64,000 bases of DNA from Promethearchaeota archaeon (GTDB lineage: Archaea; Asgardarchaeota; Lokiarchaeia; Sigyniarchaeales; SOKP01). Below the pieces are notes generated by a model. It had not been told where the DNA came from. It did not search any database and saw only the letters and a list, made by a program, of their open reading frames with translations. Positions 1-64,000 of the stretch are shown here, in pieces; positions within the stretch are counted from its first letter, which is position 1; each line of letters begins with the position of its first letter. A program made the position numbers and the translations under genes. The stretch is from the NCBI GenBank assembly GCA_019057865.1, contig JAHLWP010000010.1:18163-82162 (forward strand), in the 5' to 3' direction.

Positions 1-84
1 TAGAAGTTTTTCTTGAAAATTGTAATATGATAATTAAGAAACAATTACAAGTAAGGGCTAATTAATTTAGCAAGTTAAATATAG

Positions 85-1389
85 TTAAACTTTATAAACT
101 TCCCCTATCTCTGGAGCAACTGAGTTATACCCTTTTTTTGCTAACTCACTTGCAAAACTTGTAGTTGATCTATTATCACCATGAACACAGAAAATATCAT
201 TTGAGTTATCATAAAAATTTAAATTGTCTATATAATCATAAAGATGCAGATTATCAGCATGACTTGAAAAATCAAAATAATCACATTCACATTTAGCTCT
301 TATTTTTATATTATCAATTGTATGTTTCTTGAGTCCTCGTTCGCTAAATTCAAAAATACCATTTTCTAAAAGTCCTCTTCCAGGAGATCCTTCTACTTGA
401 TATCCAACTAAATAAACAGCAGAGGATGGATCTGTTAATATTGTTTGAATATACTCAATTGCCGCACCTCCTTTAAGCATACCTGAAGGAGTAATTATGA
501 CTCCATTTGAATTTTTTGCGATATTTCGACCCTTCCTTCTCATAACAAATTTGGCTTTTTCTAAAGCATTTTTAAAGATTCCTTGACTCCTAATAGACTC
601 TGGGTAATCTAGATATACCCTAGACACTTTTCTTGCTAAACCATCTATAAAAATCTTACCTGAATAATTGTATTTATCTAAAATTAAAAGAGCTTCTTGG
701 GAACGAGCCACTCCAAAAGCAGGAATTAAAACACTACCTCCATTTTCAGTAATATCAGTTGTTTTCTCTACAAAATTTTTCTCGAGTTGATCCCTATCAG
801 GATGCTCTTTAAGTGAATAAGTTGATTCAATAATTAATGCATCTAATTTAGGAATATCTAAAGAATTCGCGGGGTTAATTAAGTTCGTTAGTTGAGTATT
901 AATATCTCCTGAATAGAGAATTTTTTTGTTATCTACTTCTATAAGAATAGAAACACTTCCAGGTATATGTCCTGCATTAATAAACGTTATGAAAAAATTA
1001 TCTTTAATTTTATGGCGAACTTTATTTTTAAGAAAATTTGCATTCTGTTTTACTTTTTCCAATTCCCTAAAACCAAATGGATATGGAAAATCAGATATTT
1101 TTATCATATCTCTAATAAGAACTTCTACTATTGCTAGTGATACTGGATTAGTAAAGAATGGCCCTTCATAGGCTTTATATAAGAATGGTAAAGCTCCAGA
1201 ATGGTCAATATGACTATGTGTTAATGCAACTGCTTTTAGATTGCTTAAATTAGTATCATAAGGTAGTCTGTTTTCATTCTTAAATCTAATACCATAGTCT
1301 AAGATACATTTAGCTCCGCTCTTAGATTCTATTAAAATAGCTGAGCGACCAACTTCCCTACATCCCCCTAGAAAAGAAATAGAAACCAT
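85..1389 (-). CDS. beta-CASP metallo-beta-lactamase-fold ribonuclease (archaeal CPSF-like, no KH domains)
   Basis: HSHIDHSG (HxHxDH) motif near the N-terminus and a C-terminal 'DFSSHAD' beta-CASP motif-C-like histidine. The 434 aa length fits the short aCPSF group. Confidence 0.85.
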   Translation of the reverse strand: MVSISFLGGCREVGRSAILIESKSGAKCILDYGIRFKNENRLPYDTNLSNLKAVALTHSHIDHSGALPFLYKAYEGPFFTNPVSLAIVEVLIRDMIKISDFPYPFGFRELEKVKQNANFLKNKVRHKIKDNFFITFINAGHIPGSVSILIEVDNKKILYSGDINTQLTNLINPANSLDIPKLDALIIESTYSLKEHPDRDQLEKNFVEKTTDITENGGSVLIPAFGVARSQEALLILDKYNYSGKIFIDGLARKVSRVYLDYPESIRSQGIFKNALEKAKFVMRRKGRNIAKNSNGVIITPSGMLKGGAAIEYIQTILTDPSSAVYLVGYQVEGSPGRGLLENGIFEFSERGLKKHTIDNIKIRAKCECDYFDFSSHADNLHLYDYIDNLNFYDNSNDIFCVHGDNRSTTSFASELAKKGYNSVAPEIGEVYKV

Positions 1390-1556
1390 TTTCGAAATTC
1401 TCTAGACTATTTTATGCTTCAAAGCATTACTTATATAGTGTAAACAAATAAAAGATAATAATTTTATCAAAATTTAAAATAAAAAGAATAAAATAATTAT
1501 CAAAATATCTTTTTTATTTTTTTTTGTTCCAAAAAATTTAATAAATAATTGATAAA

Positions 1557-2318
1557 TTATCTTATTTTTCTTATAGTATTAGTTAATAATGCTATAACAT
1601 TGTTAACATTTTTGCCAAAGATTTCTAATATTTCTTCCCAAGTAACGGGTGCTTCATCCTCTTTCCAGCAGTCATAATCTGTAGACATAGCAACAGCAGC
1701 ATATGGGATACCTGCTTCGTTTGCTAAAATTGTTTCAGGTGCTATGCTCATATTTACCACATCTGCACCCCATATCCGAAACATATTTGATTCTGCTCTT
1801 GTAGAAAACCTTGGACCTTCAATTGTAACAACAGTTCCTGTTTCATGATATTTAAGATTCAGTTCTTTTGCAGTTTCAATAAGAATTTTTCTTAACTCTT
1901 CTGAATAAGGATCAGCCATTGGGGTATGCTTCATATCTCCAGGGGCAAATTCTTCAAAAAAAGATATTTTCCTGAGTCGAGTGAAGTCTATAAATTGGTC
2001 AAGAATAACGAGATCCCCTCTATCTATATTCTCTCTCAAGCTCCCGCAAGCAGTTGTAGCAAGGATATGAGAACAACCTTGATCTTTTAATGCTTGTATG
2101 TTTGCTCTATAATTTACTTGCGTTGGAGGAATTATATGCTCTCTTCCGTGTCGCGCTATGAGTACTACATCAACATCGTTGATTTTTCCTAATTTTAAAG
2201 GAGAAGTAGGTTTTCCATATGGTGTATCAACATTTATATCTTTAGCATCCTTTAAAATTTCCGGATTATCTAATCCTGAACCACCAATTATACCTATTTT
2301 TACCATAATATTCAACAA
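1557..2318 (-). CDS. mtnP: S-methyl-5'-thioadenosine phosphorylase (purine nucleoside phosphorylase family 2)
   Basis: N-terminal 'KIGIIGGSGL' phosphate loop, 'ARHGR.H..PP..VNYRANI' and 'GADVVNMS' blocks typical of MTAP. The true start may be the internal MVKIG a few codons in. Confidence 0.85.
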   Translation of the reverse strand: MLNIMVKIGIIGGSGLDNPEILKDAKDINVDTPYGKPTSPLKLGKINDVDVVLIARHGREHIIPPTQVNYRANIQALKDQGCSHILATTACGSLRENIDRGDLVILDQFIDFTRLRKISFFEEFAPGDMKHTPMADPYSEELRKILIETAKELNLKYHETGTVVTIEGPRFSTRAESNMFRIWGADVVNMSIAPETILANEAGIPYAAVAMSTDYDCWKEDEAPVTWEEILEIFGKNVNNVIALLTNTIRKIR

Positions 2319-2458
2319 TATAGAGTTTTTAATTTATAAAATTTAAAATTTAATAAATTGTTTTTTAAAAAACTTACCCACTACTGCTAAATTCTATAAA
2401 GTTTTAACACAATATGGATTAGTGTAAAATATATTTCTAAAATTTAATTTATTGCCTT

Positions 2459-3457
2459 ATGCCAAAAAACAAAGTCCTCGTACTTGGATCGTTAGCTTTT
2501 GATTATATTATGAGTTTTAAAGAGAATTTTATTAGCGCTGTGTCGATTGACCATGATAAGGAAGAATATCAAAGTACCGTTACCGCAGATAGTCGTCATC
2601 AATTTTTTGGTGGAACGGCAGGCAATATTGCTTATAATCTAGGACTACTAAGTATAGCTAAAGTTTCTATATTAGGGTCAGTAGGGAATGATTTTGAGAC
2701 ATTGGGATATAAGGATCATATAAAAAAGTTTAAAAATGTAGATTTAAGAGTTGATGTCTATGATAATCTTTTTACAGCGGCTTGTTTCATAGTTAATGAC
2801 ATTAAATCAAATCAAATGATTATTTTTCATGGTGGTGCTTTAGATAGGTGTAAAGATATAGATTTAAGAGAAAAAATATCAAACCCAGAAGAGTTCGTTT
2901 ATGCAATAAACTCAACACAAAGCGTAGAAGCTATGACTAATTTTGCCGCTCAATTGAATGACTTACAAATACCCTCTATATTTGATCCTGGTCAAGTTAC
3001 ACCTCTTTTTCAGAGAGAAAATTTAATTGATATACTCAAAAGATCAGATATATTAATTGGTAACAATCATGAGACAAGACAAATTAAAGAGAGATCCGGA
3101 TTAGCTGAAGAGTCTATTCTCGAACATGTTAAGGCATTAATTATCACAAAAGGATCTGAAGGTTCTGAATTAATATATAGAGATGAAAATAATAAAATAT
3201 ATAAGATTAATATCCCGATTGCAACTCCTATGAAAATTGAAGATACCACTGGGGCAGGAGATGGATACCGTGCTGGAATACTTACGGGATTAGTGCTGAA
3301 CATGACCATATTAGATTCTTGTAGATTAGGAGCTATTATCGGCTCCTTTGTGGTTGAAACTACAGGAGCTCAAACACAAATCTTTAATATTGAACAAGTT
3401 AGAAAACGATTTTTTAATACATTTGGCTATACCCCTGCTGAATTAGAAAATATATAA
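2459..3457 (+). CDS. PfkB-family carbohydrate/nucleoside kinase
   Basis: 'GGTAGNIAYNL' N-terminal sugar-binding signature and C-terminal 'DTTGAGDGYRAG' PfkB ATP/anion-hole motif. Confidence 0.8.
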   Translation: MPKNKVLVLGSLAFDYIMSFKENFISAVSIDHDKEEYQSTVTADSRHQFFGGTAGNIAYNLGLLSIAKVSILGSVGNDFETLGYKDHIKKFKNVDLRVDVYDNLFTAACFIVNDIKSNQMIIFHGGALDRCKDIDLREKISNPEEFVYAINSTQSVEAMTNFAAQLNDLQIPSIFDPGQVTPLFQRENLIDILKRSDILIGNNHETRQIKERSGLAEESILEHVKALIITKGSEGSELIYRDENNKIYKINIPIATPMKIEDTTGAGDGYRAGILTGLVLNMTILDSCRLGAIIGSFVVETTGAQTQIFNIEQVRKRFFNTFGYTPAELENI

Positions 3458-3509
3458 AAAAAAAGATTAGTCATTGATTTTAAAAAATCTTGATTTCATA
3501 ATAAAGGAT

Positions 3510-4037
3510 TTATTCTTCAACGGGGATTTTAATTAGAGAAAGAATATCATAACCTTCTAATTTATCTCTACCATGTAAACTGCCAGTAAGTTCAATAACA
3601 AAAGCAACTCCAATGACTTGTCCTCCCGCTTTTTCCACTAAACTACATGCTGCTTTAGCAGTACCACCTGTTGCTAATAAATCATCAAAAACTAAAACTT
3701 TTTCACCTCTCTCAATTGCATCCTTGTGCATCTCAATTGTATCTGTCCCATATTCAAGCTCATATTTTTCGCTTAATGTCTCTGCGGGCAATTTACCAGG
3801 CTTTCTCATTAATACAAATCCAGCACCTAATTGATATGCTAGAACCCCTCCCCAAACATATCCACGTGCTTCAATAGCAACAACTTTAGTTATCCCTTTA
3901 TTCTTGAAATATTCTATTATTCTATTGCATGATTCTTTGAAGGGAGCATGTACTTTACACAATGTTGTAACGTCTTTGAATTGTATACCTGGTTTTGGGA
4001 AGCCTGGTACATTACGAATAAATTCTTCCAAGTTCAT
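3510..4037 (-). CDS. apt: adenine phosphoribosyltransferase
   Basis: 175 aa. 'FPKPGIQFKDVTTL' and the PRPP loop 'VLVFDDLLATGGTA' are classic APRT motifs. Confidence 0.9.
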   Translation of the reverse strand: MNLEEFIRNVPGFPKPGIQFKDVTTLCKVHAPFKESCNRIIEYFKNKGITKVVAIEARGYVWGGVLAYQLGAGFVLMRKPGKLPAETLSEKYELEYGTDTIEMHKDAIERGEKVLVFDDLLATGGTAKAACSLVEKAGGQVIGVAFVIELTGSLHGRDKLEGYDILSLIKIPVEE

Positions 4038-4240
4038 TTATATCAATTCCAATTTAAATTTATTTTTTATTTTAGTTAATTTAAAATCATATTTAATTGA
4101 ATTGAATCGTCATAAGATCAATCCCCTTTAAAACAGAATATATCTTTTAATTAATTAGAAAAAATTAAATAACGATTAAAGTATAAAAAATATATTAGAA
4201 CTGTAATTAAAATTAATTTAAATTCAAAAAGAGAATCCCC

Positions 4241-5188
4241 ATGAAAATACTGCTTTTTGGTCCTGCAGGTGCAGGGAAAACCAGTCTAATGAGAACTACT
4301 TGCTTAGGATATAATTTTATGAAGATTTTAAATTTAAAACCTACTAAAGGTGTTTCAAGAGAAAATTTTATCTTTCGGGGTATAATGGAACTTAATGTCT
4401 GGGATCTAGGAGGACAAGAACGGTATATGGAGCGGTACTTTTCTGAATCCCAAAGAGAGCGTATATTTTCAGAATCTACAACAGCGGTCTTCATGGTTGA
4501 TTCTGTGGTAATTGATCCAAATGTTCGAGAAATTTTCGATAATTTTTTAAAATATCTACTTGAATTCTCTCCCAATATTGAGAACATTTATGTATTATTA
4601 AATAAAATAGATTTACCAGAATCAAGAGAAGATGATTTTTTTAAGGTTCTATCTAATGAGTTAAATGGGGATTTTATGAAGAAACTCGCTTTTACGCCAG
4701 TATCAGTAAAAGAAGGCAGTGCGCAACACAGATTAATTGAAATATTAGATTATGAAATCCAGAAGAATACATTATCAATGCAACGTTTAGGAAAGATACG
4801 ACATTTACTTGATCAGTTAAAAACCAATACATTATCTGAGTATCTTTTATTTAATCAACCTGATGGATTAATAATTGCCTCTACTTTTGGAAAACTTGAT
4901 CTAAAGCCCCTACAGTTCATGAAATTTGAAATCGGAACTTTAGATTCGAATATTTATAACATTTATCAGCAAGTTATGGAGTTACAAAATATATCTAATT
5001 ATTCTGCTTTATCTTTATCTACTATTGTTTATGAATCTGATAATTGTTATATCTTAGTGAAAGAGGTGAGCAATGGAGCAGTTTTAATGGCAATTACGAA
5101 AAATAGGCAACCAGAAGTCTTCTCTGGTGTAATGAATGCGTTGAGTGGAGAAGAATTTGAGAATTTAAAGGAATTCTTAATTACTTAA
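4241..5188 (+). CDS. Rag/Gtr-like small GTPase with C-terminal roadblock/longin-like domain
   Basis: G1 'GPAGAGKTS', G3 'WDLGGQE', G4 'LNKID'. 'QERYMERYFSESQRERIFSESTTAVFMVDS' closely mirrors the RagA/Gtr1 block after switch II. About 150 aa alpha/beta C-terminal extension. Confidence 0.75.
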   Translation: MKILLFGPAGAGKTSLMRTTCLGYNFMKILNLKPTKGVSRENFIFRGIMELNVWDLGGQERYMERYFSESQRERIFSESTTAVFMVDSVVIDPNVREIFDNFLKYLLEFSPNIENIYVLLNKIDLPESREDDFFKVLSNELNGDFMKKLAFTPVSVKEGSAQHRLIEILDYEIQKNTLSMQRLGKIRHLLDQLKTNTLSEYLLFNQPDGLIIASTFGKLDLKPLQFMKFEIGTLDSNIYNIYQQVMELQNISNYSALSLSTIVYESDNCYILVKEVSNGAVLMAITKNRQPEVFSGVMNALSGEEFENLKEFLIT

Positions 5189-5303
5189 ACATAGTTATTT
5201 TATTCTATTTTTTTGTTGAATTATAGGTTTTTATATAATCTATTCTTGAGATTAGAATTAGCAAAATAAAAAAATAAATTTTAGAAGAAATGTTGATAAT
5301 AAT

Positions 5304-6158
5304 TTATTGTTCTTTCTCGTGAAGCCCCCTTTTTGTTAAGAAGTGCTGTTTAGTATGATGAGGTCTTCTTAAAACTGAATCATTATATTTTTCTATTTCT
5401 CGCGCGTCATCGCACATGAGTGCTGCTGTTCTCATCATTTCATGGGCAGTTGCTAGTAATGGTATATATTCAGATCTCTCTTTGAGTACAAAACAAGCTT
5501 TTCCTGTAATTATTGAAACTGAAGCAGACAATTCAAAAGCAGCTATAGCTTTAGCTTCTGCATATGGGTTAGAAAATTTAGCAGCCTTTATAGCAGTTGT
5601 GGCATCAATGATAATCTGTGGTAAAATTGGTGTTTTACCTTCTAGCATATCTAGAATTACTTTATTTAACTCTTCAGCAATAACCTGAAGAGCGCCAGTT
5701 ATTGCCAGCACTTTTAATAAATCTGCATTGAAGCAACTCATTTCAATAGGATCTAAAAATGGTCTCCTCGCACCAATCATACAATCACAATTCACAAGAA
5801 TATACCCCATTCCCTTCTCTTGAATTTCTTCTACGGCTTTCTTAGCTGGAGCGTCTGAGATTATAATCGTAGGTATCCCGGCTTCTTTAGCCACATCTCT
5901 AGCCTCTTTAGGACCTTTAAGTGCGGCATTCGGGCTTGACATTAAAATCAATTCTGGCTCCCATTTTAATAAGTCCTTCATAGTTTCGGTGCACAATTCT
6001 GGTGGATGCATTTTGGCTCCAGAGGTTATCTCATAAACATTGATTCTGGTAGCTTCAGCTCTTTCATCCATTAAGAAAGCTAGTAATAAAGACGAACCAA
6101 TTGTTCCATTCTTCAAAATTCCTATTTTAAGAATCTTATCTTCGCTCATTTTAATCAA
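5304..6158 (-). CDS. mtd: F420-dependent methylene-tetrahydromethanopterin dehydrogenase
   Basis: Collinear similarity to methanogen Mtd as I recall it: 'KIGILKNGTIGSS', 'DERA', 'GAKM.P', 'GARR.FLDP.EM..FN.D..KVLA.TGA', 'NPYA.AKA.AA.E', 'YIP..A.AHEM'. Confidence 0.85.
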   Translation of the reverse strand: MIKMSEDKILKIGILKNGTIGSSLLLAFLMDERAEATRINVYEITSGAKMHPPELCTETMKDLLKWEPELILMSSPNAALKGPKEARDVAKEAGIPTIIISDAPAKKAVEEIQEKGMGYILVNCDCMIGARRPFLDPIEMSCFNADLLKVLAITGALQVIAEELNKVILDMLEGKTPILPQIIIDATTAIKAAKFSNPYAEAKAIAAFELSASVSIITGKACFVLKERSEYIPLLATAHEMMRTAALMCDDAREIEKYNDSVLRRPHHTKQHFLTKRGLHEKEQ

Positions 6159-6308
6159 TTAAATTTGTAATTTCAGAATTTTAATTATAATTACTATTTA
6201 TCTCTAACAATTTTTCAATGTTATTAATTTTGCTTTAAAATTTTATATAAAATAGATGTCTAATTTAATAATGACTAAAATTAATTAAAACTAAAAAAGT
6301 TGTAAAAA

Positions 6309-7232
6309 ATGGAATTAAATGGAGTAGAAATTGAAGATACCTATTGTGAAGCATTTGGAGGCTTCTTTACAAGAATTTTAGTAACTGCTAAAAATGAAAA
6401 ATGGGTTAAAATTGCAGCTCAAGAAGCAACGGGTTATGGTACATCAGGGATTGGTTGCGACGCAGAGGCGGGAATAGATGTATTAGTACCTGCCGAGAAA
6501 ACACCCGATAATCGTCCTGGAGTTGCGATGATGTTTTTTATTAAGAAAAAGGATAAAGTTAGTAATGTAATGATGCACCGTGTAGGGCAATGCATTTTAA
6601 CATGTCCAACCACAGCTTGTTTTGATGCAATAGGTGGTTCTTTAGAACCAGAAAAGGAATTCGAGGTAAAAACAGGTTATTTCCTTAAATTTTTTGGAGA
6701 TAAGTATGAAGAAAAGCTTGAAGACGTTTTTCCATTTCCCGCATGGAAAATTCCTATTATGGGAGGAGAATTTATCATTCAGAGTTCTTTTAAAGTTGGG
6801 AAAGGAATAGCTGGTGGAAATTTCTTAATAATCGGAAAAGATCAAGATTCTACATTAGAAGCAGCAGAGAAAGCGATTGAGGCTATAAAGGATGTAGAAA
6901 ATGTTATTGCTCCTTTTCCAGGGGGAATTGTGCCCTCGGGATCAAAAGTTGGGACCCAATATAAAAACATTCCGGGACTTTTCGCAAGCACTAACCATGC
7001 TTATTGTCCAACTTTAAGAACCAAAGTAGAAGATACTCAACTAAGAGAAGGAGATGGGGCAGTTTTTGAAATTGTTTTAGATGGAGCTACTGAAGATTCT
7101 GTAAAAAAAGCATTAAAACTAGGAATCGAGGCTGCTGTAAAAGTTACAGGAGTAAATAGAATCTCAGCAGGCAATTATGGTGGTAAACTGGGAAGATTTC
7201 ATTATAGGCTTTATGAACTTGGTTTAGAATAA
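6309..7232 (+). CDS. ftr: formylmethanofuran--tetrahydromethanopterin N-formyltransferase
   Basis: 'MELNGVEIEDTYCEAF', 'ATGYGTS', 'WKIPIMGGEFII..SF', 'GIAGGNF', 'PFPGGIV.SGSKVG', 'STN.AYCPT' and 'ISAGNYGGKLG' all match the Ftr family pattern. Confidence 0.9.
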   Translation: MELNGVEIEDTYCEAFGGFFTRILVTAKNEKWVKIAAQEATGYGTSGIGCDAEAGIDVLVPAEKTPDNRPGVAMMFFIKKKDKVSNVMMHRVGQCILTCPTTACFDAIGGSLEPEKEFEVKTGYFLKFFGDKYEEKLEDVFPFPAWKIPIMGGEFIIQSSFKVGKGIAGGNFLIIGKDQDSTLEAAEKAIEAIKDVENVIAPFPGGIVPSGSKVGTQYKNIPGLFASTNHAYCPTLRTKVEDTQLREGDGAVFEIVLDGATEDSVKKALKLGIEAAVKVTGVNRISAGNYGGKLGRFHYRLYELGLE

Positions 7233-7271
7233 GACAAAAGAAGTTAAAGATTAGTAAAAATATTTTTTCCT

Positions 7272-8981
7272 TTATTTTAATTTTCTTTTTATTTTACGAA
7301 AAGGAGTTTTCTGTTTTTCTTCTTCCTCTTTAGGAGGTTCTTTCTCCACTTCTTTAACAGGTTCTTCTTTTTTCGGTTTTATAACTTTTTTTTCTGTTTT
7401 TTTGATAGATTTAAGAGGTTCTTTTTTCTTTGGAGTTACTTTTTGTGCGCCTAATAAACTTGACTTTACCAGTTTGTAGGATCCACCTATCCCTGCTAAT
7501 ATACCAAAAATTAATCCAACAAAAAATGTCACCCATGGTAAAATACCAGAAAATACATCAGTAATAATTCTTATTTCTTGAGGTGCTAAATTATAATCAT
7601 CGATAAGGCTTGTCGTTTCCCAATCGGTATCAGTAACATAAATATAAACATACCATGTTCCTTTTACTAATTCAGCGGTTCTAATACTAATTCGCATGTT
7701 TTCTCCTGTATAAGCTCTAGTAATATTATACCAATCATTATTTTTATCAATAAGGGCAACAGTTATATAAGCAATTCCTTCTACATCTGATACATTAAAT
7801 GTAAAAGTTAAATCATCTCCATATAGTACTGATACACTCTCATCCATTGAATAATCATTTATTTTATAACTATGAATTTCAGGAGGATTATTTTCTACAG
7901 TCAAAAAAGTTGAATAAGAACCAACTCCATTATCAAGATCTTTTACTGTAAAATTTACTCTATATTTTCCTATTGGTCTATCCGCTGGAATAGAAAAACT
8001 TTTAGAAAATAAATTTCCTTCTTCATGATCAATACTTACACTAATCTTATCACCATTAGGATCCTCTAATTCCATTTTAACAATAAGTTCTGTTGGTATA
8101 TTTTCTATATCTGTCACATTTAATGAAATATCGCATGATTCAGTTCTCGGGACCTCTTCTAAAGAGAAATTAATTGATGAACTTATTATATGAGGGAGTG
8201 AATTCAATACATCAAAAGGAAAGTACGTAGGATATAGTTTTCCAGTACCAACATCTGATATATTAACTTTTACATAATAATTTTTATCTACTTGATCGAA
8301 TGTGTCGTTTTCAATTATAAAAGAAAATTGAAAAAGGTTGTTTTCAAGATTAAATAAATTTATCTGCGTTGCTTCATTTACACTATCAACAATAGTAATA
8401 TTCCAATCAAATTGGTAAGTTTTAAAGTCATTCAAAGTCAATTCAGCAGATAATGTGTCTTCTATATAATATCCAGAGCTATTAAAATTAAGCATATAAT
8501 TTGTTTTAATTGTAAAATTTTTATATGTTGTATGGGCATTCAATAGATTCCAAGTTGAATTATAAAGCAGAAAACTAACATTTTGGACTCCTAATGGTGC
8601 ATTATATTCTGGTCGGTAGTAATATACATATTCTTTAACTCCAATCCCTTCGGTCATATTATAAGTTCTTACTGATCCATTTGTAAAGGAAATTTCCATT
8701 ACGGAGCTAGTAACATTAAGAAAAAGAAAGCTTGGGGCATAAAGGGTAATATTAATAGATTCAAATAATCGATAAATTTCGGTCTCATTTAGAGTAATAT
8801 AATCTTCTTCAGGTATTGGATCTCCAACATCAGCAGATTCAATTAAATCCTTATTTTCTTCATTTTGAGTTTGAAAATAATCATTTTGTAAATTAAATAC
8901 AAAGAATGGCAAAAAATAAAATGTAAGACTTGATAACGCTAGAAATATTAAAACTAAGCTGAGACATTGTATCTTTTTCAC
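7272..8981 (-). CDS. type-I-anchored surface protein, beta-rich repeats, Lys/Glu-rich cytoplasmic tail
   Basis: N-terminal hydrophobic signal/anchor and a C-terminal TM (ILPWVTFFVGLIFGILAGIGG) followed by a KKKEP/KEEP tail. At least 17 N-x-S/T sequons. Confidence 0.6.
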   Translation of the reverse strand: MKKIQCLSLVLIFLALSSLTFYFLPFFVFNLQNDYFQTQNEENKDLIESADVGDPIPEEDYITLNETEIYRLFESINITLYAPSFLFLNVTSSVMEISFTNGSVRTYNMTEGIGVKEYVYYYRPEYNAPLGVQNVSFLLYNSTWNLLNAHTTYKNFTIKTNYMLNFNSSGYYIEDTLSAELTLNDFKTYQFDWNITIVDSVNEATQINLFNLENNLFQFSFIIENDTFDQVDKNYYVKVNISDVGTGKLYPTYFPFDVLNSLPHIISSSINFSLEEVPRTESCDISLNVTDIENIPTELIVKMELEDPNGDKISVSIDHEEGNLFSKSFSIPADRPIGKYRVNFTVKDLDNGVGSYSTFLTVENNPPEIHSYKINDYSMDESVSVLYGDDLTFTFNVSDVEGIAYITVALIDKNNDWYNITRAYTGENMRISIRTAELVKGTWYVYIYVTDTDWETTSLIDDYNLAPQEIRIITDVFSGILPWVTFFVGLIFGILAGIGGSYKLVKSSLLGAQKVTPKKKEPLKSIKKTEKKVIKPKKEEPVKEVEKEPPKEEEEKQKTPFRKIKRKLK

Positions 8982-8988
8982 TCTTAGG

Positions 8989-11751
8989 TCATCTCCTCAA
9001 TTTTTTCATCTTTATATGTTTATTCTTAAAATATAATATTATCCCAATCGGAACTATAATGGGTAAGAAATAAAATATTATTAAATTAAATGTGGATAAT
9101 TCTATAGTAATTTCAAAATAAAATTGTGCAATCTCCTCTCCTGAACTATCTTTTAATAAAAATATGTACGATTTTGATCCAAATTCATAAGGATTAAATG
9201 GTAGCGTTATTTTTTTAACAATCCTATTTTCTCCAAGAGCTAACTGGTTTATATTTGCGCTAACTCTTTTATTATTTACGTATAATGAAAAAACTTCTGT
9301 TTCTTCGCGATTATTCTTTATAATCAGGATAAAATAGGCTGTACTTCCTTGAGAAACCTTCTTTGGGAATGATACACTAATAATTTCATATTTAGGGAGT
9401 ATTTCAATAACTATAGTTTCTGTATAATATATAGTCTTATTGATGGTAATACTCATTTCAATATCAATGGTATCATATATAATATTCTCAGAGGAGTTTA
9501 ATTCATAGTATACCGTTTTTATCTGACTTTCAGCTAAATACTCCTCGCTAATGAAGTCATCAATAAATTCTCCTGTAAAACTTACATTTAATGATTGTGT
9601 AGCATTTGGCCAGAAATTAATTATATTCATAGCAACTGAAATTTTATCTCCACTCACAATTTTACTATCATAGATAAAACCTTCATAGGCAAATGGATGT
9701 CCAATTTCTATGAATTTTATAATTTCTAAATAAGTATTATTGCCCTTTATGAATTTAAAGTGTATTTTAGTATTTCCTAGAACTGCACCAAATTTTGCAG
9801 TGAGATTAAAAGATACTTCTGTAATTTCGAATGATGTGAAATTTATAATTTGAGCAGGATCACTTTCAATTTGCTCTCCTTCTAAAATTGCTGATAAAGT
9901 CACATCTTCATTACGAGTATTGTTAATTGGAACAGTTACATTTAAAACTGGACCCTGATATAATGTTTTTACCAGTCCTTTTATTGAATGATTCACTAAA
10001 CCAGAATTCACATTAAATGTCTTAATAATCTCAGCGAAACCAAAGTAAGTTGTATTAGCCCACACATATATGTTATATCCATTTCCAATAGATAAAGCCT
10101 CTGGAATATTATATAAAAAAGTGTGTGAAGTATCTGTGTTGTTTGGATATTCAAATTGCTTAAAGAAAGTTCCATTGGGATATTTAAAAAGGTAATGAAT
10201 GTCAGCATTAGTAATATCATAGGATATTTTCGTCATTACAAAAGATAGATTATCGGGATTGTAATATAGCATTGGTTTCTCAAAAGAATATGTAGTAGTT
10301 AAATTCATACGATCTTGAAAAAATATAAAATTGGGAACTTCATCTGATACATTATAAACTGATCTTAAAATAGTGCTATTATAAATTTTAAAAGCGTTTA
10401 AGTAAGCCTCACTTAACCTGAGATTAGAGTGTAAATTCTTACTAGTAACTGTATTTGAAGAATCATATGCCTTATTTAAAGGACCATCATACAAATTATT
10501 TTCAAAATAATCAAATATTTCTACAGCCCTATTATAATAAGTAATATTTCCTGTTAATTCAAATAATTTTAAACAAGCACTCATCATTATAGAGTTTGCT
10601 TCAAGATTATATGCCGGGTCAGGATTGCTCCAATCTTGGTCTGCTTTATACATATAAGCAGGTCCAGATACCCATAACTCTTCATCTAGCTTATTATAAA
10701 GATCAATTGCTTTTTGGAGATGAGAAGAATCATTTTTCATCCCAGTTTCAACCCAATATTCTAATAATGTTATAATTCCTATGGCGTTTACATCTAGATA
10801 TTTATCTTTACCAAATGCTACTGGATCCCATGAACCTGAAGCGTTATAATAGAAACCTAAATATGGGGGGTCATCCCACATCTTATCAATCAGTTTTGCC
10901 ATAGTTTGAATTGCTAATACATAAGCTTCATCTTTTATCTCACTTTCAACTTGTAACTCACCAAATATTCTATGAATTTGTAAATTAGCTAAAATCGCAT
11001 ACAAATTATACTCAGTATATTTAACATTTGCTGTAGAGTTACGATGATTGAAGCCGATGTTATTGCTATCCCAAAATTCAGAAGAATTAATAAGGTCGAA
11101 AATCTCCACTATAGATTTTATTGGCGTGTCTCCATTGATATCGATATCTTTCATATCAGTACCAATATTTTCAATTAATAAGAATATTGGCATTAGATTG
11201 TCAATTAGATATCTATTATCATCTTTTATAGTTTCAGTTGTATTATCAAAAGACCTTACAAACCCATATTGAAATTGATCCAAACTTTCCTTATACCATA
11301 AGGGAGTTGATCTTAATTCTAAATATTTCTCATAAGTTTCTATATGGCTAAGATTTGTTCCCATTAATGATTTATATAATAATAAATTATCCTCAGAAAA
11401 TATTGTATCATCTATAATATCTCCTTCTCTATCTCCATATCTAAAATATAGATCAATACCTAAATCCAAATCTGCTTTATATTTACTTTCAAAAAATTGT
11501 TGTAGAACATCGAAGTTTTTAGTAAAAGGATCTTGAAGCATTGAAGTATCTGTTGCTAATTTAGGATTAGTATCGAAAGTATTTTGGATATCCGAAGGAG
11601 AATCAAAATTAGATGAAGCTGTGAAAAATTCATTAATATCTATAAAACTAAAAATAATAATTATCAAAAAGAAAAGACAAAATAGTTTTTTCAGAGTTTG
11701 TCGATTGTGTTTTCTATTCTTACCAAAATTAGTAGAACTAAAAAGATTCAT
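8989..11751 (-). CDS. large surface protein: N-terminal alpha/alpha-toroid-like (six-hairpin glycosidase/epimerase-like) region plus beta-rich repeats and a C-terminal TM anchor
   Basis: N-terminal TM and C-terminal TM (LIIFYFLPIIVPIGIILYF). Residues ~120-460 show periodic helical hairpin blocks rich in W/Y/D/N. Many N-x-S/T sequons. The fold call is inference only. Confidence 0.55.
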   Translation of the reverse strand: MNLFSSTNFGKNRKHNRQTLKKLFCLFFLIIIIFSFIDINEFFTASSNFDSPSDIQNTFDTNPKLATDTSMLQDPFTKNFDVLQQFFESKYKADLDLGIDLYFRYGDREGDIIDDTIFSEDNLLLYKSLMGTNLSHIETYEKYLELRSTPLWYKESLDQFQYGFVRSFDNTTETIKDDNRYLIDNLMPIFLLIENIGTDMKDIDINGDTPIKSIVEIFDLINSSEFWDSNNIGFNHRNSTANVKYTEYNLYAILANLQIHRIFGELQVESEIKDEAYVLAIQTMAKLIDKMWDDPPYLGFYYNASGSWDPVAFGKDKYLDVNAIGIITLLEYWVETGMKNDSSHLQKAIDLYNKLDEELWVSGPAYMYKADQDWSNPDPAYNLEANSIMMSACLKLFELTGNITYYNRAVEIFDYFENNLYDGPLNKAYDSSNTVTSKNLHSNLRLSEAYLNAFKIYNSTILRSVYNVSDEVPNFIFFQDRMNLTTTYSFEKPMLYYNPDNLSFVMTKISYDITNADIHYLFKYPNGTFFKQFEYPNNTDTSHTFLYNIPEALSIGNGYNIYVWANTTYFGFAEIIKTFNVNSGLVNHSIKGLVKTLYQGPVLNVTVPINNTRNEDVTLSAILEGEQIESDPAQIINFTSFEITEVSFNLTAKFGAVLGNTKIHFKFIKGNNTYLEIIKFIEIGHPFAYEGFIYDSKIVSGDKISVAMNIINFWPNATQSLNVSFTGEFIDDFISEEYLAESQIKTVYYELNSSENIIYDTIDIEMSITINKTIYYTETIVIEILPKYEIISVSFPKKVSQGSTAYFILIIKNNREETEVFSLYVNNKRVSANINQLALGENRIVKKITLPFNPYEFGSKSYIFLLKDSSGEEIAQFYFEITIELSTFNLIIFYFLPIIVPIGIILYFKNKHIKMKKLRR

Positions 11752-11909
11752 TGTAATTTGTGTTCAGCTTTTATAAAAAATTGTCAAACTAAAGATTTAT
11801 ATTTGAATTATATTTTTAAAAAATCCTTCTCTTTAAAATTTTTTTGGAACATAATAAAAAGATCCTAATATTAGGCAAAAATAGAATATTTATTAACAAG
11901 GTTAATATT

Positions 11910-13403
11910 TCATATTTCTAATCTCAATTTGATTACTTCAGATATTTTTGAAATATCTACTCTTATTTGATCCATTGTATCCCTGTCTCTAATAGTCACT
12001 GAGTTATCATCTAAGGATTCATAATCAATTGTAATACAATATGGAGTACCTAATTCATCTTGTCTTCTATATCTTTTACCAATTGAACCTGCAGAATCGA
12101 AAAATGAGCCTATACGATTTTCTAATAATTCTCTATGGATTTTAATGGCTAGATCTCTTATATTCTCCTTATTTCTCACAAGAGGAAATACAGCTACGGT
12201 ATTTGGTGCTAATTGTGGGTCTAATTTTAAAAGTATTCTGCCTTCTTCTACATTAAAAGCGTTTTCAAGCAGAGTATATATAATCCTATCTATACCAAAA
12301 GCAATTTCAAGGACTTGCGGAATTTCTTTAATTTTAGGATCAGATCCCATACTTACCTCAAAATTTTGTTTCGAAAATTCAGAATGCCTTCTTAAATCAT
12401 AATCAGTTCTATCATGTATTCCACATATCTCAACCCACCCAAATTGTTTTGTTTCAATTTCTAAATCCCAAGCATCGTCAGCATAGTGGGCTCTCTCATT
12501 AATAGAATGCTGTCTAAATCTAATTACTTGTTCTGGAATGCCTAATATTTTAGTTAAATAATAGCTTACATAAAGACAATAAGCATAAGCAGGTTTTTTG
12601 AGAAGTCCTTTTTTAATTGCATTCTCAAGGGAAATTAATTGTGGTTTATCAAGGTTTTTTTCTTGGAGCTTCCAATCCAATAGCGGAAGTTTATTGGTTT
12701 TAATTTCCTCATAATCTTCAAAATCCATTTCTTGTTGTTTACTTATAAATAACTGCAGTTCAAACTGATCAAAAGCTCTCATTCGGAGGACTCCTTGTCT
12801 TGGAGATATCTCATTTCGATAAACTTTACCAAATTGATAAACTTTTATTGGATACTGTCGCCTTGCATCTTGATCTAAACGATTGAATAATAAATAAGTT
12901 GTAGTTGCTGTTTCTGGACGTAAATACGCATCTACATTATTTCCTACTTGGGTCTTCAACATTAAATTATAACTTTCTATTTTATCAAATGGGGTTCCAC
13001 ATTTTGGGCATGTAAGATTATGCTGCTCTATTAATTTTTCCATTTCTTCATTGGATAATCCATCAATCATCAGATCTGGCAATTTCTCTTGAAGGAATTT
13101 ATCCACTCTATATAATGACTCACATTTAGAACACCTTATAACAGGATCAATAAATCTCTCCAGATGACCTGAGGCTTCCCAAACTATACTTGGCATAATA
13201 TGGGGGCACTCAACCTCTCCAAATCCAAAATATCGCAATTCTTTCCTAAATAGAGAGAGAATATTATTTTTAAGTTCCATTCCGGCTGGTCCATATGAAT
13301 AAAATCCAGCTAATCCACCATAAATCTCTGGTGAAGGGCCCCATATAAAGCCACGCCGCTTAATCAATGAATTAAAGGTCTCAATGTTATCCTCAATCTT
13401 CAT
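11910..13403 (-). CDS. glyS: glycine--tRNA ligase (archaeal/eukaryal class II type)
   Basis: 'RRGFIWGPSPEIYGGLAGFYSYGPAG', 'LRPETATTTY', 'QFGKVYRNEISPR.G..R.R.F.Q.E' (motifs 2/3) and a C-terminal anticodon-binding block 'VAVFPL'. Confidence 0.9.
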   Translation of the reverse strand: MKIEDNIETFNSLIKRRGFIWGPSPEIYGGLAGFYSYGPAGMELKNNILSLFRKELRYFGFGEVECPHIMPSIVWEASGHLERFIDPVIRCSKCESLYRVDKFLQEKLPDLMIDGLSNEEMEKLIEQHNLTCPKCGTPFDKIESYNLMLKTQVGNNVDAYLRPETATTTYLLFNRLDQDARRQYPIKVYQFGKVYRNEISPRQGVLRMRAFDQFELQLFISKQQEMDFEDYEEIKTNKLPLLDWKLQEKNLDKPQLISLENAIKKGLLKKPAYAYCLYVSYYLTKILGIPEQVIRFRQHSINERAHYADDAWDLEIETKQFGWVEICGIHDRTDYDLRRHSEFSKQNFEVSMGSDPKIKEIPQVLEIAFGIDRIIYTLLENAFNVEEGRILLKLDPQLAPNTVAVFPLVRNKENIRDLAIKIHRELLENRIGSFFDSAGSIGKRYRRQDELGTPYCITIDYESLDDNSVTIRDRDTMDQIRVDISKISEVIKLRLEI

Positions 13404-13551
13404 AGTTGATTTTAAAAATCTTTGATAATATTTGTATTTTAAGAATTCCTTAAATTCAAATTTATAATATAAATTTTTATATAAGTAAAAGATAGTATTA
13501 ATATACTTTTAAGTTATAATATCAAATTTAATCTGATTATAAAATAATAGA

Positions 13552-14412
13552 TTGATGAGTATGATTTTACAAGATTATTTCACAAATTTTACATTCTGGT
13601 CATCTATTGAAATGCTTCTTTATGGAATTATTGTTGGTTACTTTTTCCTATTATTCTTTTACTTCACATTAATAAGATTTCGAACTTCAAAAAAATTGTA
13701 TTGGCTGTTTTTTAGCCTATTATTTTTATGTTTAGGTATTGGAAGAGTTTTTTTCATCATTTATTATTATTATGCTCCAGAATTACATACAGGTACAAAT
13801 GATCTTGAAGTTGTGTCATTCCTAATGCTTAACTATCGTTTGGCTACATTCTTCACTTGGATTGGAATTGCATGCGCTGTAGGAGTTTTAGGGATATTAT
13901 TTTTTCCACCTGATACAGAAATAGAAAAAACGGAAAATTCGCTTAAAGACTGGTTTAGAAATAAAAATAGTATTAAAATATTAATTCGAATAGGACTTAT
14001 TGCGATTCCAGTAATTATTGGAATACTTGCTTTAACACTATCAGATCGTCTTTTTATTGATCCTGATTTCTTGGATGATTATCCTCTAATTACTATAGAA
14101 CCAATAACAGTAAAGATTGGAGCATGGGAATATCCAATTGGGAGATTTCTTTTTAATTTTGTGCTCCTACCTTTATTTGTTACTCTTATTCCGTTTATAT
14201 TCCTCTATTTAGCATGGAAAACTTTTGGAGTACTAAGAAAATCTTATGCTCTAAATGCTATTGGATTTTTTCTTTACTTCCTTGGAAGAATATTACAAGG
14301 AGCTCTTGAAGTAGCTAATCTACCCCATTTAGGAGCTATAATGCCTCCATTGATAATATTATTAGCCCTATTAATAATGGTAATAGCTAATAATTACGAA
14401 CAACTCAAATAG
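13552..14412 (+). CDS. polytopic membrane protein, unknown function
   Basis: About 7 hydrophobic segments. TTG start immediately followed by ATG. No recognisable catalytic motif. Confidence 0.55.
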   Translation: MMSMILQDYFTNFTFWSSIEMLLYGIIVGYFFLLFFYFTLIRFRTSKKLYWLFFSLLFLCLGIGRVFFIIYYYYAPELHTGTNDLEVVSFLMLNYRLATFFTWIGIACAVGVLGILFFPPDTEIEKTENSLKDWFRNKNSIKILIRIGLIAIPVIIGILALTLSDRLFIDPDFLDDYPLITIEPITVKIGAWEYPIGRFLFNFVLLPLFVTLIPFIFLYLAWKTFGVLRKSYALNAIGFFLYFLGRILQGALEVANLPHLGAIMPPLIILLALLIMVIANNYEQLK

Positions 14413-14633
14413 ATAGATTTTAAAACTTATAATTATTGAAGTTCTTTTACTCATTCTAGCCTCAATTTTTTACCAGTATCATAGAATCTATAACTAATTT
14501 CTAAAATAGCTTTAAAAAACAATTTTTACTCTTAGTAAAAAAAGAACAAAGTTTTAAAATTGAATCTTTTATAATTAAAATATATTCAAAATTATAAAAT
14601 AAAGAATAAACATATTTTTAGAAGGTTTTTTTA

Positions 14634-16265
14634 ATGATCCACGGAAATCAATATTTATTACCTTTTTTTATTAGAAAAGATATTCACCAACCGGCTATTC
14701 AAGAAAATGATGAATTAACTCTTGCATTTTATCTTTTATCAAAAGATTTAAAAAAAAATGAAAAAATTCTTTCTTTCTCGAGACTTCTTTGGCCATTATT
14801 ATGTGTTCAAGGTATTGTTAGTACTCATATAATATTAGATGGTTTATTAGTATTTAGTAAGAAAGATAAGTTCTCGAATCCACCACGCCAACCATTAATA
14901 GGACATCTTTTAAGAAATATTGATAATAGAACAAAAACAGAACAATTGAATAAATTAATAGAAGTATTAACATATAAGGATATCGAAGCGGAAAAGATTG
15001 GAGAAACTGAAGAATCTGAATACCGTACGCTCATTATAAATGGCTTAACTAATCCAGAATTTCTTCACGCTTTAATAAAAATAATTCCCCTTATAGAATA
15101 TAAACCTATTACTGAATATACTGTTTTAGATACTAGTATTACTACAGAAGGCGCTTTAGGCATTGCAGAGCAATATCGCAATTTAATAAATACAATGAAA
15201 GGTAATTCATTAAGGTGGAAAACTCAAATTGAGTTAATTGGAAAAGAGGCTGAAAAATGGCTTATAGATCTAAATGTACAACTTAAGGATATTAAATTAC
15301 GTTATTCTAGTCAAATAAGTAAAACAACATCGGCAATAGATCCAACTCAGATTGATCAACAAGTAAAATTCGAACAAGATAAAATTGATCAATGGAATGT
15401 AAATGAGAAAAAGAAAGTAATTGAAAGCATTTCAACTCTATTTAGAACTGCAGAACGTCATTTGGAGGAGATGGTTAAAAAAAATAAATTCTTTAGTCAT
15501 GGAGATACTTTAAAATCTAGAGTTTTCAAGGATATTTTACCTCATTTTGAAAATCATTTTACTTACTTAAATGAAGAAGGTCAAAAATTTATAGATTCAT
15601 TAGAAAGTCTAAACCAAAGATTTATTGAGCTAAAAGAACGGACGATTCAAATAGATAACGAAGCACATCGCAAATTAGAAAGTATTAAAGAGTCTTTGGA
15701 TAAGAAATTAAAAGATAGAAATAAACTATTAACTGAATTTCAAAACGAGAAAGAAGAAAATATTTCTAAATTAGAGCTTTTAAAAAATAAAATTGAAAAA
15801 TCTTTTGAAAATATTAAAGAAATTATACAAATTAAACAAGATAATTGTTTGCATGAAGTTCAAGCTTTAGCAGGATGGGCTTTAAATGATGATCAATCAG
15901 AATTGTTTTCTAGGCCAATACAATGGATTTATATGCCTGTTTATGCCATGTTTATCGAGGATGAAGGTAAAATGGAAGAATATATGAATATTGTTTTTCC
16001 AGGTTTTATCCGAAGTGATCCTAATAATATTTATGAACCCGTCTCTGATGCTTTTACCCGCTTAAAAAATACATTAATTAAAAGACTTGAAGATGATATG
16101 GCTATTAGGTCTAACTTTGAATTTTCATGCGAAAGGAAAAATTTGATTAAAGATCCAAATCTCAAGAAAATAATTCAAATAGGCATTTCTAAATTAAGGA
16201 ACAAACTTTTCATAAATGATTTAATTGAAAGTAAAATACGAGAGAACATCTCATTTTTACCCTAA
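14634..16265 (+). CDS. coiled-coil protein of unknown function
   Basis: 543 aa. Globular N-terminal (~170 aa) and C-terminal (~130 aa) parts flank ~250 aa of heptad-like K/E/L-rich sequence. Confidence 0.55.
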   Translation: MIHGNQYLLPFFIRKDIHQPAIQENDELTLAFYLLSKDLKKNEKILSFSRLLWPLLCVQGIVSTHIILDGLLVFSKKDKFSNPPRQPLIGHLLRNIDNRTKTEQLNKLIEVLTYKDIEAEKIGETEESEYRTLIINGLTNPEFLHALIKIIPLIEYKPITEYTVLDTSITTEGALGIAEQYRNLINTMKGNSLRWKTQIELIGKEAEKWLIDLNVQLKDIKLRYSSQISKTTSAIDPTQIDQQVKFEQDKIDQWNVNEKKKVIESISTLFRTAERHLEEMVKKNKFFSHGDTLKSRVFKDILPHFENHFTYLNEEGQKFIDSLESLNQRFIELKERTIQIDNEAHRKLESIKESLDKKLKDRNKLLTEFQNEKEENISKLELLKNKIEKSFENIKEIIQIKQDNCLHEVQALAGWALNDDQSELFSRPIQWIYMPVYAMFIEDEGKMEEYMNIVFPGFIRSDPNNIYEPVSDAFTRLKNTLIKRLEDDMAIRSNFEFSCERKNLIKDPNLKKIIQIGISKLRNKLFINDLIESKIRENISFLP

Positions 16266-16287
16266 ATCTTAAATTTTTTCTTAAATC

Positions 16288-16974
16288 ATGCCAGGATCAA
16301 AAATAGACATCAAAAATAGATTAGATCTAAAAAAGAAAAGGATTAGAGCTTTTTTTCTTTCTATAGAAGCAAAAAGAAAACGTAAAGAAGGATTAGATAA
16401 AACAGCAGAGGAAATATATCGAGACGGAATGATTTATGTTCAAATGAGACTTCCCGTTGATAAAATCACTAAAGAATTTGAAGATGAATTAAAGTACAAA
16501 ATTGATCACAACATTATTCATGCAAGCATACGCGAGGCTAACACTAGTGATCTTGATAGCATTAAGAATTTATATAATAAAAGTTGGTTAACATCCAATA
16601 CTCCTTTTAGACCCATAACAAAAACATCTTTATTACAAATTTTTGAAGACCCAGATACAGTATTTTTAATTTGTAAAGTGTATAGCAAAGAGGCTGCTTT
16701 TGTGATTCTTGATTTTGAAGGAGAAAATAAAGAATGTGCAGTAATTGCCGCTTTAGCAGTATTGCCTCGTTTTCAAAGAAGAGGGCTTGGAACGATATTA
16801 GGGATGGCTACATGGAATTATCTTAAGGAAAATTATAAACATGTTAAAGAACTTAAATGTGAAGTTTATAAAGATAATATAGTTTCCTATTCCTTTATCA
16901 AATGGATAGGATTTGAAGAATATGGAACTAAGGCATATAAGAAGGAAGATTTTCATATTGACGATAATGGATAG
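16288..16974 (+). CDS. GNAT N-acetyltransferase with basic N-terminal extension (paralog 1)
   Basis: Motif A 'PRFQRRGLGTILG' (Q/R-x-x-G-x-G). About 85-aa Lys/Arg-rich N-terminal extension shared with the next gene. Confidence 0.75.
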   Translation: MPGSKIDIKNRLDLKKKRIRAFFLSIEAKRKRKEGLDKTAEEIYRDGMIYVQMRLPVDKITKEFEDELKYKIDHNIIHASIREANTSDLDSIKNLYNKSWLTSNTPFRPITKTSLLQIFEDPDTVFLICKVYSKEAAFVILDFEGENKECAVIAALAVLPRFQRRGLGTILGMATWNYLKENYKHVKELKCEVYKDNIVSYSFIKWIGFEEYGTKAYKKEDFHIDDNG

Positions 16975-17040
16975 TAAACCTTTTTTGTTATAATTAAGTC
17001 TATTTCATAAAATGTTGTTTTTACTTTTTAATAGATTATC

Positions 17041-17697
17041 ATGTCTGAATCAAAATTAAGTTTAAAAAAGAAAAGAATTAGAAGCTTTTTCTTAACTTAT
17101 AAAAAATCTTCTGAAAGCAAAGAAGATATGCAAGATGAACTAATCAATGTTGGTTTAAAGTACATCCAAATGAGGTTACCCATTGAAAAAATTACCCCTG
17201 ATTTTGAACTTAAAATAAAAGAAAAGGTTGAGCATAATATACTTCGTGCAAAGATCAGAGAAGCTAAATTAGAAGATTTGGAAAATGTAAGATATATTTA
17301 TAATCGTGCATGGCTTAGTAGTAATGAACCGTATTCACCTATTACGGTTGAGGCTTTAAAAGATATCTATAACTATCACGATACTGTTATTTTTATAGCA
17401 AAAGTATATGGTACTGATGCTGGATTCATAATTTTAGATAGAGAAGGACCAAATAAGGAATATGGAGTAATATGTGGTCTGGGAGTAGATCTTCGTCATC
17501 AAAGGAAGGGGCTTGGAACTGTGCTTGGGCTTGAAGCGTGGAATTTCTTCAAAGAAAAAGGCGTGACTGAGCTTCGTTGTGAGGTTTATGAAAAGAATTC
17601 TGCTTCACAATTTTTTATTAATTCTGTGGGATTTGAAGAGTTTGGAGTTAAAGTTTATAAAAGAAATGATTTTACATTAGAGGAAGAATTAGAATAA
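17041..17697 (+). CDS. GNAT N-acetyltransferase with basic N-terminal extension (paralog 2)
   Basis: 'LRHQRKGLGTVLG' motif A. Collinear with 16288..16974 along the full length, including 'LKKKRIR.FFL' and 'QMRLP..KIT'. Confidence 0.75.
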   Translation: MSESKLSLKKKRIRSFFLTYKKSSESKEDMQDELINVGLKYIQMRLPIEKITPDFELKIKEKVEHNILRAKIREAKLEDLENVRYIYNRAWLSSNEPYSPITVEALKDIYNYHDTVIFIAKVYGTDAGFIILDREGPNKEYGVICGLGVDLRHQRKGLGTVLGLEAWNFFKEKGVTELRCEVYEKNSASQFFINSVGFEEFGVKVYKRNDFTLEEELE

Positions 17698-17702
17698 ATC
17701 CG

Positions 17703-19154
17703 TTAATCATCATAACTAAATTTTGGTTCAGATATAGAATTAATTTTCTCATTTACTATATTCTCATTATAATCATCCTGAAGCTCTTTATAATAGTTTT
17801 TTGCTCTTTGTAAATTAACTAAAGCTAACTCAATCTCTCCTTTTTTTATAGCAATATCTCCTAAAGTTTGAAAAATATCTGCGCATTCTTTAAAATATTC
17901 TAAAGCTTCAAAAATCTCTAATGCGCTTTCAAAATTTTTAATTGCTTCTGAATTATTGTCAAGAAAATCTAAATATAATTGAGCTATAGCTGTTTTTAAA
18001 TCAGCAATCTTAGATTTATCACCATATTTATCATAAATTTCAATAGAATAATTATAATATTCAATTGATTTAAGATACTCCTCTTTTAATACATATAATT
18101 TTGCAAGATTTTCCAAAATTATCCCTTCTTTAATATCTTCTGCGATTTCGAAAATTCTAACTGCTTCAAGACTTTTTAATAATAAACTTTCGGCTTCGAA
18201 AGTGTTTTTCCTTAAAAGATGTAATTTTCCAAGATAAAGAAAACATTCCCACTCAAGTTTTGCTTTAATAAAAATTGAACCCTTATCTTCTATTCTATTT
18301 ATTAAGCCTAATGCATTATTTAAACTTTGAAAGGCTCGATCATAATCTTCTCCTAGAATATAGTAAAATTTTCCATATTTAATATGAGTTTGAATCATCC
18401 CATAGATATCTTCTCTTTCTTTAAAAAATTTAGAATTTCTTGATAAAATTTTTTTAATTCTCTCTGCATCCTTTAACATCAAAAGGACTTCAACTAAATT
18501 ACTGGCTGATTTTATCTCTTCAGTGATTAGATCGTTTTGCTCTGAAAGATTAAGCGCTTCCTGGTAATATTTATAAGAATGTTCCAAATCGTTAATTAAA
18601 TAATATATATTTCCTAAATTGTTTAAAGTTTTGATAGCCTTTTTATATTCATTTATCTCTTTAAGAATTTCTAAAGCTCTATTAAAATGATAAATGGCTT
18701 GATCAAAAAATCCAAGATCTTCTTGAATTATCCCAATTTCATTATAGCAAATAGCCTCATTGAGTAAATCCTTTTCTTCTTTAAAATTTTCTGAAGCCAA
18801 TTCAAGATTTTTTAGGGCACTAGGCAAATCTCTTTTTTTATAATATAGACTAGATTTTTCTAATAATAAAGAACCTGGTATAGGATCTCCCATAGCTTCT
18901 TTCTCTTTTAATATTTCATTAACTTTCTGAATCTTTCGCTCAATTTCCTCATCGTTAATAATGATATTGTCATAATATTTATAAGATTCTTCTAGCTCTT
19001 CTAAATCAGAACTAGAGTGCAACGGTTCAATATAAGGATGTTTTAAACTTCTGCTTAAATCATTTTCGATATTGGTGATTAATGGCTTATTACAATTATG
19101 ACAATATTTCCAATGATCCTCAATATATTTTTTACAATAAGGGCAAGTTCTCAT
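17703..19154 (-). CDS. zinc-ribbon + TPR repeat protein
   Basis: N-terminal 'CPYCKKYIEDHWKYCHNCNKP' (CxxC..CxxC) followed by ~10 TPR-like 34-aa repeats (A/Y/L periodicity, 'Y..A...F..AL'). Confidence 0.75.
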   Translation of the reverse strand: MRTCPYCKKYIEDHWKYCHNCNKPLITNIENDLSRSLKHPYIEPLHSSSDLEELEESYKYYDNIIINDEEIERKIQKVNEILKEKEAMGDPIPGSLLLEKSSLYYKKRDLPSALKNLELASENFKEEKDLLNEAICYNEIGIIQEDLGFFDQAIYHFNRALEILKEINEYKKAIKTLNNLGNIYYLINDLEHSYKYYQEALNLSEQNDLITEEIKSASNLVEVLLMLKDAERIKKILSRNSKFFKEREDIYGMIQTHIKYGKFYYILGEDYDRAFQSLNNALGLINRIEDKGSIFIKAKLEWECFLYLGKLHLLRKNTFEAESLLLKSLEAVRIFEIAEDIKEGIILENLAKLYVLKEEYLKSIEYYNYSIEIYDKYGDKSKIADLKTAIAQLYLDFLDNNSEAIKNFESALEIFEALEYFKECADIFQTLGDIAIKKGEIELALVNLQRAKNYYKELQDDYNENIVNEKINSISEPKFSYDD

Positions 19155-19413
19155 AGAAATTCGAAAAAATCAATTATAACTTTTCAAAATTTCTTTAATT
19201 TAAAATGAAAATTACCTTATTTATAATTATTTAGTTATAATTTTGAGAAATTGCATATAATGCTATTTACTTATTTAAAAATCAATGTTGAATAATTTTT
19301 CGAATCGTCAATGTTTCTTTCAAGAATTTGTGAAATTTACATTATGATGTAAGAAAAAATAAAAAGGATCACTTTTTTAAAGATAGAAACGATATAAAAA
19401 AAATTGGTAAATC

Positions 19414-19569
19414 ATGGATAGTAAATTATTTAAAAAAACATATCAGTATGTTTGTGGCTCTTGTGGAGAATTTACTCATACTTTAACTGAATTCTGCGAA
19501 AAATGTGGTGAGAAGTCACTTAGGAAAGCTAAGAAAGATGATTATAAGAAGTTAAAACATCCTAAATAG
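19414..19569 (+). CDS. small (51 aa) zinc-ribbon protein, below the ORF-track length cut-off
   Basis: My own translation is MDSKLFKKTYQYVCGSCGEFTHTLTEFCEKCGEKSLRKAKKDDYKKLKHPK*. It has a CxxC-x10-CxxC knuckle pair and a basic tail, and sits in an otherwise empty 500-nt gap. Confidence 0.4.
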   Translation: MDSKLFKKTYQYVCGSCGEFTHTLTEFCEKCGEKSLRKAKKDDYKKLKHPK

Positions 19570-19660
19570 ACTATTTTAGTTTACACGGAAAAAGGAGCTT
19601 CTTTCATGAAATTTTGAAAAAACTGAACAAGAGTTTAACTACAAAAGCATCGGAGATAAA

Positions 19661-20584
19661 TTATTTTACTTTTTTCCGACTTTCCTCATATTTCTTTAAA
19701 TCATCAAAGATGTCTTTATCCTGTAATCCAAGTGATTGCAACAGAATCCGCAATTGGATTATAGCGTTATTTGCCTTTATTTTCTCAGCTAAGTGTAAAG
19801 CTCTTATATATTGGTTTTTGGCTTCTTTTATCTTTCCAATATAGAATAATGTTTCACCTACGTAACCTAAACCTCTAATGATTAATTCAGCATAATTGCT
19901 GTCAATAGCAATGTTTGTTCCTTTTTTGAAATACCTTATTGCCTTTAGTTTATTATCTTTTTTTCTAATAATTCCTAAATTAAAATATGAAGTTATTATT
20001 CCACGATTATCTCTAAGTTCCTTAAAAGCTTTTAAAGTTTTTTTATATAGCTCGAAAACGATATCCCATTCTTCACTTTTTTCATGAATAAAGATTAAAT
20101 TTCCTAAACAATCCAATAAATTATAAATATCATTATTATCTGAGCATATTGCGCTACAATCTAAAAATATGTCGCATGCTTCCTCCAATTTATTTAATTT
20201 AATTAAACTATTTCCAATTCCTTTCGAACATGCAATCTGTTCTTGGACCTGTTTTAATTCCTTGTAAATTTCATACGCTTTTTCATAAAATTCTAAGGAT
20301 TTTAAATAATCATTTTTTTTAAAATATAAAGTAGCTAATACTCCATAGACGGCAGCTTGTCCGAATCTATCTTTATGTTTTTTAAAATGCTTTAAACAAG
20401 TTAAATAATTGATTTCAGAATCAATATATCGCCCTAATTGTAATTGTATAAGAGCAATATCGCCCAACTCCTTCATATAATTCGAATCTTTGCCAATTCG
20501 CTCTATTTCTCTCAGATTTTCCAGTTTTTTATTTAATAAATCTTGTAAATCCTCTTTATTAAGCTCTGTTTCATTTTCAGTCAT
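19661..20584 (-). CDS. TPR repeat protein
   Basis: Repeated 'Y..A...Y..AL.I' 34-residue periodicity throughout. No other domain seen. Confidence 0.7.
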   Translation of the reverse strand: MTENETELNKEDLQDLLNKKLENLREIERIGKDSNYMKELGDIALIQLQLGRYIDSEINYLTCLKHFKKHKDRFGQAAVYGVLATLYFKKNDYLKSLEFYEKAYEIYKELKQVQEQIACSKGIGNSLIKLNKLEEACDIFLDCSAICSDNNDIYNLLDCLGNLIFIHEKSEEWDIVFELYKKTLKAFKELRDNRGIITSYFNLGIIRKKDNKLKAIRYFKKGTNIAIDSNYAELIIRGLGYVGETLFYIGKIKEAKNQYIRALHLAEKIKANNAIIQLRILLQSLGLQDKDIFDDLKKYEESRKKVK

Positions 20585-20838
20585 AGAAATTCTTTATAAA
20601 TTGTAATTCCTTTTTTTAATTTCCTCATAATATTTCTTCTAAAACTTCTGCTGCGTTCTTCACATACTGGAGACATTTTTTTTCAAAAAATTCATTTTGA
20701 TTGTAATAGTTTTTACCTTCTTCTTCTTCGACTATTTCGGAAATTATAATCTAAATCTATAAGAAATATAAAATTTCTTATCTATTATATATTTAGAGAT
20801 ACAAATACAAAAAAATTAATCTAAATAAGGTTGTTTTC

Positions 20839-21930
20839 TTGAAATTTAAAGCAAGATTATATGAATCCCTTGATGATAAGAAAGTTAAATGCCATGTATG
20901 TGCAAATGAATGTATTATAATGCCAGAGAAAGTTGGGATTTGTAGGACTCGAAAAAATTTTGATGGAAAATTATATACTTTAATTTATGGCTCAATGATC
21001 TCTTCTGGAAGTTTAGATCCAATTGAAAAGAAACCACTTTATAATTTCTGGCCTGGGGCAACAGCATACTCGATTGCATCAATAGGGTGTTCATTTAAAT
21101 GCCAGAACTGCCAGAACTGGTCTATCTCACAGGCGAACCCAACAGACAATGGAAAAAATGGTTTTTACGATTTAGAAGGATATAAGAATCGTGGGATGTC
21201 CTTAGTCGAAATGACTCCTGAACAACTTGAAAAACGAGTTGTAAAAAGCGGAGCAAAAACTCTAGCTTATACTTATAATGAACCATTAATATGGCATGAA
21301 TGGATTATGGATACTGTTCCACTACTTAAACAACATGAAATTAAAACTCTATTGGTAACTAATGGATACTCTACTCCTGAAGCCTCAAAAGAATTGATTG
21401 AGGTAGGAATTGATGCTGCAAATATTGACATAAAGGCTATGTCAGATGATTTTTATAAAAAAATATGTGGAGTAAAATCAGTACAACCTGTTTTAGATAC
21501 TGCTAAAAGATTCAAAGACAATGACATTCATGTAGAAGTTACTAATCTAATAATCCCTGAATTAAATGATAGTAGAGAAGATATTAAAAAATTATGCGAA
21601 TGGATAGTTAAGAATTTGGGAAAGAATACTCCTTTACATTTTTCAGCATATCATCCAGATTTTAGAATGCCCTCTAAGAAACGAACTCCTTATGAAACTT
21701 TAGATATGGCTTATAAAATCGCAAAAGATGTGGGATTATTCTTTCCTTACGTTGGAAATATAAGACATGACGACGGTAGTAACACTTATTGTCCTAATTG
21801 TGGTTATTTATTGTTAGGTCGTTCTGGATATATGTTTACAAAAATCGATGTTAATGAAAATAATACATGCCCTAATTGTGGATATAACTTACTTAATGAT
21901 ATTATTGGAGAAATAAATAAAAAACCATAA
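20839..21930 (+). CDS. amrS: AmmeMemoRadiSam-system radical SAM enzyme (PflA-like activase family)
   Basis: N-terminal 'KVKCHVCANECII..EKVGICRTRKN.DGKLYTLIYG' Cys cluster. Radical-SAM 'CSFKCQNCQNW' (CxxxCxxC) and a C-terminal CPNCG..CPNCG zinc ribbon. TTG start. Confidence 0.8.
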   Translation: MKFKARLYESLDDKKVKCHVCANECIIMPEKVGICRTRKNFDGKLYTLIYGSMISSGSLDPIEKKPLYNFWPGATAYSIASIGCSFKCQNCQNWSISQANPTDNGKNGFYDLEGYKNRGMSLVEMTPEQLEKRVVKSGAKTLAYTYNEPLIWHEWIMDTVPLLKQHEIKTLLVTNGYSTPEASKELIEVGIDAANIDIKAMSDDFYKKICGVKSVQPVLDTAKRFKDNDIHVEVTNLIIPELNDSREDIKKLCEWIVKNLGKNTPLHFSAYHPDFRMPSKKRTPYETLDMAYKIAKDVGLFFPYVGNIRHDDGSNTYCPNCGYLLLGRSGYMFTKIDVNENNTCPNCGYNLLNDIIGEINKKP

Positions 21931-22000
21931 AAGTATGCAAGGGTAACTTGTAGACTTATATAATTACTTTAAATATAAAAATAAAAAAATTAATTTAGAA

Positions 22001-22672
22001 TTAAAATACTCCAGAAATTGAAACGCCGAAAACTAATAATAGAAATGCTTGTAAAAAACAGAAAGCAGCAACAATTACAGCGAGAGGAGGCCAAGAAAGG
22101 GCTTTTGAAACAGCCATAAATCCAGAAGTATAAAATTTTATGATAAGAGCGATTATTGCGAATATAATTATGAACACAATGAATAAGAACAATCGAAAGT
22201 TTATAAAAGCGCCAATAACTTGTTCAACCTCAGGTGGGAGTACAAGTGTAATAATTATTAAAACAGCTGAAGCAGCAACAAGACCAAATAAACTAGCAAG
22301 TGGAAGATCATTTCCAGGTTTCACAAATGCTAAAATTCCTAAAACGATTAACATTATTGCTGTGAAAATATTAACTGCATTTTCAGTTACATCTTCGTAT
22401 CTATTAGTTGGTGGGCGATCAAACATCAGTTCTGCAGCTCCTGTCAAAATGGTAAATAATCCAACAAGAAAGCCCAAATAGGTTAAACCCTTGAGGAACT
22501 TAGTTATATCAAAATCCCATTCCTCCGACTTTCTTGTCTTAAATGAGCCTCTTCTTTTAGTTTCATATGCAACGTAAATTGACCAAATTATCCCCAGAAT
22601 CAGCATAAATAAACCTCCAAATTCTGCAAGAGGTTTCAAAAAATCATCTGTAAAATCCCAATTAAAAATCAA
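22001..22672 (-). CDS. polytopic membrane protein, unknown function
   Basis: Six hydrophobic helices. No motif recognised. Confidence 0.55.
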   Translation of the reverse strand: MIFNWDFTDDFLKPLAEFGGLFMLILGIIWSIYVAYETKRRGSFKTRKSEEWDFDITKFLKGLTYLGFLVGLFTILTGAAELMFDRPPTNRYEDVTENAVNIFTAIMLIVLGILAFVKPGNDLPLASLFGLVAASAVLIIITLVLPPEVEQVIGAFINFRLFLFIVFIIIFAIIALIIKFYTSGFMAVSKALSWPPLAVIVAAFCFLQAFLLLVFGVSISGVF

Positions 22673-22785
22673 TTTATTTCACACTTTAATTTAATTTTGG
22701 ATAAATTATTATAATGAATATATAAAACATAATTTAATAAAAATATGTAGTCCAATATTTCAAAAATAAAAAAGAAAGTGAATTA

Positions 22786-24477
22786 TTAGATAAAAGAAAC
22801 TGTTTTTTTAACATAATCCACATAAGTATTGATTTCTTGCGTTTTCCTTTCTTCATTCCAATTATATTCTTTTGCCATAAGGTCGGCAACTTTTTTAGCA
22901 GCTTCAAAAGCTCTTTTATGACTAATCCAGAGAGACATTTCAGTTCTTCGGCAAAAAATATCAATCAAATGTTGAGTTAATTCATATCTAAGGCAATAGA
23001 TAATCTCTGCTTTAATAAAATCATTTTCTTTCATGATTCTTTCCTTAAAAGACTCATCTTCTTTTATAATTTCAAGAATTTGCAAGGCACCTCTACCATA
23101 TTGTTGATATAAATGGGCACTAATATCATTATCTAATTTTATGCCTGAATTCTTTAATTCTTTAAGCCATCGTTCTTCATCAATGCTAACTAAAAATTTC
23201 TGTTTAGAATAACCATCTTCTCTTTTTATATTTGGAAAAAAGTTTCTTTCCTCAACTTTCTTGAATAAATCTTCAGCCATGTTTCGCCATGCTGTTAACT
23301 TTCCTCCAGTTATAGTCAATAATCCATCATCAGAGAAAAATATTATATGCTTTCGAGAAACTTCACTTTCAGATTTTCCTTTTTGCATAACTAAAGGTCT
23401 TATTCCAGCATAAGTAGAAAGAATATTATTATAATCTAATTCTGCATTTGGAAAATAATGTTTAACTGAAGTGATTAAATAATCAGCATCATCTTTATTA
23501 CAAAAAGGATTTGCTAAATTGTCTTTATAATCTGTATCTGTAGTTCCTATAATAGTATAATTCTTATTACGTGGTAATACAAAAAATGCTCTATCATCAG
23601 CAATTGATCGGATAATAGTAGCCATATTATTTTTAACATGTTCACGCTTAAATTGTAAATGAACTCCTTTAGTCGGTCTAATTAATGGCTTTGGGATCTC
23701 TTCGGGGTAACTTTCTAACAATTCATCTGTCCATACTCCTGTTGCGTTCACAATTAATGTTCCTTTCATTTCAAATTCACCATCATTTTCCAGATCTTTA
23801 CATTTAACACCAGATATTTTTCCATTATCTTTCATGTATCCGGTAGCTTTACAATAGTTAATTATATCCGCTCCCCTCACAACAGCTTCCTTAAGAATCT
23901 CGATTGTTAATCTCGCGTCATCTACATTATTATCATAATATACTGCTCCACCTTTATTACCTTCTCGTATAAATTCAGGTTCCATTTCAAAGATTTCTTC
24001 TGGTTTATACCATTTATGTTTTTTGTATGTTTTAAATTCTGATTCATTATCACTCAAAAAATCATAAATTTTACAAGCACCTACAATGTCCCGCTTTTTA
24101 TATTTCCCCCCTTCTAATTCAACGAAAAGGAAAGGGATTGGTCTTACTAAATGAGGTAAATGTGCTAACATCCAATTTCTCTCAGTAGTAGATTCTTTTA
24201 CTAAATCCATTTCTCCATGACCAAGATATCTTATTCCTCCATGTGCTAATTTTGAACTTCTTGATGAGGTTCCAGTAGCAAAATCTTGCATATCTACGCA
24301 CGCAATTTTTAAATCTCTCAATGCAGCTTCCCTTGCAACCCCTGCCCCTGTAATACCTGCTCCTATGACAATAATATCATATTTTTTTTCTTGTAATCTC
24401 TTTATTATCCTATCTCGATTTTTATAATTCCATCCAAGATCGAATATTTTCTCTTCTAATTTAGTCATTTTTATCAA
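22786..24477 (-). CDS. FAD-dependent glycerol-3-phosphate dehydrogenase (GlpA/GlpD type)
   Basis: 'YDIIVIGAGITGAGVAREAALR' dinucleotide fold, 'GTSSRSSKLAHGGIRYL' GlpD signature, and a C-terminal alpha-helical GlpD-type domain. Confidence 0.8.
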   Translation of the reverse strand: MIKMTKLEEKIFDLGWNYKNRDRIIKRLQEKKYDIIVIGAGITGAGVAREAALRDLKIACVDMQDFATGTSSRSSKLAHGGIRYLGHGEMDLVKESTTERNWMLAHLPHLVRPIPFLFVELEGGKYKKRDIVGACKIYDFLSDNESEFKTYKKHKWYKPEEIFEMEPEFIREGNKGGAVYYDNNVDDARLTIEILKEAVVRGADIINYCKATGYMKDNGKISGVKCKDLENDGEFEMKGTLIVNATGVWTDELLESYPEEIPKPLIRPTKGVHLQFKREHVKNNMATIIRSIADDRAFFVLPRNKNYTIIGTTDTDYKDNLANPFCNKDDADYLITSVKHYFPNAELDYNNILSTYAGIRPLVMQKGKSESEVSRKHIIFFSDDGLLTITGGKLTAWRNMAEDLFKKVEERNFFPNIKREDGYSKQKFLVSIDEERWLKELKNSGIKLDNDISAHLYQQYGRGALQILEIIKEDESFKERIMKENDFIKAEIIYCLRYELTQHLIDIFCRRTEMSLWISHKRAFEAAKKVADLMAKEYNWNEERKTQEINTYVDYVKKTVSFI

Positions 24478-24547
24478 AAATTAGTGAGATTAATTTAAAT
24501 TAATTAATTAATAATATACTTAATAGTTTAATCTTAAGAGCTTATCT

Positions 24548-25210
24548 TTATTTCTTTTTAAATACATATACTGTAGAATGTTCAATGCCGAATTCTTTGG
24601 ATGTTAATGTTTCTCTATAAAATTTAAGAAGCTCTATACCCATATTTAAGAACATTTTAAGAACTTCCTTTTTAGAATAAGCTCTAGAATACATATTTTC
24701 ACCCATAATTTCAACAAATACTTCTTTATCAACATCAGCACCCTCTTCCCATGGCTCGTTTAGAGATAAATAAAAAAAACCACCCTTTTTTAGGGAGCGT
24801 ACAATTCTTTTCGCAATATCCTCAAATAAGGGAGGATCGAGCAAGAGCATAGTATAGGAAGAAAAAACACCATCGAACATATTCTTGAACTCTATTTCGG
24901 TCATTGATAATTCTACAAATTCTGCTTGAGGTACATACTTTCGAGCGAGTTCTACCATTCGAGGTGAAATATCAATACCTAAAACATTAAATCCTCTTTC
25001 TACTAATAATTTTGCATATGGTTTACCAGTACCGGATCCAAGATCTAAAATATAAGCTCCTTTTGGTAAATTTTCATAAAAATAATAAAATAATGGATTA
25101 ATATTTACATAATTAACTTCATCATACTTATCTGCAACACGTGTCCATGCTTGTTTATTCAGTGATATAATGTCAACTTTTTTATTCATATTAAGCCCGT
25201 CAGAATGCAA
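24548..25210 (-). CDS. class I SAM-dependent methyltransferase
   Basis: Motif I 'ILDLGSGTGKP', post-I 'GIDISP', and motif II/III spacing. Confidence 0.75.
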   Translation of the reverse strand: MHSDGLNMNKKVDIISLNKQAWTRVADKYDEVNYVNINPLFYYFYENLPKGAYILDLGSGTGKPYAKLLVERGFNVLGIDISPRMVELARKYVPQAEFVELSMTEIEFKNMFDGVFSSYTMLLLDPPLFEDIAKRIVRSLKKGGFFYLSLNEPWEEGADVDKEVFVEIMGENMYSRAYSKKEVLKMFLNMGIELLKFYRETLTSKEFGIEHSTVYVFKKK

Positions 25211-25232
25211 ATCACTTGAATAAAATTAATAT

Positions 25233-26204
25233 TCATTCTTTATATAATAATTTTTTGAGAATTAGTGGCATTGAGTAGATATCGTAATAATTGTGCTCAA
25301 TTATTTCTTTTATTAACCCTATATATCGACTTGGATTTTTCTGATATCTTTTATAGCATATACCTACTAGACTGCTGGGTAATTCATTTTCTCTTTTCCA
25401 ATTTAGTAAATTCTTTTCCATGTTTGTAAGAGTATAGCTATTGAATTTGCCTTTTAACCTCCTACGACAATTGTGATATAAATCTATATGATGATATTTA
25501 GTATTATTAATCTCATACGGTTCATCATTTTCCGAAATCATGGGATTTTCATCAAAATAATATAAAAAGCGATTTGCGACATACGGAATATCAAAAGTCT
25601 TCCCATTATAAGTAACAAAACATTTAAAATTCGGTAAAATCTCATTTCTTAGATGTTCACATATAGCAATTTCTTCCTCTAAATCTCTTGCAAAATGAAT
25701 ATGGATTTCAAATTTATTATTATTATAATATCCCAAACCAACTATAATCATTGGACTATCATATAAACCTAAAGTTTCAATATCTAAAAAGAGGAAATCT
25801 TCAATTTTAAAGCAAAAACTCAGGTCTAAGTCGTCTATATATCGATTTTTTTTAAGAGTTTTATGATCTTTATTTCTAATTAATCTTAAGATCTGGTTTG
25901 CTGAATTTTGATATCTTAAATTAATTTTTAAGTCATTAAGAGTTTGGACTCCCCTTCGCTTTAATTTTTTCTCAACTTTTTCTCCAATATAATGCACAGT
26001 TTTAAGATTTTGTATGATTTTTTTCTTAGCTATCAATAAACCTAAATCCTCGGGGAAATCTTTTTCTTCCCAAATTATCTCTATGAATTCACCCATTTCA
26101 TTTTTTATAACTTGAGAATTTTCAAAAATTTCCTCTAAATTTTTACCTACGTATTGTTCTAATAATGGAGAAATATTGAAACTTGCGAAATTATAATTAT
26201 CCAT
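25233..26204 (-). CDS. RNase H-like / DEDD-type exonuclease domain protein (YprB-like) with N-terminal HhH-like segment
   Basis: 'FLFLDIETLGL' ExoI-like motif, 'YNGKTFDIPYV' ExoII-like motif, and 'YYDIYS' near the C-terminus. The assignment is pattern-level only. Confidence 0.5.
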   Translation of the reverse strand: MDNYNFASFNISPLLEQYVGKNLEEIFENSQVIKNEMGEFIEIIWEEKDFPEDLGLLIAKKKIIQNLKTVHYIGEKVEKKLKRRGVQTLNDLKINLRYQNSANQILRLIRNKDHKTLKKNRYIDDLDLSFCFKIEDFLFLDIETLGLYDSPMIIVGLGYYNNNKFEIHIHFARDLEEEIAICEHLRNEILPNFKCFVTYNGKTFDIPYVANRFLYYFDENPMISENDEPYEINNTKYHHIDLYHNCRRRLKGKFNSYTLTNMEKNLLNWKRENELPSSLVGICYKRYQKNPSRYIGLIKEIIEHNYYDIYSMPLILKKLLYKE

Positions 26205-26391
26205 TATCTATTCTAAAATAAGACACTTTATTTAATAATGCATTCTCTGAAAGTTTATTATATAATTAAATAAATTTAATGATCAAAAGCTAAATCTAGC
26301 CCTGAGATCCAGTTTAAGAGAAAAAATTAGAAATTAAGGAATATCTGGGAGTTCTTTCTCCAAGATTTAAGGATATGTTCTCTTTAGACTA

Positions 26392-27699
26392 TTACTTCTT
26401 AAAAAACTTTCGAGATTCCGAATCTCCTAAAATGTAATGACTTCCTCCACCATGTATCATACAATAAGCATCGAGAAGCCCAATTTGATTACAGTATTGT
26501 TCTGTATATCCCCGACCACCCATAGTTCTAAATAAATCAAGAGAAGTTTGAAATGCTAATTCACAAGTTTCAATTTTCAACCCCATTACCTGAGAAGCCA
26601 TTATTTTTGACCTTTCTAATTGTTGTTTCTTGTCAATTTCTCGAGCATAACTCATTAATGCTGAAAGATATATATTTACTTCACGCATATTCTTAGTAAT
26701 TGGAAATCTAATTATTTGATATTGATGTAATTTTCGTTGAAATTGTTCCCGCTGAATAGCAAAACTATGAGCATAAAATAATTTTTTAATACTATCTCCC
26801 AATGCTTCAGCACTAATTACTAATCTTTCTTCAGTTAATTGATGAAACATAATATCCAATCCATCTCCTCCAAGAAGGTTTGCTTTAGGGAGTTCAGCAT
26901 CATCAAATACTAAGCGACTGACAAATGCATCTCTCATCCCATAAGTAATTACCCGTGATGATTCAAAATTTTTCAATTGTTGATTTTCTGTATCTACAAT
27001 AATTGCTCCTAATCTTCCATTATCTAATCTACCATATAAACAAATATAATCTGCTAACATTCCATTTGTTATAAAAAGCTTCTTGCCATTTGCAATTATT
27101 TTATTACCTCTTTCTTCGAGTCTTAGTTCAATTCTAAAAACATCACTACCTGCAATAAATTCTGTCATAGCTGAAGCTGCCATTGCACCAGATTTAACAA
27201 CAGGATTCAAAAATTTATTTCTCTGATAATCATTAGCTTTATAATTCACTGGATTGCAATAAAGAGTTCCCCCTGCTAATCTACCCATTTCAATACTCCA
27301 ATTACCACCAATATACTTCTCACTATTTCTTGACCAAAAACCTCCACATAGGGCTAATGCTATAAGAGCATTTCGAGAAACGTTACCAATGTCATAATCT
27401 TCTGAATCAAAAATTGTACTGTAATAACTTTTTTCTGCTAATTTTTTCATAACATTAACGACAATTTCCCGTTTCTTCTCTTGTATCGGTTCTTCTGCCA
27501 AATAATTTAGTTCTTCTAAGGTCTTCAGGTCTGTTTCAAGATTTTCTTCCATGAAGTCATAAAATTCGGATAAAAATTCTTTCTCTTTAGCTGTAAATAT
27601 TGGGTTATTTAATAAGTCTAATTCAGTAATGTATCCGTTAATTTCAAGTTCCGGAAATTCTGGGAGTCTAGTATCCATAATAAATAAGACAATCTTCAT
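26392..27699 (-). CDS. acyl-CoA dehydrogenase family protein with ~90-aa N-terminal extension
   Basis: 'AMTEFIAGSDVF', 'NGKKLFITNG..ADY' middle domain, 'LTEERLV' (IVD-type catalytic Glu position), and C-terminal 'GGRGYT...LLDA'. Confidence 0.75.
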   Translation of the reverse strand: MKIVLFIMDTRLPEFPELEINGYITELDLLNNPIFTAKEKEFLSEFYDFMEENLETDLKTLEELNYLAEEPIQEKKREIVVNVMKKLAEKSYYSTIFDSEDYDIGNVSRNALIALALCGGFWSRNSEKYIGGNWSIEMGRLAGGTLYCNPVNYKANDYQRNKFLNPVVKSGAMAASAMTEFIAGSDVFRIELRLEERGNKIIANGKKLFITNGMLADYICLYGRLDNGRLGAIIVDTENQQLKNFESSRVITYGMRDAFVSRLVFDDAELPKANLLGGDGLDIMFHQLTEERLVISAEALGDSIKKLFYAHSFAIQREQFQRKLHQYQIIRFPITKNMREVNIYLSALMSYAREIDKKQQLERSKIMASQVMGLKIETCELAFQTSLDLFRTMGGRGYTEQYCNQIGLLDAYCMIHGGGSHYILGDSESRKFFKK

Positions 27700-27732
27700 A
27701 AGATTTTAAATTTTTTTTTTGGAGAGTAGGAT

Positions 27733-28119
27733 TTATTTCCCATCTGAATACCTTTCGCTATATTCACTCCAACGACCTCCACAAAGAGCATAAGCTATAA
27801 GTGCATTTCTTGTAATTCTTCCAATTTTATAATCCTTTTTATTTAGTATGGTTGAATAAAATTCCTTTTCAGCTAGTTTACTCATAATCCTAACAACAAT
27901 TTCTTTCTTCTTCTCTTGATTTGGCTCTCCTACTAAATAATTTAACTCTTCTAATTTTCGTAATTCAATATTAAGTTCATTTTCCATAAAAATTTATAAT
28001 TCTGCTAATAATTTCTTCTCCTTAGCGTTAAGGATAGAATTGTTCAATAAATCTAATTCTGGAACATATCACTGTATACGAATAGCTTCAAATTCACTTA
28101 TTCTTGTGTCTATAATAAT
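27733..28119 (-). pseudogene. decayed tandem duplicate of the 5' ~480 nt of the adjacent acyl-CoA dehydrogenase gene
   Basis: One reading frame gives IIDTRISEFEAIRIQ*YVPELDLLNNSILNAKEKKLLAEL*IFMENELNIELRKLEELNYLVGEPNQEKKKEIVV...ALCGGRWSEYSERYSDGK*. It is collinear with residues ~7-160 of 26392..27699, has two in-frame stops, and then ends. Confidence 0.7.
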
Positions 28120-28272
28120 TTAATCAATATTTATAATTTGAAAATTTTGTTCATTTGGTTAAATATAAGTTTAAAGGTAAAAAAACTTTATAACCTAAAT
28201 ATCTATCAAAAAAATATAATTAAATCTAAAAAACAAATTTCTAATTTTTAAAAAAAAGATAGTGAAAATATT

Positions 28273-29694
28273 ATGATAAAATTTAGTGATAAGCAATTAA
28301 AAATCCCTAAATTAATGCGACCAGTTTATTTAGTTACAGCTGGAATGTCGAAGTTTGATCGTGCATTCCCAGAGACCCGAACAGAGGAACTTTGTATTGA
28401 TGCCCTTACTGCTGCTGCTGAATTTGTAAACATGACACCGACTGAACTCAAAAAGTTTATTCATACATGCTATTATGGACATTTCGCTGATCATTTTGGA
28501 GATCAGTTACTAGGAGAGGCTGTTATTCATGATAGGCTTGGATTGGATCCATTGGGAAATATTGGTGTAAAAACAGGAGGTGCAACAGGAGGTTCAGCTA
28601 TGTGGGAAGCTGTAAAAGCTGTAGCTTCAGGCTATAGCGATTGTGCGCTTGCACTCGGATGGGAGAGGATGGATGAAGTACCAACGGATGAGGGAAACCA
28701 TCTTATATCATGTGCTGCAGATAAAGATTGGGAAACACCATTAGGTCATATATATACGGGTTATTATGCAGTTATGGCACAAAGATATTGGAAGGTCTTC
28801 GGAAAGGAAGAACCGTCATTTCGAGACACAATGGCAGAAATTGCTGTAAAAAATAGAGGATATGCAAGAATGAATCCTCATGCTCAAGGACCAATGAAGA
28901 TCACCATTGAAGATGTTAAGAACTCTCCTATCGTTGCCTATCCTCTTCGTGCTTTAGATTGTTGCTTAATGAGTGTAGGAGCAGCATGTGGAATTGTGTG
29001 TGATGAAAAAACCGCATATGAGATAACAGATAAACCACTTAGGATCTATATAGCAGCAGGAAGTCATACATTACGAGTAGCCGATCGAAGAGATATGAAA
29101 ATACCTCTTTTACCAAATGAAAAACCAGGTTTATATGATGATTTAGGAAAACGATTTTCTGGAGGAGATAGATATCCTGGGTTCGCTAGTTTCTTAGCTG
29201 CTAGGATGTCCGCATACTATGCATATCATATGTCAGGGGTAAATGATCCTTCCGAAGATTTAGATTTAGTTGAACTACACGATGCTTTCACAATTAGTGA
29301 TATACAGACTTATGAAGATATAGGGATTCGACCATATGGTGAAGGAAGAGATTATATAGAATCGGGTGACGCTTATGTTATAAATCCAATTACCAAAAAA
29401 CCCGGTAAATTACCAAGTAATCCTTCTGGTGGATTGATAGGGTGCATGCATGCAGTAGGTGCAACAGGTCTAATGCAAATTGCCGAAATTGGCTATCATA
29501 TTTGGAACCGATGGGATGAGATCCACGAACCAGAAGAAAAATGGAAAAAATTTGATCGAGAAAAACTAAAAGATTGGACAAGTTTGCAAGTTAAGGGAGC
29601 AAAAAGAGGATTAGCTATTTCACACGCAGGTGTTGGTTCTCATGTAACATGTACTATTTTAATGAATCCAAATAATTTATTAAAGGAGGATTAG
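28273..29694 (+). CDS. SCPx-type thiolase-fold protein lacking both catalytic cysteines
   Basis: 'VKTGGATGGSAMWEAVKAVASGYSDCALALGWERM' aligns to the SCPx nucleophile loop with Gly at the Cys position. It has 'ELHDAF' instead of HDCF and 'NPSGGLIGCMHAVGATG' at the C-terminus. Confidence 0.8.
   Translation: MIKFSDKQLKIPKLMRPVYLVTAGMSKFDRAFPETRTEELCIDALTAAAEFVNMTPTELKKFIHTCYYGHFADHFGDQLLGEAVIHDRLGLDPLGNIGVKTGGATGGSAMWEAVKAVASGYSDCALALGWERMDEVPTDEGNHLISCAADKDWETPLGHIYTGYYAVMAQRYWKVFGKEEPSFRDTMAEIAVKNRGYARMNPHAQGPMKITIEDVKNSPIVAYPLRALDCCLMSVGAACGIVCDEKTAYEITDKPLRIYIAAGSHTLRVADRRDMKIPLLPNEKPGLYDDLGKRFSGGDRYPGFASFLAARMSAYYAYHMSGVNDPSEDLDLVELHDAFTISDIQTYEDIGIRPYGEGRDYIESGDAYVINPITKKPGKLPSNPSGGLIGCMHAVGATGLMQIAEIGYHIWNRWDEIHEPEEKWKKFDREKLKDWTSLQVKGAKRGLAISHAGVGSHVTCTILMNPNNLLKED
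29684..29690 (+). promoter_or_regulatory. Shine-Dalgarno-like AGGAGGA upstream of the 29699 ATG
   Basis: AGGAGGA lies inside the last codons of the upstream gene, 8 nt before the ATG. Confidence 0.5.
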
Positions 29695-29698
29695 AAAA

Positions 29699-30301
29699 AT
29701 GCCAAAAACAGAAGAAGAAAAAGGTTTTGTAGAGATTGTTAATAAAAGATATAAACCTAAAGGGACTTTTCATATAATCGAGGCAAATCAACCTATTTAT
29801 AATAAAGATACAGGAAAATTAGCAGGTGTTACAAACCCTAGAGATATGACATATATACATTCATATGGTAGAGAAGCAGTATTTTTCGAGTCTCTAGGTA
29901 AAGGAAGACTTATGGCTTCTAGATGTGATAATGAAAAATGTGAAACAAAAGGTTCAATTTATGAACCATTTAGGATTTTTTGCCCAGATTGCCTAAGAAA
30001 AAATACTGTAATTGATATTACTGAAAAAGCTCAGAAGACAGCAAAAATCCACTCATTTATTATTACTCATCGTTCTGGAGCTTTTAATACGCTACCAAAA
30101 CCAATCAAATTCATAAACGTTGAATTTGATGAAGAAGTAGTCACTATTCTTATGAGCGTGTTAGTTGTCGGAGAACCAGAAATGGGAAAAAGTGTTGTGC
30201 CAATCTTTCGAACCAAGAATCCAACCTATACAATTATGGATTTAATGTTTGTTGTTAAGGGTACACGCGAGTCAGAACTACCAGAGGGTTTTACATTTTA
30301 A
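29699..30301 (+). CDS. DUF35 Zn-ribbon/OB-fold protein
   Basis: The start lies 4 nt after the thiolase-like stop, with AGGAGGA 8 nt upstream. It has a 'CDNEKCE...CPDCLRK' Cys4 ribbon followed by an OB-like beta region. Confidence 0.7.
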   Translation: MPKTEEEKGFVEIVNKRYKPKGTFHIIEANQPIYNKDTGKLAGVTNPRDMTYIHSYGREAVFFESLGKGRLMASRCDNEKCETKGSIYEPFRIFCPDCLRKNTVIDITEKAQKTAKIHSFIITHRSGAFNTLPKPIKFINVEFDEEVVTILMSVLVVGEPEMGKSVVPIFRTKNPTYTIMDLMFVVKGTRESELPEGFTF

Positions 30302-30548
30302 TACTATTTTAAAATTTTTCTTTTTCTTATTCTTATTATTAATAATTTCGAATTTAAAATTTAAAAGTAAAAGCAAATTTAAGACCTAAGGGCAAAAGAG
30401 AAGGAACCTTAAAAGATATATTGTACTGGGAATAATTTAAATCATTTTTTATTTTTATTTCTTGACTTAGTTAAGTCTGATAATTTTAAGCTATTCAATT
30501 AATTTTAAACTGAGAATAAATAAAAAATAAAAATAAAATTTATTAATA

Positions 30549-31442
30549 TCATTGCTGATATAAATTAAAGATCTTTCTTGCCTCATCAGGAGTTGCAGGT
30601 TCACGATTTACTAATCTAGTTACCTTTGCAGCCCACTCTACTTGTTCCCAACTTCCTTTAGCTAATCTACCATCAGGCATGCGGATATTATCTTCTAATC
30701 CAACTCTTATATGTCCTCCCATTGCCGCAGCACATAGTGCTACTTGAAATTGTTGTTTAGCTACACCACAGACACTCCAACTAGCATCTGGAGGTCTTAG
30801 ATTTAGAAAGTGTCCTAAATTTTCAAGAGAAAACGGTACACCTCCTAAAATACCGAATACAAATTGAAAATGAAGGGGAGGATCTAAAAGTCTTTTTGGT
30901 TGCTGTTTTGCTAGATGTAAGATATTATACATACCCCCAAAATCATAAATTTCAATTTCAGGCTTAACTTGTGCCTTTTTCATGGCTTTAGCGAATTTTT
31001 GTATTGTATTGAATGTATTTGCGAATATAAACTTTGCGCCAAGCCCAACTTGTCCAGTTTTATGATCTCCTACTGCAAAATTCATTGAATTGGAATTTAG
31101 TGATGCTATTGGGGGTTTAAACGTTTCAACTGGTGCTATTCTCTGTTTAGGTGTAACAATAGTACTTATTGCAGTACTTAGATTAATTAAGATATCTGGT
31201 GCTTTTTCTTTGATATTATCAATTGCTGTTTTAATTATATCTAAATCTGCAACGGGATTCCCTTTTTCTGGATGTCTTACATGAATATGAACTATTGCTG
31301 CTCCTGCATCATAACATTTTTTTGCTTCATCACCAAACTCCTCCGCAGTATAAGGAACTGCAGGATTCTGGGATTTAATTGTTGCCGCTCCTGTAAGAGC
31401 AGCACTTATTACCAATTTATTTGATAAATCTTCCTCTGACAT
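30549..31442 (-). CDS. beta-keto acid cleavage enzyme (BKACE / 3-keto-5-aminohexanoate cleavage, DUF849 family)
   Basis: 'LVISAALTGAATIKSQNPAVPYTAEEFGDEAKKCYDAGAAIVHIHVR' and 'HIRVGLEDN' are hallmark BKACE TIM-barrel motifs. Confidence 0.85.
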   Translation of the reverse strand: MSEEDLSNKLVISAALTGAATIKSQNPAVPYTAEEFGDEAKKCYDAGAAIVHIHVRHPEKGNPVADLDIIKTAIDNIKEKAPDILINLSTAISTIVTPKQRIAPVETFKPPIASLNSNSMNFAVGDHKTGQVGLGAKFIFANTFNTIQKFAKAMKKAQVKPEIEIYDFGGMYNILHLAKQQPKRLLDPPLHFQFVFGILGGVPFSLENLGHFLNLRPPDASWSVCGVAKQQFQVALCAAAMGGHIRVGLEDNIRMPDGRLAKGSWEQVEWAAKVTRLVNREPATPDEARKIFNLYQQ

Positions 31443-31834
31443 TTTTATTACATTTTTAAATTTGATTTTGTAAATTTTAAATCAGATTACTACTGAAAAA
31501 ATAGATTTTCCTCCTATTAATATTTTTCATATTAATATTAATATTTTTTTTAATTGAGTTAAAGCTTATTAAGGATATAGAGAAATCCTATATTATCATT
31601 TATTTTTTAAAAAAATATTATTCCAATTAAAATCAAATAAATTGAATTTTCTTTTATTTATTATCTTTTTTAGTAGAATTATTAACTTAAAATAAGTTCT
31701 CCACTATGGAATCAAAAGAAACCTTTAGTTGTTTTTTTTTAAATCAGATATTTTTAGATAAATCATTTTCAAATTATTTTAAAACTATTTACTACTATTA
31801 ATAATATTAAAATTCATAAAACATTGAAATTAAA

Positions 31835-32299
31835 ATGAGTGAAGAAAAAGTAATTGTAGCTAATAAGGGGCTTGTTAGAGCTGACTTTGCCTTTTGGGTT
31901 GGTCAATACATGGATAGATTCTATGATGCTCTTGAAAATAAGAGATTTATTGGAAATAAATGTCCAGAATGCGGAAAGATTTTTGTACCTCCGAGAAAGA
32001 CTTGTGGAAAATGTAACAAAACAATCCCATTGGATAAAAACTGGGTTAATTTGCCTGAAACAGGGACCTTGCTAAATTACACTGTCACATATTATAAAGT
32101 AAATGAGAGAACTACTCGAAAAGTTAAAAAACCTCAAATAATTGGCATGATACAAATTGATGGTAGCAATACAGGGATAGTATATCGTCTTTTAAATGTA
32201 GATCCTGATGATGTCAAAGTTGGAATGAAAGTTAAAGTAGTGTGGGAAGAAAAAACAAAAGGAGACCCTTCAGATATTAAGGGTTTCACGAAACTATAG
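31835..32299 (+). CDS. DUF35 Zn-ribbon/OB-fold protein
   Basis: 'CPECGKIFVPPRKTCGKCNK' rubredoxin-like ribbon and a following OB fold ('GMIQIDG...GMKVKVVWEE'). Confidence 0.8.
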   Translation: MSEEKVIVANKGLVRADFAFWVGQYMDRFYDALENKRFIGNKCPECGKIFVPPRKTCGKCNKTIPLDKNWVNLPETGTLLNYTVTYYKVNERTTRKVKKPQIIGMIQIDGSNTGIVYRLLNVDPDDVKVGMKVKVVWEEKTKGDPSDIKGFTKL

Positions 32300-32300
32300 T

Positions 32301-32307
32301 AGGAGGT
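32301..32307 (+). promoter_or_regulatory. Shine-Dalgarno-like AGGAGGT upstream of the 32317 ATG
   Basis: AGGAGGT lies 9 nt before the ATG, in the 17-nt gap after the DUF35 stop. Confidence 0.5.
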
Positions 32308-32316
32308 AAAAAGATT

Positions 32317-33459
32317 ATGCAAAAAGTAGGTATTGTAGGGTATAATCAAGTAAAGTTATATTCAGATGCAAATTATGGGAGGTATGAAATGATTTTTGAA
32401 GCTGTACGAGGAGCATTAGATAGTGCAGGACTGAAAAAGAAAGATATAAGCACAGTGATATCGGCTACTAATGATTATTATGATGGGCGTACTATATCAA
32501 ATGCGTTAACTGTGGAACCTGGAGGAGGATACTTAGCAGATGAGTCAAAAGTTGAGATGGATGGAGCTCATGCTGTTTTATATGGATTGATGCGCATTTT
32601 ATCTGGAAATCATAAACTTGCTGTAGTTTGGGGTGGAAGTATGGCATCATGCTTTCCCTATCATTCTGCTCGATTATATGAGACTGATCCTACATGGGAG
32701 CGTCCAGTTGCTTATGTTAATGATATATCTGCTGCTGGGTTTCAGATGAGGGCTTATATGGAAAAATTTGGAGTAATTCCTGAGGATATCGCTAAGATTG
32801 CTGTTAAAAATAGAAAAAATGCTACTAAAAATCCTCTAGCGTTAGCTGAGGCTCAAAATCCTAATTTAACAGTTAAAGAAGTATTAGAATCGGAAATTTA
32901 TGCTGATCCTATAAAAGAATTAATGGTTGCTCAACCTTGTGATGGTGTTGCCGCATTACTTTTAGCCCCTGAAAAACAAGCATTAAAGATTATAGATAAT
33001 CCAGTTTGGATTACAGGTGTAGGATATAATCAAGAAACTTATTATCTTGGAGATAGAGATTTATTTAAAAGTAAATCTATGGAATTAGCAGGTAAAATGG
33101 CGTTTAGTGCTGCTGGAATCAAAGATCCTAAAAATGAAATCGATGTAGCTGAGTTATTTGAAGGTTATGCACATGAGGAATTGATTTTTACTGAAGCTTT
33201 AGGATTTGTAGAGAAAGGACAAGGAGCAAGTTTAAACTCTGAGATAAATGGGGATCTACCCATCAATCCTTCTGGTGGAGCACTTGGAGGGAATCCGCCA
33301 TGTGCAACAGGTTTAATAAGAATTATTGAAGCTGTAAAACAACTTAAAGGAGAGGCAAATGATTATCAAGTTAGTGGTGCCAAGAAAGCTGTTGTTTCAG
33401 GGCAAATAGGGATGTGTGCACAAAATAATATAGTATATGTATTGGAGGGTGGTAATTAA
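32317..33459 (+). CDS. thiolase-fold protein, divergent (no nucleophilic Cys, no C-terminal His)
   Basis: 'VEMDGAHAVLYGLMRILSG' occupies the nucleophile loop. 'AELFEGYA' replaces HDCF, and 'NPSGGALGGNPPCATG' replaces GHPxGATG. Confidence 0.75.
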   Translation: MQKVGIVGYNQVKLYSDANYGRYEMIFEAVRGALDSAGLKKKDISTVISATNDYYDGRTISNALTVEPGGGYLADESKVEMDGAHAVLYGLMRILSGNHKLAVVWGGSMASCFPYHSARLYETDPTWERPVAYVNDISAAGFQMRAYMEKFGVIPEDIAKIAVKNRKNATKNPLALAEAQNPNLTVKEVLESEIYADPIKELMVAQPCDGVAALLLAPEKQALKIIDNPVWITGVGYNQETYYLGDRDLFKSKSMELAGKMAFSAAGIKDPKNEIDVAELFEGYAHEELIFTEALGFVEKGQGASLNSEINGDLPINPSGGALGGNPPCATGLIRIIEAVKQLKGEANDYQVSGAKKAVVSGQIGMCAQNNIVYVLEGGN

Positions 33460-33461
33460 AT

Positions 33462-34709
33462 ATGGGAAGACAAGTATGTATTGCAAGTGCAGGATTTAGT
33501 GAGCATGCTTCTAAGCGCTCCGATGTAAGTATGCCTGAATTAGTGAGTGAAGCAATAGAAGATTGTTTAAAAAGAGTTCCTAGTGTTGATATTAAAGATA
33601 TTGATGCTTATGTAAATGGTAATATGCCTGCATTTGAAGGTTCAAATATTCCGGAATTATGGATGACTGATTGGATGGGGGCTAGAAACAAACCACTAAT
33701 GAGAGTTACAACAGGAGGAACTACAGGAGGTTCTGTAGCTATTTCTGGATATTATTCTGTTGCTGCTGGTTTACCAGGTGTTGATACTGTGTTAGCTATA
33801 GCTTTTGAACAACAATCTCAAGGAGACACTAGTGTAGGGCTTGCTAGCACAGCTTATGGAGAAATATCAGTTATGAACTCGTTAGGTATTCCTTATGATC
33901 AATTAACCCTTCTTTTTTCTGCTGGTGCAGCAATAGGAATTGCTTCTTATCAAGCTACTAATTATATGCGCAAAAGTAAAATTACAGAAGAAGATTTAGC
34001 AAGAGTAGTTGTTCAAAATAGACATAATGCGGCAAAAACATGGTGGGCTCATTTAAAAATGCCTAACCTCACAATTGAAGAAGTATTAGATACTCCATAT
34101 ATTTCATATCCTTTAAGATATGGAATGGTTTGTCCAGCTTCTGATGGAGCCTGTGCAATGCTCTTTACAACCGAGGAAAAAGCTAAAGATATGAGTGATA
34201 TTCCCGTTTATGTTAATGGAGTGGGTAGTATTGCAACTGAAACTGCTCTTATTGGTTTTAATGGTAGTGGATCAGGACAACTAGACCTTTCTGAGCAATT
34301 AGGTGCTCAAAAGACTTCTGAATTAGCCTTTAGACAGGCAGGTGTTTCTTTTCCAAGGAAAGAAATTGATTATGCTGAGGTATATTCACCATTTCCTAAC
34401 CAAGAGCTTATGTGGGTTGAGCAATTAGGTCTATTCGAAGAAAATACAGCTCCTAATATGTATGAGACAGGGGTAACTGCCTTAAATGGTGAATTACCCG
34501 TGAATTGTTCTGGTGGTGTCAATTCTACAAATGCTATAGGAGCATCGGCAATGGAAAGACCTGCTGTTGCTGCCTTACAAATTATGGGGGAAGCAAGTAA
34601 TCAAGTTCCCAAGACGGTCCATACTGCTTTAGGACACGGATGGGGCGGGTATGTTAATTTAGTAACAATGATGGTTATGGCAGATGAGCCAACCAGAAAA
34701 CTTAGGTAA
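33462..34709 (+). CDS. thiolase-fold protein, divergent (no nucleophilic Cys, no C-terminal His)
   Basis: 'VTTGGTTGGSVAISGYYSVAAG', 'AEVYSPFP' and 'NCSGGVNSTNAIGASA'. The start is 2 nt after the preceding stop, with GGAGGGTGG upstream. Confidence 0.75.
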   Translation: MGRQVCIASAGFSEHASKRSDVSMPELVSEAIEDCLKRVPSVDIKDIDAYVNGNMPAFEGSNIPELWMTDWMGARNKPLMRVTTGGTTGGSVAISGYYSVAAGLPGVDTVLAIAFEQQSQGDTSVGLASTAYGEISVMNSLGIPYDQLTLLFSAGAAIGIASYQATNYMRKSKITEEDLARVVVQNRHNAAKTWWAHLKMPNLTIEEVLDTPYISYPLRYGMVCPASDGACAMLFTTEEKAKDMSDIPVYVNGVGSIATETALIGFNGSGSGQLDLSEQLGAQKTSELAFRQAGVSFPRKEIDYAEVYSPFPNQELMWVEQLGLFEENTAPNMYETGVTALNGELPVNCSGGVNSTNAIGASAMERPAVAALQIMGEASNQVPKTVHTALGHGWGGYVNLVTMMVMADEPTRKLR

Positions 34710-34714
34710 AATAT

Positions 34715-34721
34715 GGAGGAG
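34715..34721 (+). promoter_or_regulatory. Shine-Dalgarno-like GGAGGAG upstream of the in-frame TTG at 34729
   Basis: Read directly: ...TAA AATAT GGAGGAG ATATAAA TTG. Confidence 0.45.
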
Positions 34722-34728
34722 ATATAAA

Positions 34729-35259
34729 TTGTCTAAAAGAACGTTAAGAAAAACAATGGATTATGTTAAAAAAGAATATAAAAGAACTAGAATAATGCCA
34801 GCTAGTTGGTATTTATCCAGTTATAACTTTAAATTTAATATTGCTCATATGAAACCATTTCTTGAAAAATTGAAACAAAAAAAGTTAGTCGGTTTGCAAT
34901 GTTCAAGTTGTAATAGAGTATTTTTTCCGCCTCGCCAAGTCTGTGGTAAATGTCTTGTTAAACCAGATCGTTGGGTAGATTTACGTGAAACGGGGAGAGT
35001 AGCTTCATACACTATAACTTATTTAAAAGATCCCGAAAGTGGTGAAGTTTTAGAACGACCAATTATCTGTGCACAATTAGATGGGGCAGATACGTCATAC
35101 CCAGCAACATTAAGTCCTGATGTTGAATTTAAGGACACATATATTGGAATGCCTATAAAAGTTCATTGGGCAGAAGATATTAGCGGTGGTATGATGGATA
35201 TTGAATATTATGATTTAACTGAAGATGATGCCAAAGATTTAGAATTACGTAAGGAATAA
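34729..35259 (+). CDS. DUF35 Zn-ribbon/OB-fold protein (probable TTG start; the ORF track's ATG is at 34684)
   Basis: 'CSSCNRVFFPPRQVCGKCLV' ribbon plus OB fold. GGAGGAG at 34715..34721 sits 7 nt before the in-frame TTG at 34729. The 34684 ATG would overlap the upstream gene by 26 nt. Confidence 0.75.
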   Translation: MSKRTLRKTMDYVKKEYKRTRIMPASWYLSSYNFKFNIAHMKPFLEKLKQKKLVGLQCSSCNRVFFPPRQVCGKCLVKPDRWVDLRETGRVASYTITYLKDPESGEVLERPIICAQLDGADTSYPATLSPDVEFKDTYIGMPIKVHWAEDISGGMMDIEYYDLTEDDAKDLELRKE

Positions 35260-35325
35260 TAATATCTTTTCATTTTTTCTATTTTTTTCTTTTCCAACAT
35301 AAAAAGAGTATCTGACTTGTAACTA

Positions 35326-36381
35326 CTATAAAAATTTTACAAGTACTTTTCCTATTGTCGCAATGGTAAATTTTATATCATCCTCATTTATTCCATAATG
35401 AGTAACAAACCGAATTCTATGGTTAAAATTGAAGGTTTTAATTCCATTTTTATAAAGTTCAACCATCAATTTATCCATTGGTATTTTTAGTGGAAAATCT
35501 ACCCAGAAAATATTTGTTTCTGGCTGTTGAACTTTAATTGAGAACTCAAGATTCTTAAGACCTTCAGCAAGAAATTTAGCATTCTTATGATCCTCCTCCA
35601 GTCTTTTTATCCATTTCGGTTCAAGTGCTATTAAACCAAAACATGCAATAACTCCAGCTTGTCGCATCCCTCCTCCTAACATTTTTCGATATTTTCTTGC
35701 TTTTTCAATAAAATCGTATGACCCAGCAACAATAGAACCAACTGGACACGAGAGACCTTTGGATAAACAAAACATAACACTATCAACATGTTGAGTAAAA
35801 TCTGAAGCAGGTCTGTTAAGCGCTACCGAAGCATTAAATAATCTTGCACCATCAAGATAGAATTTTAAATCATTTTTCCCTGCAAATTCCTTCATTTTAT
35901 AAAGATCTTCAGGTTTGATTATAGTTCCTCCATGAAAATTATGAGTATCCTCAGCACATAAAAGAGTTGTTGGAGGTTCATGAATATCTTCTTTATCTCG
36001 AATCAATTCTTGAAGTTCATCTAAGTTTGGCATAGCTTTATTTGATGAATAAGTACAAATCATTAATCCTCCGATTCGAGCAGCACTTCCTACCTCATGA
36101 CCATAAATATGACTAAGTTCCTCAACCATTATTTCATCTCCAGGTGTGGTTTGAGATAATAAAGAAACAAGGTTTCCTTGTGTTCCTGAAGTGACAAATA
36201 ATGCTGCTTCTTTTCCAACTATCTTTGCTGCTTTATCTTCCAACTCATTAACAGTTGGATCTTCTCTTTCAACATCATCACCTATCTTTGTATTATCCAA
36301 CGATTTAACTACTTCCCACATTTCGGGAGATGGTTTTGTTACAGTATCAGAACGGAGATCAACAATTTTCATTTTAATCAA
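35326..36381 (-). CDS. ltaE: low-specificity L-threonine aldolase (PLP-dependent)
   Basis: 'DLRSDTVTKPS..M', 'VTSGTQGN', 'GARLFNA' and 'LSKGL..PVGS' (PLP-Lys) form the typical LtaE pattern. Confidence 0.85.
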   Translation of the reverse strand: MIKMKIVDLRSDTVTKPSPEMWEVVKSLDNTKIGDDVEREDPTVNELEDKAAKIVGKEAALFVTSGTQGNLVSLLSQTTPGDEIMVEELSHIYGHEVGSAARIGGLMICTYSSNKAMPNLDELQELIRDKEDIHEPPTTLLCAEDTHNFHGGTIIKPEDLYKMKEFAGKNDLKFYLDGARLFNASVALNRPASDFTQHVDSVMFCLSKGLSCPVGSIVAGSYDFIEKARKYRKMLGGGMRQAGVIACFGLIALEPKWIKRLEEDHKNAKFLAEGLKNLEFSIKVQQPETNIFWVDFPLKIPMDKLMVELYKNGIKTFNFNHRIRFVTHYGINEDDIKFTIATIGKVLVKFL

Positions 36382-36466
36382 AATCTTAAGTATATTATTT
36401 TATGTTTTTATAATGTATCATAGAAATAAAAAATTATTAACAGTATTTTTCATTGAAGTTTTTAAT

Positions 36467-36853
36467 ATGAACAATTTTAGAAAAATTGACGAAAACATAC
36501 AGTTTCCAGAAGTTACCGGTAATTTTATTGTGGTCTATGAAGATCAGGACATCTATTTATATGGATGGATTGCACTTGATAAGACTTTTGATAATTTTTG
36601 CTCTTTTTTACAAGAAGAAATAGAATATTCCTGGGGTTTTGAATACGCAGATATGAACGATTACTTAATTTTCTATATTAATATGAATGATAAAAATCAA
36701 TTAAAAGAAATATCTGATAATCAATATTATCAAAATATTCGAAAGCAAGATGAAATTTTCATAGTAGTATTACATAAAAAAATCAAATATCGAATTATAG
36801 AAAATATTCCACCAGTATACGATTGGTTTATGGAAGATTTTTCAAGTTTTTAA
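36467..36853 (+). CDS. hypothetical protein
   Basis: Only the part of track ORF 36191..36853 that does not lie antisense to ltaE is kept. In-frame ATGs occur at 36413 and 36467. No motif recognised. Confidence 0.35.
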   Translation: MNNFRKIDENIQFPEVTGNFIVVYEDQDIYLYGWIALDKTFDNFCSFLQEEIEYSWGFEYADMNDYLIFYINMNDKNQLKEISDNQYYQNIRKQDEIFIVVLHKKIKYRIIENIPPVYDWFMEDFSSF

Positions 36854-36882
36854 TCTTCTACTTAAAATTTCAAAAAATTCAG

Positions 36883-36896
36883 AAAAAAAAAAAAAA
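36883..36896 (-). terminator. oligo-T (T14 on the sense strand) tract downstream of the decayed permease copy
   Basis: An A14 run on the + strand lies 58 nt beyond the minus-strand stop at 36954. Archaeal terminators are oligo-T tracts. Confidence 0.4.
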
Positions 36897-36953
36897 TTAA
36901 AGATTATTTTTTTAATAATTTCCCGTTATTTTTATTTGAGGTTCTTTGACAAA

Positions 36954-37706
36954 TTACAAACCTGGAATTCCTGTCCGTTTGTGGATGATCTCCAGTATCT
37001 TGGTGATAAATGTGATTGTAATTAAAAAGATCATAGTTGTAAGGACGTATGTAGTGAGTGGATAAAACGTCTTATGAGCGATAACGTCTGCCTGAAAAAA
37101 TAATTCCTCCACTCCTCCAATAAAATAGATAAGGACAGTATATTTTGGAAGATAAGCAGCTTCATTGGACCAAGCAGGGATAACACGGCGCAAAGCTTGT
37201 GGTAATACGATATGGTGAATACTAGCAATACGTGACATTCCCAGCGAGCGTGCAGCTTCTAATTACCCAGTTCCAACAGAAATAATGGCTCCACGGAGAT
37301 ATTCAGCTTGATAAACCGCACTATTAAGACTCAGCGTGAGTATACCCACAAATATTGGGTAATCCATAAGCTTCAGAGTGATGTCTCTATCTAGCATTCT
37401 AAAGCTAGTCTTTAAACTCCAACTTCCAACAGGGATATTTAAGCTAACGGGAAGAAAATAAATGAATAATAATTGCGCGAGCAAAGGTGTACCACGTATA
37501 ATCTCAATGTACCCAGTAGCAATCCGTGAAAGAATCCTCCCTCCGTACTGGCGAAGTATGCTAAGGATAAGACCAAGCAAAAAGCCCATCAAAAGTGCGC
37601 ATCCATACAACCACATCGTCAATAAAAAACCTGAGAAGATATGATCCCAGGATTTCAGTACAGCAAAAATTTCCTTAATGGGGTTGGGACTAGCTTGAAA
37701 TATCAT
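36954..37706 (-). pseudogene. amino-acid ABC transporter permease, interrupted by one in-frame TAA (paralog of 40713..41462)
   Basis: The two track ORFs (37263..37706 and 36954..37238) are collinear with the intact permease. This copy reads 'ISVGTG*LEAARSLGMSRIASIHHIVLPQ' against intact 'TSVGTEQLVAAQSLGMSRRAGIVHIVLPQ'. The stop codon is at 37260..37262. Confidence 0.75.
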
Positions 37707-38440
37707 TTACTTTCCTCCTCATATGATTGCTTTAAAAGCCCTTCATGGCTTCCATATAATATCTGAAGCTGTTTGAGAAATTTTTTTACTCGATCAGACT
37801 TAGGCGAGGTGAAGAAATGTTTAGGAGTTCCCCGTTCTAAGATAACTCCATCACCGAGAAAAATCATTTCTGATGCAACAGCTCTCGCGAAACCCATTTC
37901 GTGAGTGACAACTATCATTGTAGTACCTGCTTTAGCAATATCCAACATCACTTGGAGTACTTCGCCAATCAGTTCAGGATCTAAAGCAGAAGTAGGCTCG
38001 TCAAACAAGATTACATCTGGCTCCATGGCCAAAGCACATGCAATACCTACACGTTGTTGTTGTCCACCGGATAGTTCTGCAGGATAGTGATCAGCCCATT
38101 GCTCCATTTTAACTTGTTGCAATGCCTCTAGTGCCTTTGCGCGAGCTTCTTCCTTTAAAAGACCTTTCACCCGGCGAAGCCCTATACTAACATTATCTAT
38201 CGCTTTGAGATGAGCAAATAGATTAAAATGTTGGAATACCATGCCGATCCTTGCTCGTATCGTATTAAGATTTATTCCAGATGCCATAAGATTCTGTCCA
38301 CGAAGATATACTTCACCCTTATCTGGTGGGCTTAGCATATTGATGCAACGAAGTAGTGTACTTTTACCAGAACCACTTGGCCCAAATATTATCTTGACTT
38401 CTCGCTCTGCTACTTCGAGTGAAACACCCTTAATAAATCC
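37703..38440 (-). pseudogene. amino-acid ABC transporter ATPase, 5'-truncated with no start codon (paralog of 41459..42250)
   Basis: Walker A ([13 protein letters not shown]), LSGGQQQRV and Walker B ([11 protein letters not shown]) are present. The frame runs upstream of the track's Met ('[27 protein letters not shown]...') but reaches a stop without any start and lacks ~20 N-terminal residues. Confidence 0.65.
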
Positions 38441-38465
38441 GGAGCAATTCCAAGGTAAAGATTTA

Positions 38466-39008
38466 ATGGTATTTCCCTGTTTAGTGTCACATTCAAAATT
38501 TTCTCAGAGGGGAATTGGGAAACAATTAATTGAAGCGGCAGAGAAAGAAACTTTCAATCAAAAGCGAAAGGGAATTGCAACGATTGGTTATTTTTGGGAT
38601 TTTTGGTTTATGCCTGCAAAGTATTTTTTAAACCTTGGTTTTAAAGTCGTGGTAAGGAGGGGTGAAGAAGCAATATTATGGAAACAGTTTGATCAAACTG
38701 CAGAACCACCTACATTTAGGGAAGAAAACTATAAATTTAAACCCATTAAAGGAAAAGTGGTAATAGATCTATTTTGGAGTACTTTCTGTTTAACCAGTGA
38801 TGTTGAAGCCCAAAGAGTTCGAGAAATAGTCTCAGAATATGGAGGTACTGTGATTTTAAATGAATATTCTGCTGATAATCAATCAATTTTACAACAATAT
38901 GGTATTTCTCGAAGAATCTATGTGAATGGTAAAATAGTTGAAGTGGGTCCAGAAATAGAAAAAGAAGAGCTTAGACAAGAAATTGAAAATGCTAAAATAA
39001 AGATTTAG
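38466..39008 (+). pseudogene. 5'-truncated GNAT acetyltransferase with C-terminal YoaP-like thioredoxin-fold domain
   Basis: It begins directly at GNAT motif A ('[23 protein letters not shown]'), so beta1-beta3 are missing. The C-terminal 'KVVIDLFWSTFC...YVNGKIV' resembles the YoaP-like domain. The first 75 codons of track ORF 38241.. are antisense to the ATPase fragment. Confidence 0.5.
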
Positions 39009-40141
39009 CTTTGCGAATTTTTTAACTCCATAAGTAATTCATGTATGCGACTAAGTGCTTGGGTAAGGTAATCTTGCGGCAGTCCAAAACCAATCCGAAG
39101 GAACTTGTCCATACCGAAAAAATCCCCTGGTATAATGAGTACATTCTTTTCCTTTCGCAAACGCTCTGCAAATTCAGTAGAATTGATATCTAAGTGATAA
39201 CGTAAGAAAAGGATTGCAGCTGCTTGTGGAGGTATAAAACTGAATGTATTTTTGTGGTTATCCATCCATGATTGTAAAACCAGATATCCATTACGAATGA
39301 ACTTACGAGTACGCTTGATAATGCGCGGTCTTACTTTAGGGGACAAGGCGATCGCAGCGAGTTTGTTTGATAACATCGTGGCACTGATTGTAGTATACTC
39401 GTGTCTAGCCCAAATATTATCTATAGTATCAATAGGACCGAGTACCCAGCCAATACGAAGTCCAGGTAAACCATATGCTTTACTCATACTACCCACCGCT
39501 AGTACTTTGTCGTATCGTCCATAAAATGAAGGAGTTTGATCGTTTATCAAACGTTCAGCACCAATATAGACTTCATCGGCCAAAATCCATGCACCAACTC
39601 GTTCTGCTGCATTAACAATAGCATCCATTTCATTCTCAGTAAGGATATAACCAGTAGGGTTATTAGGATTACATACGGCGATGAGTTTGGTATTTTTTGT
39701 CACTTTTTCTTGTAATTCATCTAAGTCAGGTGCCCAACCATTTTCCTCGAGTAGATGGAGTTTTCTTAACCTAAAATTATTGTTCTTGGCAATACCCCAA
39801 ATTTGCATGTAATTTGGTAGCATCATGACGATTTCATCACCAGCAGCAAGTAACGTACGGATAGCATTATAATTGGCTTCAATTGCCCCTACCGTAACCA
39901 AAACATTGTCCGCCGTAGCACCATCATATAACGCAGCAATATTTTCCCTTAGTTCGGGGATGCCATTAACATGTGGATAATTCAGATCAGTAGCAAGAAG
40001 ATGATTGATATAATCTGGATCATCTGAAAGTAATTCGCTGAGCGACATTGGATGAACACTACTTTCGGTCAGGTTGAACTCAACATCCTGCTCAAACTTG
40101 GACATCCAGCGTTCTTTAGCAAAGGGTTGAAATTTTTGCAT
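39005..40141 (-). CDS. class I/II PLP-dependent aminotransferase
   Basis: 'NPNNPTG', 'DEVY', 'SMSKAYGLPGLRIGW' (PLP-Lys) and 'LRIGFG' near the C-terminus. Confidence 0.85.
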   Translation of the reverse strand: MQKFQPFAKERWMSKFEQDVEFNLTESSVHPMSLSELLSDDPDYINHLLATDLNYPHVNGIPELRENIAALYDGATADNVLVTVGAIEANYNAIRTLLAAGDEIVMMLPNYMQIWGIAKNNNFRLRKLHLLEENGWAPDLDELQEKVTKNTKLIAVCNPNNPTGYILTENEMDAIVNAAERVGAWILADEVYIGAERLINDQTPSFYGRYDKVLAVGSMSKAYGLPGLRIGWVLGPIDTIDNIWARHEYTTISATMLSNKLAAIALSPKVRPRIIKRTRKFIRNGYLVLQSWMDNHKNTFSFIPPQAAAILFLRYHLDINSTEFAERLRKEKNVLIIPGDFFGMDKFLRIGFGLPQDYLTQALSRIHELLMELKNSQS

Positions 40142-40320
40142 TTTATTGTTTTACTATTTGGAATTAATTTAAAAGAGTATTAAATCTATTTTAAATCTTC
40201 TTTGATCTATTATTTTTCTTAATCAATTGTACAATTATTCTAGTTGATAAATCGAAGTATGTCTCTAGGTTACCTTAAATCAACATTTCAATTAAGAATT
40301 TCAATATTATTCTAATATAT

Positions 40321-40539
40321 CTATATACGTATATACGTGACAATTCCTTCTAATGTGTCTGTTGAAATCACGCTTCCAGTACTAAAATGGTCTGATGTTA
40401 CCCAGTTTGGATTTATCAAGATTTTTTCTTCTGAATTGGTGATAAAATCTTTTAAAGGGATCAATTTAAGGGTTCTTAAAACTACCGCTTGAGTCGTTTC
40501 ATGAGATCCTCTTTTAACAACGTAGACTTTCGTTTTCAT
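40321..40539 (-). pseudogene. possible N-terminal fragment of a DUF362-family protein
   Basis: A 72-aa ORF. 'KVYVVKRGSHE...LKDFI...EKILINPNWV' resembles the start of DUF362 proteins, but the ORF ends after ~70 aa. The call is weak. Confidence 0.3.
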
Positions 40540-40616
40540 TTTTGTAACATTTAATTCAAATGAAAGGATTAAAATATCAAATTATATAAATTACTGAACT
40601 AAAAACGATAGGTGTT

Positions 40617-40629
40617 AAAAAAAAAAAAA
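40617..40629 (-). terminator. oligo-T (T13 on the sense strand) tract downstream of the ABC operon
   Basis: An A13 run on the + strand lies 84 nt beyond the minus-strand stop at 40713. Confidence 0.4.
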
Positions 40630-40712
40630 TTTTATAATTTAATTATTATCTTTTACATAACTAAAAGTTGAGGGCTCTCATTTTTTTCAATAGGTAGTAA
40701 TTATTGGGCATC

Positions 40713-41462
40713 CTACAATCCCGGAATCGCCGTTCGTTTGTGGATGACATCTAGTACTTTGGAAACAGTTGAGATCAAGACTATAAAGATGATAGCGATA
40801 ATAATGAATGTAGCCTCTGGGATAAACTCCCTAAATACGAGATAGTGAGCCTTGCCAAAAAGTTCTGGTACTCCAATATACCAGACAACTATAGTATATT
40901 TCGGAAGATAGGCGGCTTCGTTGGACCATGCAGGAATAACACGGCGTAAAGCCTGTGGCAACACGATATGGACTATACCCGCCCGACGAGACATACCCAG
41001 CGATTGGGCAGCTACTAGTTGCTCAGTACCAACAGATGTAATAGCACCACGGAGGTATTCAGCTTGATAAGCCGCACTATTAAGACCTAAAGCGAGGATA
41101 CCTACTAAAATTTCTGGATTTAAAAAGATGAAAGTCATCTCCCTATTACTGATTCTAAAGTTAGTGTAGAAGGCCCACCTTTTAATGGGGATATTCAAGC
41201 TATAAGGGAGAAAGTATAGGAGTAATATCTGTGCTAGTAAAGGTGTACCCCGCACAATTTCGATGTACCCAGTAGCAATCCGTGAAATAATTGCCCCCCC
41301 ATATTGGCGAAGAATGGCGAGGAAAAGGCCAAGAAAAAAGCCTATCACTAGTGCCCATACATATAACCAAATCATCATTGTAAAACCTTCTAGGATTTCA
41401 TCCCAGTATTCTAGTACGGTAAGTAAGTCCTGAATTTCCTGAGGGAGAGCTTGGAACATCAT
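40713..41462 (-). CDS. polar amino-acid ABC transporter permease (second permease)
   Basis: It has the EAA-like loop 'GTEQLVAAQSLGMSRRAGIVHIVLPQALRRVIP' and multiple TMs. It overlaps the ATPase gene by 4 nt. Confidence 0.85.
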   Translation of the reverse strand: MMFQALPQEIQDLLTVLEYWDEILEGFTMMIWLYVWALVIGFFLGLFLAILRQYGGAIISRIATGYIEIVRGTPLLAQILLLYFLPYSLNIPIKRWAFYTNFRISNREMTFIFLNPEILVGILALGLNSAAYQAEYLRGAITSVGTEQLVAAQSLGMSRRAGIVHIVLPQALRRVIPAWSNEAAYLPKYTIVVWYIGVPELFGKAHYLVFREFIPEATFIIIAIIFIVLISTVSKVLDVIHKRTAIPGL

Positions 41463-42250
41463 TTGTTTTCGTCCTCATTTGACAATTTCAGAAGTCCTTC
41501 ATGGCCTCCGTATAAAATATCAAGTTGCTTAAGAAAAGCTTTCACACGATCAGACTTTGGTGAGACGAAGAAATGTTGCGGGGTTCCTCGTTCTATTATG
41601 ACGCCATCACCGAGGAAAAGCATTTCTGATGAAACAGCTCTTGCGAATCCCATTTCGTGAGTTACTACTATCATTGTAGTACCAGTTTTAGCAAGATCCA
41701 ACATTGCTTGAAGTACTTCACCAATCAGTTCAGGATCCAAAGCAGAGGTTGGTTCATCAAACAAAATAACTTCAGGCTCCATTACCAATGCACGTGCAAT
41801 ACCTACACGCTGTTGTTGACCACCGGATAATTGTGCAGGATAATGATCAGCCCATTCCGCCATCCTTACTTGATGTAAAGCTTTCGATGCCTTCGAGCGA
41901 GCCTCTTCCTTTGATACACCTTTTACTCGGTGAAGACCGATACTAACGTTATCTATTGCTCTGAGATGCGCAAAAAGATTAAAATGTTGGAATACCATAC
42001 CGATATTTGCTCGCATTTTGTTAAGATTGATTCCAGGCTCCATTAGATTCTGTTCCGAGAGATATACCTCTCCTTGGTCTGGTGGATCCAGCATATTGAT
42101 GCAACGAAGCAATGTGCTCTTACCAGAGCCGCTTGGTCCAAAGATAACCTTCACCTCTCGTTCCATTAACTCAAATGAGATCCCCTTAAGAACCTCCAAT
42201 TCTCCATATGATTTCCACACATCAACGATGCGTAGCACGGATTTACCCAT
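41459..42250 (-). CDS. polar amino-acid ABC transporter ATP-binding protein
   Basis: Walker A 'GPSGSGKST', Q-loop, signature 'LSGGQQQRV', Walker B '[11 protein letters not shown]' and H-loop 'VTHEM'. Confidence 0.9.
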   Translation of the reverse strand: MGKSVLRIVDVWKSYGELEVLKGISFELMEREVKVIFGPSGSGKSTLLRCINMLDPPDQGEVYLSEQNLMEPGINLNKMRANIGMVFQHFNLFAHLRAIDNVSIGLHRVKGVSKEEARSKASKALHQVRMAEWADHYPAQLSGGQQQRVGIARALVMEPEVILFDEPTSALDPELIGEVLQAMLDLAKTGTTMIVVTHEMGFARAVSSEMLFLGDGVIIERGTPQHFFVSPKSDRVKAFLKQLDILYGGHEGLLKLSNEDENK

Positions 42251-42252
42251 CT

Positions 42253-42981
42253 TTATCCACCTCCCATTCCCAACTCTTCAAGTTTCTTGGTTTGCCGTTC
42301 GCCAAATAATCTTGTTATAGGATAGGTGAATAGAAAATATATAATCGCCACAATACCTATGGATAGAGCCCATAAATCAACGAAATTTGATGATATCTGT
42401 AAGGACGCGTTCGTCATCTCGACAATTCCAACCGTGAGGGCAAAGGATGAATCCTTGATGACCACCGCATATTCATTCGACCAGCTAGGAACCGCTAGCC
42501 GTAAGGCTTGTGGTAATATAATAGTTCGTAAAGCTTGGAAACGGCTCATCCCCAATGCACGAGCAGCCTCCTCCTGCCCTGGATTCACAGATAGAAGAGC
42601 GCCCCGAAAAATCTGAGATTGGTAAGCACCACTGCGAAGGGCAAGTGCCAAAATTACACCGACAAGCGGCCTATAACGTAGCTCTATGCCATAACATCTA
42701 TTACCAAAGCAAATCTCATACAAATAAGTTAGATAAATAGCAAAAATGAATATCAGAACCAGAATTGGGATTCCACGAAATATTTTTTCATAGCCACTCG
42801 CTAACCAATTAAGTTCTTTACCACCATAAACGCGCATAATTGCCAGTGATAAACCTATCACAAACCCACCTAATAGACCTAGAGCTGTGAGCAATAATGT
42901 TGCAGGCAATCCTTTCGAAAGAATATAAAAAAAAATTTCAGCGGAATTGGGAGGATTCGGAATGCTGTTCACCCAAACCAT
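42253..42981 (-). CDS. polar amino-acid ABC transporter permease (first permease)
   Basis: 'GQEEAARALGMSRFQALRTIILPQALRLAVP' EAA motif. It overlaps the SBP gene by 13 nt. Confidence 0.85.
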   Translation of the reverse strand: MVWVNSIPNPPNSAEIFFYILSKGLPATLLLTALGLLGGFVIGLSLAIMRVYGGKELNWLASGYEKIFRGIPILVLIFIFAIYLTYLYEICFGNRCYGIELRYRPLVGVILALALRSGAYQSQIFRGALLSVNPGQEEAARALGMSRFQALRTIILPQALRLAVPSWSNEYAVVIKDSSFALTVGIVEMTNASLQISSNFVDLWALSIGIVAIIYFLFTYPITRLFGERQTKKLEELGMGGG

Positions 42982-43766
42982 TTTTCGATGAGTAAATCCA
43001 TAGTTCCATCTCCAAAGGCATTAAGGATGACTGTATTGATTTCTTTCATCAGCTCGGGTTCTTCCCAACGACACCAAAGTGCTGTAGGCTCAGCTGGTAC
43101 TGTGAATATAGACTTAAATGCGTATGTTTTGGCATAGACGGTAAAAACTGGTTCATCTACAAATGCAGCATCAATCGTTCCAGCATCTAATGCGGCCATA
43201 AGTATGTTAGCTTTAGGGTATACTAAAAGATCTACGCCTTCAGTCATGCCGAGGTCTAATAAGGTATCATGCTGTGTGGTACCCGATTGAACACCAACAG
43301 TGTAAGCTGTAATTTCATCTAAACTAGTGATATTAATCGTTGAGGCAGTCTTGACGATGACAACCTCAGTTACACGAATGTAGGGCACGGAATGCGCGAG
43401 TTGTTCTGCACGAGTTGGTGTAACCATCATTGCAGCCGCAATCATATCGATAGTGCCTGCTTTACAAGCACCAATCAAGATATCAAAATCCATATCTGTC
43501 ATCCTTAGGCTAACATTGAGATGCGCAGCTATCATGGCTGACAGATCGACGTCGAAACCTTGCCACTCATCCGCAGTAACATTAAATATCTCAAAAGGGG
43601 GCCATGGTTCATCAGTTCCCACATAAATATAGCCTCGATCCTGAATCTCCTCGAGTAATGTCTTCCCTTCTGGTTCTGCGGTAAGAAGTGGAGGTATAAA
43701 CCATCCAAGACCGAATCCAACTGCGAGACCAACTATAATACCTAATATAGCAAATTCTCTTTTCAT
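42969..43766 (-). CDS. family-3 (polar amino acid) substrate-binding protein with N-terminal membrane anchor
   Basis: N-terminal TM 'FAILGIIVGLAVGFGLGWFI'. 'GTDEPWPPFE', 'GFDVDL' and 'IDMIAAAMMVTPTRAEQ' are typical SBP_bac_3 blocks. Confidence 0.85.
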   Translation of the reverse strand: MKREFAILGIIVGLAVGFGLGWFIPPLLTAEPEGKTLLEEIQDRGYIYVGTDEPWPPFEIFNVTADEWQGFDVDLSAMIAAHLNVSLRMTDMDFDILIGACKAGTIDMIAAAMMVTPTRAEQLAHSVPYIRVTEVVIVKTASTINITSLDEITAYTVGVQSGTTQHDTLLDLGMTEGVDLLVYPKANILMAALDAGTIDAAFVDEPVFTVYAKTYAFKSIFTVPAEPTALWCRWEEPELMKEINTVILNAFGDGTMDLLIEKWFG

Positions 43767-44083
43767 ATAATTATCATCTCCTTATTTTTAATTATAGATA
43801 ATTTCTGTATTGTTATTTTTGGAAAAATTTCTATGTTGAAATATTCAATGAGTAAACTTATAAAGATTTCCATCTTTGTTTTAACAATATTAATTATTTC
43901 TATCCTTAAAATTTTTATTGAGTAATCGAAATAGTATATATTATATTTCATTATTTATCGTAAATTTGTAAGATATAACTAAATGTAGGGGAAATGTTAC
44001 ATTTCTTTACTATTTTTAGTTCAAATAACAATCATAAAAAAACAATTATATTATAAAAAAGAAAAAAAATTTGTAAAATCTAA

Positions 44084-44455
44084 TTAATTTGCTTTTAAAA
44101 CTAATGTTATAGCTCTCGTTAAACGAATAATATCCATTACTTTACCTTTCTCTACATTAATTTCTTCACGACTAATGGCATGCGTGAAATCACCTTTTCC
44201 ATTACAAATTTTAACGATTGAATTAGGATCTCCAGACATAACAATAACTGAATCTGATTTGGTCCCTTCTAACAAAATTGCTTTGCGGTTTTTAATATCT
44301 ACATAAAAAGGGTCTTCAATATCAAGGTTGAATTGAAATGACATTTCCCAATCAACGTCCTTCCCAGCAATATTAGTTACAAAAACAACTTGAGCTTTTT
44401 CATTTTGGTTTATTTTTTCAATAATTTTTGTTAAATTATCTCTTGCTATACCCAT
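44084..44455 (-). CDS. SCP2 (sterol carrier protein 2)-like domain protein
   Basis: 123 aa. 'VIVMSGDPNSIVKICNGKGDFTHAISREEINVEKGKVMD' resembles the SCP2 C-terminal helix/strand pattern. GGAGGG lies upstream, with a 2-nt gap from the DUF35 stop. Confidence 0.6.
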   Translation of the reverse strand: MGIARDNLTKIIEKINQNEKAQVVFVTNIAGKDVDWEMSFQFNLDIEDPFYVDIKNRKAILLEGTKSDSVIVMSGDPNSIVKICNGKGDFTHAISREEINVEKGKVMDIIRLTRAITLVLKAN

Positions 44456-44457
44456 TT

Positions 44458-44952
44458 TTACTTCCCTCCTTCATATTCAGGTTTATTAATCCAGTTTTCA
44501 TATTCATCTTCTGGAACAAAGAAGAAATCTGTCATTTTCCCTTCTCTTACTTTGTTAAAAACAGCTCTAACTCTTCTTCCTTTTTTAATCTTAGAAGGAA
44601 CTAAATTTTCTGAAAAAATTCCTTGAAGTAATGCGGTTTCTGCTCCATCTAATTTTATAAAGCCTATACTATAAGGTACGGCTTTTATAAATGCAGAAGT
44701 TGTATACCATACAATTGTGCTAACTTCTATAGTTCCTGTTTGGTTCAATTCTACCCATTTAGCAGGAGCAAAACAATCAGAGCAATTGATCCTTGGAGGC
44801 ATCCATGTCTTTCCACATTTAGTACATTTTGTGCCCAATAGTTTTTTATTTTTCATTAATTCTAAAAAGAATTTGGATTGTCCTCCCATTGTGTATTTGT
44901 AGTTGATCCTTATTACATCTCTTATTTGATGCTCCTGAAATTCTTCGCTCAT
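44458..44952 (-). CDS. DUF35 Zn-ribbon/OB-fold protein
   Basis: 'CTKCGKTWMPPRINCSDCFA' ribbon plus OB fold. ATGA overlap with the upstream thiolase-like reading frame. GAGGAGGGG lies upstream (44964..44972 on the + strand). Confidence 0.8.
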   Translation of the reverse strand: MSEEFQEHQIRDVIRINYKYTMGGQSKFFLELMKNKKLLGTKCTKCGKTWMPPRINCSDCFAPAKWVELNQTGTIEVSTIVWYTTSAFIKAVPYSIGFIKLDGAETALLQGIFSENLVPSKIKKGRRVRAVFNKVREGKMTDFFFVPEDEYENWINKPEYEGGK

Positions 44953-46298
44953 GGTTTTTTCAACCCCTCCTCATTTGTCATTACTATAACCGCAGCATAT
45001 GCCGCTCCAGGGCCTCCTATTGAGTGAGCAATAGCTCTGCCATTTTCAATTGTTTTTATTTGATGCTTTCCAGCATCCTCTCTAAGCTGAAGTGCTGCTT
45101 CACCTGTAGACATTATCCCGGTAGCACCAACAGCATGACCACATCCAATTAATCCACCGCAAGGGCAACATGGTAATTCACCATCTAACCATGGCCCCTC
45201 CCCTGGTTTTTCAAAGGATTTTTCAATCCATGGACCACCTTCCCCAAAAGGAACAAACCCAAGCTCCTCATAAGAGATGACTTCTTATCCAGAGAATATC
45301 GAACTGATATTCATTGTCCTGAGAAGGCATCATGGAGCTCTGCTAAATCAATTTGTTCCTTTATTTTATTATAGTCTAAGCCTGCCATCTTATACGCGGC
45401 TTTTGCAGCAAAAATATTTGAATATAACCTTCCCATATCTTCTCTATTTCCTATAAAACAATCGGTATTTGCTGCTGCGACACCAGTAATCCAAATCGGC
45501 TTTTCAATTTTTAATTCTCTTACTTTTTCTTCACTTGCGAGAATTAATGCTGCTGATGCTTCTGAATATAAACAACAATCAAGCATCTTGAAGGGATGAC
45601 AAATTATCCTTGAGTATAGGACATCATCTAAGGAAATTTTCATAGGGGATTGTGCTTTTGGATTGAGCATAGCATTCCCATGGTTTTTTACGCTAACTTT
45701 AGCCAATTTTAACTAATTGTTAAGATTTAAAGCCATTTGTTCTTCGGTAGGATTACCGAATTCTTCATAATGGGCGTTTACCATAGAAACGTACGAGGTT
45801 GCTGCCATCATTCCCATAGGATATTTACGAAATATGTAGAACTTACACCATTTTTTCGTAAGTCATATCAGTAGAATAGGCGATGGCATTCAAAACTTCA
45901 GGTGTCGTAGTTCCTGTTTGTTCGTCATAGCAATCATTGCATTTTTCGACTCCTATACATAAACATAAGTCAGATAAGCCAGAAGCTACTTCTGCAAAAG
46001 CCATTCGGACAGTATATCCTCCTGTTGCTCCTCCTGTTGCTATACGAGTACCAGGTTTATTATTCATCCCTATATAGGAATTACAAAAAATATCTGGCAT
46101 AAATTGTCTTTCAAATAGCTCATTATAGATTCCATATACCGTAGATTGTAAATCCTTATGAGTTATTTCAGCACCGTTATTATTTGCGTCCTCAAGTGCT
46201 AATTTTGTTGCATCATATGCTAATTCAAAATATGTCTTATCTAAATACTGGGCTTTAAAAGGAGTAATTCCTATACCTATAATCGCAACTTTCTTCAC
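44949..46298 (-). pseudogene. SCPx-type thiolase-fold gene broken into at least three frames
   Basis: The N-terminal piece (45843..46298, 'IATGGATGGYTV') ends at a frameshift in an A-run (GAAAAAATGG). The middle piece carries an in-frame TAG inside a 30-nt insertion. 'ELHDAFSGQ*' is followed by further stops. The C-terminal piece ('GGLIGCGHAVGATG...VMTNEEGLKKP*') has no start of its own. Confidence 0.65.
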
Positions 46299-46465
46299 AT
46301 TTTTTCACATTTTATATTATTTTATGTTTTTTGATATTAGATATATTTATTATATATTCTTTTCCAATTTTTTTTAGAGAGTAAATCGTTAAAAGTTTAA
46401 ATCTTACATTATTTAATTCTATAATTGTATTATAATTAACAGTTTGTTAACAAAAGTGAAAAAAA

Positions 46466-47500
46466 TTGGTTTTAGAGACAAATATAACTGAAATGTTAGG
46501 AATTAAGCATCCAATTGTTGGAGCACCTATGGGACCTTTTTATACAACTGAATTAACGGTAGCAGTATCTGAAGCGGGAGGATTAGGAGTTTTAAGTCAT
46601 ACTAATTTATTCGGTAAAAGCAGTACTGAAGAAATGAAGAAAAATATGGAATATGTTATTGAACATACAGATAAACCTTTTGGTTTTAATATTAGAACAG
46701 CAAGGATGCAAATGGATGCTATAAAACTTTGTAGAGAAATACCCAAGTTCATTATGAGCAAACCAAAATTAAGGGAACAGGTAAGATATGCAATAACTTC
46801 TGCTGGTTCCGCTCGTATGTTGCTAAGAAGTAAAAATTACCAGAAATTAAAAGAAGTGTCTGATATCAGAAATTTCCATGTAGCTCCAGCATTTTGGTTA
46901 GCTAGAAAATGCGTAGAGGCAGGAGTTGATGGGCTTGTAGTAACTGGATTTGAAGGGGGTGGTCATCAATCATATGAGAAAACATCTACCTTAGTTTTGA
47001 TTCAACAGGTAAAACAAGCATTTCCTGATATTCCCATAATTGCATGTGGAGGATTTGCAACGGGTGTAGGGCTTGCTGGAGCATTAGCAATGGGAGCAGG
47101 AGCGATAGCTATGGGAACTAGATTCATTGCATCAAAAGATAGTGAATTTCATGAAAATTATAAACAAATTGTAGCTCCTGCGAAAGCTCCTGATACAACA
47201 GTAGTCACAGGATTTATAGCTCCAATAAGATTATGGAAAAATACATACACATCCCATCATGATACTGTGAAAAATAAAAATGAGAAACTCGTAAAGGAGA
47301 GTGAAATGTTAATACAAGATTTGCTTATTGATCAAAAGAATTATGAAATGGTATATGAAGGGTATATAGAAAATAGTGCTGTTCCTTTAGGTCAAAGTTG
47401 TGGTATAATCAATAGTATCGATAATGTAAAAGATATTATTGAAAATATAGTAAAAGATGCAGAAATTTACCTTAAAAATTCAAATAACTTTATAAAATAA
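46466..47500 (+). CDS. nitronate monooxygenase / FabK-like FMN-dependent enoyl reductase family protein
   Basis: 'ITEMLGIKHPIVGAPMG...AVSEAGGLGVL', 'GFEGGGH' and 'GAGAIAMGTRF' TIM-barrel NMO motifs. TTG start, or the ATG 9 codons downstream. Confidence 0.8.
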   Translation: MVLETNITEMLGIKHPIVGAPMGPFYTTELTVAVSEAGGLGVLSHTNLFGKSSTEEMKKNMEYVIEHTDKPFGFNIRTARMQMDAIKLCREIPKFIMSKPKLREQVRYAITSAGSARMLLRSKNYQKLKEVSDIRNFHVAPAFWLARKCVEAGVDGLVVTGFEGGGHQSYEKTSTLVLIQQVKQAFPDIPIIACGGFATGVGLAGALAMGAGAIAMGTRFIASKDSEFHENYKQIVAPAKAPDTTVVTGFIAPIRLWKNTYTSHHDTVKNKNEKLVKESEMLIQDLLIDQKNYEMVYEGYIENSAVPLGQSCGIINSIDNVKDIIENIVKDAEIYLKNSNNFIK

Positions 47501-47529
47501 ATTGATATTATAAAAAAAAATAATTTTGA

Positions 47530-49308
47530 TTATTCTTTAGTTCTTAATTCACGCCGTAATATTTTACCTACTACAGACTTGGGCAATTCTGGGATAATTT
47601 CTATTATCCTTGGATATTTAAATGCTGAAATATTAGTTTTACACCATTCCATTAGGTCTTCTTTTGAAACTTTATCTTGATATTCAGGTTTAAGCGAGAC
47701 ATAAGCTTTTATATTCTCTTCCACTTCTGGATCTGGAACTCCAACAACGCCAACTTCATTAATAGCTTCATGAAGATACATTAGATCTTCAACTTCTCTT
47801 GGAAATACAGAGTGTCCCTTATATTTAATCATATCTCTTTTACGGTCCTTGATATGTAGGTATCCATCGTGGTCTATACAACCAATATCCGTCGTATAAT
47901 ACCAAGTTCTTCCTTTTGAATCTTTTCTCAATGCATATTCAGTAGCTTCTGGTCTATTTAAATAACCTAGAAATACTTGGGGTCCACAACCACAAATTTC
48001 TCCAATATATTTTGCCTCATCTGGTCCGCAGTCATCACAATTATCATTAGGGCATTGAGGCAAAATTTTTGTGCCATCTTCAGGATCAACAATTTTTATC
48101 AATGTATCTGAAACGGGGAAGCCTACTGTATTTTCCTTATATTTATGGAATGGTGTGACCGTTAATATTGGACTTGTCTCGCTCATTCCAAAACCTTCTA
48201 CGATTAACGCACCAGTGATATCTTCAAATTCCTGTTTCACCTCTAAAGGGAGAGCAGAAGCCCCACTTAAGCATGCAATAAGAGAATCAAGTTTTCCTTT
48301 ATACTTGATGGAACCTGGGTCTTGACTAATCTTATTCCATAAAGTTGGCACACCAGGACCAAAAGCTATGCTTTCTTGTTTAATCATTTTTAATATCTTT
48401 GAAAGCTTAGCAGGTGGTTTTATAAATAAAACTAGTTTATATCCATGATACACTCCAATATTCATTGCTATTGATAATGCAAATTCATGTGCTAAAGGTA
48501 ATACAACAAACATTCCCCCTTTACCTAAAGTTTCTTCTACTTTTGGTAGTTGAGTTCGCACAAAAGTGCTACCCTGTTGCGCGTTTACCACAAAATTAAA
48601 ATGTGACATCATACACCCTTTTGGAAGCCCTGTAGTACCTCCAGTATATATCAAAGTAGAAACGTCTTCTATAGGATTTATATTCACGGCTGGTAACTCT
48701 ATCGGAAGTCCTCTTGTTAAAAAGTCTTGAAATTTATGGAAATTCACATCTCCAACTTTTGTTGGCCATTTTTTCATTCTTGGAACCTTTCCTAAAGCGG
48801 TCCCTAATTTAGCCTTCATTGGGGGCAGATATTCAGCAATTCCAGTCAATATAATATCCTTTAATGTAGGCATTTTACTCAATTCATTGCCATGTAAATA
48901 TTCTTCATAGAGTATATCTAAAATAATCAAAACTTTTCCTTTAGAATCATTTGTTTGATGAACAATTTCTGTAAATCTATTTAATGGAATGATGGGATTA
49001 GCAATAGCACCAATTCGAACTATACCAAAATATGTAATTACAAATTGAGGGACATTAGGTAAATCTATAAGTATAACATCCCCCTTTTTAATTCCCATTC
49101 TTGCGAGGGCTGTAGCAAATTGATCTGCTGCTTCATCTAATTCTTTATATGTCATCTGAAATCCTTCAAAATAAATAGCTTGACTTTCTGGGTACGTCTC
49201 AGCTGTATTTCTTAACATCTGTCCTAAGGATATTTCATCATAGTCAATATGGCGAGGTGTTTCTTTAGGCCATAACTTCATCCAATACTCAGTAATTTCA
49301 TCACTCAT
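47530..49308 (-). CDS. AMP-forming acyl-CoA synthetase (FadD-like) with Cys-rich insertion
   Basis: 'YTGGTTGLPKG' A3 motif, 'GFGMSET', 'TDIG..D.DGYL.I.DR.KD.IK..G' and a C-terminal 'GKILRR'. Confidence 0.85.
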   Translation of the reverse strand: MSDEITEYWMKLWPKETPRHIDYDEISLGQMLRNTAETYPESQAIYFEGFQMTYKELDEAADQFATALARMGIKKGDVILIDLPNVPQFVITYFGIVRIGAIANPIIPLNRFTEIVHQTNDSKGKVLIILDILYEEYLHGNELSKMPTLKDIILTGIAEYLPPMKAKLGTALGKVPRMKKWPTKVGDVNFHKFQDFLTRGLPIELPAVNINPIEDVSTLIYTGGTTGLPKGCMMSHFNFVVNAQQGSTFVRTQLPKVEETLGKGGMFVVLPLAHEFALSIAMNIGVYHGYKLVLFIKPPAKLSKILKMIKQESIAFGPGVPTLWNKISQDPGSIKYKGKLDSLIACLSGASALPLEVKQEFEDITGALIVEGFGMSETSPILTVTPFHKYKENTVGFPVSDTLIKIVDPEDGTKILPQCPNDNCDDCGPDEAKYIGEICGCGPQVFLGYLNRPEATEYALRKDSKGRTWYYTTDIGCIDHDGYLHIKDRKRDMIKYKGHSVFPREVEDLMYLHEAINEVGVVGVPDPEVEENIKAYVSLKPEYQDKVSKEDLMEWCKTNISAFKYPRIIEIIPELPKSVVGKILRRELRTKE

Positions 49309-49427
49309 ATTAAATCAATTTTGAATTTTCTGTAAATATGAATAATATTAATTCAATGAATATTTAAAATTTTAATAAAAATCAGAGTCAATTTCAGAAT
49401 AAATATTAATATAGAACAATACCTAAG

Positions 49428-49865
49428 TTATATTCTCATCTTATATAAATTTTTATCAGGGACATAACTCATCATAATCAAATCATCTCTTATATCCCAG
49501 CCCAAATTAAAATAAAAATCTACAACCTGCTTATTATATTTTTCAATGAATAAATGAACTTTATGTACTCTCATTTTATGAAACCTTGCAATTAATTCAT
49601 CTATCAACATTTTACCATATCTTCTTTTTTGGTAATCAGGTTCTACAGCTAGATGATGGATATATCCTCTTCTTCCATCGAATCCTCCCATTACAACACC
49701 AATGATTTTCTCATTTACCCTACCTATTAGGAAAAGATTTGGATTTCTTTTAAGCATTCTTTGGATTTCCTCTCTCGTATCAGTGGAACCTGCACTAATT
49801 CCTGCCTTTCTCCAAAGATTAATTACATCTTCATATAATTCCATAGAAAATTTTTCGATTTTCAT
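49428..49865 (-). CDS. GNAT N-acetyltransferase
   Basis: 145 aa. Motif A 'PDYQKRRYGKMLIDEL'. Confidence 0.75.
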   Translation of the reverse strand: MKIEKFSMELYEDVINLWRKAGISAGSTDTREEIQRMLKRNPNLFLIGRVNEKIIGVVMGGFDGRRGYIHHLAVEPDYQKRRYGKMLIDELIARFHKMRVHKVHLFIEKYNKQVVDFYFNLGWDIRDDLIMMSYVPDKNLYKMRI

Positions 49866-49913
49866 CTTATTGAGATATTTAACAAACTTTTTAAGTTTTT
49901 TATTAGGAATATT

Positions 49914-51998
49914 TTAGTTATTAAAAGATTCTAGAGATAATCTGGATATATTTTTCCTTACTTCTGTTTTATCATCAACAATCTTTTTTACATATTCTGA
50001 GATTTCTTTTCTTTTATTAATGTCCGAGGAGATTGGTAAGATTACGTCCATAATTCTGTTTCCAATCGTTGCAATTGTTCCTTGAACAAAAGTAATTGCT
50101 TGAATTTGTTTTTGCACAATATCTAAATTCAATAAATATAAAAGGAGATAAGAATCAATAAATTCATTATTTTCTAATACTTTTATCTGGAATATATGAC
50201 TTTGAATTATTATTTTAGTATCTAAGCTAGTTATATAAGCAGTTTTTCCAATCAAATTAGGCCCACCATCCTTAACTAATAGGATGTCTCCTTCTTCTAT
50301 ATTCTGTTTTAGTTTATAATGCTTATAAACTTCTTCACTTGTCTTTTTATATGAATCTAAATTTATTTCCCAATTATTTATTTCACTGGTCCGAATAAAT
50401 GGAATATCACCTAAACCATAAACATGAGATCCTATTTCATCTCCTCGAGGGAGATAACCACCCTTATTAGTATAAATTATTTTTTGGTTTGTTAAATTTT
50501 TAATACTTAAAAGTGTGAAATTTTTATCATCTGCCAGTCTCTTTAAAGTTTTTTCTACACCGATATAATAAATCGGGATGAAAATTTTATCTTTAATCTG
50601 GCTAAATTTAATCTTAAAGATTTTTTGTTCCTTTAAATAGTCAAATTCTTCAGCCTTTCTTATTTTTAAGTGTAAACCTATGAGGTCATCGTTTACTATT
50701 GGATAGCCTGCAGAATCTAATTTTTTACTTCCATCTTTATTCAATTTATATGAAACCTTACCATCTTTATCATGTCCCACATTTTCCACAATTGCAAAAT
50801 CAATTGTATAATCTGCCGGAATATTATTTAATTTTTGAAAGAATAAAATACTTGTTTTATTACATGTATAAGGTTGAAAGGTATTCTGATCTAATGAGAT
50901 AATAGCTAAGATTTTACCATTAGAAGTTAAATATTCCCAGATATAGCGATCTGTAGGATTTCCGAATATCCCTTCTGGTAAGACAATACCTAGCTTTCCT
51001 CCATCTTTAAGGAACTGAATGCACCTTTCAATAAATAAAACTTGGGGTGGTTGTTGTTTTACTAACTTTTCTTGCATTTTCCACTCATCACCAATATTTT
51101 TCCAAATATGACCAAGCTTGTAATCTTTTAAAATTTCTTTATCGTTTATAGGAATTTTAACACCAAACGGAGGATTAGTAAAAATATAATCAAAGAAATT
51201 GTCTTTTATTACTTCTTTTGCTTGAGTTCCATAACTTTTGGGATCCAAAGAATCCTCACAAAAAATATTAGATTTTCCATTACTCAATATTTCTAAGTAT
51301 AATTTACTAATTTTTGCTAAGAAGAGGTCTTTATCAATACCAAATAAATTTGAAATAGAATTAATTCTTTTTTCTTCAGAGCTGATTTTTGACCATAACA
51401 ATTCCTTTACTTCAAGAAGGAACCCGCCATGACCACACCCGGGATCTAGTAGTTTTGCATCAACAGTAGGATCTAAATAATGTACCATGAATTCAATGAT
51501 ATTTGGAGGGGTAAAAAATTGCCCTCCTTCATCTTTTAAAATCTTACTTACAAAAATCTCAAAAGCATCACTTAATATGTCTTTAGAGGATTTTAATAAT
51601 GAAATCTGCTGTAATTCTTTCACAATTAGGTATAAAAGTTCTTTATTTAGGCTAATTTGCTCGTTTTCACTAATTATATCCTTATATTTTTCTTTAACAT
51701 TTTTTTCGAATAGTTTTTGTATTCTTTCAAATAAATCTTCTATTGATTCACCTTTTTTAATACAAAAATCCACAATTTCATTATCATCCTTGCTAATTTC
51801 ATCAGTTAATTTACAAAGTAAGAGATTTATTATTTCTTTAGATCTTGTCCTTGTATCTGTATCAGTTTGTTTTAATTTAGCATATAAATGTTGATTAATT
51901 GAGATAAAGGTCTTCTTTAAATTTGGAGACTTTATTAGATCTTCTTTTTTAATTCCATTGGACCCTATTTCTAAGAAATCGGTAATGTGAACAGGCAT
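49914..51998 (-). CDS. N6-adenine DNA methyltransferase (HsdM-like, gamma class) fused to one HsdS-like target-recognition domain
   Basis: Motif I 'LLDPGCGHGGFL' and motif IV 'FTNPPFG'. The C-terminal ~230 aa ('GDILLVKDGGPNLIGKTAYI...SHIFQIKV...SYLLLYLLN...GTIATIGNRIMDVILPI') matches the type I S-subunit TRD pattern. Confidence 0.8.
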   Translation of the reverse strand: MPVHITDFLEIGSNGIKKEDLIKSPNLKKTFISINQHLYAKLKQTDTDTRTRSKEIINLLLCKLTDEISKDDNEIVDFCIKKGESIEDLFERIQKLFEKNVKEKYKDIISENEQISLNKELLYLIVKELQQISLLKSSKDILSDAFEIFVSKILKDEGGQFFTPPNIIEFMVHYLDPTVDAKLLDPGCGHGGFLLEVKELLWSKISSEEKRINSISNLFGIDKDLFLAKISKLYLEILSNGKSNIFCEDSLDPKSYGTQAKEVIKDNFFDYIFTNPPFGVKIPINDKEILKDYKLGHIWKNIGDEWKMQEKLVKQQPPQVLFIERCIQFLKDGGKLGIVLPEGIFGNPTDRYIWEYLTSNGKILAIISLDQNTFQPYTCNKTSILFFQKLNNIPADYTIDFAIVENVGHDKDGKVSYKLNKDGSKKLDSAGYPIVNDDLIGLHLKIRKAEEFDYLKEQKIFKIKFSQIKDKIFIPIYYIGVEKTLKRLADDKNFTLLSIKNLTNQKIIYTNKGGYLPRGDEIGSHVYGLGDIPFIRTSEINNWEINLDSYKKTSEEVYKHYKLKQNIEEGDILLVKDGGPNLIGKTAYITSLDTKIIIQSHIFQIKVLENNEFIDSYLLLYLLNLDIVQKQIQAITFVQGTIATIGNRIMDVILPISSDINKRKEISEYVKKIVDDKTEVRKNISRLSLESFNN

Positions 51999-52085
51999 AT
52001 TTTTTATATATTAAAAATTACCTATTACTCACTATATTCAATAAGACTATTATTATTTTTTATTAAATGAAAATTAATTTTATAT

Positions 52086-52868
52086 ATGTCTCTAAAAGAT
52101 CTCGATATCGGAGAATACATTGAATTTAATGTAAAGAAGAGATTTGCAATAATAACACTTAATAGGGTTCATAGATCAAATGCATTTACAATTGAGCAAT
52201 TAAGATTCTTAAAAAAAGCAATAGAATATTGTCAAAATTCAGAAAAAATTCGAGGTTTAATCCTAACTGCAAATGGAACAACTTTTAGTACAGGTATGGA
52301 CTTGGATTTTATTGATGGTAGTGATCATAATGCTGTAAAAGACCTTGAGAGAACTGCTGCTGAGATTTGTATGTTATTATTTAATGGAAAGCCTGCGATT
52401 GCGGCTATAAATGGCCGTTGTTTAGGTGAGGGTGTTGTATTTCTTTTATGTTGTGATTATAGGATAAATGTTAAAGACACTTATTTCCAATATCCTGAAA
52501 TCTTTTCTGGTATTTTTCCGGGTACAGGTTGTATAGTATTAATGACTAGAATTATCGGGATTCCTTGGACAAAAAGGATGTTAATGCTAGCTGAAAAGAT
52601 TAGCTCTGAAAAGGCGTTAGAAATTGGGTTAATTGATCAAATAGTTGATTCCAAAGAAGAATTGATGCAAGCTGCTATTGATAAGGCAAAATTTCTCTTT
52701 CCTAAAAATCAAACTGTTCTTAATGCTATTAAATTGTGTTCAAATCATTTACTTGATAAAATTTATCATAAAGCTTACGAATTAGAAAAAGAGGCTTCAG
52801 GGTGGTTTGAATATGATAATAAAAATAAATTCATAAGTGATTTTAGAGAAAAGTTATCATCATTATAA
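52086..52868 (+). CDS. enoyl-CoA hydratase/isomerase (crotonase) family protein, paralog 1
   Basis: 'ITLNR..RSNAF', 'TFSTGMDL', 'AAINGRCLGEG' and 'YPEIFSGIFPGTG' crotonase oxyanion-hole blocks. Only the second canonical Glu (PE) is evident. Confidence 0.8.
   Translation: MSLKDLDIGEYIEFNVKKRFAIITLNRVHRSNAFTIEQLRFLKKAIEYCQNSEKIRGLILTANGTTFSTGMDLDFIDGSDHNAVKDLERTAAEICMLLFNGKPAIAAINGRCLGEGVVFLLCCDYRINVKDTYFQYPEIFSGIFPGTGCIVLMTRIIGIPWTKRMLMLAEKISSEKALEIGLIDQIVDSKEELMQAAIDKAKFLFPKNQTVLNAIKLCSNHLLDKIYHKAYELEKEASGWFEYDNKNKFISDFREKLSSL
52602..52767 (+). repeat. near-identical block shared with 53428..53593
   Basis: By eye there are ~4 mismatches in the first ~134 nt. It encodes SSEKALEIGLIDQIVDS(K/Q)EELMQAAIDKAKFLFPKNQTVLNAIKLCSNHLLDK in both genes. 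Confidence 0.8.
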
Positions 52869-52911
52869 TTTTAATGATATTGAAAAGAAAAAAAAGTGAA
52901 AAAGAATAAAA

Positions 52912-53688
52912 ATGTCATTTGAAGGTTTAGAATTTGGAGAATTTATAGAATTTTCTATAAAAAAAAGATTTGGAATAATTACCCTAAATAGAGCAGAACG
53001 AGCAAATGCTTTAACTACTGAAATGTTAAAAGATTTGAAAAGAGCAATTGAGTATTGTATGGATAATGTAAAAATAAGAGGAATTATATTGACTGGAAAT
53101 GGTTCAAGTTTTACAACGGGAATGGATATTGATTCTATAGATGGAAGTAATCATGCTGCTGTTAAAGAATATGAACAAACCGCTGCCTTTATCGCGAAAT
53201 CAATATATTATGGAAAACCAACCATTTGTGCTATTAATGGTAAGGCAATGGGTGATGGTGTTGCCTATTCTCTATGCTCTGATTATCGAATAGCTGTTAA
53301 AGAAAGTTTTTTTATGATGCCTGAAATAAATTTAGGTATTTTTCCTGGAACTGGAACAATTGTGTTAATGACAAGAGTTATTGGGATACCTTGGACAAAA
53401 AAAATACTTATGTTTGCTGAAAAATTAAGCTCTGAAAAAGCGTTAGAAATTGGATTAATTGATCAAATAGTTGATTCCCAAGAAGAATTGATGCAAGCTG
53501 CTATTGATAAAGCAAAATTTCTCTTTCCTAAAAATCAAACTGTTCTTAATGCTATTAAATTATGTAGTAACCATTTACTTGATAAATCATATAAAGAAGC
53601 ATATGAATTAGAAAAATATGGGTCTGCTTGGTATGAGTATGAAGATAGAGATCAATATATTAAGGATTTTAGAAAGAGACTCTATTAA
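52912..53688 (+). CDS. enoyl-CoA hydratase/isomerase (crotonase) family protein, paralog 2
   Basis: Same blocks as paralog 1: 'ITLNRAERANAL', 'SFTTGMDI', 'AINGKAMGDG' and 'MPEINLGIFPGTG'. Confidence 0.8.
   Translation: MSFEGLEFGEFIEFSIKKRFGIITLNRAERANALTTEMLKDLKRAIEYCMDNVKIRGIILTGNGSSFTTGMDIDSIDGSNHAAVKEYEQTAAFIAKSIYYGKPTICAINGKAMGDGVAYSLCSDYRIAVKESFFMMPEINLGIFPGTGTIVLMTRVIGIPWTKKILMFAEKLSSEKALEIGLIDQIVDSQEELMQAAIDKAKFLFPKNQTVLNAIKLCSNHLLDKSYKEAYELEKYGSAWYEYEDRDQYIKDFRKRLY
53428..53593 (+). repeat. near-identical block shared with 52602..52767
   Basis: See the partner entry. The offset between copies is 826 nt. Confidence 0.8.
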
Positions 53689-53811
53689 AAGAAAGACTTT
53701 TTTGAAGATAATAATTAATCAAAAAAGTCGATAATCTCAAATAAATTAAAACTTTTTAACTAATTCTATCAATATTAATTATTAACAACTTCATTTTATT
53801 AAAAATTAAAG

Positions 53812-55542
53812 GTGGATATTGTAAACATGTCAAGTCCTTATAAAGACCGATTCTGGCGAAAATATTGGGACGAGGGATTAACTGATTTGGATCCTAGTTT
53901 ATGGAAAATTTCATATACGGAAGCCGTGAAGGATACTATTGAAAAGTTTCCTAAGAAAATGGCGTTAGCATATCAAGGCTTAGAAATAAATTATGGTGAA
54001 TTAGATAAATATTCAAATCAATTTGCTAATATGTTGATTAAACAAGGGTTTAAGAAAGGAGATGTTGTAGGAATAAACTTACCAAATATACCTGAATACG
54101 TGATTGCTCTTCTTGGTACTCTTAAAGCAGGATGCATTGTTTCTGGAGTAAGTCCACTCATGTCAGATGTCCAAATGCATTACCAATTAAATGATTTAGG
54201 AGCGGGTGAAAAAAATGTTGCTCTGGTAACTTTAGACGCAATTTTCCAGCATAGATTAAAAAATATAGAATCAAAATTGCCTCAATTGAAGTTAATAGTA
54301 TGGACTAGTGTTATTGGGATTTTTCCAAAAGAACAACAAGATAAAATTCGAGCTGTTAGAGATATTCCTTCAGGAGAGGTCACTCCATTAGAGGGAAAAA
54401 CTGTTCTTGACTTTCATGATGACGTCCTAGCTCAATACTCTACTGACGTACCTAAGGTCAATGTAACTCCTGATGATATAGCATTTATTCAATATACTGG
54501 AGGAACAACAGGACCTCCTAAAGGTGCTATGTTATCACATAGAAACAGTGTTTCGGATTTGTTAATTGTCCAAAAATGGCTTAGTTGGGAAAGTGGAGCA
54601 AAAATTGCACTTTCAGGATTTCCTTTTTTCCATATCGCGGGTACATTTTTCTGTGAAAACTGTATTTATCTAGGATGGGGACAAGTGCTTATACCTGATC
54701 CTAGAGATGCCTTACATATTTGTAATGAGATTAAGAAATATAAACCAACTGCTCTTGTAAATGTGCCTTCACTATTTCAAATTTTGATTAATACACGAAA
54801 ATTTAAGCGATTAGATCATTCAAGTTTAGAATTCTGCATTTCTGCTGCTTCACCATTTCCAGAAGAATCGCAGAAACAATTAGAAGGTATTATAGGTGAA
54901 GGTAAATTATTAGAAGTTTATGGAATGACCGAAACTTCTCCCCTTACTACAATGAATCCTATGAAAGGCAAGAGGAAATTAGGTTCAATAGGATTACCGT
55001 TATTAAACACGGAATTAAAAATAGTTGATCCTGATACTGGAGAAGAAGTTCCCTTAGGGGAACCAGGAGAAATATGGGTAAAAGGCCCTATGGTAATGAA
55101 AGGATATTATAATAAACCTGAAGAAACTAAAAAAGCTATTGACCAAGACGGATATATACGTACTGGAGATGTCGCGATTATGGATGATAGAGGTTACCTT
55201 AGAATTGTAGATCGTACAAAAGATATGATAATAGTAGGGGGTTATAAGTTGTTTTCTACTAAAGTTGAAGATATATTATCTAAACATCCTGCTATTGGAA
55301 TGATTGCTCTAATCGGGTTGCCAAATCCAGATAGGCCGGGTTCCGAAATTGTGAAAGCTTATATACAAATAGATCCTGAGTACGAATTTGATGGAAATGA
55401 AGATGCATTAAAAGAAAATATAATAAAATTCGCTAAAGAGAATTGTTCCCCTTATGAAGTTCCTAAAGTAGTTGAATTTTCAAAAGAGCTCCCTCTTACT
55501 GTGGTAGGAAAGATTGATAAAAAGTTATTACGCAAAGAGTAA
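53812..55542 (+). CDS. AMP-forming acyl-CoA synthetase (FadD-like)
   Basis: 'YTGGTTGPPKG', 'YGMTET', 'GEIWVKGP.VMKGYY', 'TGD....D..GYL.IVDR.KD' and 'GKIDKK'. GTG start at 53812, or ATG at 53827. Confidence 0.85.
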   Translation: MDIVNMSSPYKDRFWRKYWDEGLTDLDPSLWKISYTEAVKDTIEKFPKKMALAYQGLEINYGELDKYSNQFANMLIKQGFKKGDVVGINLPNIPEYVIALLGTLKAGCIVSGVSPLMSDVQMHYQLNDLGAGEKNVALVTLDAIFQHRLKNIESKLPQLKLIVWTSVIGIFPKEQQDKIRAVRDIPSGEVTPLEGKTVLDFHDDVLAQYSTDVPKVNVTPDDIAFIQYTGGTTGPPKGAMLSHRNSVSDLLIVQKWLSWESGAKIALSGFPFFHIAGTFFCENCIYLGWGQVLIPDPRDALHICNEIKKYKPTALVNVPSLFQILINTRKFKRLDHSSLEFCISAASPFPEESQKQLEGIIGEGKLLEVYGMTETSPLTTMNPMKGKRKLGSIGLPLLNTELKIVDPDTGEEVPLGEPGEIWVKGPMVMKGYYNKPEETKKAIDQDGYIRTGDVAIMDDRGYLRIVDRTKDMIIVGGYKLFSTKVEDILSKHPAIGMIALIGLPNPDRPGSEIVKAYIQIDPEYEFDGNEDALKENIIKFAKENCSPYEVPKVVEFSKELPLTVVGKIDKKLLRKE

Positions 55543-55816
55543 AAATAAATTTAAAATTCATTTTTTTTATCTTTTTAATGATTCAAGATTTAATTTGAAA
55601 TAATAAGAGTATTTCACACTATAATTCATTGAATCATTATATTATCCTAATATTTTCAAAGATATTATAAAATTACAAAATCTTAAAAACTGAATATGGT
55701 TTATAACACATAATTATCTATAGATAATTGGCATTTAAAACACATATAAGGAATACAAAAGATTAGAAAGCATAAAAAAGAAAGGTATAAACCAAGCATA
55801 GAAAAGGTGAGAATTA

Positions 55817-56101
55817 ATGGCTAATGATGATGACTCAAAAGTTTTTATTGGTAAGAAGAGGTCAATGAATTATGTAATGGCTGCTATGGTTGTTCTAAAT
55901 GAAAAACCAGTGAGATTACTAGCTCGAGGACGATCTATATCCCGAGCAGTTGATGTAGCAGAAATTGTTATTAATAATTTTATTAAAGGAAGTACTTATG
56001 GAGAAATCATAATTGACACTGAGACATTTACTAATGATGATGGGACTTCTAGCAACGTCTCATCAATCGACATTGAAATCTTACCACCAGAAAAGAAGTA
56101 A
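55817..56101 (+). CDS. albA: Alba DNA/RNA-binding chromatin protein
   Basis: 94 aa. 'VFIGKKRSMNYVMAAMVVLNE...LLARGRSISRAVDVAEIV' is the Alba core. GGTGA lies 6 nt upstream of the ATG. Confidence 0.85.
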   Translation: MANDDDSKVFIGKKRSMNYVMAAMVVLNEKPVRLLARGRSISRAVDVAEIVINNFIKGSTYGEIIIDTETFTNDDGTSSNVSSIDIEILPPEKK

Positions 56102-56149
56102 TAATTAGTTAAAAATCTTCAGGAGAAAATCAGGAGACTTTCTCGCATC

Positions 56150-56157
56150 TTTTTTTT
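56150..56157 (+). terminator. oligo-T tract after albA
   Basis: A T8 run lies ~50 nt after the stop. Confidence is low because T-runs are common in this AT-rich sequence. Confidence 0.3.
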
Positions 56158-56180
56158 ATTTTATTTTGTAGAAGGATTAA

Positions 56181-57041
56181 TTACTTAAGGACAAATTGAA
56201 ATTCATCTACGTCAATTACAGAGCGATAACCAACTTTTTGATAAATACTGTTCGACGTGGGATTCATTAAGTCTTAAATAAGAAACAAAATCGATTTCCC
56301 TCTTCTAATATGTTTTTACTTAATTTAGCTACACACTCAGTTGCATATCCCCTTCTTCTTAATTCTGGTGGAGTATAAACAAAGTTCACTAAATTTCTAT
56401 TAGGTGTTTTTCCTGCTTTTTGTACCATTGAAACTGGTTTATTATTATCTAATAATAAAAAAATTTTTCCCTTTCCTAATTGCCTTCGCTATTTTTTTTA
56501 TTGATTGTTCTATCATTTCGTTGGTTCTTTCTTGAAATGCTTCTATCAAAAACTCTTTTGCCCATTGCAGAATTTTATTCTCATATAACCTTGTGGCTTT
56601 AATAAATTCATTTTTACCTAAAGTTTCTTCTGCTACACGTTCTAATTTATAAATTCTTTCATTTGTAACTAATTCAGCGCTAATCCCTTTCTTTTTACAC
56701 CATTGCTTAATAAACTTTTTTGCTCCTTCTTTAAAACCCAAAACACCAGGTAATTTAATATTCTTTTTAATAAGTACATCAATTAAAACATCAATAGTTT
56801 GTAAATTATCCGTATACGATATAATTTGGTTATGGGGAGGAGTTCTTATAGAAACTAATTTTATCTTGTCATTCTCAGTAATAGAAGTAAAAATTGGTTT
56901 ATTATCTCCATATCTATATAAGTCTTCCTTTAGAGAGTTAAGAATCGAGAAAAGCAGATTATTTTCTGCTTCATACTTTAATAAAAATGGAAATACCATC
57001 TCATTAAATCGGTTGAGATCTTCATAAAATTCTACTTTCAT
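56181..57041 (-). pseudogene. GNAT-family acetyltransferase disrupted by a frameshift and an in-frame TAA
   Basis: The 198-aa N-terminal ORF ends in an A/T homopolymer region. The next frame continues '...PVSMVQKAGKTPNRNLVNFVYTPPELRRRGYATECVAKLSKNILEEGKSILFLI*DLMNPTSNSIYQKVGYRSVIDVDEFQFVLK*', which contains GNAT motif A and the C-terminal 'NPTSNSIYQKVGY' block. Confidence 0.6.
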
Positions 57042-57185
57042 AAATACACTAGATAATTATTTTGATTTAAATTCTCTTAATCTTCTTTTAATTAACCATT
57101 CTATTTAATCAGTATAAAAAAGGAGAGTATTTTGAACTGTCATTATATTAATAAAATAAGTTTAGACATTAATAAATTATAAATA

Positions 57186-57419
57186 TTAAGATCTGCAAAA
57201 TAATGTTAAACTGGACGGATTCGAAAGTGAATAAAATATGATTAGAGAAAGAAAATTGACTATTTTCCTTATAATTATACTTTTACGTGCATAAGTTAAA
57301 TTTTTCTCTTGATAGCCAAGGTCTAAGGCAACTAGAGTTGAAACTAAATCTACCAGATTTAAGATTAAAAATATTCCAAATAAGATGTAATTAATAATTT
57401 TTAGTCTCATGCATATCAA
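57186..57419 (-). CDS. small membrane protein (possibly DUF5658-like)
   Basis: Two or three hydrophobic helices. 'LNLVDLVSTLVALDLGYQE' resembles the DUF5658 'D..lT..al..G..E' pattern. The call is weak. Confidence 0.3.
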   Translation of the reverse strand: MICMRLKIINYILFGIFLILNLVDLVSTLVALDLGYQEKNLTYARKSIIIRKIVNFLSLIIFYSLSNPSSLTLFCRS

Positions 57420-57738
57420 TTAAATAAATCTTTTTAAAAATATTAAAATATATAAGATTTCTGATTCTTTTTTAGTCATGATAAGGATTTAGAGTCTGTC
57501 AATTTGTAGCAAGCAAATAATTCTTCAACATTATTATTCAATTATATTCAATAGAAAACCTGAAGAAGTATAAAAGTAGTAAACGAGCAGATAAAACTTA
57601 TTAATAGAAAAAGTGCAAGTATACCTTTTATACCCTCATTTGTACTATATCTCAGAAAAACTAAACAGAGAAGTAATGTGGTACCATAAAAAAAAGAAGT
57701 TATTACACAAAAAGGATTTAACCAAGAATAACATTCAC

Positions 57739-59259
57739 TTAAAGCACTAAATGATACATCAGATATCGTTCAAATAAAAAAGTAAGTAAATAATATGGAC
57801 CTAAGCAAAACAGATACCATGCTCCTAGCACAATACAAAGAGTTAAAATGTACAAAATTATTGTCTTGATTAATTTCACTATTGAAGGAAGGACTTGTCT
57901 TAATTTAAAGGTAAATGAGAAAGCAAATTTTCGAACTTTTCGCTTGAAAGAAATTTTCTTTTGTGGCATAAGAGACTGAAGAGATACAGATTCTGGAGAA
58001 AATCCATCAGGATTTGTTAAATATATTATACCACTCTTAGTTATTATAATGTATTTAAAGGCTCTGCCATTATTATCTCTAAAAGAAGTGGATAAAAAAC
58101 ATCTGTTAATGAGTTCCGAAATTTTTTGTTTTATTTGCTTGTTATATTGTTTCTTATGATACTGTTTAGCTCTTTTAGATAGCTGATTAATCTCTCCTAA
58201 AAATTTTTTTGCTTGTGGAATAGAATCATATATAAAATCAGATCTTATTGCTTTTTCTGGCTGATTGTAAATAGCTCTTAATATATCAGTATTTTCTATT
58301 GTCGGTAATGGGATTATCTTTTGAGGTTTATAAGGTCTCTTTTTGTGAGAAGGGCGTGACTTTTTATAATATATACGTTTTGAAGGTCTTTTATACGATA
58401 CAAAATTCGGATAATAAGTTCCCTTATAGGCAGCATTTGTATCTTCTAAATTAACTACTTTACCTTGCTTTTTATTCTCAGATCTAAGCTGAGTGAAAGT
58501 CGAGTTAATAAAAAACATTTTTGAGACCTGATCTTCATGATGACATAATGTATGATGTTCATTGTTATTATTGAATCCTGAAATGAGATTTTCCTTTGTA
58601 AAATATAATCTCAAAATATTATTATATGAAGCACAAAAAATCAATACTTGTAAAAATTTAATCTCACCTTCAAGATAACGTCCATGATTTTTATTCTCAT
58701 CAATATAATTGAATATCATAAAATTTAAACCATCATATATAAAATCTCCTTCTTTTGGCAATTCAAAGGGCATTTTCTCTTCAAATTTTTTAATCATTTC
58801 ATGATACAATGAAAAGGTAGGTTCTCGGTCAAAAAAATAATGTGTATGAAAATATTCAATAAATTTTCGAATATTTAAGAGATATTCTTTAGGTATTTCA
58901 ATTAATTTGTCCCAGAATCCATCTTCTAATGCCTCATACCACACTTTTCTACCTTTAGTAGTAAATGTAAAAATAGGATACTCAATTTCATGTTGTCTGT
59001 GCCTTCTTCCTTTATCAGGTGGCTTTAATAAATCAATAGTTCTATTTCCTAATTGGATACGAGATAGATTAAAACAAGTCTGGAAGATAACGTGTTTTCT
59101 TTTATACTCTTTAAAAAGTAATCCTATGTTTTTTTTTTTAAAATCTAAAAACCCTTTCCAGCAAAAAAAGTAGAGATCAGGAGCGAAATTAAATGTAATG
59201 AGTTTTAATATTTCCTTGTTTCGTAAATTATCTAATTTATAAATTCTATCATCTATCAT
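57739..59259 (-). CDS. hypothetical 506-aa protein: globular N-terminal half, K/R/P-rich linker, C-terminal TM anchor
   Basis: No family recognised. It has the basic linker 'YKRPSKRIYYKKSRPSHKKRPYKPQK' and a C-terminal TM 'IILYILTLCIVLGAWYLFCLGPYYLLTFLF'. It starts 29 nt after the upstream gene. Confidence 0.55.
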   Translation of the reverse strand: MIDDRIYKLDNLRNKEILKLITFNFAPDLYFFCWKGFLDFKKKNIGLLFKEYKRKHVIFQTCFNLSRIQLGNRTIDLLKPPDKGRRHRQHEIEYPIFTFTTKGRKVWYEALEDGFWDKLIEIPKEYLLNIRKFIEYFHTHYFFDREPTFSLYHEMIKKFEEKMPFELPKEGDFIYDGLNFMIFNYIDENKNHGRYLEGEIKFLQVLIFCASYNNILRLYFTKENLISGFNNNNEHHTLCHHEDQVSKMFFINSTFTQLRSENKKQGKVVNLEDTNAAYKGTYYPNFVSYKRPSKRIYYKKSRPSHKKRPYKPQKIIPLPTIENTDILRAIYNQPEKAIRSDFIYDSIPQAKKFLGEINQLSKRAKQYHKKQYNKQIKQKISELINRCFLSTSFRDNNGRAFKYIIITKSGIIYLTNPDGFSPESVSLQSLMPQKKISFKRKVRKFAFSFTFKLRQVLPSIVKLIKTIILYILTLCIVLGAWYLFCLGPYYLLTFLFERYLMYHLVL

Positions 59260-59288
59260 TCTTATTTTTACTATTCAATATTAATTAT

Positions 59289-60329
59289 TTAGTCTAAATT
59301 TATTTTAATTTGAGAACTATCTTTGTAATAATAATAAATCTCAGAGAGATCTTCACACACAGTAATGAGTGAAATGTTTCTATACCGAAACTCATCACAG
59401 ATCAAATCCTCAAACATCCTTTCAAGCTGGATATTAAAAAGATATTCTTTATCTCCATAGACTCCTTCTAACTGTTCCTTGGTAAGAAAATAATTCTCCT
59501 CTTCAATCCTTCTAAAATAGTCTCTGTTCATGATAAAATTTTTCCTATAGTCTTCATGAGGAGGTTTTTTTAATATCTTATCAGCGTCCTCTAAAACAAT
59601 AATGCCACGAAGGACATCTGAATTCCTAATGGGTATAAGATTTTTAATGGTTTGAAGTAGAAAAGTCACTAAAACTTTCTGGTAAAAAAGATCACATCCA
59701 GATAAATCAATACATATTGCCTTACCCTCACTCCATAATTTTAACCATTCGGGTACTTCCAGCAGAATCTCTAATGTTCTTTCTAAAACAGGATCATTTT
59801 CGAATAAATGAATTGCTTTTTCAATGCTTCTTATATTACTCTCTGTAAAATTATCTGAATATGGATGCTCGATTAGATTGGTCTTTAAATCCTCCAGTAA
59901 ATCTACTAAGGAGCTAGGAAATTCTCCCGTCTTATAATGGTGTAGTAAACATCCCATAACAATTGTCATCTCAGGATGAAATCCAAAAATAGCGTTAATA
60001 TATTCTTCAAATTGCTCTCTATTACGTGCATCAAATTGCTCTTTGATGAAATAGGGAATTACTAAATCAGAATCTCCATACTTATACACTTTGTCAAGAT
60101 GATACAGATACAAATCCTCATTCGATTTTAGCTTGATAAATAAAACTCCAATATCAGGTAATCTTACGTATAACTGGTTTAAAATGTAAGATAGTGTCGC
60201 ATTCCTCTCTGCTCGGTTCTTTCCTGTAATTAAGAGGTTGTACATAAAATATCTAAGAGGAATGTTTGAAATCTCGCCTCCATTTTCATAATCCCATACC
60301 ATCATACCAAGATCTATTTTTATTGACAT
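59289..60329 (-). CDS. HerA/FtsK-superfamily (DUF87-like) protein with degenerate Walker A
   Basis: 'NLLITGKNRAERNATLSYILNQL' sits where HerA-like ATPases have hhhhG-x-T-G-S-G-K-S-x-T. 'ICIDLSG' and 'RGIIVLEDADKIL' resemble the DUF87 'vidLs' and Walker-B (hhhhDEAH) segments. This is a pattern-level inference. Confidence 0.45.
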   Translation of the reverse strand: MSIKIDLGMMVWDYENGGEISNIPLRYFMYNLLITGKNRAERNATLSYILNQLYVRLPDIGVLFIKLKSNEDLYLYHLDKVYKYGDSDLVIPYFIKEQFDARNREQFEEYINAIFGFHPEMTIVMGCLLHHYKTGEFPSSLVDLLEDLKTNLIEHPYSDNFTESNIRSIEKAIHLFENDPVLERTLEILLEVPEWLKLWSEGKAICIDLSGCDLFYQKVLVTFLLQTIKNLIPIRNSDVLRGIIVLEDADKILKKPPHEDYRKNFIMNRDYFRRIEEENYFLTKEQLEGVYGDKEYLFNIQLERMFEDLICDEFRYRNISLITVCEDLSEIYYYYKDSSQIKINLD

Positions 60330-60452
60330 GATTTTCGACCTTATATACTAAACTTTCGTGTCTTTAATTACTGTATTATTATTTATATTTAAAGAAAAAT
60401 TAAATTCGGAATATTAAATTGAAAAATTAAAACTTCTATCATTCTTGATGGT

Positions 60453-60743
60453 TCACTTCCTTAAAAAATCATTAATCTCATCATATATCTTGACTAATTC
60501 GTTAAAGAACTCTTCATAAAAATAATCATCCTCTCTTACATTCTCTTGTAAAAATTTGAAGGTCTTTTCTATGGTTGTTTTCAACACTTCTACTTTAATA
60601 CTGTTTACTTTATTCATTTCTAACAAAATATCGCACATTCGATTAATGACATCTCGATAACTAGGAAATTCAATACCAAATTTCAGCTTGACTTGGTCTA
60701 TTTTATCCAATAGTTCCTCATTAACTGGGATTGCCGTTCTCAA
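60453..60743 (-). CDS. ribbon-helix-helix-like small protein (the track ORF starts at 60779; probable TTG start at 60743)
   Basis: From the TTG the protein starts 'MRTAIPVNEELLDKIDQVKLKFG', an RHH-like strand-helix. AGAGGAG (60752..60758, minus sense) lies 8 nt upstream of the TTG and directly after the upstream stop. Confidence 0.45.
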   Translation of the reverse strand: MRTAIPVNEELLDKIDQVKLKFGIEFPSYRDVINRMCDILLEMNKVNSIKVEVLKTTIEKTFKFLQENVREDDYFYEEFFNELVKIYDEINDFLRK

Positions 60744-60759
60744 TTTCTTAACTCCTCTT

Positions 60760-61056
60760 TTAATTGGGCAAGAATTCATTCTTTAAATTCCTGAGAGCAA
60801 TTTGCTTATCTTTCTCAGATAATTGGTCAAATTCTTCTCCAATTTTACTGTATTCATAAGGTGGGAGAGCTGTAAAGTACGAAATAACAAGTAATATACC
60901 ATTTTTAACAATTTCTCTGTCTTCTTTTGTGTCCAGAATCTTCATTAGCTTTAGTAATATCTGACTCACTGAAATTATAATCGACTTGCGATTCAAACTC
61001 CTACTCTCAATATATTCAATGATTTTCATATAGCAATTTACATCAAAATGATCCAT
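60760..61056 (-). CDS. hypothetical small alpha-helical protein
   Basis: The 98-aa first gene of the minus-strand operon. No motif recognised. Confidence 0.45.
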   Translation of the reverse strand: MDHFDVNCYMKIIEYIESRSLNRKSIIISVSQILLKLMKILDTKEDREIVKNGILLVISYFTALPPYEYSKIGEEFDQLSEKDKQIALRNLKNEFLPN

Positions 61057-61222
61057 TATTATCTTTCTTCACCTACTATTGAAAACACCAAGATTTTTGC
61101 ATATTTTTAAATGTTAAAAATCTGGGATCGTTTCATTCTCATTATGATTCTGTTCATTATTATAGATTTATTATAAATATTTAAATGTTATGATTTCATT
61201 ATAAATATAGAACGATTTTGAT

Positions 61223-61420
61223 GTGATACTAAAAGTGAACGGACACCCAACTAAATACTTGTTTTATGAATCCAATAAAAAAAGCATCGTTACTGTACCA
61301 CGAGCGATAATTGATGCTGCTAATCTAAATTGGAATCATCAAGACCAAATAAATATAATCGTAAAAACTATAGATGAACAACCAGGCTTATTTCTATTTA
61401 AAAAGAAAAATAATAAATAA
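61223..61420 (+). CDS. AbrB/SpoVT/MazE-like swapped-hairpin DNA-binding protein
   Basis: 65 aa with a GTG start. 'SIVTVPRAIIDAANLNWNHQDQINIIV' matches the 'vtIPk.ir..lgl..gd.v.i' AbrB-type pattern. Confidence 0.5.
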   Translation: MILKVNGHPTKYLFYESNKKSIVTVPRAIIDAANLNWNHQDQINIIVKTIDEQPGLFLFKKKNNK

Positions 61421-61450
61421 TAATATTGCCTAAATTTATGATGATGTTAT

Positions 61451-62869
61451 TTGAAGGAAATGGATGAGCTTGTTCAATTTATAAAGGCTGATATAGACTT
61501 AATAAATAAAGGAATACAAAAAGATAATCCATTGCTTTTGGATAATATTGAAAAAAATAAACATTTGTTATTTATAGAAAAAGATTTTATGATAGATTTA
61601 CTCAATAAATATTGCTTTCAATCTTTACCACTGAACTATAATTATTATAAAGGCTACGTTCCTAAGGATCGGTTGGAATTATTTGAGAGTCTTTTTACTT
61701 CAGGAATAAAGAAATCCGAAATCTATAATGTTAGTTATGTAAATGGAGGTACATTTATATATTCAATGGAACAGCTTTATATTAGATTGTTCTTAACAAT
61801 CTACATTGAATCTCTAATCACATCTTTAGAAATAAAGGTTATAATTAAAAAATTATTGGATAACTGGAAATTTTTTTTGGAAGAACAAAAACTACCAGTT
61901 GAAATTTTAACATTTTTGCCTGAAGTTTTTATTGAAAAAGAAGCTGTAAAATTACCCAATAACTTTGAGATCAAAACTATTTCAAGTTTTCTACATTTTG
62001 AAAAAACAGGATCTGAATTAAGTAAAGGATTTGAAGTTTTTGGACCAATGGGCTCTTTTCTTATTTTTAAAACAGAAATTTCATGTAATCATAATTTTAT
62101 AAAAGATCATCAGAAACTTAGCAATATTGATCAAAAAATACTTATTGAAGAATGGAAAAAAAAAATGAAATCTCTTAAAGAATTAACATTTAGTCTACTT
62201 CTAGGAGGTATTAATTTTACTAATGAATCTACAGTACTATCATTGCCTTGGTGGTTTGGAGATCAAGAACTAAAATTTAAGAGAAAAAATATAAGTATAG
62301 GGGCTATAACAATTACAGATAAATATTTAAAACTCGTAAATGAAATCTATGAAATGGTATTAAAATTGGATATTATAAATGATAAGGAACTTGAGTTAGC
62401 ACTTTTCAAATATGGTTACCTTCTTAAAAAAAAATTTTTATATGATATGATTCTAGATGAATTTATAATCCTCGAATCTATTTTTTCAAAAGGAGGGACT
62501 TCAGAAGTCTCATACCGTCTCTCATCTAATTTAGCCTTTTTTCTTGCCGAAGACATTGAATATTTTAAGGAAATTTATAATTGTATAAAGGATCTCTATA
62601 GCATTAGAAATAAAATTGCACACGGAGAGGATTGGACAAAAGGATTATCAAAAGAAAAATATAGAAAGCATTTAGGAATTGATGATCCTAATGCTAAAGC
62701 TGAAACAATAGCTAAAGGGATATATTCTAAATTGAGATATTTTATTGATGAAGTGCTGAAAAAAATAATAGAAATGAAGTATGAAAGGATTGAGGCTAGT
62801 AAAGACCCAAACATAATGAAGGATTTTAAAGGTACCTATTTTATAGAAAATAGTAATATGTATAAATAA
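61451..62869 (+). CDS. HEPN-domain protein (Rx4H motif; possibly Apea-like) with large uncharacterised N-terminal region
   Basis: C-terminal 'EFIILESIFSKGGTSEVSYRLSSNLAFFLAEDIEYFKEIYNCIKDLYSIRNKIAHGE' has a conserved Glu helix and an R-N-K-I-A-H (Rx4H) motif. TTG start at 61451, or ATG at 61460. Confidence 0.6.
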   Translation: MKEMDELVQFIKADIDLINKGIQKDNPLLLDNIEKNKHLLFIEKDFMIDLLNKYCFQSLPLNYNYYKGYVPKDRLELFESLFTSGIKKSEIYNVSYVNGGTFIYSMEQLYIRLFLTIYIESLITSLEIKVIIKKLLDNWKFFLEEQKLPVEILTFLPEVFIEKEAVKLPNNFEIKTISSFLHFEKTGSELSKGFEVFGPMGSFLIFKTEISCNHNFIKDHQKLSNIDQKILIEEWKKKMKSLKELTFSLLLGGINFTNESTVLSLPWWFGDQELKFKRKNISIGAITITDKYLKLVNEIYEMVLKLDIINDKELELALFKYGYLLKKKFLYDMILDEFIILESIFSKGGTSEVSYRLSSNLAFFLAEDIEYFKEIYNCIKDLYSIRNKIAHGEDWTKGLSKEKYRKHLGIDDPNAKAETIAKGIYSKLRYFIDEVLKKIIEMKYERIEASKDPNIMKDFKGTYFIENSNMYK

Positions 62870-63115
62870 CAGAAATAAAGATAATGTAAATGAATCCAGA
62901 AGCATTTAATTGCTAGGAAAGGTAAGAAATGGTCTTAATTAATGATGAAGTAATGAAAAATCCCAAAAAACAGTTTGAAAAATATATGAAAACCTATGAG
63001 ACCGTTAAAAATTAATTTAAGGCTGTTGTTTCACCAAATTTAATTCATCACCAAAATTTATAAAAACTTTAATCAATTTTTAAAATATTCAAAACCAAGA
63101 GACTTAAGGATATAA

Positions 63116-64000
63116 ATGTCTGAACAAAAAATAATTCAAGGAAAATTTTGCAAAACTAAAACAATTGGAGAAGGTAAATCGGGTAAAATTTTTGAAGTAT
63201 TAGTCCTAAGAGACATTATATACGCAAATAAAGGGGATAAATTAGCTATAAAAGAATATAAAGCTTGGGTCTTAGAAGAGCCATTCCAAACAATTAGAAT
63301 TGCAAGAGAATGGACCACTGGTTCGAAAATAATATCTAATCATTTAGTAAAGACATATGAAATAATCGAAGAACAAGGAAATACCTATTTAGTGATGGAA
63401 TTATTGGACGGTATTTCCTTATCCAAATATTTAGAAAATAATCCAATACTGAGTTTCCCAGAACTTATTGATATTTGTTCAGGAATTTTAGAAGGTTTAC
63501 ACCAACTTCATAAAAATAATTTAATTCACAGGGATATTAAACCAGCCAATATAATGATAACAAGTAGAGGACCAGTTATTACGGATTTTGGTGTAATTAA
63601 AGATCTGAATGAATCAAATACAATTACAGGGAGCAATCAATTTTTAGGTACAATAAAATACGCAGCTCCAGAATTATTATTTGGTAAGAGTAAAGATGAT
63701 AAATCAATAAATATCTATAGTTTTGGAATGATATTATATGAATTAATTTTTAAGAAACCGTATTTTGATAAAAGCATGTATTGGAGCGAAATTATAATCC
63801 TAAAAAAAAACCCTATTACATTTCCCTTATTTTTAAATTCAGAAATATGGCGGCGTTTTGGATTTCGAGAATCACTTTTTCTATCATCAATTTTACAAGG
63901 CAGTTTAACAAAACCAGACTTACGTTTAACTAGCGAACAATTATATACAGCATTCAGTAATAATATTTGGAAAAATTATTTTTTACATTATGTGAATTCG
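63116..64000 (+). CDS. Hanks-type Ser/Thr protein kinase (3' end beyond the window)
   Basis: My own translation shows 'GEGKSGKIFEV' (Gly loop), 'LAIKEY' (VAIK Lys), 'HRDIKPANIM' (catalytic loop), 'TDFG' and 'YAAPE'. The frame stays open for 295 codons to the window edge. It is absent from the ORF track because no stop is reached. Confidence 0.85.
   Translation, partial: MSEQKIIQGKFCKTKTIGEGKSGKIFEVLVLRDIIYANKGDKLAIKEYKAWVLEEPFQTIRIAREWTTGSKIISNHLVKTYEIIEEQGNTYLVMELLDGISLSKYLENNPILSFPELIDICSGILEGLHQLHKNNLIHRDIKPANIMITSRGPVITDFGVIKDLNESNTITGSNQFLGTIKYAAPELLFGKSKDDKSINIYSFGMILYELIFKKPYFDKSMYWSEIIILKKNPITFPLFLNSEIWRRFGFRESLFLSSILQGSLTKPDLRLTSEQLYTAFSNNIWKNYFLHYVNS

Follow-up and report, generated by a model that had tools for sequence, protein, structure and literature searches.

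According to our analysis of the window, a stretch of 64,000 nucleotides from a Promethearchaeota archaeon, both the nucleophilic and the acid/base cysteine are absent from all of its thiolase-fold genes. Judging from sequence, none of these genes can carry out canonical covalent thiolysis or condensation, since in the absence of the nucleophilic Cys the acyl-enzyme intermediate of Claisen chemistry cannot form. A phmmer scan over all six-frame ORFs of the window detected exactly four such loci:

28273 to 29694, plus strand: thlA, A-type Cys-less thiolase-fold protein of 473 aa (Pfam Thiolase_N and Thiolase_C_1)
32317 to 33459, plus strand: thlB, B-type thiolase-fold protein of 380 aa (alignments, motif positions)
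33462 to 34709, plus strand: thlC, C-type thiolase-fold protein of 415 aa (alignments; AF2 model pLDDT 89.5)
44949 to 46304, minus strand: decayed A-type copy (fragments 45843-46298, 45311-45706 and 44949-45284)

Residue correspondences were taken from alignments to solved thiolases and from MAFFT alignments, which were concordant, with Cys85 of 6ESQ ('EAACASG') as a reference. At this position thlA has Gly103 (codon 28579-28581), thlC has Gly86 and the decayed copy also Gly, while in the nucleophile loop of thlB three residues are deleted (KVE---MDG). The HDCF loop reads His336-Asp-Ala338-Phe in thlA, FEGY in thlB, Tyr308-Ser-Pro310-Phe in thlC (YSPF, Tyr codon 34383-34385) and HDAF in the decayed copy. 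The His of the GHP loop is retained in thlA (His393) and in the decayed copy, and its place is taken by Asn326 in thlB and Asn357 in thlC. All of this agrees with the initial annotation, which reported both cysteines as missing in the four paralogs, placed the Gly codon of thlA and described the same acid/base motifs and His/Asn split; every motif string it quoted was found, and its opinion that these genes are not Claisen thiolases is borne out.

The absence of the cysteine is not a local feature: among 142 full-length thiolase-fold ORFs from 80 related loci, not one carries Cys where the nucleophile would be, and the catalytic-position residues of each family are fixed in 120 homologues per family. 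The three intact genes are under strong purifying selection, with dN/dS of 0.03-0.12 (0.03 for thlA, about 0.09-0.12 for thlB and 0.05-0.08 for thlC). A neighbour-joining tree of 120 sequences gave coherent A-, B- and C-type clades. The paralogs, earlier treated as one family, are by their sequences three old clades with differing active-site signatures. In our reading the three intact genes are working members of ancient, Cys-less, DUF35-associated clades of the thiolase fold of SCP2/archaeal type and not degenerate thiolases.

The A-type signature is Gly, HDAF and His. HDAF is not diagnostic by itself, as BbsB (7PXP) and P. furiosus PFC_04095 (7YVY) combine it with the nucleophilic Cys; BbsB, a proven thiolase, retains this residue unlike thlA, and the difference of thlA from such true thiolases is essentially a Cys to Gly replacement at the nucleophile, with both thiolase His kept and no Tyr present. 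The protein scores 679 bits against NCBIfam PRK06365 (cut-off 695), and its AF2 model (pLDDT 92.9) has 6ESQ/6ET9 as the top fold match (TM 0.91-0.93). Asgard and bacterial A-type copies are about 79% identical and carry thlA-specific invariant His in loops close to the active site (GHFADHF, SHAGVGSH). The gene is accompanied by:

29699 to 30301, plus strand: divergent DUF35 protein (Zn-ribbon and OB) of 200 aa, partner of thlA
26392 to 27699, minus strand: divergent acyl-CoA dehydrogenase-like protein (ACAD), conserved neighbour of the thlA module (Pfam Acyl-CoA_dh_M and Acyl-CoA_dh_1)
30549 to 31442, minus strand: beta-keto acid cleavage enzyme (BKACE), between both modules (Pfam BKACE, 3e-92)

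The DUF35 gene starts 4 nt past the thlA stop. Three of the DUF35 partners in the window reach Pfam zf-ChsH2/OB_ChsH2_C. The product of this gene stays under the Pfam threshold (OB_ChsH2_C only, E = 0.0095) and matches the DUF35 chain 6esq_E (E = 2.4e-4) and one of the DUF35 proteins of the window (BLASTP 3e-8). Such a gene comes right after thlA in all 76 related loci with room for it. An ACAD homologue adjoins thlA in 68 of 80 loci, six of them bacterial or non-Asgard. BKACE, whose top NCBIfam match is Kce (263 bits, cut-off 382), was found in 48 Asgard thlA loci and also near a Syntrophales B/C cassette.

The other two intact genes form a cassette with two DUF35 genes:

31835 to 32299, plus strand: DUF35 protein of 154 aa, first gene of the cassette (Pfam zf-ChsH2 and OB_ChsH2_C)
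34684 to 35259, plus strand: second DUF35 protein (Pfam zf-ChsH2 and OB_ChsH2_C; ORF from the first ATG)

The first of them, with a CxxC...CxxC ribbon, ends 17 nt ahead of thlB, and 2 nt separate thlB from thlC. The second overlaps or abuts thlC, and because its orthologues are only 174-176 aa long, its translation probably begins some 45 nt past the first ATG. Of 30 C-containing cassettes, 29 have the B-type gene immediately upstream of the C-type one, and in the last a single ORF separates the two; DUF35 genes adjoin the pair, two of them in 26/30; the order DUF35-thlB-thlC-DUF35 is kept in Loki-, Thor- and Hodarchaeota. The DUF35 neighbourhood noticed for each paralog is thus a conserved linkage, and the homologue check of the Gly-type clade that had been proposed found it conserved and DUF35-linked. 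Fused proteins, namely the Streptomyces double-DUF35 and the thiolase-DUF35-DUF35 protein P0333, support a physical association. In every B/C cassette the Cys is absent from both subunits, hence no catalytic thiolase partner is encoded in the unit.

Of the 54 clusters of the C clade at 50% identity, 51 have kept the Gly, 47 the Asn and 38 the Tyr, and in about 30% the Tyr position is taken by Phe, Gln or His. In the B clade the catalytic positions vary (entropy 2.6-3.7 bits versus 1.6-1.7 in the C clade), and those of thlB differ even between close orthologues. We propose thlC (356 bits against NCBIfam PRK08313, cut-off 514) as the catalytic subunit, and thlB, which is below the curated cut-off of PRK07937, is probably a non-catalytic partner.

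The decayed copy keeps the motifs IATGGATGG, HDAF and GCGHAVGATG. Compared with an intact 413-aa Hodarchaeota orthologue, which tblastn matched in three pieces and two frames at 84-94% identity, the copy shifts frame at least twice and is interrupted by two in-frame stops. It also has a DUF35 partner:

44458 to 44952, minus strand: DUF35 protein of 164 aa with a CxxC...CxxC ribbon

This gene overlaps the end of the decayed copy by 4 nt, and its product gives a weak BbsA match, its orthologue in locus L007 having Pfam zf-ChsH2 and OB_ChsH2_C.

Further genes to be taken into account are:

35326 to 36381, minus strand: GntG-family/low-specificity threonine aldolase-like PLP enzyme (NCBIfam GntG_guanitoxin, 359 bits, cut-off 230)
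52086 to 53688, plus strand: tandem enoyl-CoA hydratase (ECH, crotonase) genes, 52086-52868 and 52912-53688 (Pfam ECH_1 and ECH_2)

The GntG-like gene, a conserved neighbour, is convergent with the cassette; L004, L006, L007 and L008 have it at the same place. Immediately next to the cassette the window has no hydratase gene, the nearest ECH being about 17 kb off, and the tandem genes are possible hydratase partners. ECH genes directly adjoin the B/C cassettes of L004, L006, L008 and the Streptomyces locus L089, and a Syntrophales locus encodes ACAD, MaoC hydratase, B, C, DUF35 and CoA-transferase. The related loci encode acyl-CoA dehydrogenase and hydratase, and no 3-hydroxyacyl-CoA dehydrogenase was seen in the B/C neighbourhoods inspected (Asgard, Streptomyces and Syntrophales loci); this combination supports an analogy to aldolases.

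From the information above we infer a complex, its residue roles, its substrates and its reaction direction as follows, and would expect this explanation as a whole to be right about half of the time. ThlB, thlC and two DUF35 proteins would form one heteromeric complex, homologous to the actinobacterial Ltp4-Ltp3 with the double-DUF35 protein, where thlC would supply the active site and thlB would be structural. Tyr308 of thlC may act as a general base on the beta-hydroxyl, with Asn357 and backbone amides polarising the thioester, so that a 3-hydroxyacyl-CoA, supplied by acyl-CoA dehydrogenase and enoyl-CoA hydratase and probably having a tertiary or otherwise non-oxidisable beta-carbon, would undergo retro-aldol cleavage to a short acyl-CoA and an aldehyde or ketone. 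Less certainly, thlA and its divergent DUF35 would make a separate two-gene, ACAD-linked module, present in both domains, whose His336 and His393 could serve as a thioester-enolate-stabilising pair, probably for non-covalent enolate-type C-C chemistry on a CoA ester.

One can also suggest, as an unlikely alternative, that these proteins are pseudoenzymes, non-catalytic scaffold or regulatory subunits of DUF35-mediated acyl-CoA complexes, with catalysis done by other proteins, for example the ACAD, some hydratase, or a true thiolase from another locus. The superfamily has such a precedent in PhlA/MucA and in the HMGS unit of a Pseudomonas complex, which are kept with DUF35 without catalytic residues (PMC6392133, PMC12960953), Sulfolobus DUF35 proteins join several pathway enzymes in one complex (10.1101/2024.07.05.601840), and the B-clade positions are unconstrained; but the A and C active sites are strongly conserved (His/His in thlA, Gly/Tyr/Asn across many 50% clusters of C-type), the cassettes hold no catalytic thiolase partner of their own, and such identity of thlA across domains would be unusual for a mere scaffold. 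Only slightly less probable is some other non-covalent CoA-ester chemistry through the retained enolate-stabilising machinery: decarboxylation of malonyl- or beta-ketoacyl-thioesters, as in Cys-to-Gln ketosynthases, hydrolytic retro-Claisen cleavage, isomerisation, or acyl-CoA/lipid binding alone (the 'lipid-transfer protein' reading). The near identity of the thlA active site to HDAF-type thiolases, its own invariant His and the conserved BKACE neighbour, acting on beta-keto acids, speak for it. However, none of these activities is precedented in DUF35-partnered SCP2-type thiolase folds, characterised Cys-less members are all aldolases (PMC12329534, PMC10398937), and the ACAD and hydratase context suits hydroxyacyl-CoA cleavage better.

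We consider it very unlikely that the proteins are still thiolases or acyltransferases that work through an unusual nucleophile, be it a further Cys, a Ser, a Thr or a residue of the DUF35 partner, or through direct CoA attack without an acyl-enzyme. Their nearest relatives in sequence and fold are indeed true archaeal thiolases, Thr and Ser are conserved beside the Gly (KTGGATGGS), and the DUF35 partners have four Cys; but the Thr next to the Gly is the counterpart of the conserved Ser in the CxS motif and not of the nucleophile, the DUF35 Cys constitute the zinc ribbon, other Cys of thlA occupy non-catalytic positions that are Cys in true thiolases too ('CC' before SDG), and the PhlC homologue loses its activity when Ala or Ser is put in place of its nucleophilic Cys (PMC6392133). 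Gene decay or sequencing error, to which the broken 46-kb copy and an in-frame TAA in an ABC permease gene of the window could point, is hardly credible as a cause of the Cys-less state: the same residues occur in hundreds of independent assemblies, and the decayed copy has an intact orthologue that is Cys-less too (G-H-A-H signature). Together with the dN/dS values, the assemblies refute it for the three intact genes, and we accept it for the 44949-46304 copy only.

These Cys-less families, which probably cleave carbon-carbon bonds by another route, have a wide distribution. ThlA-type pairs about 79% identical occur in Thermoplasmatota, Marinimicrobia, Spirochaetes, Bacteriovoracaceae and Krumholzibacteriota, and B/C-type relatives in Streptomyces, Syntrophales, Dehalococcoidia and Bathyarchaeia, and the families are not peculiar to Asgard archaea. 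Nor are the families wholly undescribed, as was supposed: the NCBIfam models PRK06365, PRK08313 and PRK07937 already cover them, the Cys-less structures 4YZO and 4U4E are on record with function unassigned, and Ltp3-Ltp4 was known. The predicted acetyltransferase mis-annotation is real in JGI/IMG ('acetyl-CoA C-acetyltransferase'), but the NCBI pipeline already does without this name and uses 'thiolase domain-containing protein' or 'hypothetical protein'. In the literature, Asgard "ketothiolase/DUF35 pairs" have been counted and the numbers read as fatty-acid synthesis potential, and it is unsafe to count Cys-less genes as thiolases or fatty-acid synthesis genes.

The initial annotation named Ltp2-ChsH2 as a precedent. 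Its aldolase analogy plausibly fits thlB/thlC: the YDCY of CtSal and Y294DHF of TcLtp2 correspond to HDCF of SCP2 thiolases, with the Tyr essential (PMC12329534), and Tyr308 of thlC aligns with CtSal Tyr302, the catalytic-base Tyr of Sal and TcLtp2. However, Pro310 of thlC stands in the place of Cys304 in CtSal and His296 in TcLtp2, and its Asn357 in that of Tyr344 in TcLtp2; by alignment no thiolase-fold gene of the window combines both catalytic residues of Ltp2 or of Sal, thlA lacks the Tyr, and in sequence and fold thlA and thlC are nearer to true thiolases and ST0096 than to Ltp2/Sal. A Streptomyces locus with EchA19-like ECH, double DUF35, PRK07937 (563 bits, B-type) and PRK08313 (706 bits, C-type) mirrors the Mtb order Rv3521, ltp4, ltp3 (PMC6429209), and from gene order, model naming and the EchA19-like neighbour we take its pair to be Ltp4-Ltp3. 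By this analogy the nearest precedent for the B/C pair is not Ltp2 but the heteromeric aldol-lyase Ltp3-Ltp4 (PMC6678751, PMC6593523), whose role was defined genetically.

According to our analysis, the three intact thiolase-fold genes of the window (thlA, thlB and thlC) are, judged from their alignments, not thiolases, and the observation of Cys-less, DUF35-paired genes is correct and robust. The features concerned are the following.

26392-27699, minus strand: acyl-CoA dehydrogenase (ACAD)-like gene
28273-29694, plus strand: thlA, 473 aa
29699-30301, plus strand: 200-aa Zn-ribbon/OB protein, partner of thlA
30549-31442, minus strand: beta-keto acid cleavage enzyme (BKACE)
31835-32299, plus strand: DUF35 gene
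32317-33459, plus strand: thlB, 380 aa
33462-34709, plus strand: thlC, 415 aa
34684-35259, plus strand: DUF35 gene
35326-36381, minus strand: GntG-family PLP aldolase
44458-44952, minus strand: DUF35 gene after the decayed thiolase copy
44949-46304, minus strand: fourth thiolase-fold gene, split into three ORFs

No thiolase-fold sequences beyond these four loci were returned by a phmmer scan of all six-frame ORFs of the window, where two enoyl-CoA hydratase (ECH) genes and two acyl-CoA ligases also lie, 12-20 kb off.

Catalytic positions were taken from HMMER alignments to solved structures and from MAFFT alignments, which were concordant. Cys85 of the M. thermolithotrophicus thiolase (6ESQ, 'EAACASG') corresponds to Gly103 of thlA, whose codon (28579-28581) is exactly the Gly codon named in the initial annotation; the nucleophile position is occupied by Gly86 in thlC and by Gly in the copy at 46 kb, and falls into a three-residue deletion in thlB. 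The CxS-loop nucleophilic Cys of a canonical DUF35-associated or SCP2-type thiolase is thus missing from thlA, thlB, thlC and the decayed copy, and its loss in all the paralogs, as claimed at first, is borne out. The alignments also confirm the earlier readings of the HDCF loop (HDAF in thlA, FEGY in thlB, YSPF in thlC, HDAF in the decayed copy) and of the GHP histidine, which is kept in thlA (His393) and the decayed copy (GHA) and replaced by Asn326 in thlB and Asn357 in thlC. Among the canonical ACAT motifs CxS, HDxF and GHx (PMC12960953), HDxF and GHx are therefore present in thlA and the decayed copy and absent from thlB and thlC. We rejected HDAF as a sign of inactivity: BbsB (7PXP), a proven thiolase, and P. 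furiosus PFC_04095 (7YVY) share it and keep the nucleophilic Cys, so that HDAF alone is uninformative, and the decisive loss is that of the nucleophile.

The motifs are invariant or nearly so among 120 homologues of thlA, and likewise of thlC; the three intact genes all have dN/dS values of 0.03-0.12 when compared with orthologues, and Tyr308 and Asn357 of thlC, as well as His336 and His393 of thlA, are strongly constrained. The Cys-less state of the intact genes is not a matter of decay. Set against an intact 413-aa Hodarchaeota orthologue, the 46-kb copy is truly disrupted: its frame changes twice and two stops fall in frame. The orthologue carries the same Cys-less signature. Across 80 thlA-centred loci we counted 142 full-length thiolase-fold ORFs (80 A-type, 30 C-type and 32 B-type, named after thlA, thlC and thlB), and not one has a Cys at the nucleophile position; these proteins have no acyl-enzyme nucleophile.

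Some other features of the window touch on gene integrity. An amino-acid ABC permease gene (36954-37706, minus strand) is cut into two ORFs by one in-frame TAA (37263-37265) just ahead of the conserved 'EAA' loop (G-T-G-*-L-E-A-A-R-S-L-G), and an orthologue can be aligned across this TAA without a change of frame. Taken with the broken thiolase copy, the split gene points either to a degree of gene decay or to base-level errors in the assembly. An 84-aa ORF (27733-27987, minus strand) just upstream of the ACAD-like gene copies residues 50-132 of the latter at 63% identity and looks like a partial tandem duplication or gene remnant. The decayed copy and its DUF35 gene belong to a conserved block with a 123-aa ORF (44084-44455, minus strand; no Pfam or NCBIfam match) and the gene of a FabK/NMO-like FMN enzyme (46466-47500, plus strand; 186 bits to enoyl-ACP reductase FabK, under the cut-off); the block is syntenic with a Hodarchaeota contig (L007, 13026-16399), where the thiolase-like gene is intact.

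A DUF35 partner had been proposed for each gene, and this stands. The four DUF35 proteins of the window are stand-alone (154-200 aa) and lie -4 to +17 nt from their thiolase-like genes. The Pfam DUF35 models recognise three of them. The fourth, the divergent partner of thlA, stays under the Pfam threshold but has the four-Cys ribbon and gives matches to the 6ESQ DUF35 chain (E = 2.4e-4) and to a DUF35 protein of the window (BLASTP 3e-8). Wherever a related locus leaves room after thlA (76 of 76), this divergent partner comes directly next. Of the 30 cassettes with a C-type gene, 29 have the B-type gene directly upstream of it and 26 have two DUF35 genes beside the pair, in the layouts B-C-DUF35-DUF35 and DUF35-B-C-DUF35, the latter being the order of the window. 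DUF35 is an obligatory partner, and B and C are paired with each other. Fusions occur as a double-DUF35 protein in Streptomyces and as a thiolase-DUF35-DUF35 protein (P0333, 731 aa, a distant relative), and both kinds support physical association. Partner-naming fusions among the homologues comprise DUF35 fusions and one thiolase_C/HGD-D chimera, with zero hydratase fusions; the chimera (P0329, 358 aa, a distant relative) has a thiolase C-terminal domain and a 2-hydroxyglutaryl-CoA dehydratase D-component domain in one chain, and it may be genuine or an error of assembly. Two bacterial loci seemed to have the partner fused to the ACAD, but these fusions were rejected as out-of-frame ORF-calling artefacts, tblastn finding the partner gene present.

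The genes had been regarded as one repurposed family, a view that does not hold: they fall into three clades with distinct signatures. With thlC as the query against 1.84 billion representative proteins, followed by alignment and an NJ tree of 120 sequences without bootstrap, four groups were obtained, which are true thiolases, with the nucleophilic Cys kept (signature C-H-C-H or C-H-A-H), an A clade (G-H-A-H) including thlA and the orthologue of the decayed copy, a C clade (G-Y-(P/A)-N) and a B clade with the 3-residue deletion as its hallmark. Of 54 C-clade clusters at 50% identity, 51 have the Gly, 38 the Tyr and 47 the Asn, while the catalytic positions of the B clade are nearly free (entropy 2.6-3.7 bits) and drift even among close thlB orthologues (F/Y and N/H/Y). 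This contrast of constraint and freedom fits a pair in which C would be the catalytic subunit and B the structural one. Pfam Thiolase_N and Thiolase_C_1 are found in the window's thiolase-like genes, in keeping with a thiolase fold with DUF35 adjacent, and AF2 models (pLDDT 89.5 for thlC, 92.9 for thlA) reach TM 0.86-0.94 to 6ESQ, 7YVY and 4YZO in Foldseek. Thiolases and aldolases all score TM 0.75-0.94 to these models, and since all SCP2-type members are matched about equally, the fold cannot separate an aldolase from a thiolase.

Homologues that are 85-95% identical belong to Promethearchaeota (Lokiarchaeia) MAGs, which bears out the Asgard-like origin supposed in the initial annotation. Among species-representative genomes, 521 stretches match thlA, and of the 80 best about 65 are Asgard; copies at ~79% identity occur in Thermoplasmatota, Neomarinimicrobiota, Bacteriovoracaceae, Leptospirales, Spirochaetes, Deltaproteobacteria and Krumholzibacteriota; thlA is an unusually conserved module. 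A-type relatives are present in Methanolliviera, Atabeyarchaeum and Njordarchaeum. Orthologues of thlC above 82% identity are Asgard only, the wider C clade includes Streptomyces, Actinomycetota, Dehalococcoidia and other Lokiarchaeia, and the B clade includes Syntrophales, Bathyarchaeia and Acidiferrobacterales. Against the NCBIfam equivalog PRK06365, thlA scores 679 bits (cut-off 695), residues 1-466 covering profile positions 1-429 of 430. Clade-specific invariant histidines of thlA (GHFADHF, SHAGVGSH) are a lead and not evidence. The initial annotation had expected an undescribed family in an Asgard-like archaeon; instead, the families are old, widespread and already covered by NCBIfam models, with a bacterial genetic precedent. 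Its expectation of an acetyl-CoA acetyltransferase label from automatic annotation is true of JGI, which names A-, B- and C-type proteins acetyl-CoA C-acetyltransferase throughout, and not of NCBI, where they are called 'thiolase domain-containing protein' (the name given to close thlA homologues), 'thiolase family protein' or 'hypothetical protein'.

Asgard B/C cassettes, that is adjacent thlB- and thlC-type genes with their DUF35 genes, adjoin genes for ACAD, AMP-forming acyl-CoA ligase, ECH, FAD oxidoreductases and a PLP aldolase. The Syntrophales cassette runs ACAD, MaoC hydratase, B, C, DUF35, CoA-transferase, ACAD, with a BKACE nearby, and the Streptomyces one runs EchA19-like ECH (371 bits against a cut-off of 400; it passes PRK07799), double DUF35, PRK07937 'lipid-transfer protein' (563 bits) and PRK08313 protein (706 bits). 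A 3-hydroxyacyl-CoA dehydrogenase was absent from all the Asgard, Syntrophales and Streptomyces cassette neighbourhoods examined. An ACAD gene adjoins thlA in 68 of 80 loci, and bacterial thlA loci have an added XRE-cupin regulator and sometimes an acyl-CoA ligase.

Several of these neighbours deserve a separate remark. In Bacteriovoracaceae, Leptospirales, Spirochaetes and Deltaproteobacteria (L079-L081, L085, L087), a conserved protein of 180 aa, which by its sequence looks like an XRE-type HTH plus cupin regulator, is encoded ahead of thlA and its DUF35 gene, and a butyryl-CoA-dehydrogenase-like ACAD follows the pair; such an arrangement suggests a small-molecule-inducible operon, which could help in finding the substrate. 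All the Asgard loci examined (the window, L004 and L006-L008) have a GntG-family/low-specificity threonine aldolase-like PLP gene running convergently towards the B/C-DUF35 cassette, which places a second aldolase-type enzyme beside the putative aldol-lyase. BKACE, with its beta-keto acid and acetyl-CoA chemistry, stands beside thlA in 48 Asgard loci and near the Syntrophales B/C cassette (L090, 1848-2771); the best NCBIfam matches of the window copy are Kce and 3,5-dioxohexanoate:acetyl-CoA acetone transferase, both under their cut-offs.

An interpretation of these genes as repurposed aldolases can be accepted in part: they would not be thiolases, and an aldol-lyase role is the best-supported reading of the thlB/thlC cassette. 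We propose that thlB and thlC may form a DUF35-stapled heteromer for the retro-aldol cleavage of a 3-hydroxyacyl-CoA, which would be supplied by ACAD and a hydratase. The Tyr of thlC would take the hydroxyl proton, and the enolate would be stabilised by Asn and backbone amides, by the same logic that Ltp2, Sal and Ltp3/4 may follow on non-oxidisable beta-carbons. In SCP2-thiolases, the two histidines retained in thlA form the oxyanion hole for the thioester enolate. It would therefore be logical to suggest that thlA likely performs some enolate-type C-C reaction without covalent catalysis, for which retro-aldol cleavage, hydrolytic retro-Claisen cleavage and decarboxylation are all candidates.

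One may go further and link two readings. The multiple Asgard B/C-DUF35 cassettes could be a hydratase-aldolase bypass, skipping the dehydrogenase and thiolase steps of beta-oxidation for beta-methyl-branched acyl-CoAs (isoprenoid-derived, of archaeal-lipid type), which a dehydrogenase would be unable to oxidise because the 3-hydroxy intermediate is a tertiary alcohol; and thlA with its DUF35 partner could be an unrecognised, cofactor-independent acyl-CoA C-C lyase or ligase, coupled to ACAD, of a pathway present in hundreds of anaerobic and marine lineages. We consider these linked readings rather improbable. If both were true, most Asgard 'ketothiolase/DUF35 pairs' would be uninformative on fatty-acid synthesis. 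According to a preprint, KT/DUF35 pairs occur in 67% of screened Asgard genomes, with a mean of 3.8 pairs per genome, and its authors see in these counts an argument that the archaeal relatives of eukaryotes synthesise fatty acids (10.1101/2024.07.05.601840). As none of the 142 thiolase-fold genes in the conserved locus has the nucleophile, Asgard KT/DUF35 counts need a filter on active-site residues, and the routine metagenome label of acetyl-CoA C-acetyltransferase (K00626-type) would, on the residues present, be impossible for these proteins. The thlA/DUF35 pair is among the most conserved uncharacterised CoA-ester modules common to Archaea and Bacteria, and the B/C cassettes offer a test of thiolase-fold aldol-lyases as a general solution for non-oxidisable beta-carbons beyond steroid catabolism.

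Among known systems, the true DUF35-associated thiolases (6ESQ, BbsB) share the fold subfamily and the DUF35 partnership with thlA, for which 6ESQ is the best sequence and fold match (E = 3.7e-35, TM 0.93), and the HDAF loop of BbsB is common to thlA. They are, however, proven thiolases that keep the nucleophilic Cys, where thlA has Gly103; thlA also has ~80 extra residues in two insertions, and no HMGCS-like third subunit is encoded near it. PhlABC and MucABC (5M3K, 9VBO) are DUF35-stapled C-acyltransferase complexes in which PhlA/MucA lack catalytic residues and are yet retained (PMC6392133, PMC12960953), and thlB, as a structural subunit, could be modelled on them. Their thiolase-like subunits PhlC/MucB keep the catalytic Cys, unlike the window genes, and their inactive subunit is HMGS-like whereas thlB is thiolase-like.

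The characterised Cys-less thiolase-fold enzymes are retro-aldolases needing a DUF35 partner, namely TcLtp2-ChsH2, CtSal-Shy and Atf1-ChsH4, with Y294DHF and Tyr344 in TcLtp2 and Y302DC304Y and Gln352 in CtSal (PMC12329534, PMC10398937). Ltp2 (6OK1) and Sal (9MYR) resemble the window genes in thiolase fold, Gly in place of the nucleophilic Cys and an obligatory DUF35 partner. In the joint alignment, Tyr308 of thlC falls on the catalytic-base Tyr (CtSal Tyr302, TcLtp2 Tyr294, first position of the HDCF-equivalent loop), Pro310 on Cys304 and Asn357 on Gln352, both latter residues being amides at the GHP position; equivalences for TcLtp2 were drawn via the CtSal alignment and the motif equivalences stated in PMC12329534. 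The loop of thlC reads Y-S-P-F as against YDHF or YDCY, and the second catalytic residue of Ltp2/Sal (Tyr344; Cys304) is missing in thlC (Asn357, Pro310), thlB (Asn326, Gly283) and thlA (His393, Ala338), so that thlC would seem to have the known base without the known acid. Where Ltp2/Sal have the base Tyr, thlA has His and thlB Phe; HMMER places FEGY of thlB under YDCY and Asn326 under Gln352 of CtSal. In ChsH2 and Shy, DUF35 is supplied by a MaoC hydratase, whereas the window DUF35s are stand-alone, resembling ChsH4 (PMC10398937), and Ltp2 and Sal are homodimeric in contrast to the B/C heteropair. By sequence, the window genes stand outside the Ltp2/Sal clade: 6OK1 and 9MYR rank far under true thiolases and 4YZO in phmmer and Foldseek (for thlC, 42 bits to 6OK1 and 128 to 4YZO), 6OK1 was never among the top five PDB alignments even with a Streptomyces C-type query, and the motif YD[HC][FY] occurs in none of 453 collected proteins. 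Two other solved structures, ST0096 of Sulfolobus tokodaii (4YZO) and the Sphaerobacter 'putative thiolase' (4U4E, loop YDSF), are Cys-less and SCP2-type thiolase-like, and neither has a published function or partner; in PMC6392133, 4YZO is mentioned for its structural similarity only. Among PDB sequences, thlC is best matched by 4YZO, which keeps both histidines as thlA does (NTSGSGG / HDMA / GHP) and, despite this A-type-like signature, is placed near true thiolases in the NJ tree.

Ltp2-ChsH2 had been put forward as the precedent, but the actinobacterial Ltp3-Ltp4 is nearer in architecture. As relayed by later papers (Wilbrink et al. 2012, via PMC6678751, PMC6593523, PMC6273163), Ltp3-Ltp4 is described as a heteromeric aldol-lyase, required when sterol side chains are C24-branched, the precedent being genetic in kind. 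The Mtb genes stand in the order Rv3521 (conserved hypothetical), ltp4, ltp3, and echA19 and fadD19 are close by (PMC6429209). A literature search for Rv3521 as a DUF35 protein gave gene tables only, and the fitness preprint of Price et al. and a mycobacterial interactome preprint were rejected as DUF35 sources, having matched only DUF3584 and DUF3592. The Mtb order mirrors the Streptomyces cassette, whose upstream protein (PRK07937, putatively Ltp4) has the B-type 'VEMDGA' loop common to thlB and whose downstream one (PRK08313, putatively Ltp3) has the C-type Gly / Y-x-P-F / (S/T)-N common to thlC; judging from this order, the 'lipid-transfer protein' model name and the EchA19-like neighbour, the B and C clades probably correspond to the Ltp4 and Ltp3 families. 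The window genes are distant relatives only, since thlB scores 190 bits against the PRK07937 cut-off of 419 and thlC 356 against the PRK08313 cut-off of 514, whereas the Streptomyces pair is above both; in the NJ tree (no bootstrap) thlB and thlC nevertheless share the B and C clades with it. Further differences are that the window encodes its cassette DUF35 proteins separately, by two stand-alone genes, and not as a double-DUF35 protein, and that the host is an Asgard archaeon with nothing in the locus pointing to a steroid substrate. We would class thlA, thlB and thlC as new and uncharacterised archaeal representatives of the Cys-less thiolase-fold/DUF35 lyases, the closest architectural precedent being Ltp3-Ltp4, not Ltp2: two adjoining thiolase-fold paralogues by DUF35 gene(s), in the case of Ltp3-Ltp4 also by an enoyl-CoA hydratase.

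Follow-up and report, generated by a model that had tools for sequence, protein, structure and literature searches.

The window analyzed here is a 64,000-nucleotide stretch of DNA from a Promethearchaeota archaeon, in which a first-pass annotation had described four tightly packed genes on the minus strand. All four open reading frames are present (Table 1). Those of 346 and 506 aa far exceed the length expected by chance in DNA of 28% GC, and the two small ones were validated by their conservation, the dN/dS values against the closest relative, locus L005, being 0.16 for the first (s1) and 0.11 for the second (s2). Two of the junctions are as close as had been claimed: the stop codon of s1 (TAA, 60762-60760) is followed directly by an SD sequence, AAGAGGAG (60759-60752), that leads to a TTG restart at 60743-60741, and only 29 nt (59260-59288) lie between the 346-aa and 506-aa genes. 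The L005 homolog of s2 was likewise called from this TTG, which gives a product of 96 aa. The packing is not tight throughout, however, as a 123-nt gap splits s2 from the 346-aa gene. Because this spacer is AT-rich, contains a TATA-like sequence and is conserved (approximately 89%) in L005, the 346-aa gene probably has a promoter of its own, as judged from the sequence; at many loci the gene is found without the small genes.

Table 1. Features of the locus, in positions of the 64,000-nucleotide window.
Feature	Positions	Strand	Basis
Gene 1 (s1), 98 aa, fold unknown	60760-61056	minus	ORF and homologs
Gene 2 (s2), helical protein	60453-60743 (96 aa, TTG) or 60453-60779 (108 aa, ATG)	minus	ORF and homologs
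346-aa HerA/FtsK-fold probable pseudo-ATPase, core of the unit	59289-60329	minus	Predicted fold and homologs
506-aa strain-specific ORFan	57739-59259	minus	ORF; outside the conserved unit
123-nt AT-rich spacer with TATA-like sequence	60330-60452	minus	Sequence; conserved
Degenerate Walker A, residues 36-43, G-K-N-R-A-E-R-N	60201-60224	minus	Alignment of family with long paralogs
Walker-B-like strand, residues 243-250, IIVLEDAD	59580-59603	minus	Alignment of family with long paralogs
Putative divergent 65-aa AbrB/SpoVT-like gene (context)	61223-61420	plus	Sequence reading

No match to the 346-aa protein was found in Pfam, PADLOC, PHROG or NCBIfam. An AF2 model of the protein (pLDDT 89, pTM 0.89) was compared with known structures using Foldseek, and the top matches in the PDB were HerA (9x1m, 4d2i), SIR2-HerA, DUF4297-HerA and TrwB (E 5e-9 to 1e-5, probability 1.00, TM approximately 0.5), while the BFVD returned HerA-like proteins at E 3e-9. 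The HerA-like layout, which had been proposed from motifs that are indeed found in the protein ('ICIDLSG' and 'IIVLEDAD'), was thus borne out by structure comparison; on the predicted model, the protein has the RecA-like/ASCE core of the FtsK/HerA superfamily. Its family comprises 47 clusters of homologs at 52-84% identity, all from Promethearchaeota-type MAGs or metagenomes, and each source name attached to these is 'hypothetical' or 'uncharacterized'. The family is restricted to Promethearchaeota (Loki) and is devoid of annotation. Median pairwise identity within it is 54%, and its tree shows deep divergence (44-60% identity). Unannotated lineage-specific genes are plentiful in Asgard genomes; for one of these families, the analysis now supplies a fold and an origin and points to a probable lack of catalysis.

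Both catalytic motifs of the 346-aa protein are degenerate. Its Walker A, G36-KNRA-E41-R42-N43, departs from the consensus GxxxxGK[ST], and its Walker B, IIVL-E247-D248, from hhhhDE with its catalytic glutamate. Over 27 members of the family, the Walker A takes the form G-x4-E-[KR]-[STNIC], with four departures; Glu occupies the position of the second Gly in 23 of the 27 sequences and Arg replaces Lys in 19. The Walker B pair varies, being ED, EG, QD, SS or DG. In the long paralogs described below, by comparison, G-x4-G-K-T (GxxGxGKT) and the D-E pair (hhhhDEAH) are invariant. A candidate trans-acting arginine (finger or sensor), R597 in the 'EFRSKG' motif of the long form, where it is invariant, lines up with R312 in the short-form 'EFRYRN'. 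R, N, Q or I occupies this position across the short family, and a second R/K two residues further on is mostly retained. Direct comparison with these active paralogs agrees with the earlier description of a degenerate P-loop, and the motif predicts a dead site without nucleotide binding; the protein is probably a pseudoenzyme.

Loss of the catalytic motifs would also be expected of a functionless pseudogene left over from the long ATPase. Many copies are truncated or frameshifted, and the copy in L005 has a premature stop at codon 329. Against this, the full-length copies keep a length of 346 +/- 7 aa over all 47 clusters with 31 invariant columns, the invariant residues lying outside the catalytic motifs. 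Even in its degenerate state, the Walker A is conserved at its Glu, the AF2 model is a confident one, and the dN/dS value of the gene against L005 is 0.20. The protein is under purifying selection, and the pseudogene reading is therefore largely refuted and highly improbable.

The origin of the short form was traced by profile search, in which proteins of 630-1200 aa matched positions approximately 4-257 of the 346-aa profile at E 1e-45 to 1e-10. These are long, membrane-associated Asgard HerA-like ATPases (P0058, P0057, P0194 and relatives) and true homologs of the 346-aa protein, with 26-32% identity over approximately 255-315 residues (BLASTP E 1e-38 to 1e-40; hhalign probability 100%, E 2e-44). 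The long paralogs match HerA by sequence profile at E 1e-5, and Pfam DUF87 weakly. Common to the two forms are the blocks (I/V)PYF, PxW(L/F)..W..G and xxDLSxC. The long form has approximately 290 additional N-terminal residues and a C-terminal extension, both absent from the short form, and unlike the latter it keeps intact Walker A and B motifs; the short form for its part has an insertion of approximately 30 residues past the Walker B. Their neighbors differ as well: the operon of the long form includes genes for an acidic-repeat protein of 1000-1500 aa and for a polytopic membrane protein with HExxH. The two forms come from the same phylum, and three MAGs (ACFFDF, ACW98D and CAZALK01) carry both, at other loci; at none of the loci compared are they adjacent. 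By sequence comparison, the 346-aa protein is a paralog of this larger membrane-associated HerA-like ATPase, shortened at both ends by loss of the N-terminal domain and of the C-terminal extension, and its family arose through duplication and truncation of the ATPase.

Several characterized systems share this fold. For the ASCE/RecA-like core and the helical insertion in it, the best structural match is archaeal HerA of the HerA-NurA end-resection helicase (4d2i, 9x1m; Foldseek E 5e-9 to 1e-8, TMq 0.50-0.53). However, HerA is approximately 500 aa in length and only 12-14% identical in sequence, neither of its Walker motifs is retained, and there is no room for its N-terminal HAS barrel in the approximately 30 residues and two short strands that precede the P-loop strand of the 346-aa protein. 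With no HAS barrel, no Pfam DUF87 match and no nurA, mre11 or rad50 neighbor at the loci examined, its identification as bona fide HerA was rejected. The type IV coupling proteins TrwB/VirD4 (1e9s, 1gki) gave the lowest rmsd (5.8-6 A; TMt 0.43-0.46), and are membrane-associated, as is the long paralog. In plasmid R388, the RHH gene trwA precedes the gene for the coupling ATPase. The short form has a degenerate P-loop where these proteins have an active NBD, and no TM segment discernible by eye in its sequence or model; lacking an N-terminal TM anchor, and with no relaxase or T4SS genes at any locus examined, it was not accepted as a type IV coupling protein. The SIR2-HerA (Nezha) and DUF4297-HerA complexes (8wod, 8uae, 8zir) have the same fold, at Foldseek ranks 4-18, and resemble conceptually what was first proposed for this locus, in that a HerA ring serves as the scaffold for an effector next to it. 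A point of difference is that the gene adjoining the 346-aa gene is not conserved. Membership of these Nezha-type systems was dismissed, given that no SIR2 or DUF4297 domain is encoded in the window or the related loci and PADLOC returned no match. In type VII EccC/EssC, catalytically impaired FtsK/HerA modules act as regulatory or substrate-binding units beside an active domain. These degenerate domains are conceptual analogs of the pseudo-HerA, but they are fused to the active domain within a defined secretion system, whereas the pseudo-HerA is encoded by a separate gene.

The 506-aa protein was found to be laid out as had been proposed, with an N-terminal globular part, a K/R/P-rich linker (residues 271-330; 23% K+R, 12% P) and a C-terminal TM anchor, its single strongly hydrophobic stretch (residues 456-492). 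The string D-x12-E-I-K ('YIDENKNHGRYLEGEIK') is present in it, and the PD-(D/E)xK site that had been read from this motif is at most putative. The protein has only self-matches among 5.8e9 proteins; searches of Pfam, PHROG, NCBIfam and PADLOC returned nothing, and no nuclease or other catalytic family was matched. Moreover, in a sister strain approximately 99.7% identical across the region, the gene is interrupted by a nonsense codon at position 349. With a different gene downstream at each related locus, the notion of a conserved four-gene operon had to be abandoned, and the 506-aa tail-anchored protein is regarded as a recent, strain-specific and dispensable neighbor outside the conserved unit. 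It is easy to take a single locus for a multi-gene 'system', as here, where the supposed effector proved to be a strain-specific ORFan.

The conserved unit comprises s1, s2 and the 346-aa gene. By blastn, the window and L005 share 88.5% identity over 59293-61042 (1.75 kb) and no further match, so that homology to this closest relative ends exactly at the ends of the cassette. The trio occurs in eight loci of one subclade (clade A), and clade B is entirely without the small genes. Homologs of s1 precede the 346-aa gene by 394-466 nt in L001, L005, L006, L010 and L033; they share a conserved C-terminus, ...L(R/K)xEFL(P/L)N, and s1 matched no family in any library searched. Those of s2 occur in L001, L005, L006, L010, L029, L033, L040 and L049. 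The proposal that s2 is an RHH protein drew weak support. In its favor, an hhalign comparison with a hand-typed set of RHH sequences gave an alignment in register (P 0.0013, probability 19%), and a single-sequence AF2 model (pLDDT 57), with a coil at residues 1-8 and then four helices, including 9-21 and 29-46, would be compatible with such a fold. Conversely, seven members of the family gave no Pfam RHH match at E<=5, no RHH protein was among the PDB profile matches, and Foldseek returned nothing; s2 is accordingly described as possibly RHH-like (strand-helix-helix) at its N-terminus. The 65-aa gene upstream of the trio is AbrB/SpoVT-like by our own reading and has no Pfam match, and a homologous, divergent ORF of 57 aa upstream of s1 in L033 indicates that it recurs beside the trio.

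Downstream of the 346-aa gene, the genes are non-homologous between loci and encode Ras-like GTPase, beta-helix, protease-like and 150-aa proteins. Clade B members stand alone or precede the gene of an unrelated tail-anchored membrane protein, in a same-strand, operonic arrangement (L007, L027, L043, L045). This protein is not homologous to the 506-aa protein, which could at most be its non-homologous analog. Since membrane-anchored proteins are often encoded downstream on the same strand, the earlier idea of a membrane partner may hold some truth. It was part of a larger proposal, namely a defense module in which an RHH regulator would control a dead HerA-like scaffold and the scaffold would assemble or activate a membrane-tethered effector, the 506-aa protein here and other membrane proteins elsewhere. 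With SIR2-HerA and DUF4297-HerA as the model, the outcome would be restriction or abortive infection. The HerA subunits of those complexes are among the closest solved structures, a tail-anchored partner recurs in clade B, and members of the family, patchily distributed and multi-copy, are truncated in many cases and lie in variable contexts. Its neighbors are also suggestive: an AbrB-like and HEPN-like pair in the window, NACHT and DUF4238 in L003, and BrxC/BrxD-like and DUF87 proteins in L001. Other loci, such as L005, nevertheless sit among housekeeping genes. Six proteins searched with PADLOC at E<=1 gave no match bar one attributable to noise, and none at all for the 346-aa and 506-aa proteins. 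The supposed effector is the ORFan with the nonsense codon and without a catalytic family, no effector conserved between loci was found, and the catalytic motifs are lost here, whereas the characterized HerA defense systems, SIR2-HerA and DUF4297-HerA included, employ, as far as is known, an active ATPase. An accessory gene with high turnover would fit the data and be compatible with a role in defense or in a mobile element, but no test supported this reading of the locus, and a defense module is considered unlikely.

Alternatively, the trio could be a selfish or mobile cassette, or cargo of an unrecognized Asgard element (an addiction-type, decoy or anti-system derived from the long ATPase), whose spread and decay would not depend on where in the genome it sits. 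The sharp ends of the homology with L005 would suit such an element, as would the at least 11 internal truncated copies among approximately 50 loci (about a fifth), and the two copies, approximately 90% identical by eye, in one MAG (L008, L010). In L021, the long form lies in an insertion of approximately 11 kb relative to the syntenic L005. The stretch from 57.5 kb to the end of the window at 64 kb is also at least 99.6% identical to the sister strain, with flanks that diverge by up to 14%; the mosaic pattern, however, is uneven over the full 16 kb, and ordinary recombination or MAG chimerism may account for it. Furthermore, no integrase, transposase, terminal repeats or tRNA target was found at the cassette, and a search of 2.9 million IMG/VR viral contigs returned no relatives of the 346-aa family. 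The deep divergence of the family tree does not indicate recent spread either, and a selfish origin appears doubtful. The truncated copies and the one MAG with two copies form a pattern that fits a selfish or defense-type gene as well as a regulator.

The best explanation, to which a probability of roughly 0.55 is assigned, is that s1, s2 and the 346-aa gene form an accessory cassette of the Lokiarchaeia (Promethearchaeota) with, at its core, a HerA-like protein that serves as a scaffold or regulator and not as a catalyst. When ring motors give rise to pseudo-ATPases, these are usually regulators or adaptors of an active machine. As proposed, the 346-aa protein would function without binding or hydrolyzing ATP, and would oligomerize and bind partners as a scaffold or adaptor, either alone or through the ring of the active paralog, which it would dock onto or compete with. 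If indeed RHH-like, s2 would set transcription of the cassette or tether the complex to DNA, and the 346-aa gene, driven by a promoter of its own, would also function by itself, as in the second subclade.

A bolder version, which we consider improbable, would combine the pseudo-HerA family with its small DNA-binding-type (clade A) or tail-anchored (clade B) partners into a new Asgard-specific system, in which a nucleotide-independent ring would serve either as a sensor or scaffold or as a dedicated regulator or inhibitor of a translocase. The former, if true, would amount to a new defense architecture in which nucleic-acid recognition is coupled to fast-evolving membrane effectors; the target of the latter would be a HerA-like translocase that is embedded in the membrane and has not been described before. 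Its gene lies with those for the HExxH membrane protein and the giant acidic-repeat protein in Loki/Thor-type MAGs.

No match to the 346-aa protein was found in the Pfam, PADLOC, PHROG or NCBIfam models, and its family profile returned 0 matches among PDB sequences. Across all four proteins of the locus and two neighbours, searches of Pfam, PADLOC, PHROGs and NCBIfam gave nothing beyond noise. The 47 homologue clusters of the 346-aa protein, all of approximately 346 aa and 52-84% identical, carry the source names 'hypothetical' or 'uncharacterized'; the named sources are Promethearchaeota (Loki) MAGs, marine-sediment metagenomes and one MAG labelled Odinarchaeota. Placement in a superfamily came from fold comparison only, as opposed to the sequence-profile search of the PDB. 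An AlphaFold2 model built with the family alignment as input (pLDDT 89, pTM 0.89) was matched by Foldseek to the HerA structures 9x1m and 4d2i (E 5e-9 to 1e-8; TM ~0.5), with further PDB matches to HerA as a subunit of the SIR2-HerA and DUF4297-HerA defence complexes, to the TrwB coupling protein and to HerA from Deinococcus, and with matches to HerA-like phage proteins in BFVD. Because Foldseek places the model in the HerA/FtsK superfamily, the HerA-like resemblance proposed at first pass survived structure comparison, and predicted fold and homology together identify the protein firmly as a member of this superfamily.

The profile of this family (hereafter the short form) was also searched against 1.84e9 representative proteins, and retrieved, together with the family itself, many proteins of 630-1200 aa, the middle of which (~residues 290-550) aligns to profile positions ~4-257 at E values of 1e-45 to 1e-10. 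BLASTP of the window protein against these long forms gave E values of 1e-38 to 1e-40, and hhalign of the two family alignments a probability of 100% over 317 columns (E 2e-44). The long form, itself matching HerA at the sequence-profile level (E 1e-5), is likewise Asgard-specific, occurring in Promethearchaeota, one Thorarchaeota MAG and one 'Odin' MAG. It is encoded within an operon together with a polytopic membrane protein and an acidic-repeat protein, and in versions of 926-1042 aa the N-terminus of the ATPase is fused to a multi-TM region. Sequence homology thus shows the short form to descend from a paralogue predicted to be active and membrane-associated. Both forms are present in each of the MAGs ACFFDF, ACW98D and CAZALK01, at separate loci; they were never found adjacent, the long form being absent from the window and from every short-form locus. 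The short family also draws attention to an active membrane system that is no better characterised than itself. One long-form operon (L021) lies in an insertion of ~11 kb that separates MazG from NrdD, as compared with the syntenic locus of the window's closest relative, L005.

Direct comparison with these active paralogues bore out the degenerate Walker A reported at first pass. Where the long form carries an invariant G-x4-G-K-T (GQPGAGKT, GQMGTGKT), the short family reads G-x4-E-[KR]-[S/T/N/I/C], with Glu in place of the second Gly in 23/27 and Arg in place of Lys in 19/27. The Walker B motif, an invariant D-E in the long form (VIDEAH), is hhhhED with variants EG, QD, SS and DG, and the conserved Arg of 'EFRSKG', invariant in the long form, is not kept. 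The short form furthermore has neither the ~290-residue N-terminal domain nor the C-terminal extension of its paralogue, and carries an insertion of ~30 residues downstream of Walker B. Judged by these motifs, the canonical nucleotide-binding and catalytic residues are shown to have been lost. The 346-aa gene is under purifying selection, with a dN/dS of 0.20 against its closest relative; this value, the 31 invariant columns of the family alignment (none within catalytic motifs) and conservation of the Walker A Glu substitution across the family argue that the protein is probably a pseudo-enzyme rather than a pseudogene.

On the analogy of degenerate modules found in ring ATPases (EccC and EssC, for instance, have impaired FtsK-like domains), the 346-aa protein would serve as an oligomeric scaffold or adaptor without ATP turnover; the ring of its long paralogue may be what it acts on or competes against, and an RHH-like partner would serve as regulator of the unit or as its tether to DNA. 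To the whole of this account (identity, evolution and a non-catalytic mode of action) we assign a probability of roughly 0.55, most of the weight being carried by identity and evolution; the specific mode of action, taken alone, is a tentative proposal. What is new is an account of the structure and evolution of the short family, which is clean but lacks a functional anchor.

The short form shares fold and homology with the FtsK/HerA superfamily but not its catalytic features. It differs from bona fide HerA in that a HAS barrel would not fit, NurA is missing from its context and DUF87 gives no match; unlike coupling proteins, it lacks a TM segment and has neither relaxase nor T4SS genes nearby. 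A defence module built on four genes had been suggested at first pass, and HerA subunits of defence complexes are among the structural matches; yet, in contrast to a Nezha-type system, the locus has no SIR2 or DUF4297 gene, it gave 0 PADLOC matches, and at most three of its genes are conserved, such that a defence role now appears unlikely. Literature searches turned up no account of a HerA-like family of Asgard archaea that has been inactivated, and the short family is an unannotated and lineage-specific family of probable pseudo-ATPases.

All four minus-strand ORFs, the SD-led TTG restart, the 29-nt gap and every motif quoted in the first-pass annotation were found on reading the strand. The first gene, s1, ends with TAA at 60762-60760, directly followed by AAGAGGAG at 60759-60752 and by the TTG of the second gene, s2, the same codon from which the 96-aa homologue in L005 is called. 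The description of the genes as tightly packed holds for this junction and for the 29 nt between the 346-aa and 506-aa genes, but not for the 123-nt AT-rich spacer between s2 and the 346-aa gene, which contains a TATA-like sequence and is ~89% conserved in L005. Within the 166-nt intergenic region separating s1 from a divergent AbrB-like gene, TTTAAATGTTA occurs twice (61106-61116 and 61180-61190, 74 nt apart), and the two copies could be candidate twin promoter elements or operator sites.

Coordinates and neighbours of the features discussed (window positions unless a locus is named; L numbers denote related loci from other genomes and metagenomes)
Feature	Position	Strand	Detail
s1	60760-61056	-	98 aa; ORF reading
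s2	ATG at 60779 or TTG at 60743	-	108 aa (ATG) or 96 aa (TTG); ORF reading
346-aa gene	59289-60329	-	ORF reading
506-aa gene	57739-59259	-	ORF reading
AbrB/SpoVT-like and HEPN-like genes	61223-62869	+	65 aa, 30 nt, then 472 aa with R-N-x3-H HEPN-like motif ('SIRNKIAHGE')
N6 DNA methylase, Eco57I type	49914-51998	-	694 aa; Pfam N6_Mtase 1.7e-33, Eco57I 3.8e-9
GNAT/FR47-type acetyltransferase	56267-57041	-	split into 198-aa and 53-aa ORFs
Clade-B partner	L007:4028-5437; L043:7024-8373; L027:1121-1729; L045:2769-3263		directly downstream of putative pseudo-ATPase
Truncated or frameshifted short forms	L011/L044, L012, L013, L014/L055, L015, L045, L050, L053, L054, L058, L059, L062
P0042	L011:10031-10711; L044:3207-3914		226 aa, N-terminally truncated (family residues 121-346)
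Long-form operon	L016:1925-4968; L019:9226-16393; L020:2-6207; L021:10001-12781
Long-form operon, part 1			~250-aa polytopic membrane protein; HExxH motif, weak Peptidase_M50B similarity
Long-form operon, part 2			~666-aa ATPase; N-terminal domain and HerA-like core, Walker A/B intact
Long-form operon, part 3			acidic-repeat protein, 1000-1500 aa
Short-form neighbours	L003		NACHT and DUF4238
Short-form neighbours	L001		BrxC/BrxD-like and DUF87
Short-form neighbours	L006		3147-aa giant protein and beta-helix proteins
Short-form neighbours	L007		molybdopterin genes
Short-form neighbours	L005		housekeeping genes with small GTPases

The four genes do not form the conserved unit originally proposed. 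A blastn comparison of the whole window with the L005 locus gave a single match (88.5% identity, window 59293-61042) bounded by the 346-aa gene's stop codon at one end and by a point 14 nt inside s1 at the other; the rest of the window was unmatched, and the L005 surroundings, with a Ras-like GTPase downstream and housekeeping genes around, are wholly unlike it. With dN/dS values of 0.16 and 0.11, respectively, s1 and s2 are, on this measure, real genes. Among approximately 55 loci examined from representative genomes and metagenomes, a neighbour-joining tree of the full-length copies separated the short family into two clades. One or both small genes occupy the same positions in eight clade A loci (the window, L001, L005, L006, L010, L029, L033 and L040), and three others (L003, L022 and L032) have lost them, while all 11 clade B loci with enough upstream sequence are solo. 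The conserved unit hence comprises three genes at most, in clade A only, clade B being solo or membrane-partnered. This clade-B partner is a downstream operonic protein of 450-470 aa (L007, L027, L043 and L045, with fragments in L054), separated by 4-13 nt in 3/4 loci and by 215 nt in L043, and built from a globular N-terminal part that a charged linker joins to a C-terminal TM anchor. Its L007 and L043 copies are related (Smith-Waterman z 12.4) and, having no Pfam match, constitute a second unannotated family.

The 506-aa protein shares the layout of the clade-B partner. As first described, it contains a K/R/P-rich linker (residues 271-330; 23% K+R, 12% P) and a C-terminal anchor, its single hydrophobic segment (residues 456-492). 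Homology to the clade-B partner was rejected by BLASTP, Smith-Waterman with shuffles (z 0.5), HMM and hhalign (P 0.13), as was an origin of s1, s2, the 506-aa protein and the clade-B partner from a split long form, to which they are unrelated (hhalign P 0.1-0.8). No homologue was found among 5.8e9 proteins beyond its own strain variants; in the contig of a sister strain (L064; GCA_019058095.1), a nonsense change at codon 349 leaves ORFs of 348 aa and 140 aa with loss of the TM anchor; and the PD-(D/E)xK site once suggested has only a motif string behind it. The gene is therefore treated as a recent, dispensable neighbour and at most an analogue of the clade-B partner.

That s2 is an RHH protein, as first annotated, is a plausible candidate assignment. 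Its seven aligned homologues present, by eye, an RHH-like succession of a short extended segment and two helices joined by a loop, the first of them with 'L.K(I/L)D', and hhalign against eleven RHH domains gave an in-register alignment (P 0.0013, probability 19%; control s1, P 0.23). Pfam RHH models did not match s2, its PDB profile matches include no RHH protein, and Foldseek found no match to its low-confidence single-sequence AF2 model (pLDDT 57; coil 1-8, helices 9-21, 29-46, 51-68 and 73-95).

The short family is accessory. A pattern scan covering a single genome for each GTDB species detected it in six MAGs only, exact peptide patterns being needed and absences accordingly soft; the ABR03 MAG holds two full copies and Loki_b32 two fragments. 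At least 11 loci contain copies that are internally truncated or frameshifted, and the L005 homologue has a premature stop at codon 329; that the family is nothing but a functionless remnant is contradicted by the selection data, and is highly improbable. One truncated form, P0042, recurs on 13 contigs, with common flanking genes in L011 and L044, and may be a stable short isoform instead of debris.

In the window, the cassette is flanked on one side by metabolic genes (AMP-ligases, enoyl-CoA hydratases, an Eco57I-like methylase, GNAT and Alba) and on the other by the AbrB-like and HEPN-like pair; past the window end, the sister contig encodes a protein kinase and a TaqI_C protein. The neighbours of the short form vary from locus to locus, which would be in keeping with an anti-system decoy or with a cassette that is selfish or mobile, but the cassette has no integrase, tRNA gene (none occurs in the window) or convincing terminal or inverted repeats, its ends carrying only short AT-rich repeats, and a scan of IMG/VR viral contigs for both forms found no relatives; this reading, too, has little probability. 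The AbrB-like and HEPN-like arrangement resembles a toxin-antitoxin-like pair, the 472-aa protein having weak DUF6548 and PHROG matches only. At the same relative position, L001 has a different small gene and a 372-aa protein with 'KRNWYQH'. A divergent AbrB-like gene again adjoins the three-gene cassette in L033, and another small divergent gene is common to L001 and L006.

Window positions 48216-64000 are colinear with L064:5260-21047 at 96.9% identity overall. Cassette genes differ by 0-0.7% substitutions. Between 57.5 and 64 kb no 500-nt bin falls below 99.4% identity, while bins from 48 to 57.5 kb form a mosaic of 0 to 14% divergence, which could reflect strain recombination or MAG chimerism. 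The split GNAT/FR47 gene, in a segment ~10% divergent, is one 286-aa gene in the sister contig, with single-base indels at 56471 and 56274; the split gene represents a pseudogene or else an error of assembly. The 694-aa methylase lies amid fatty-acid-type genes encoding AMP-ligases, two enoyl-CoA hydratases, thiolase and NMO.
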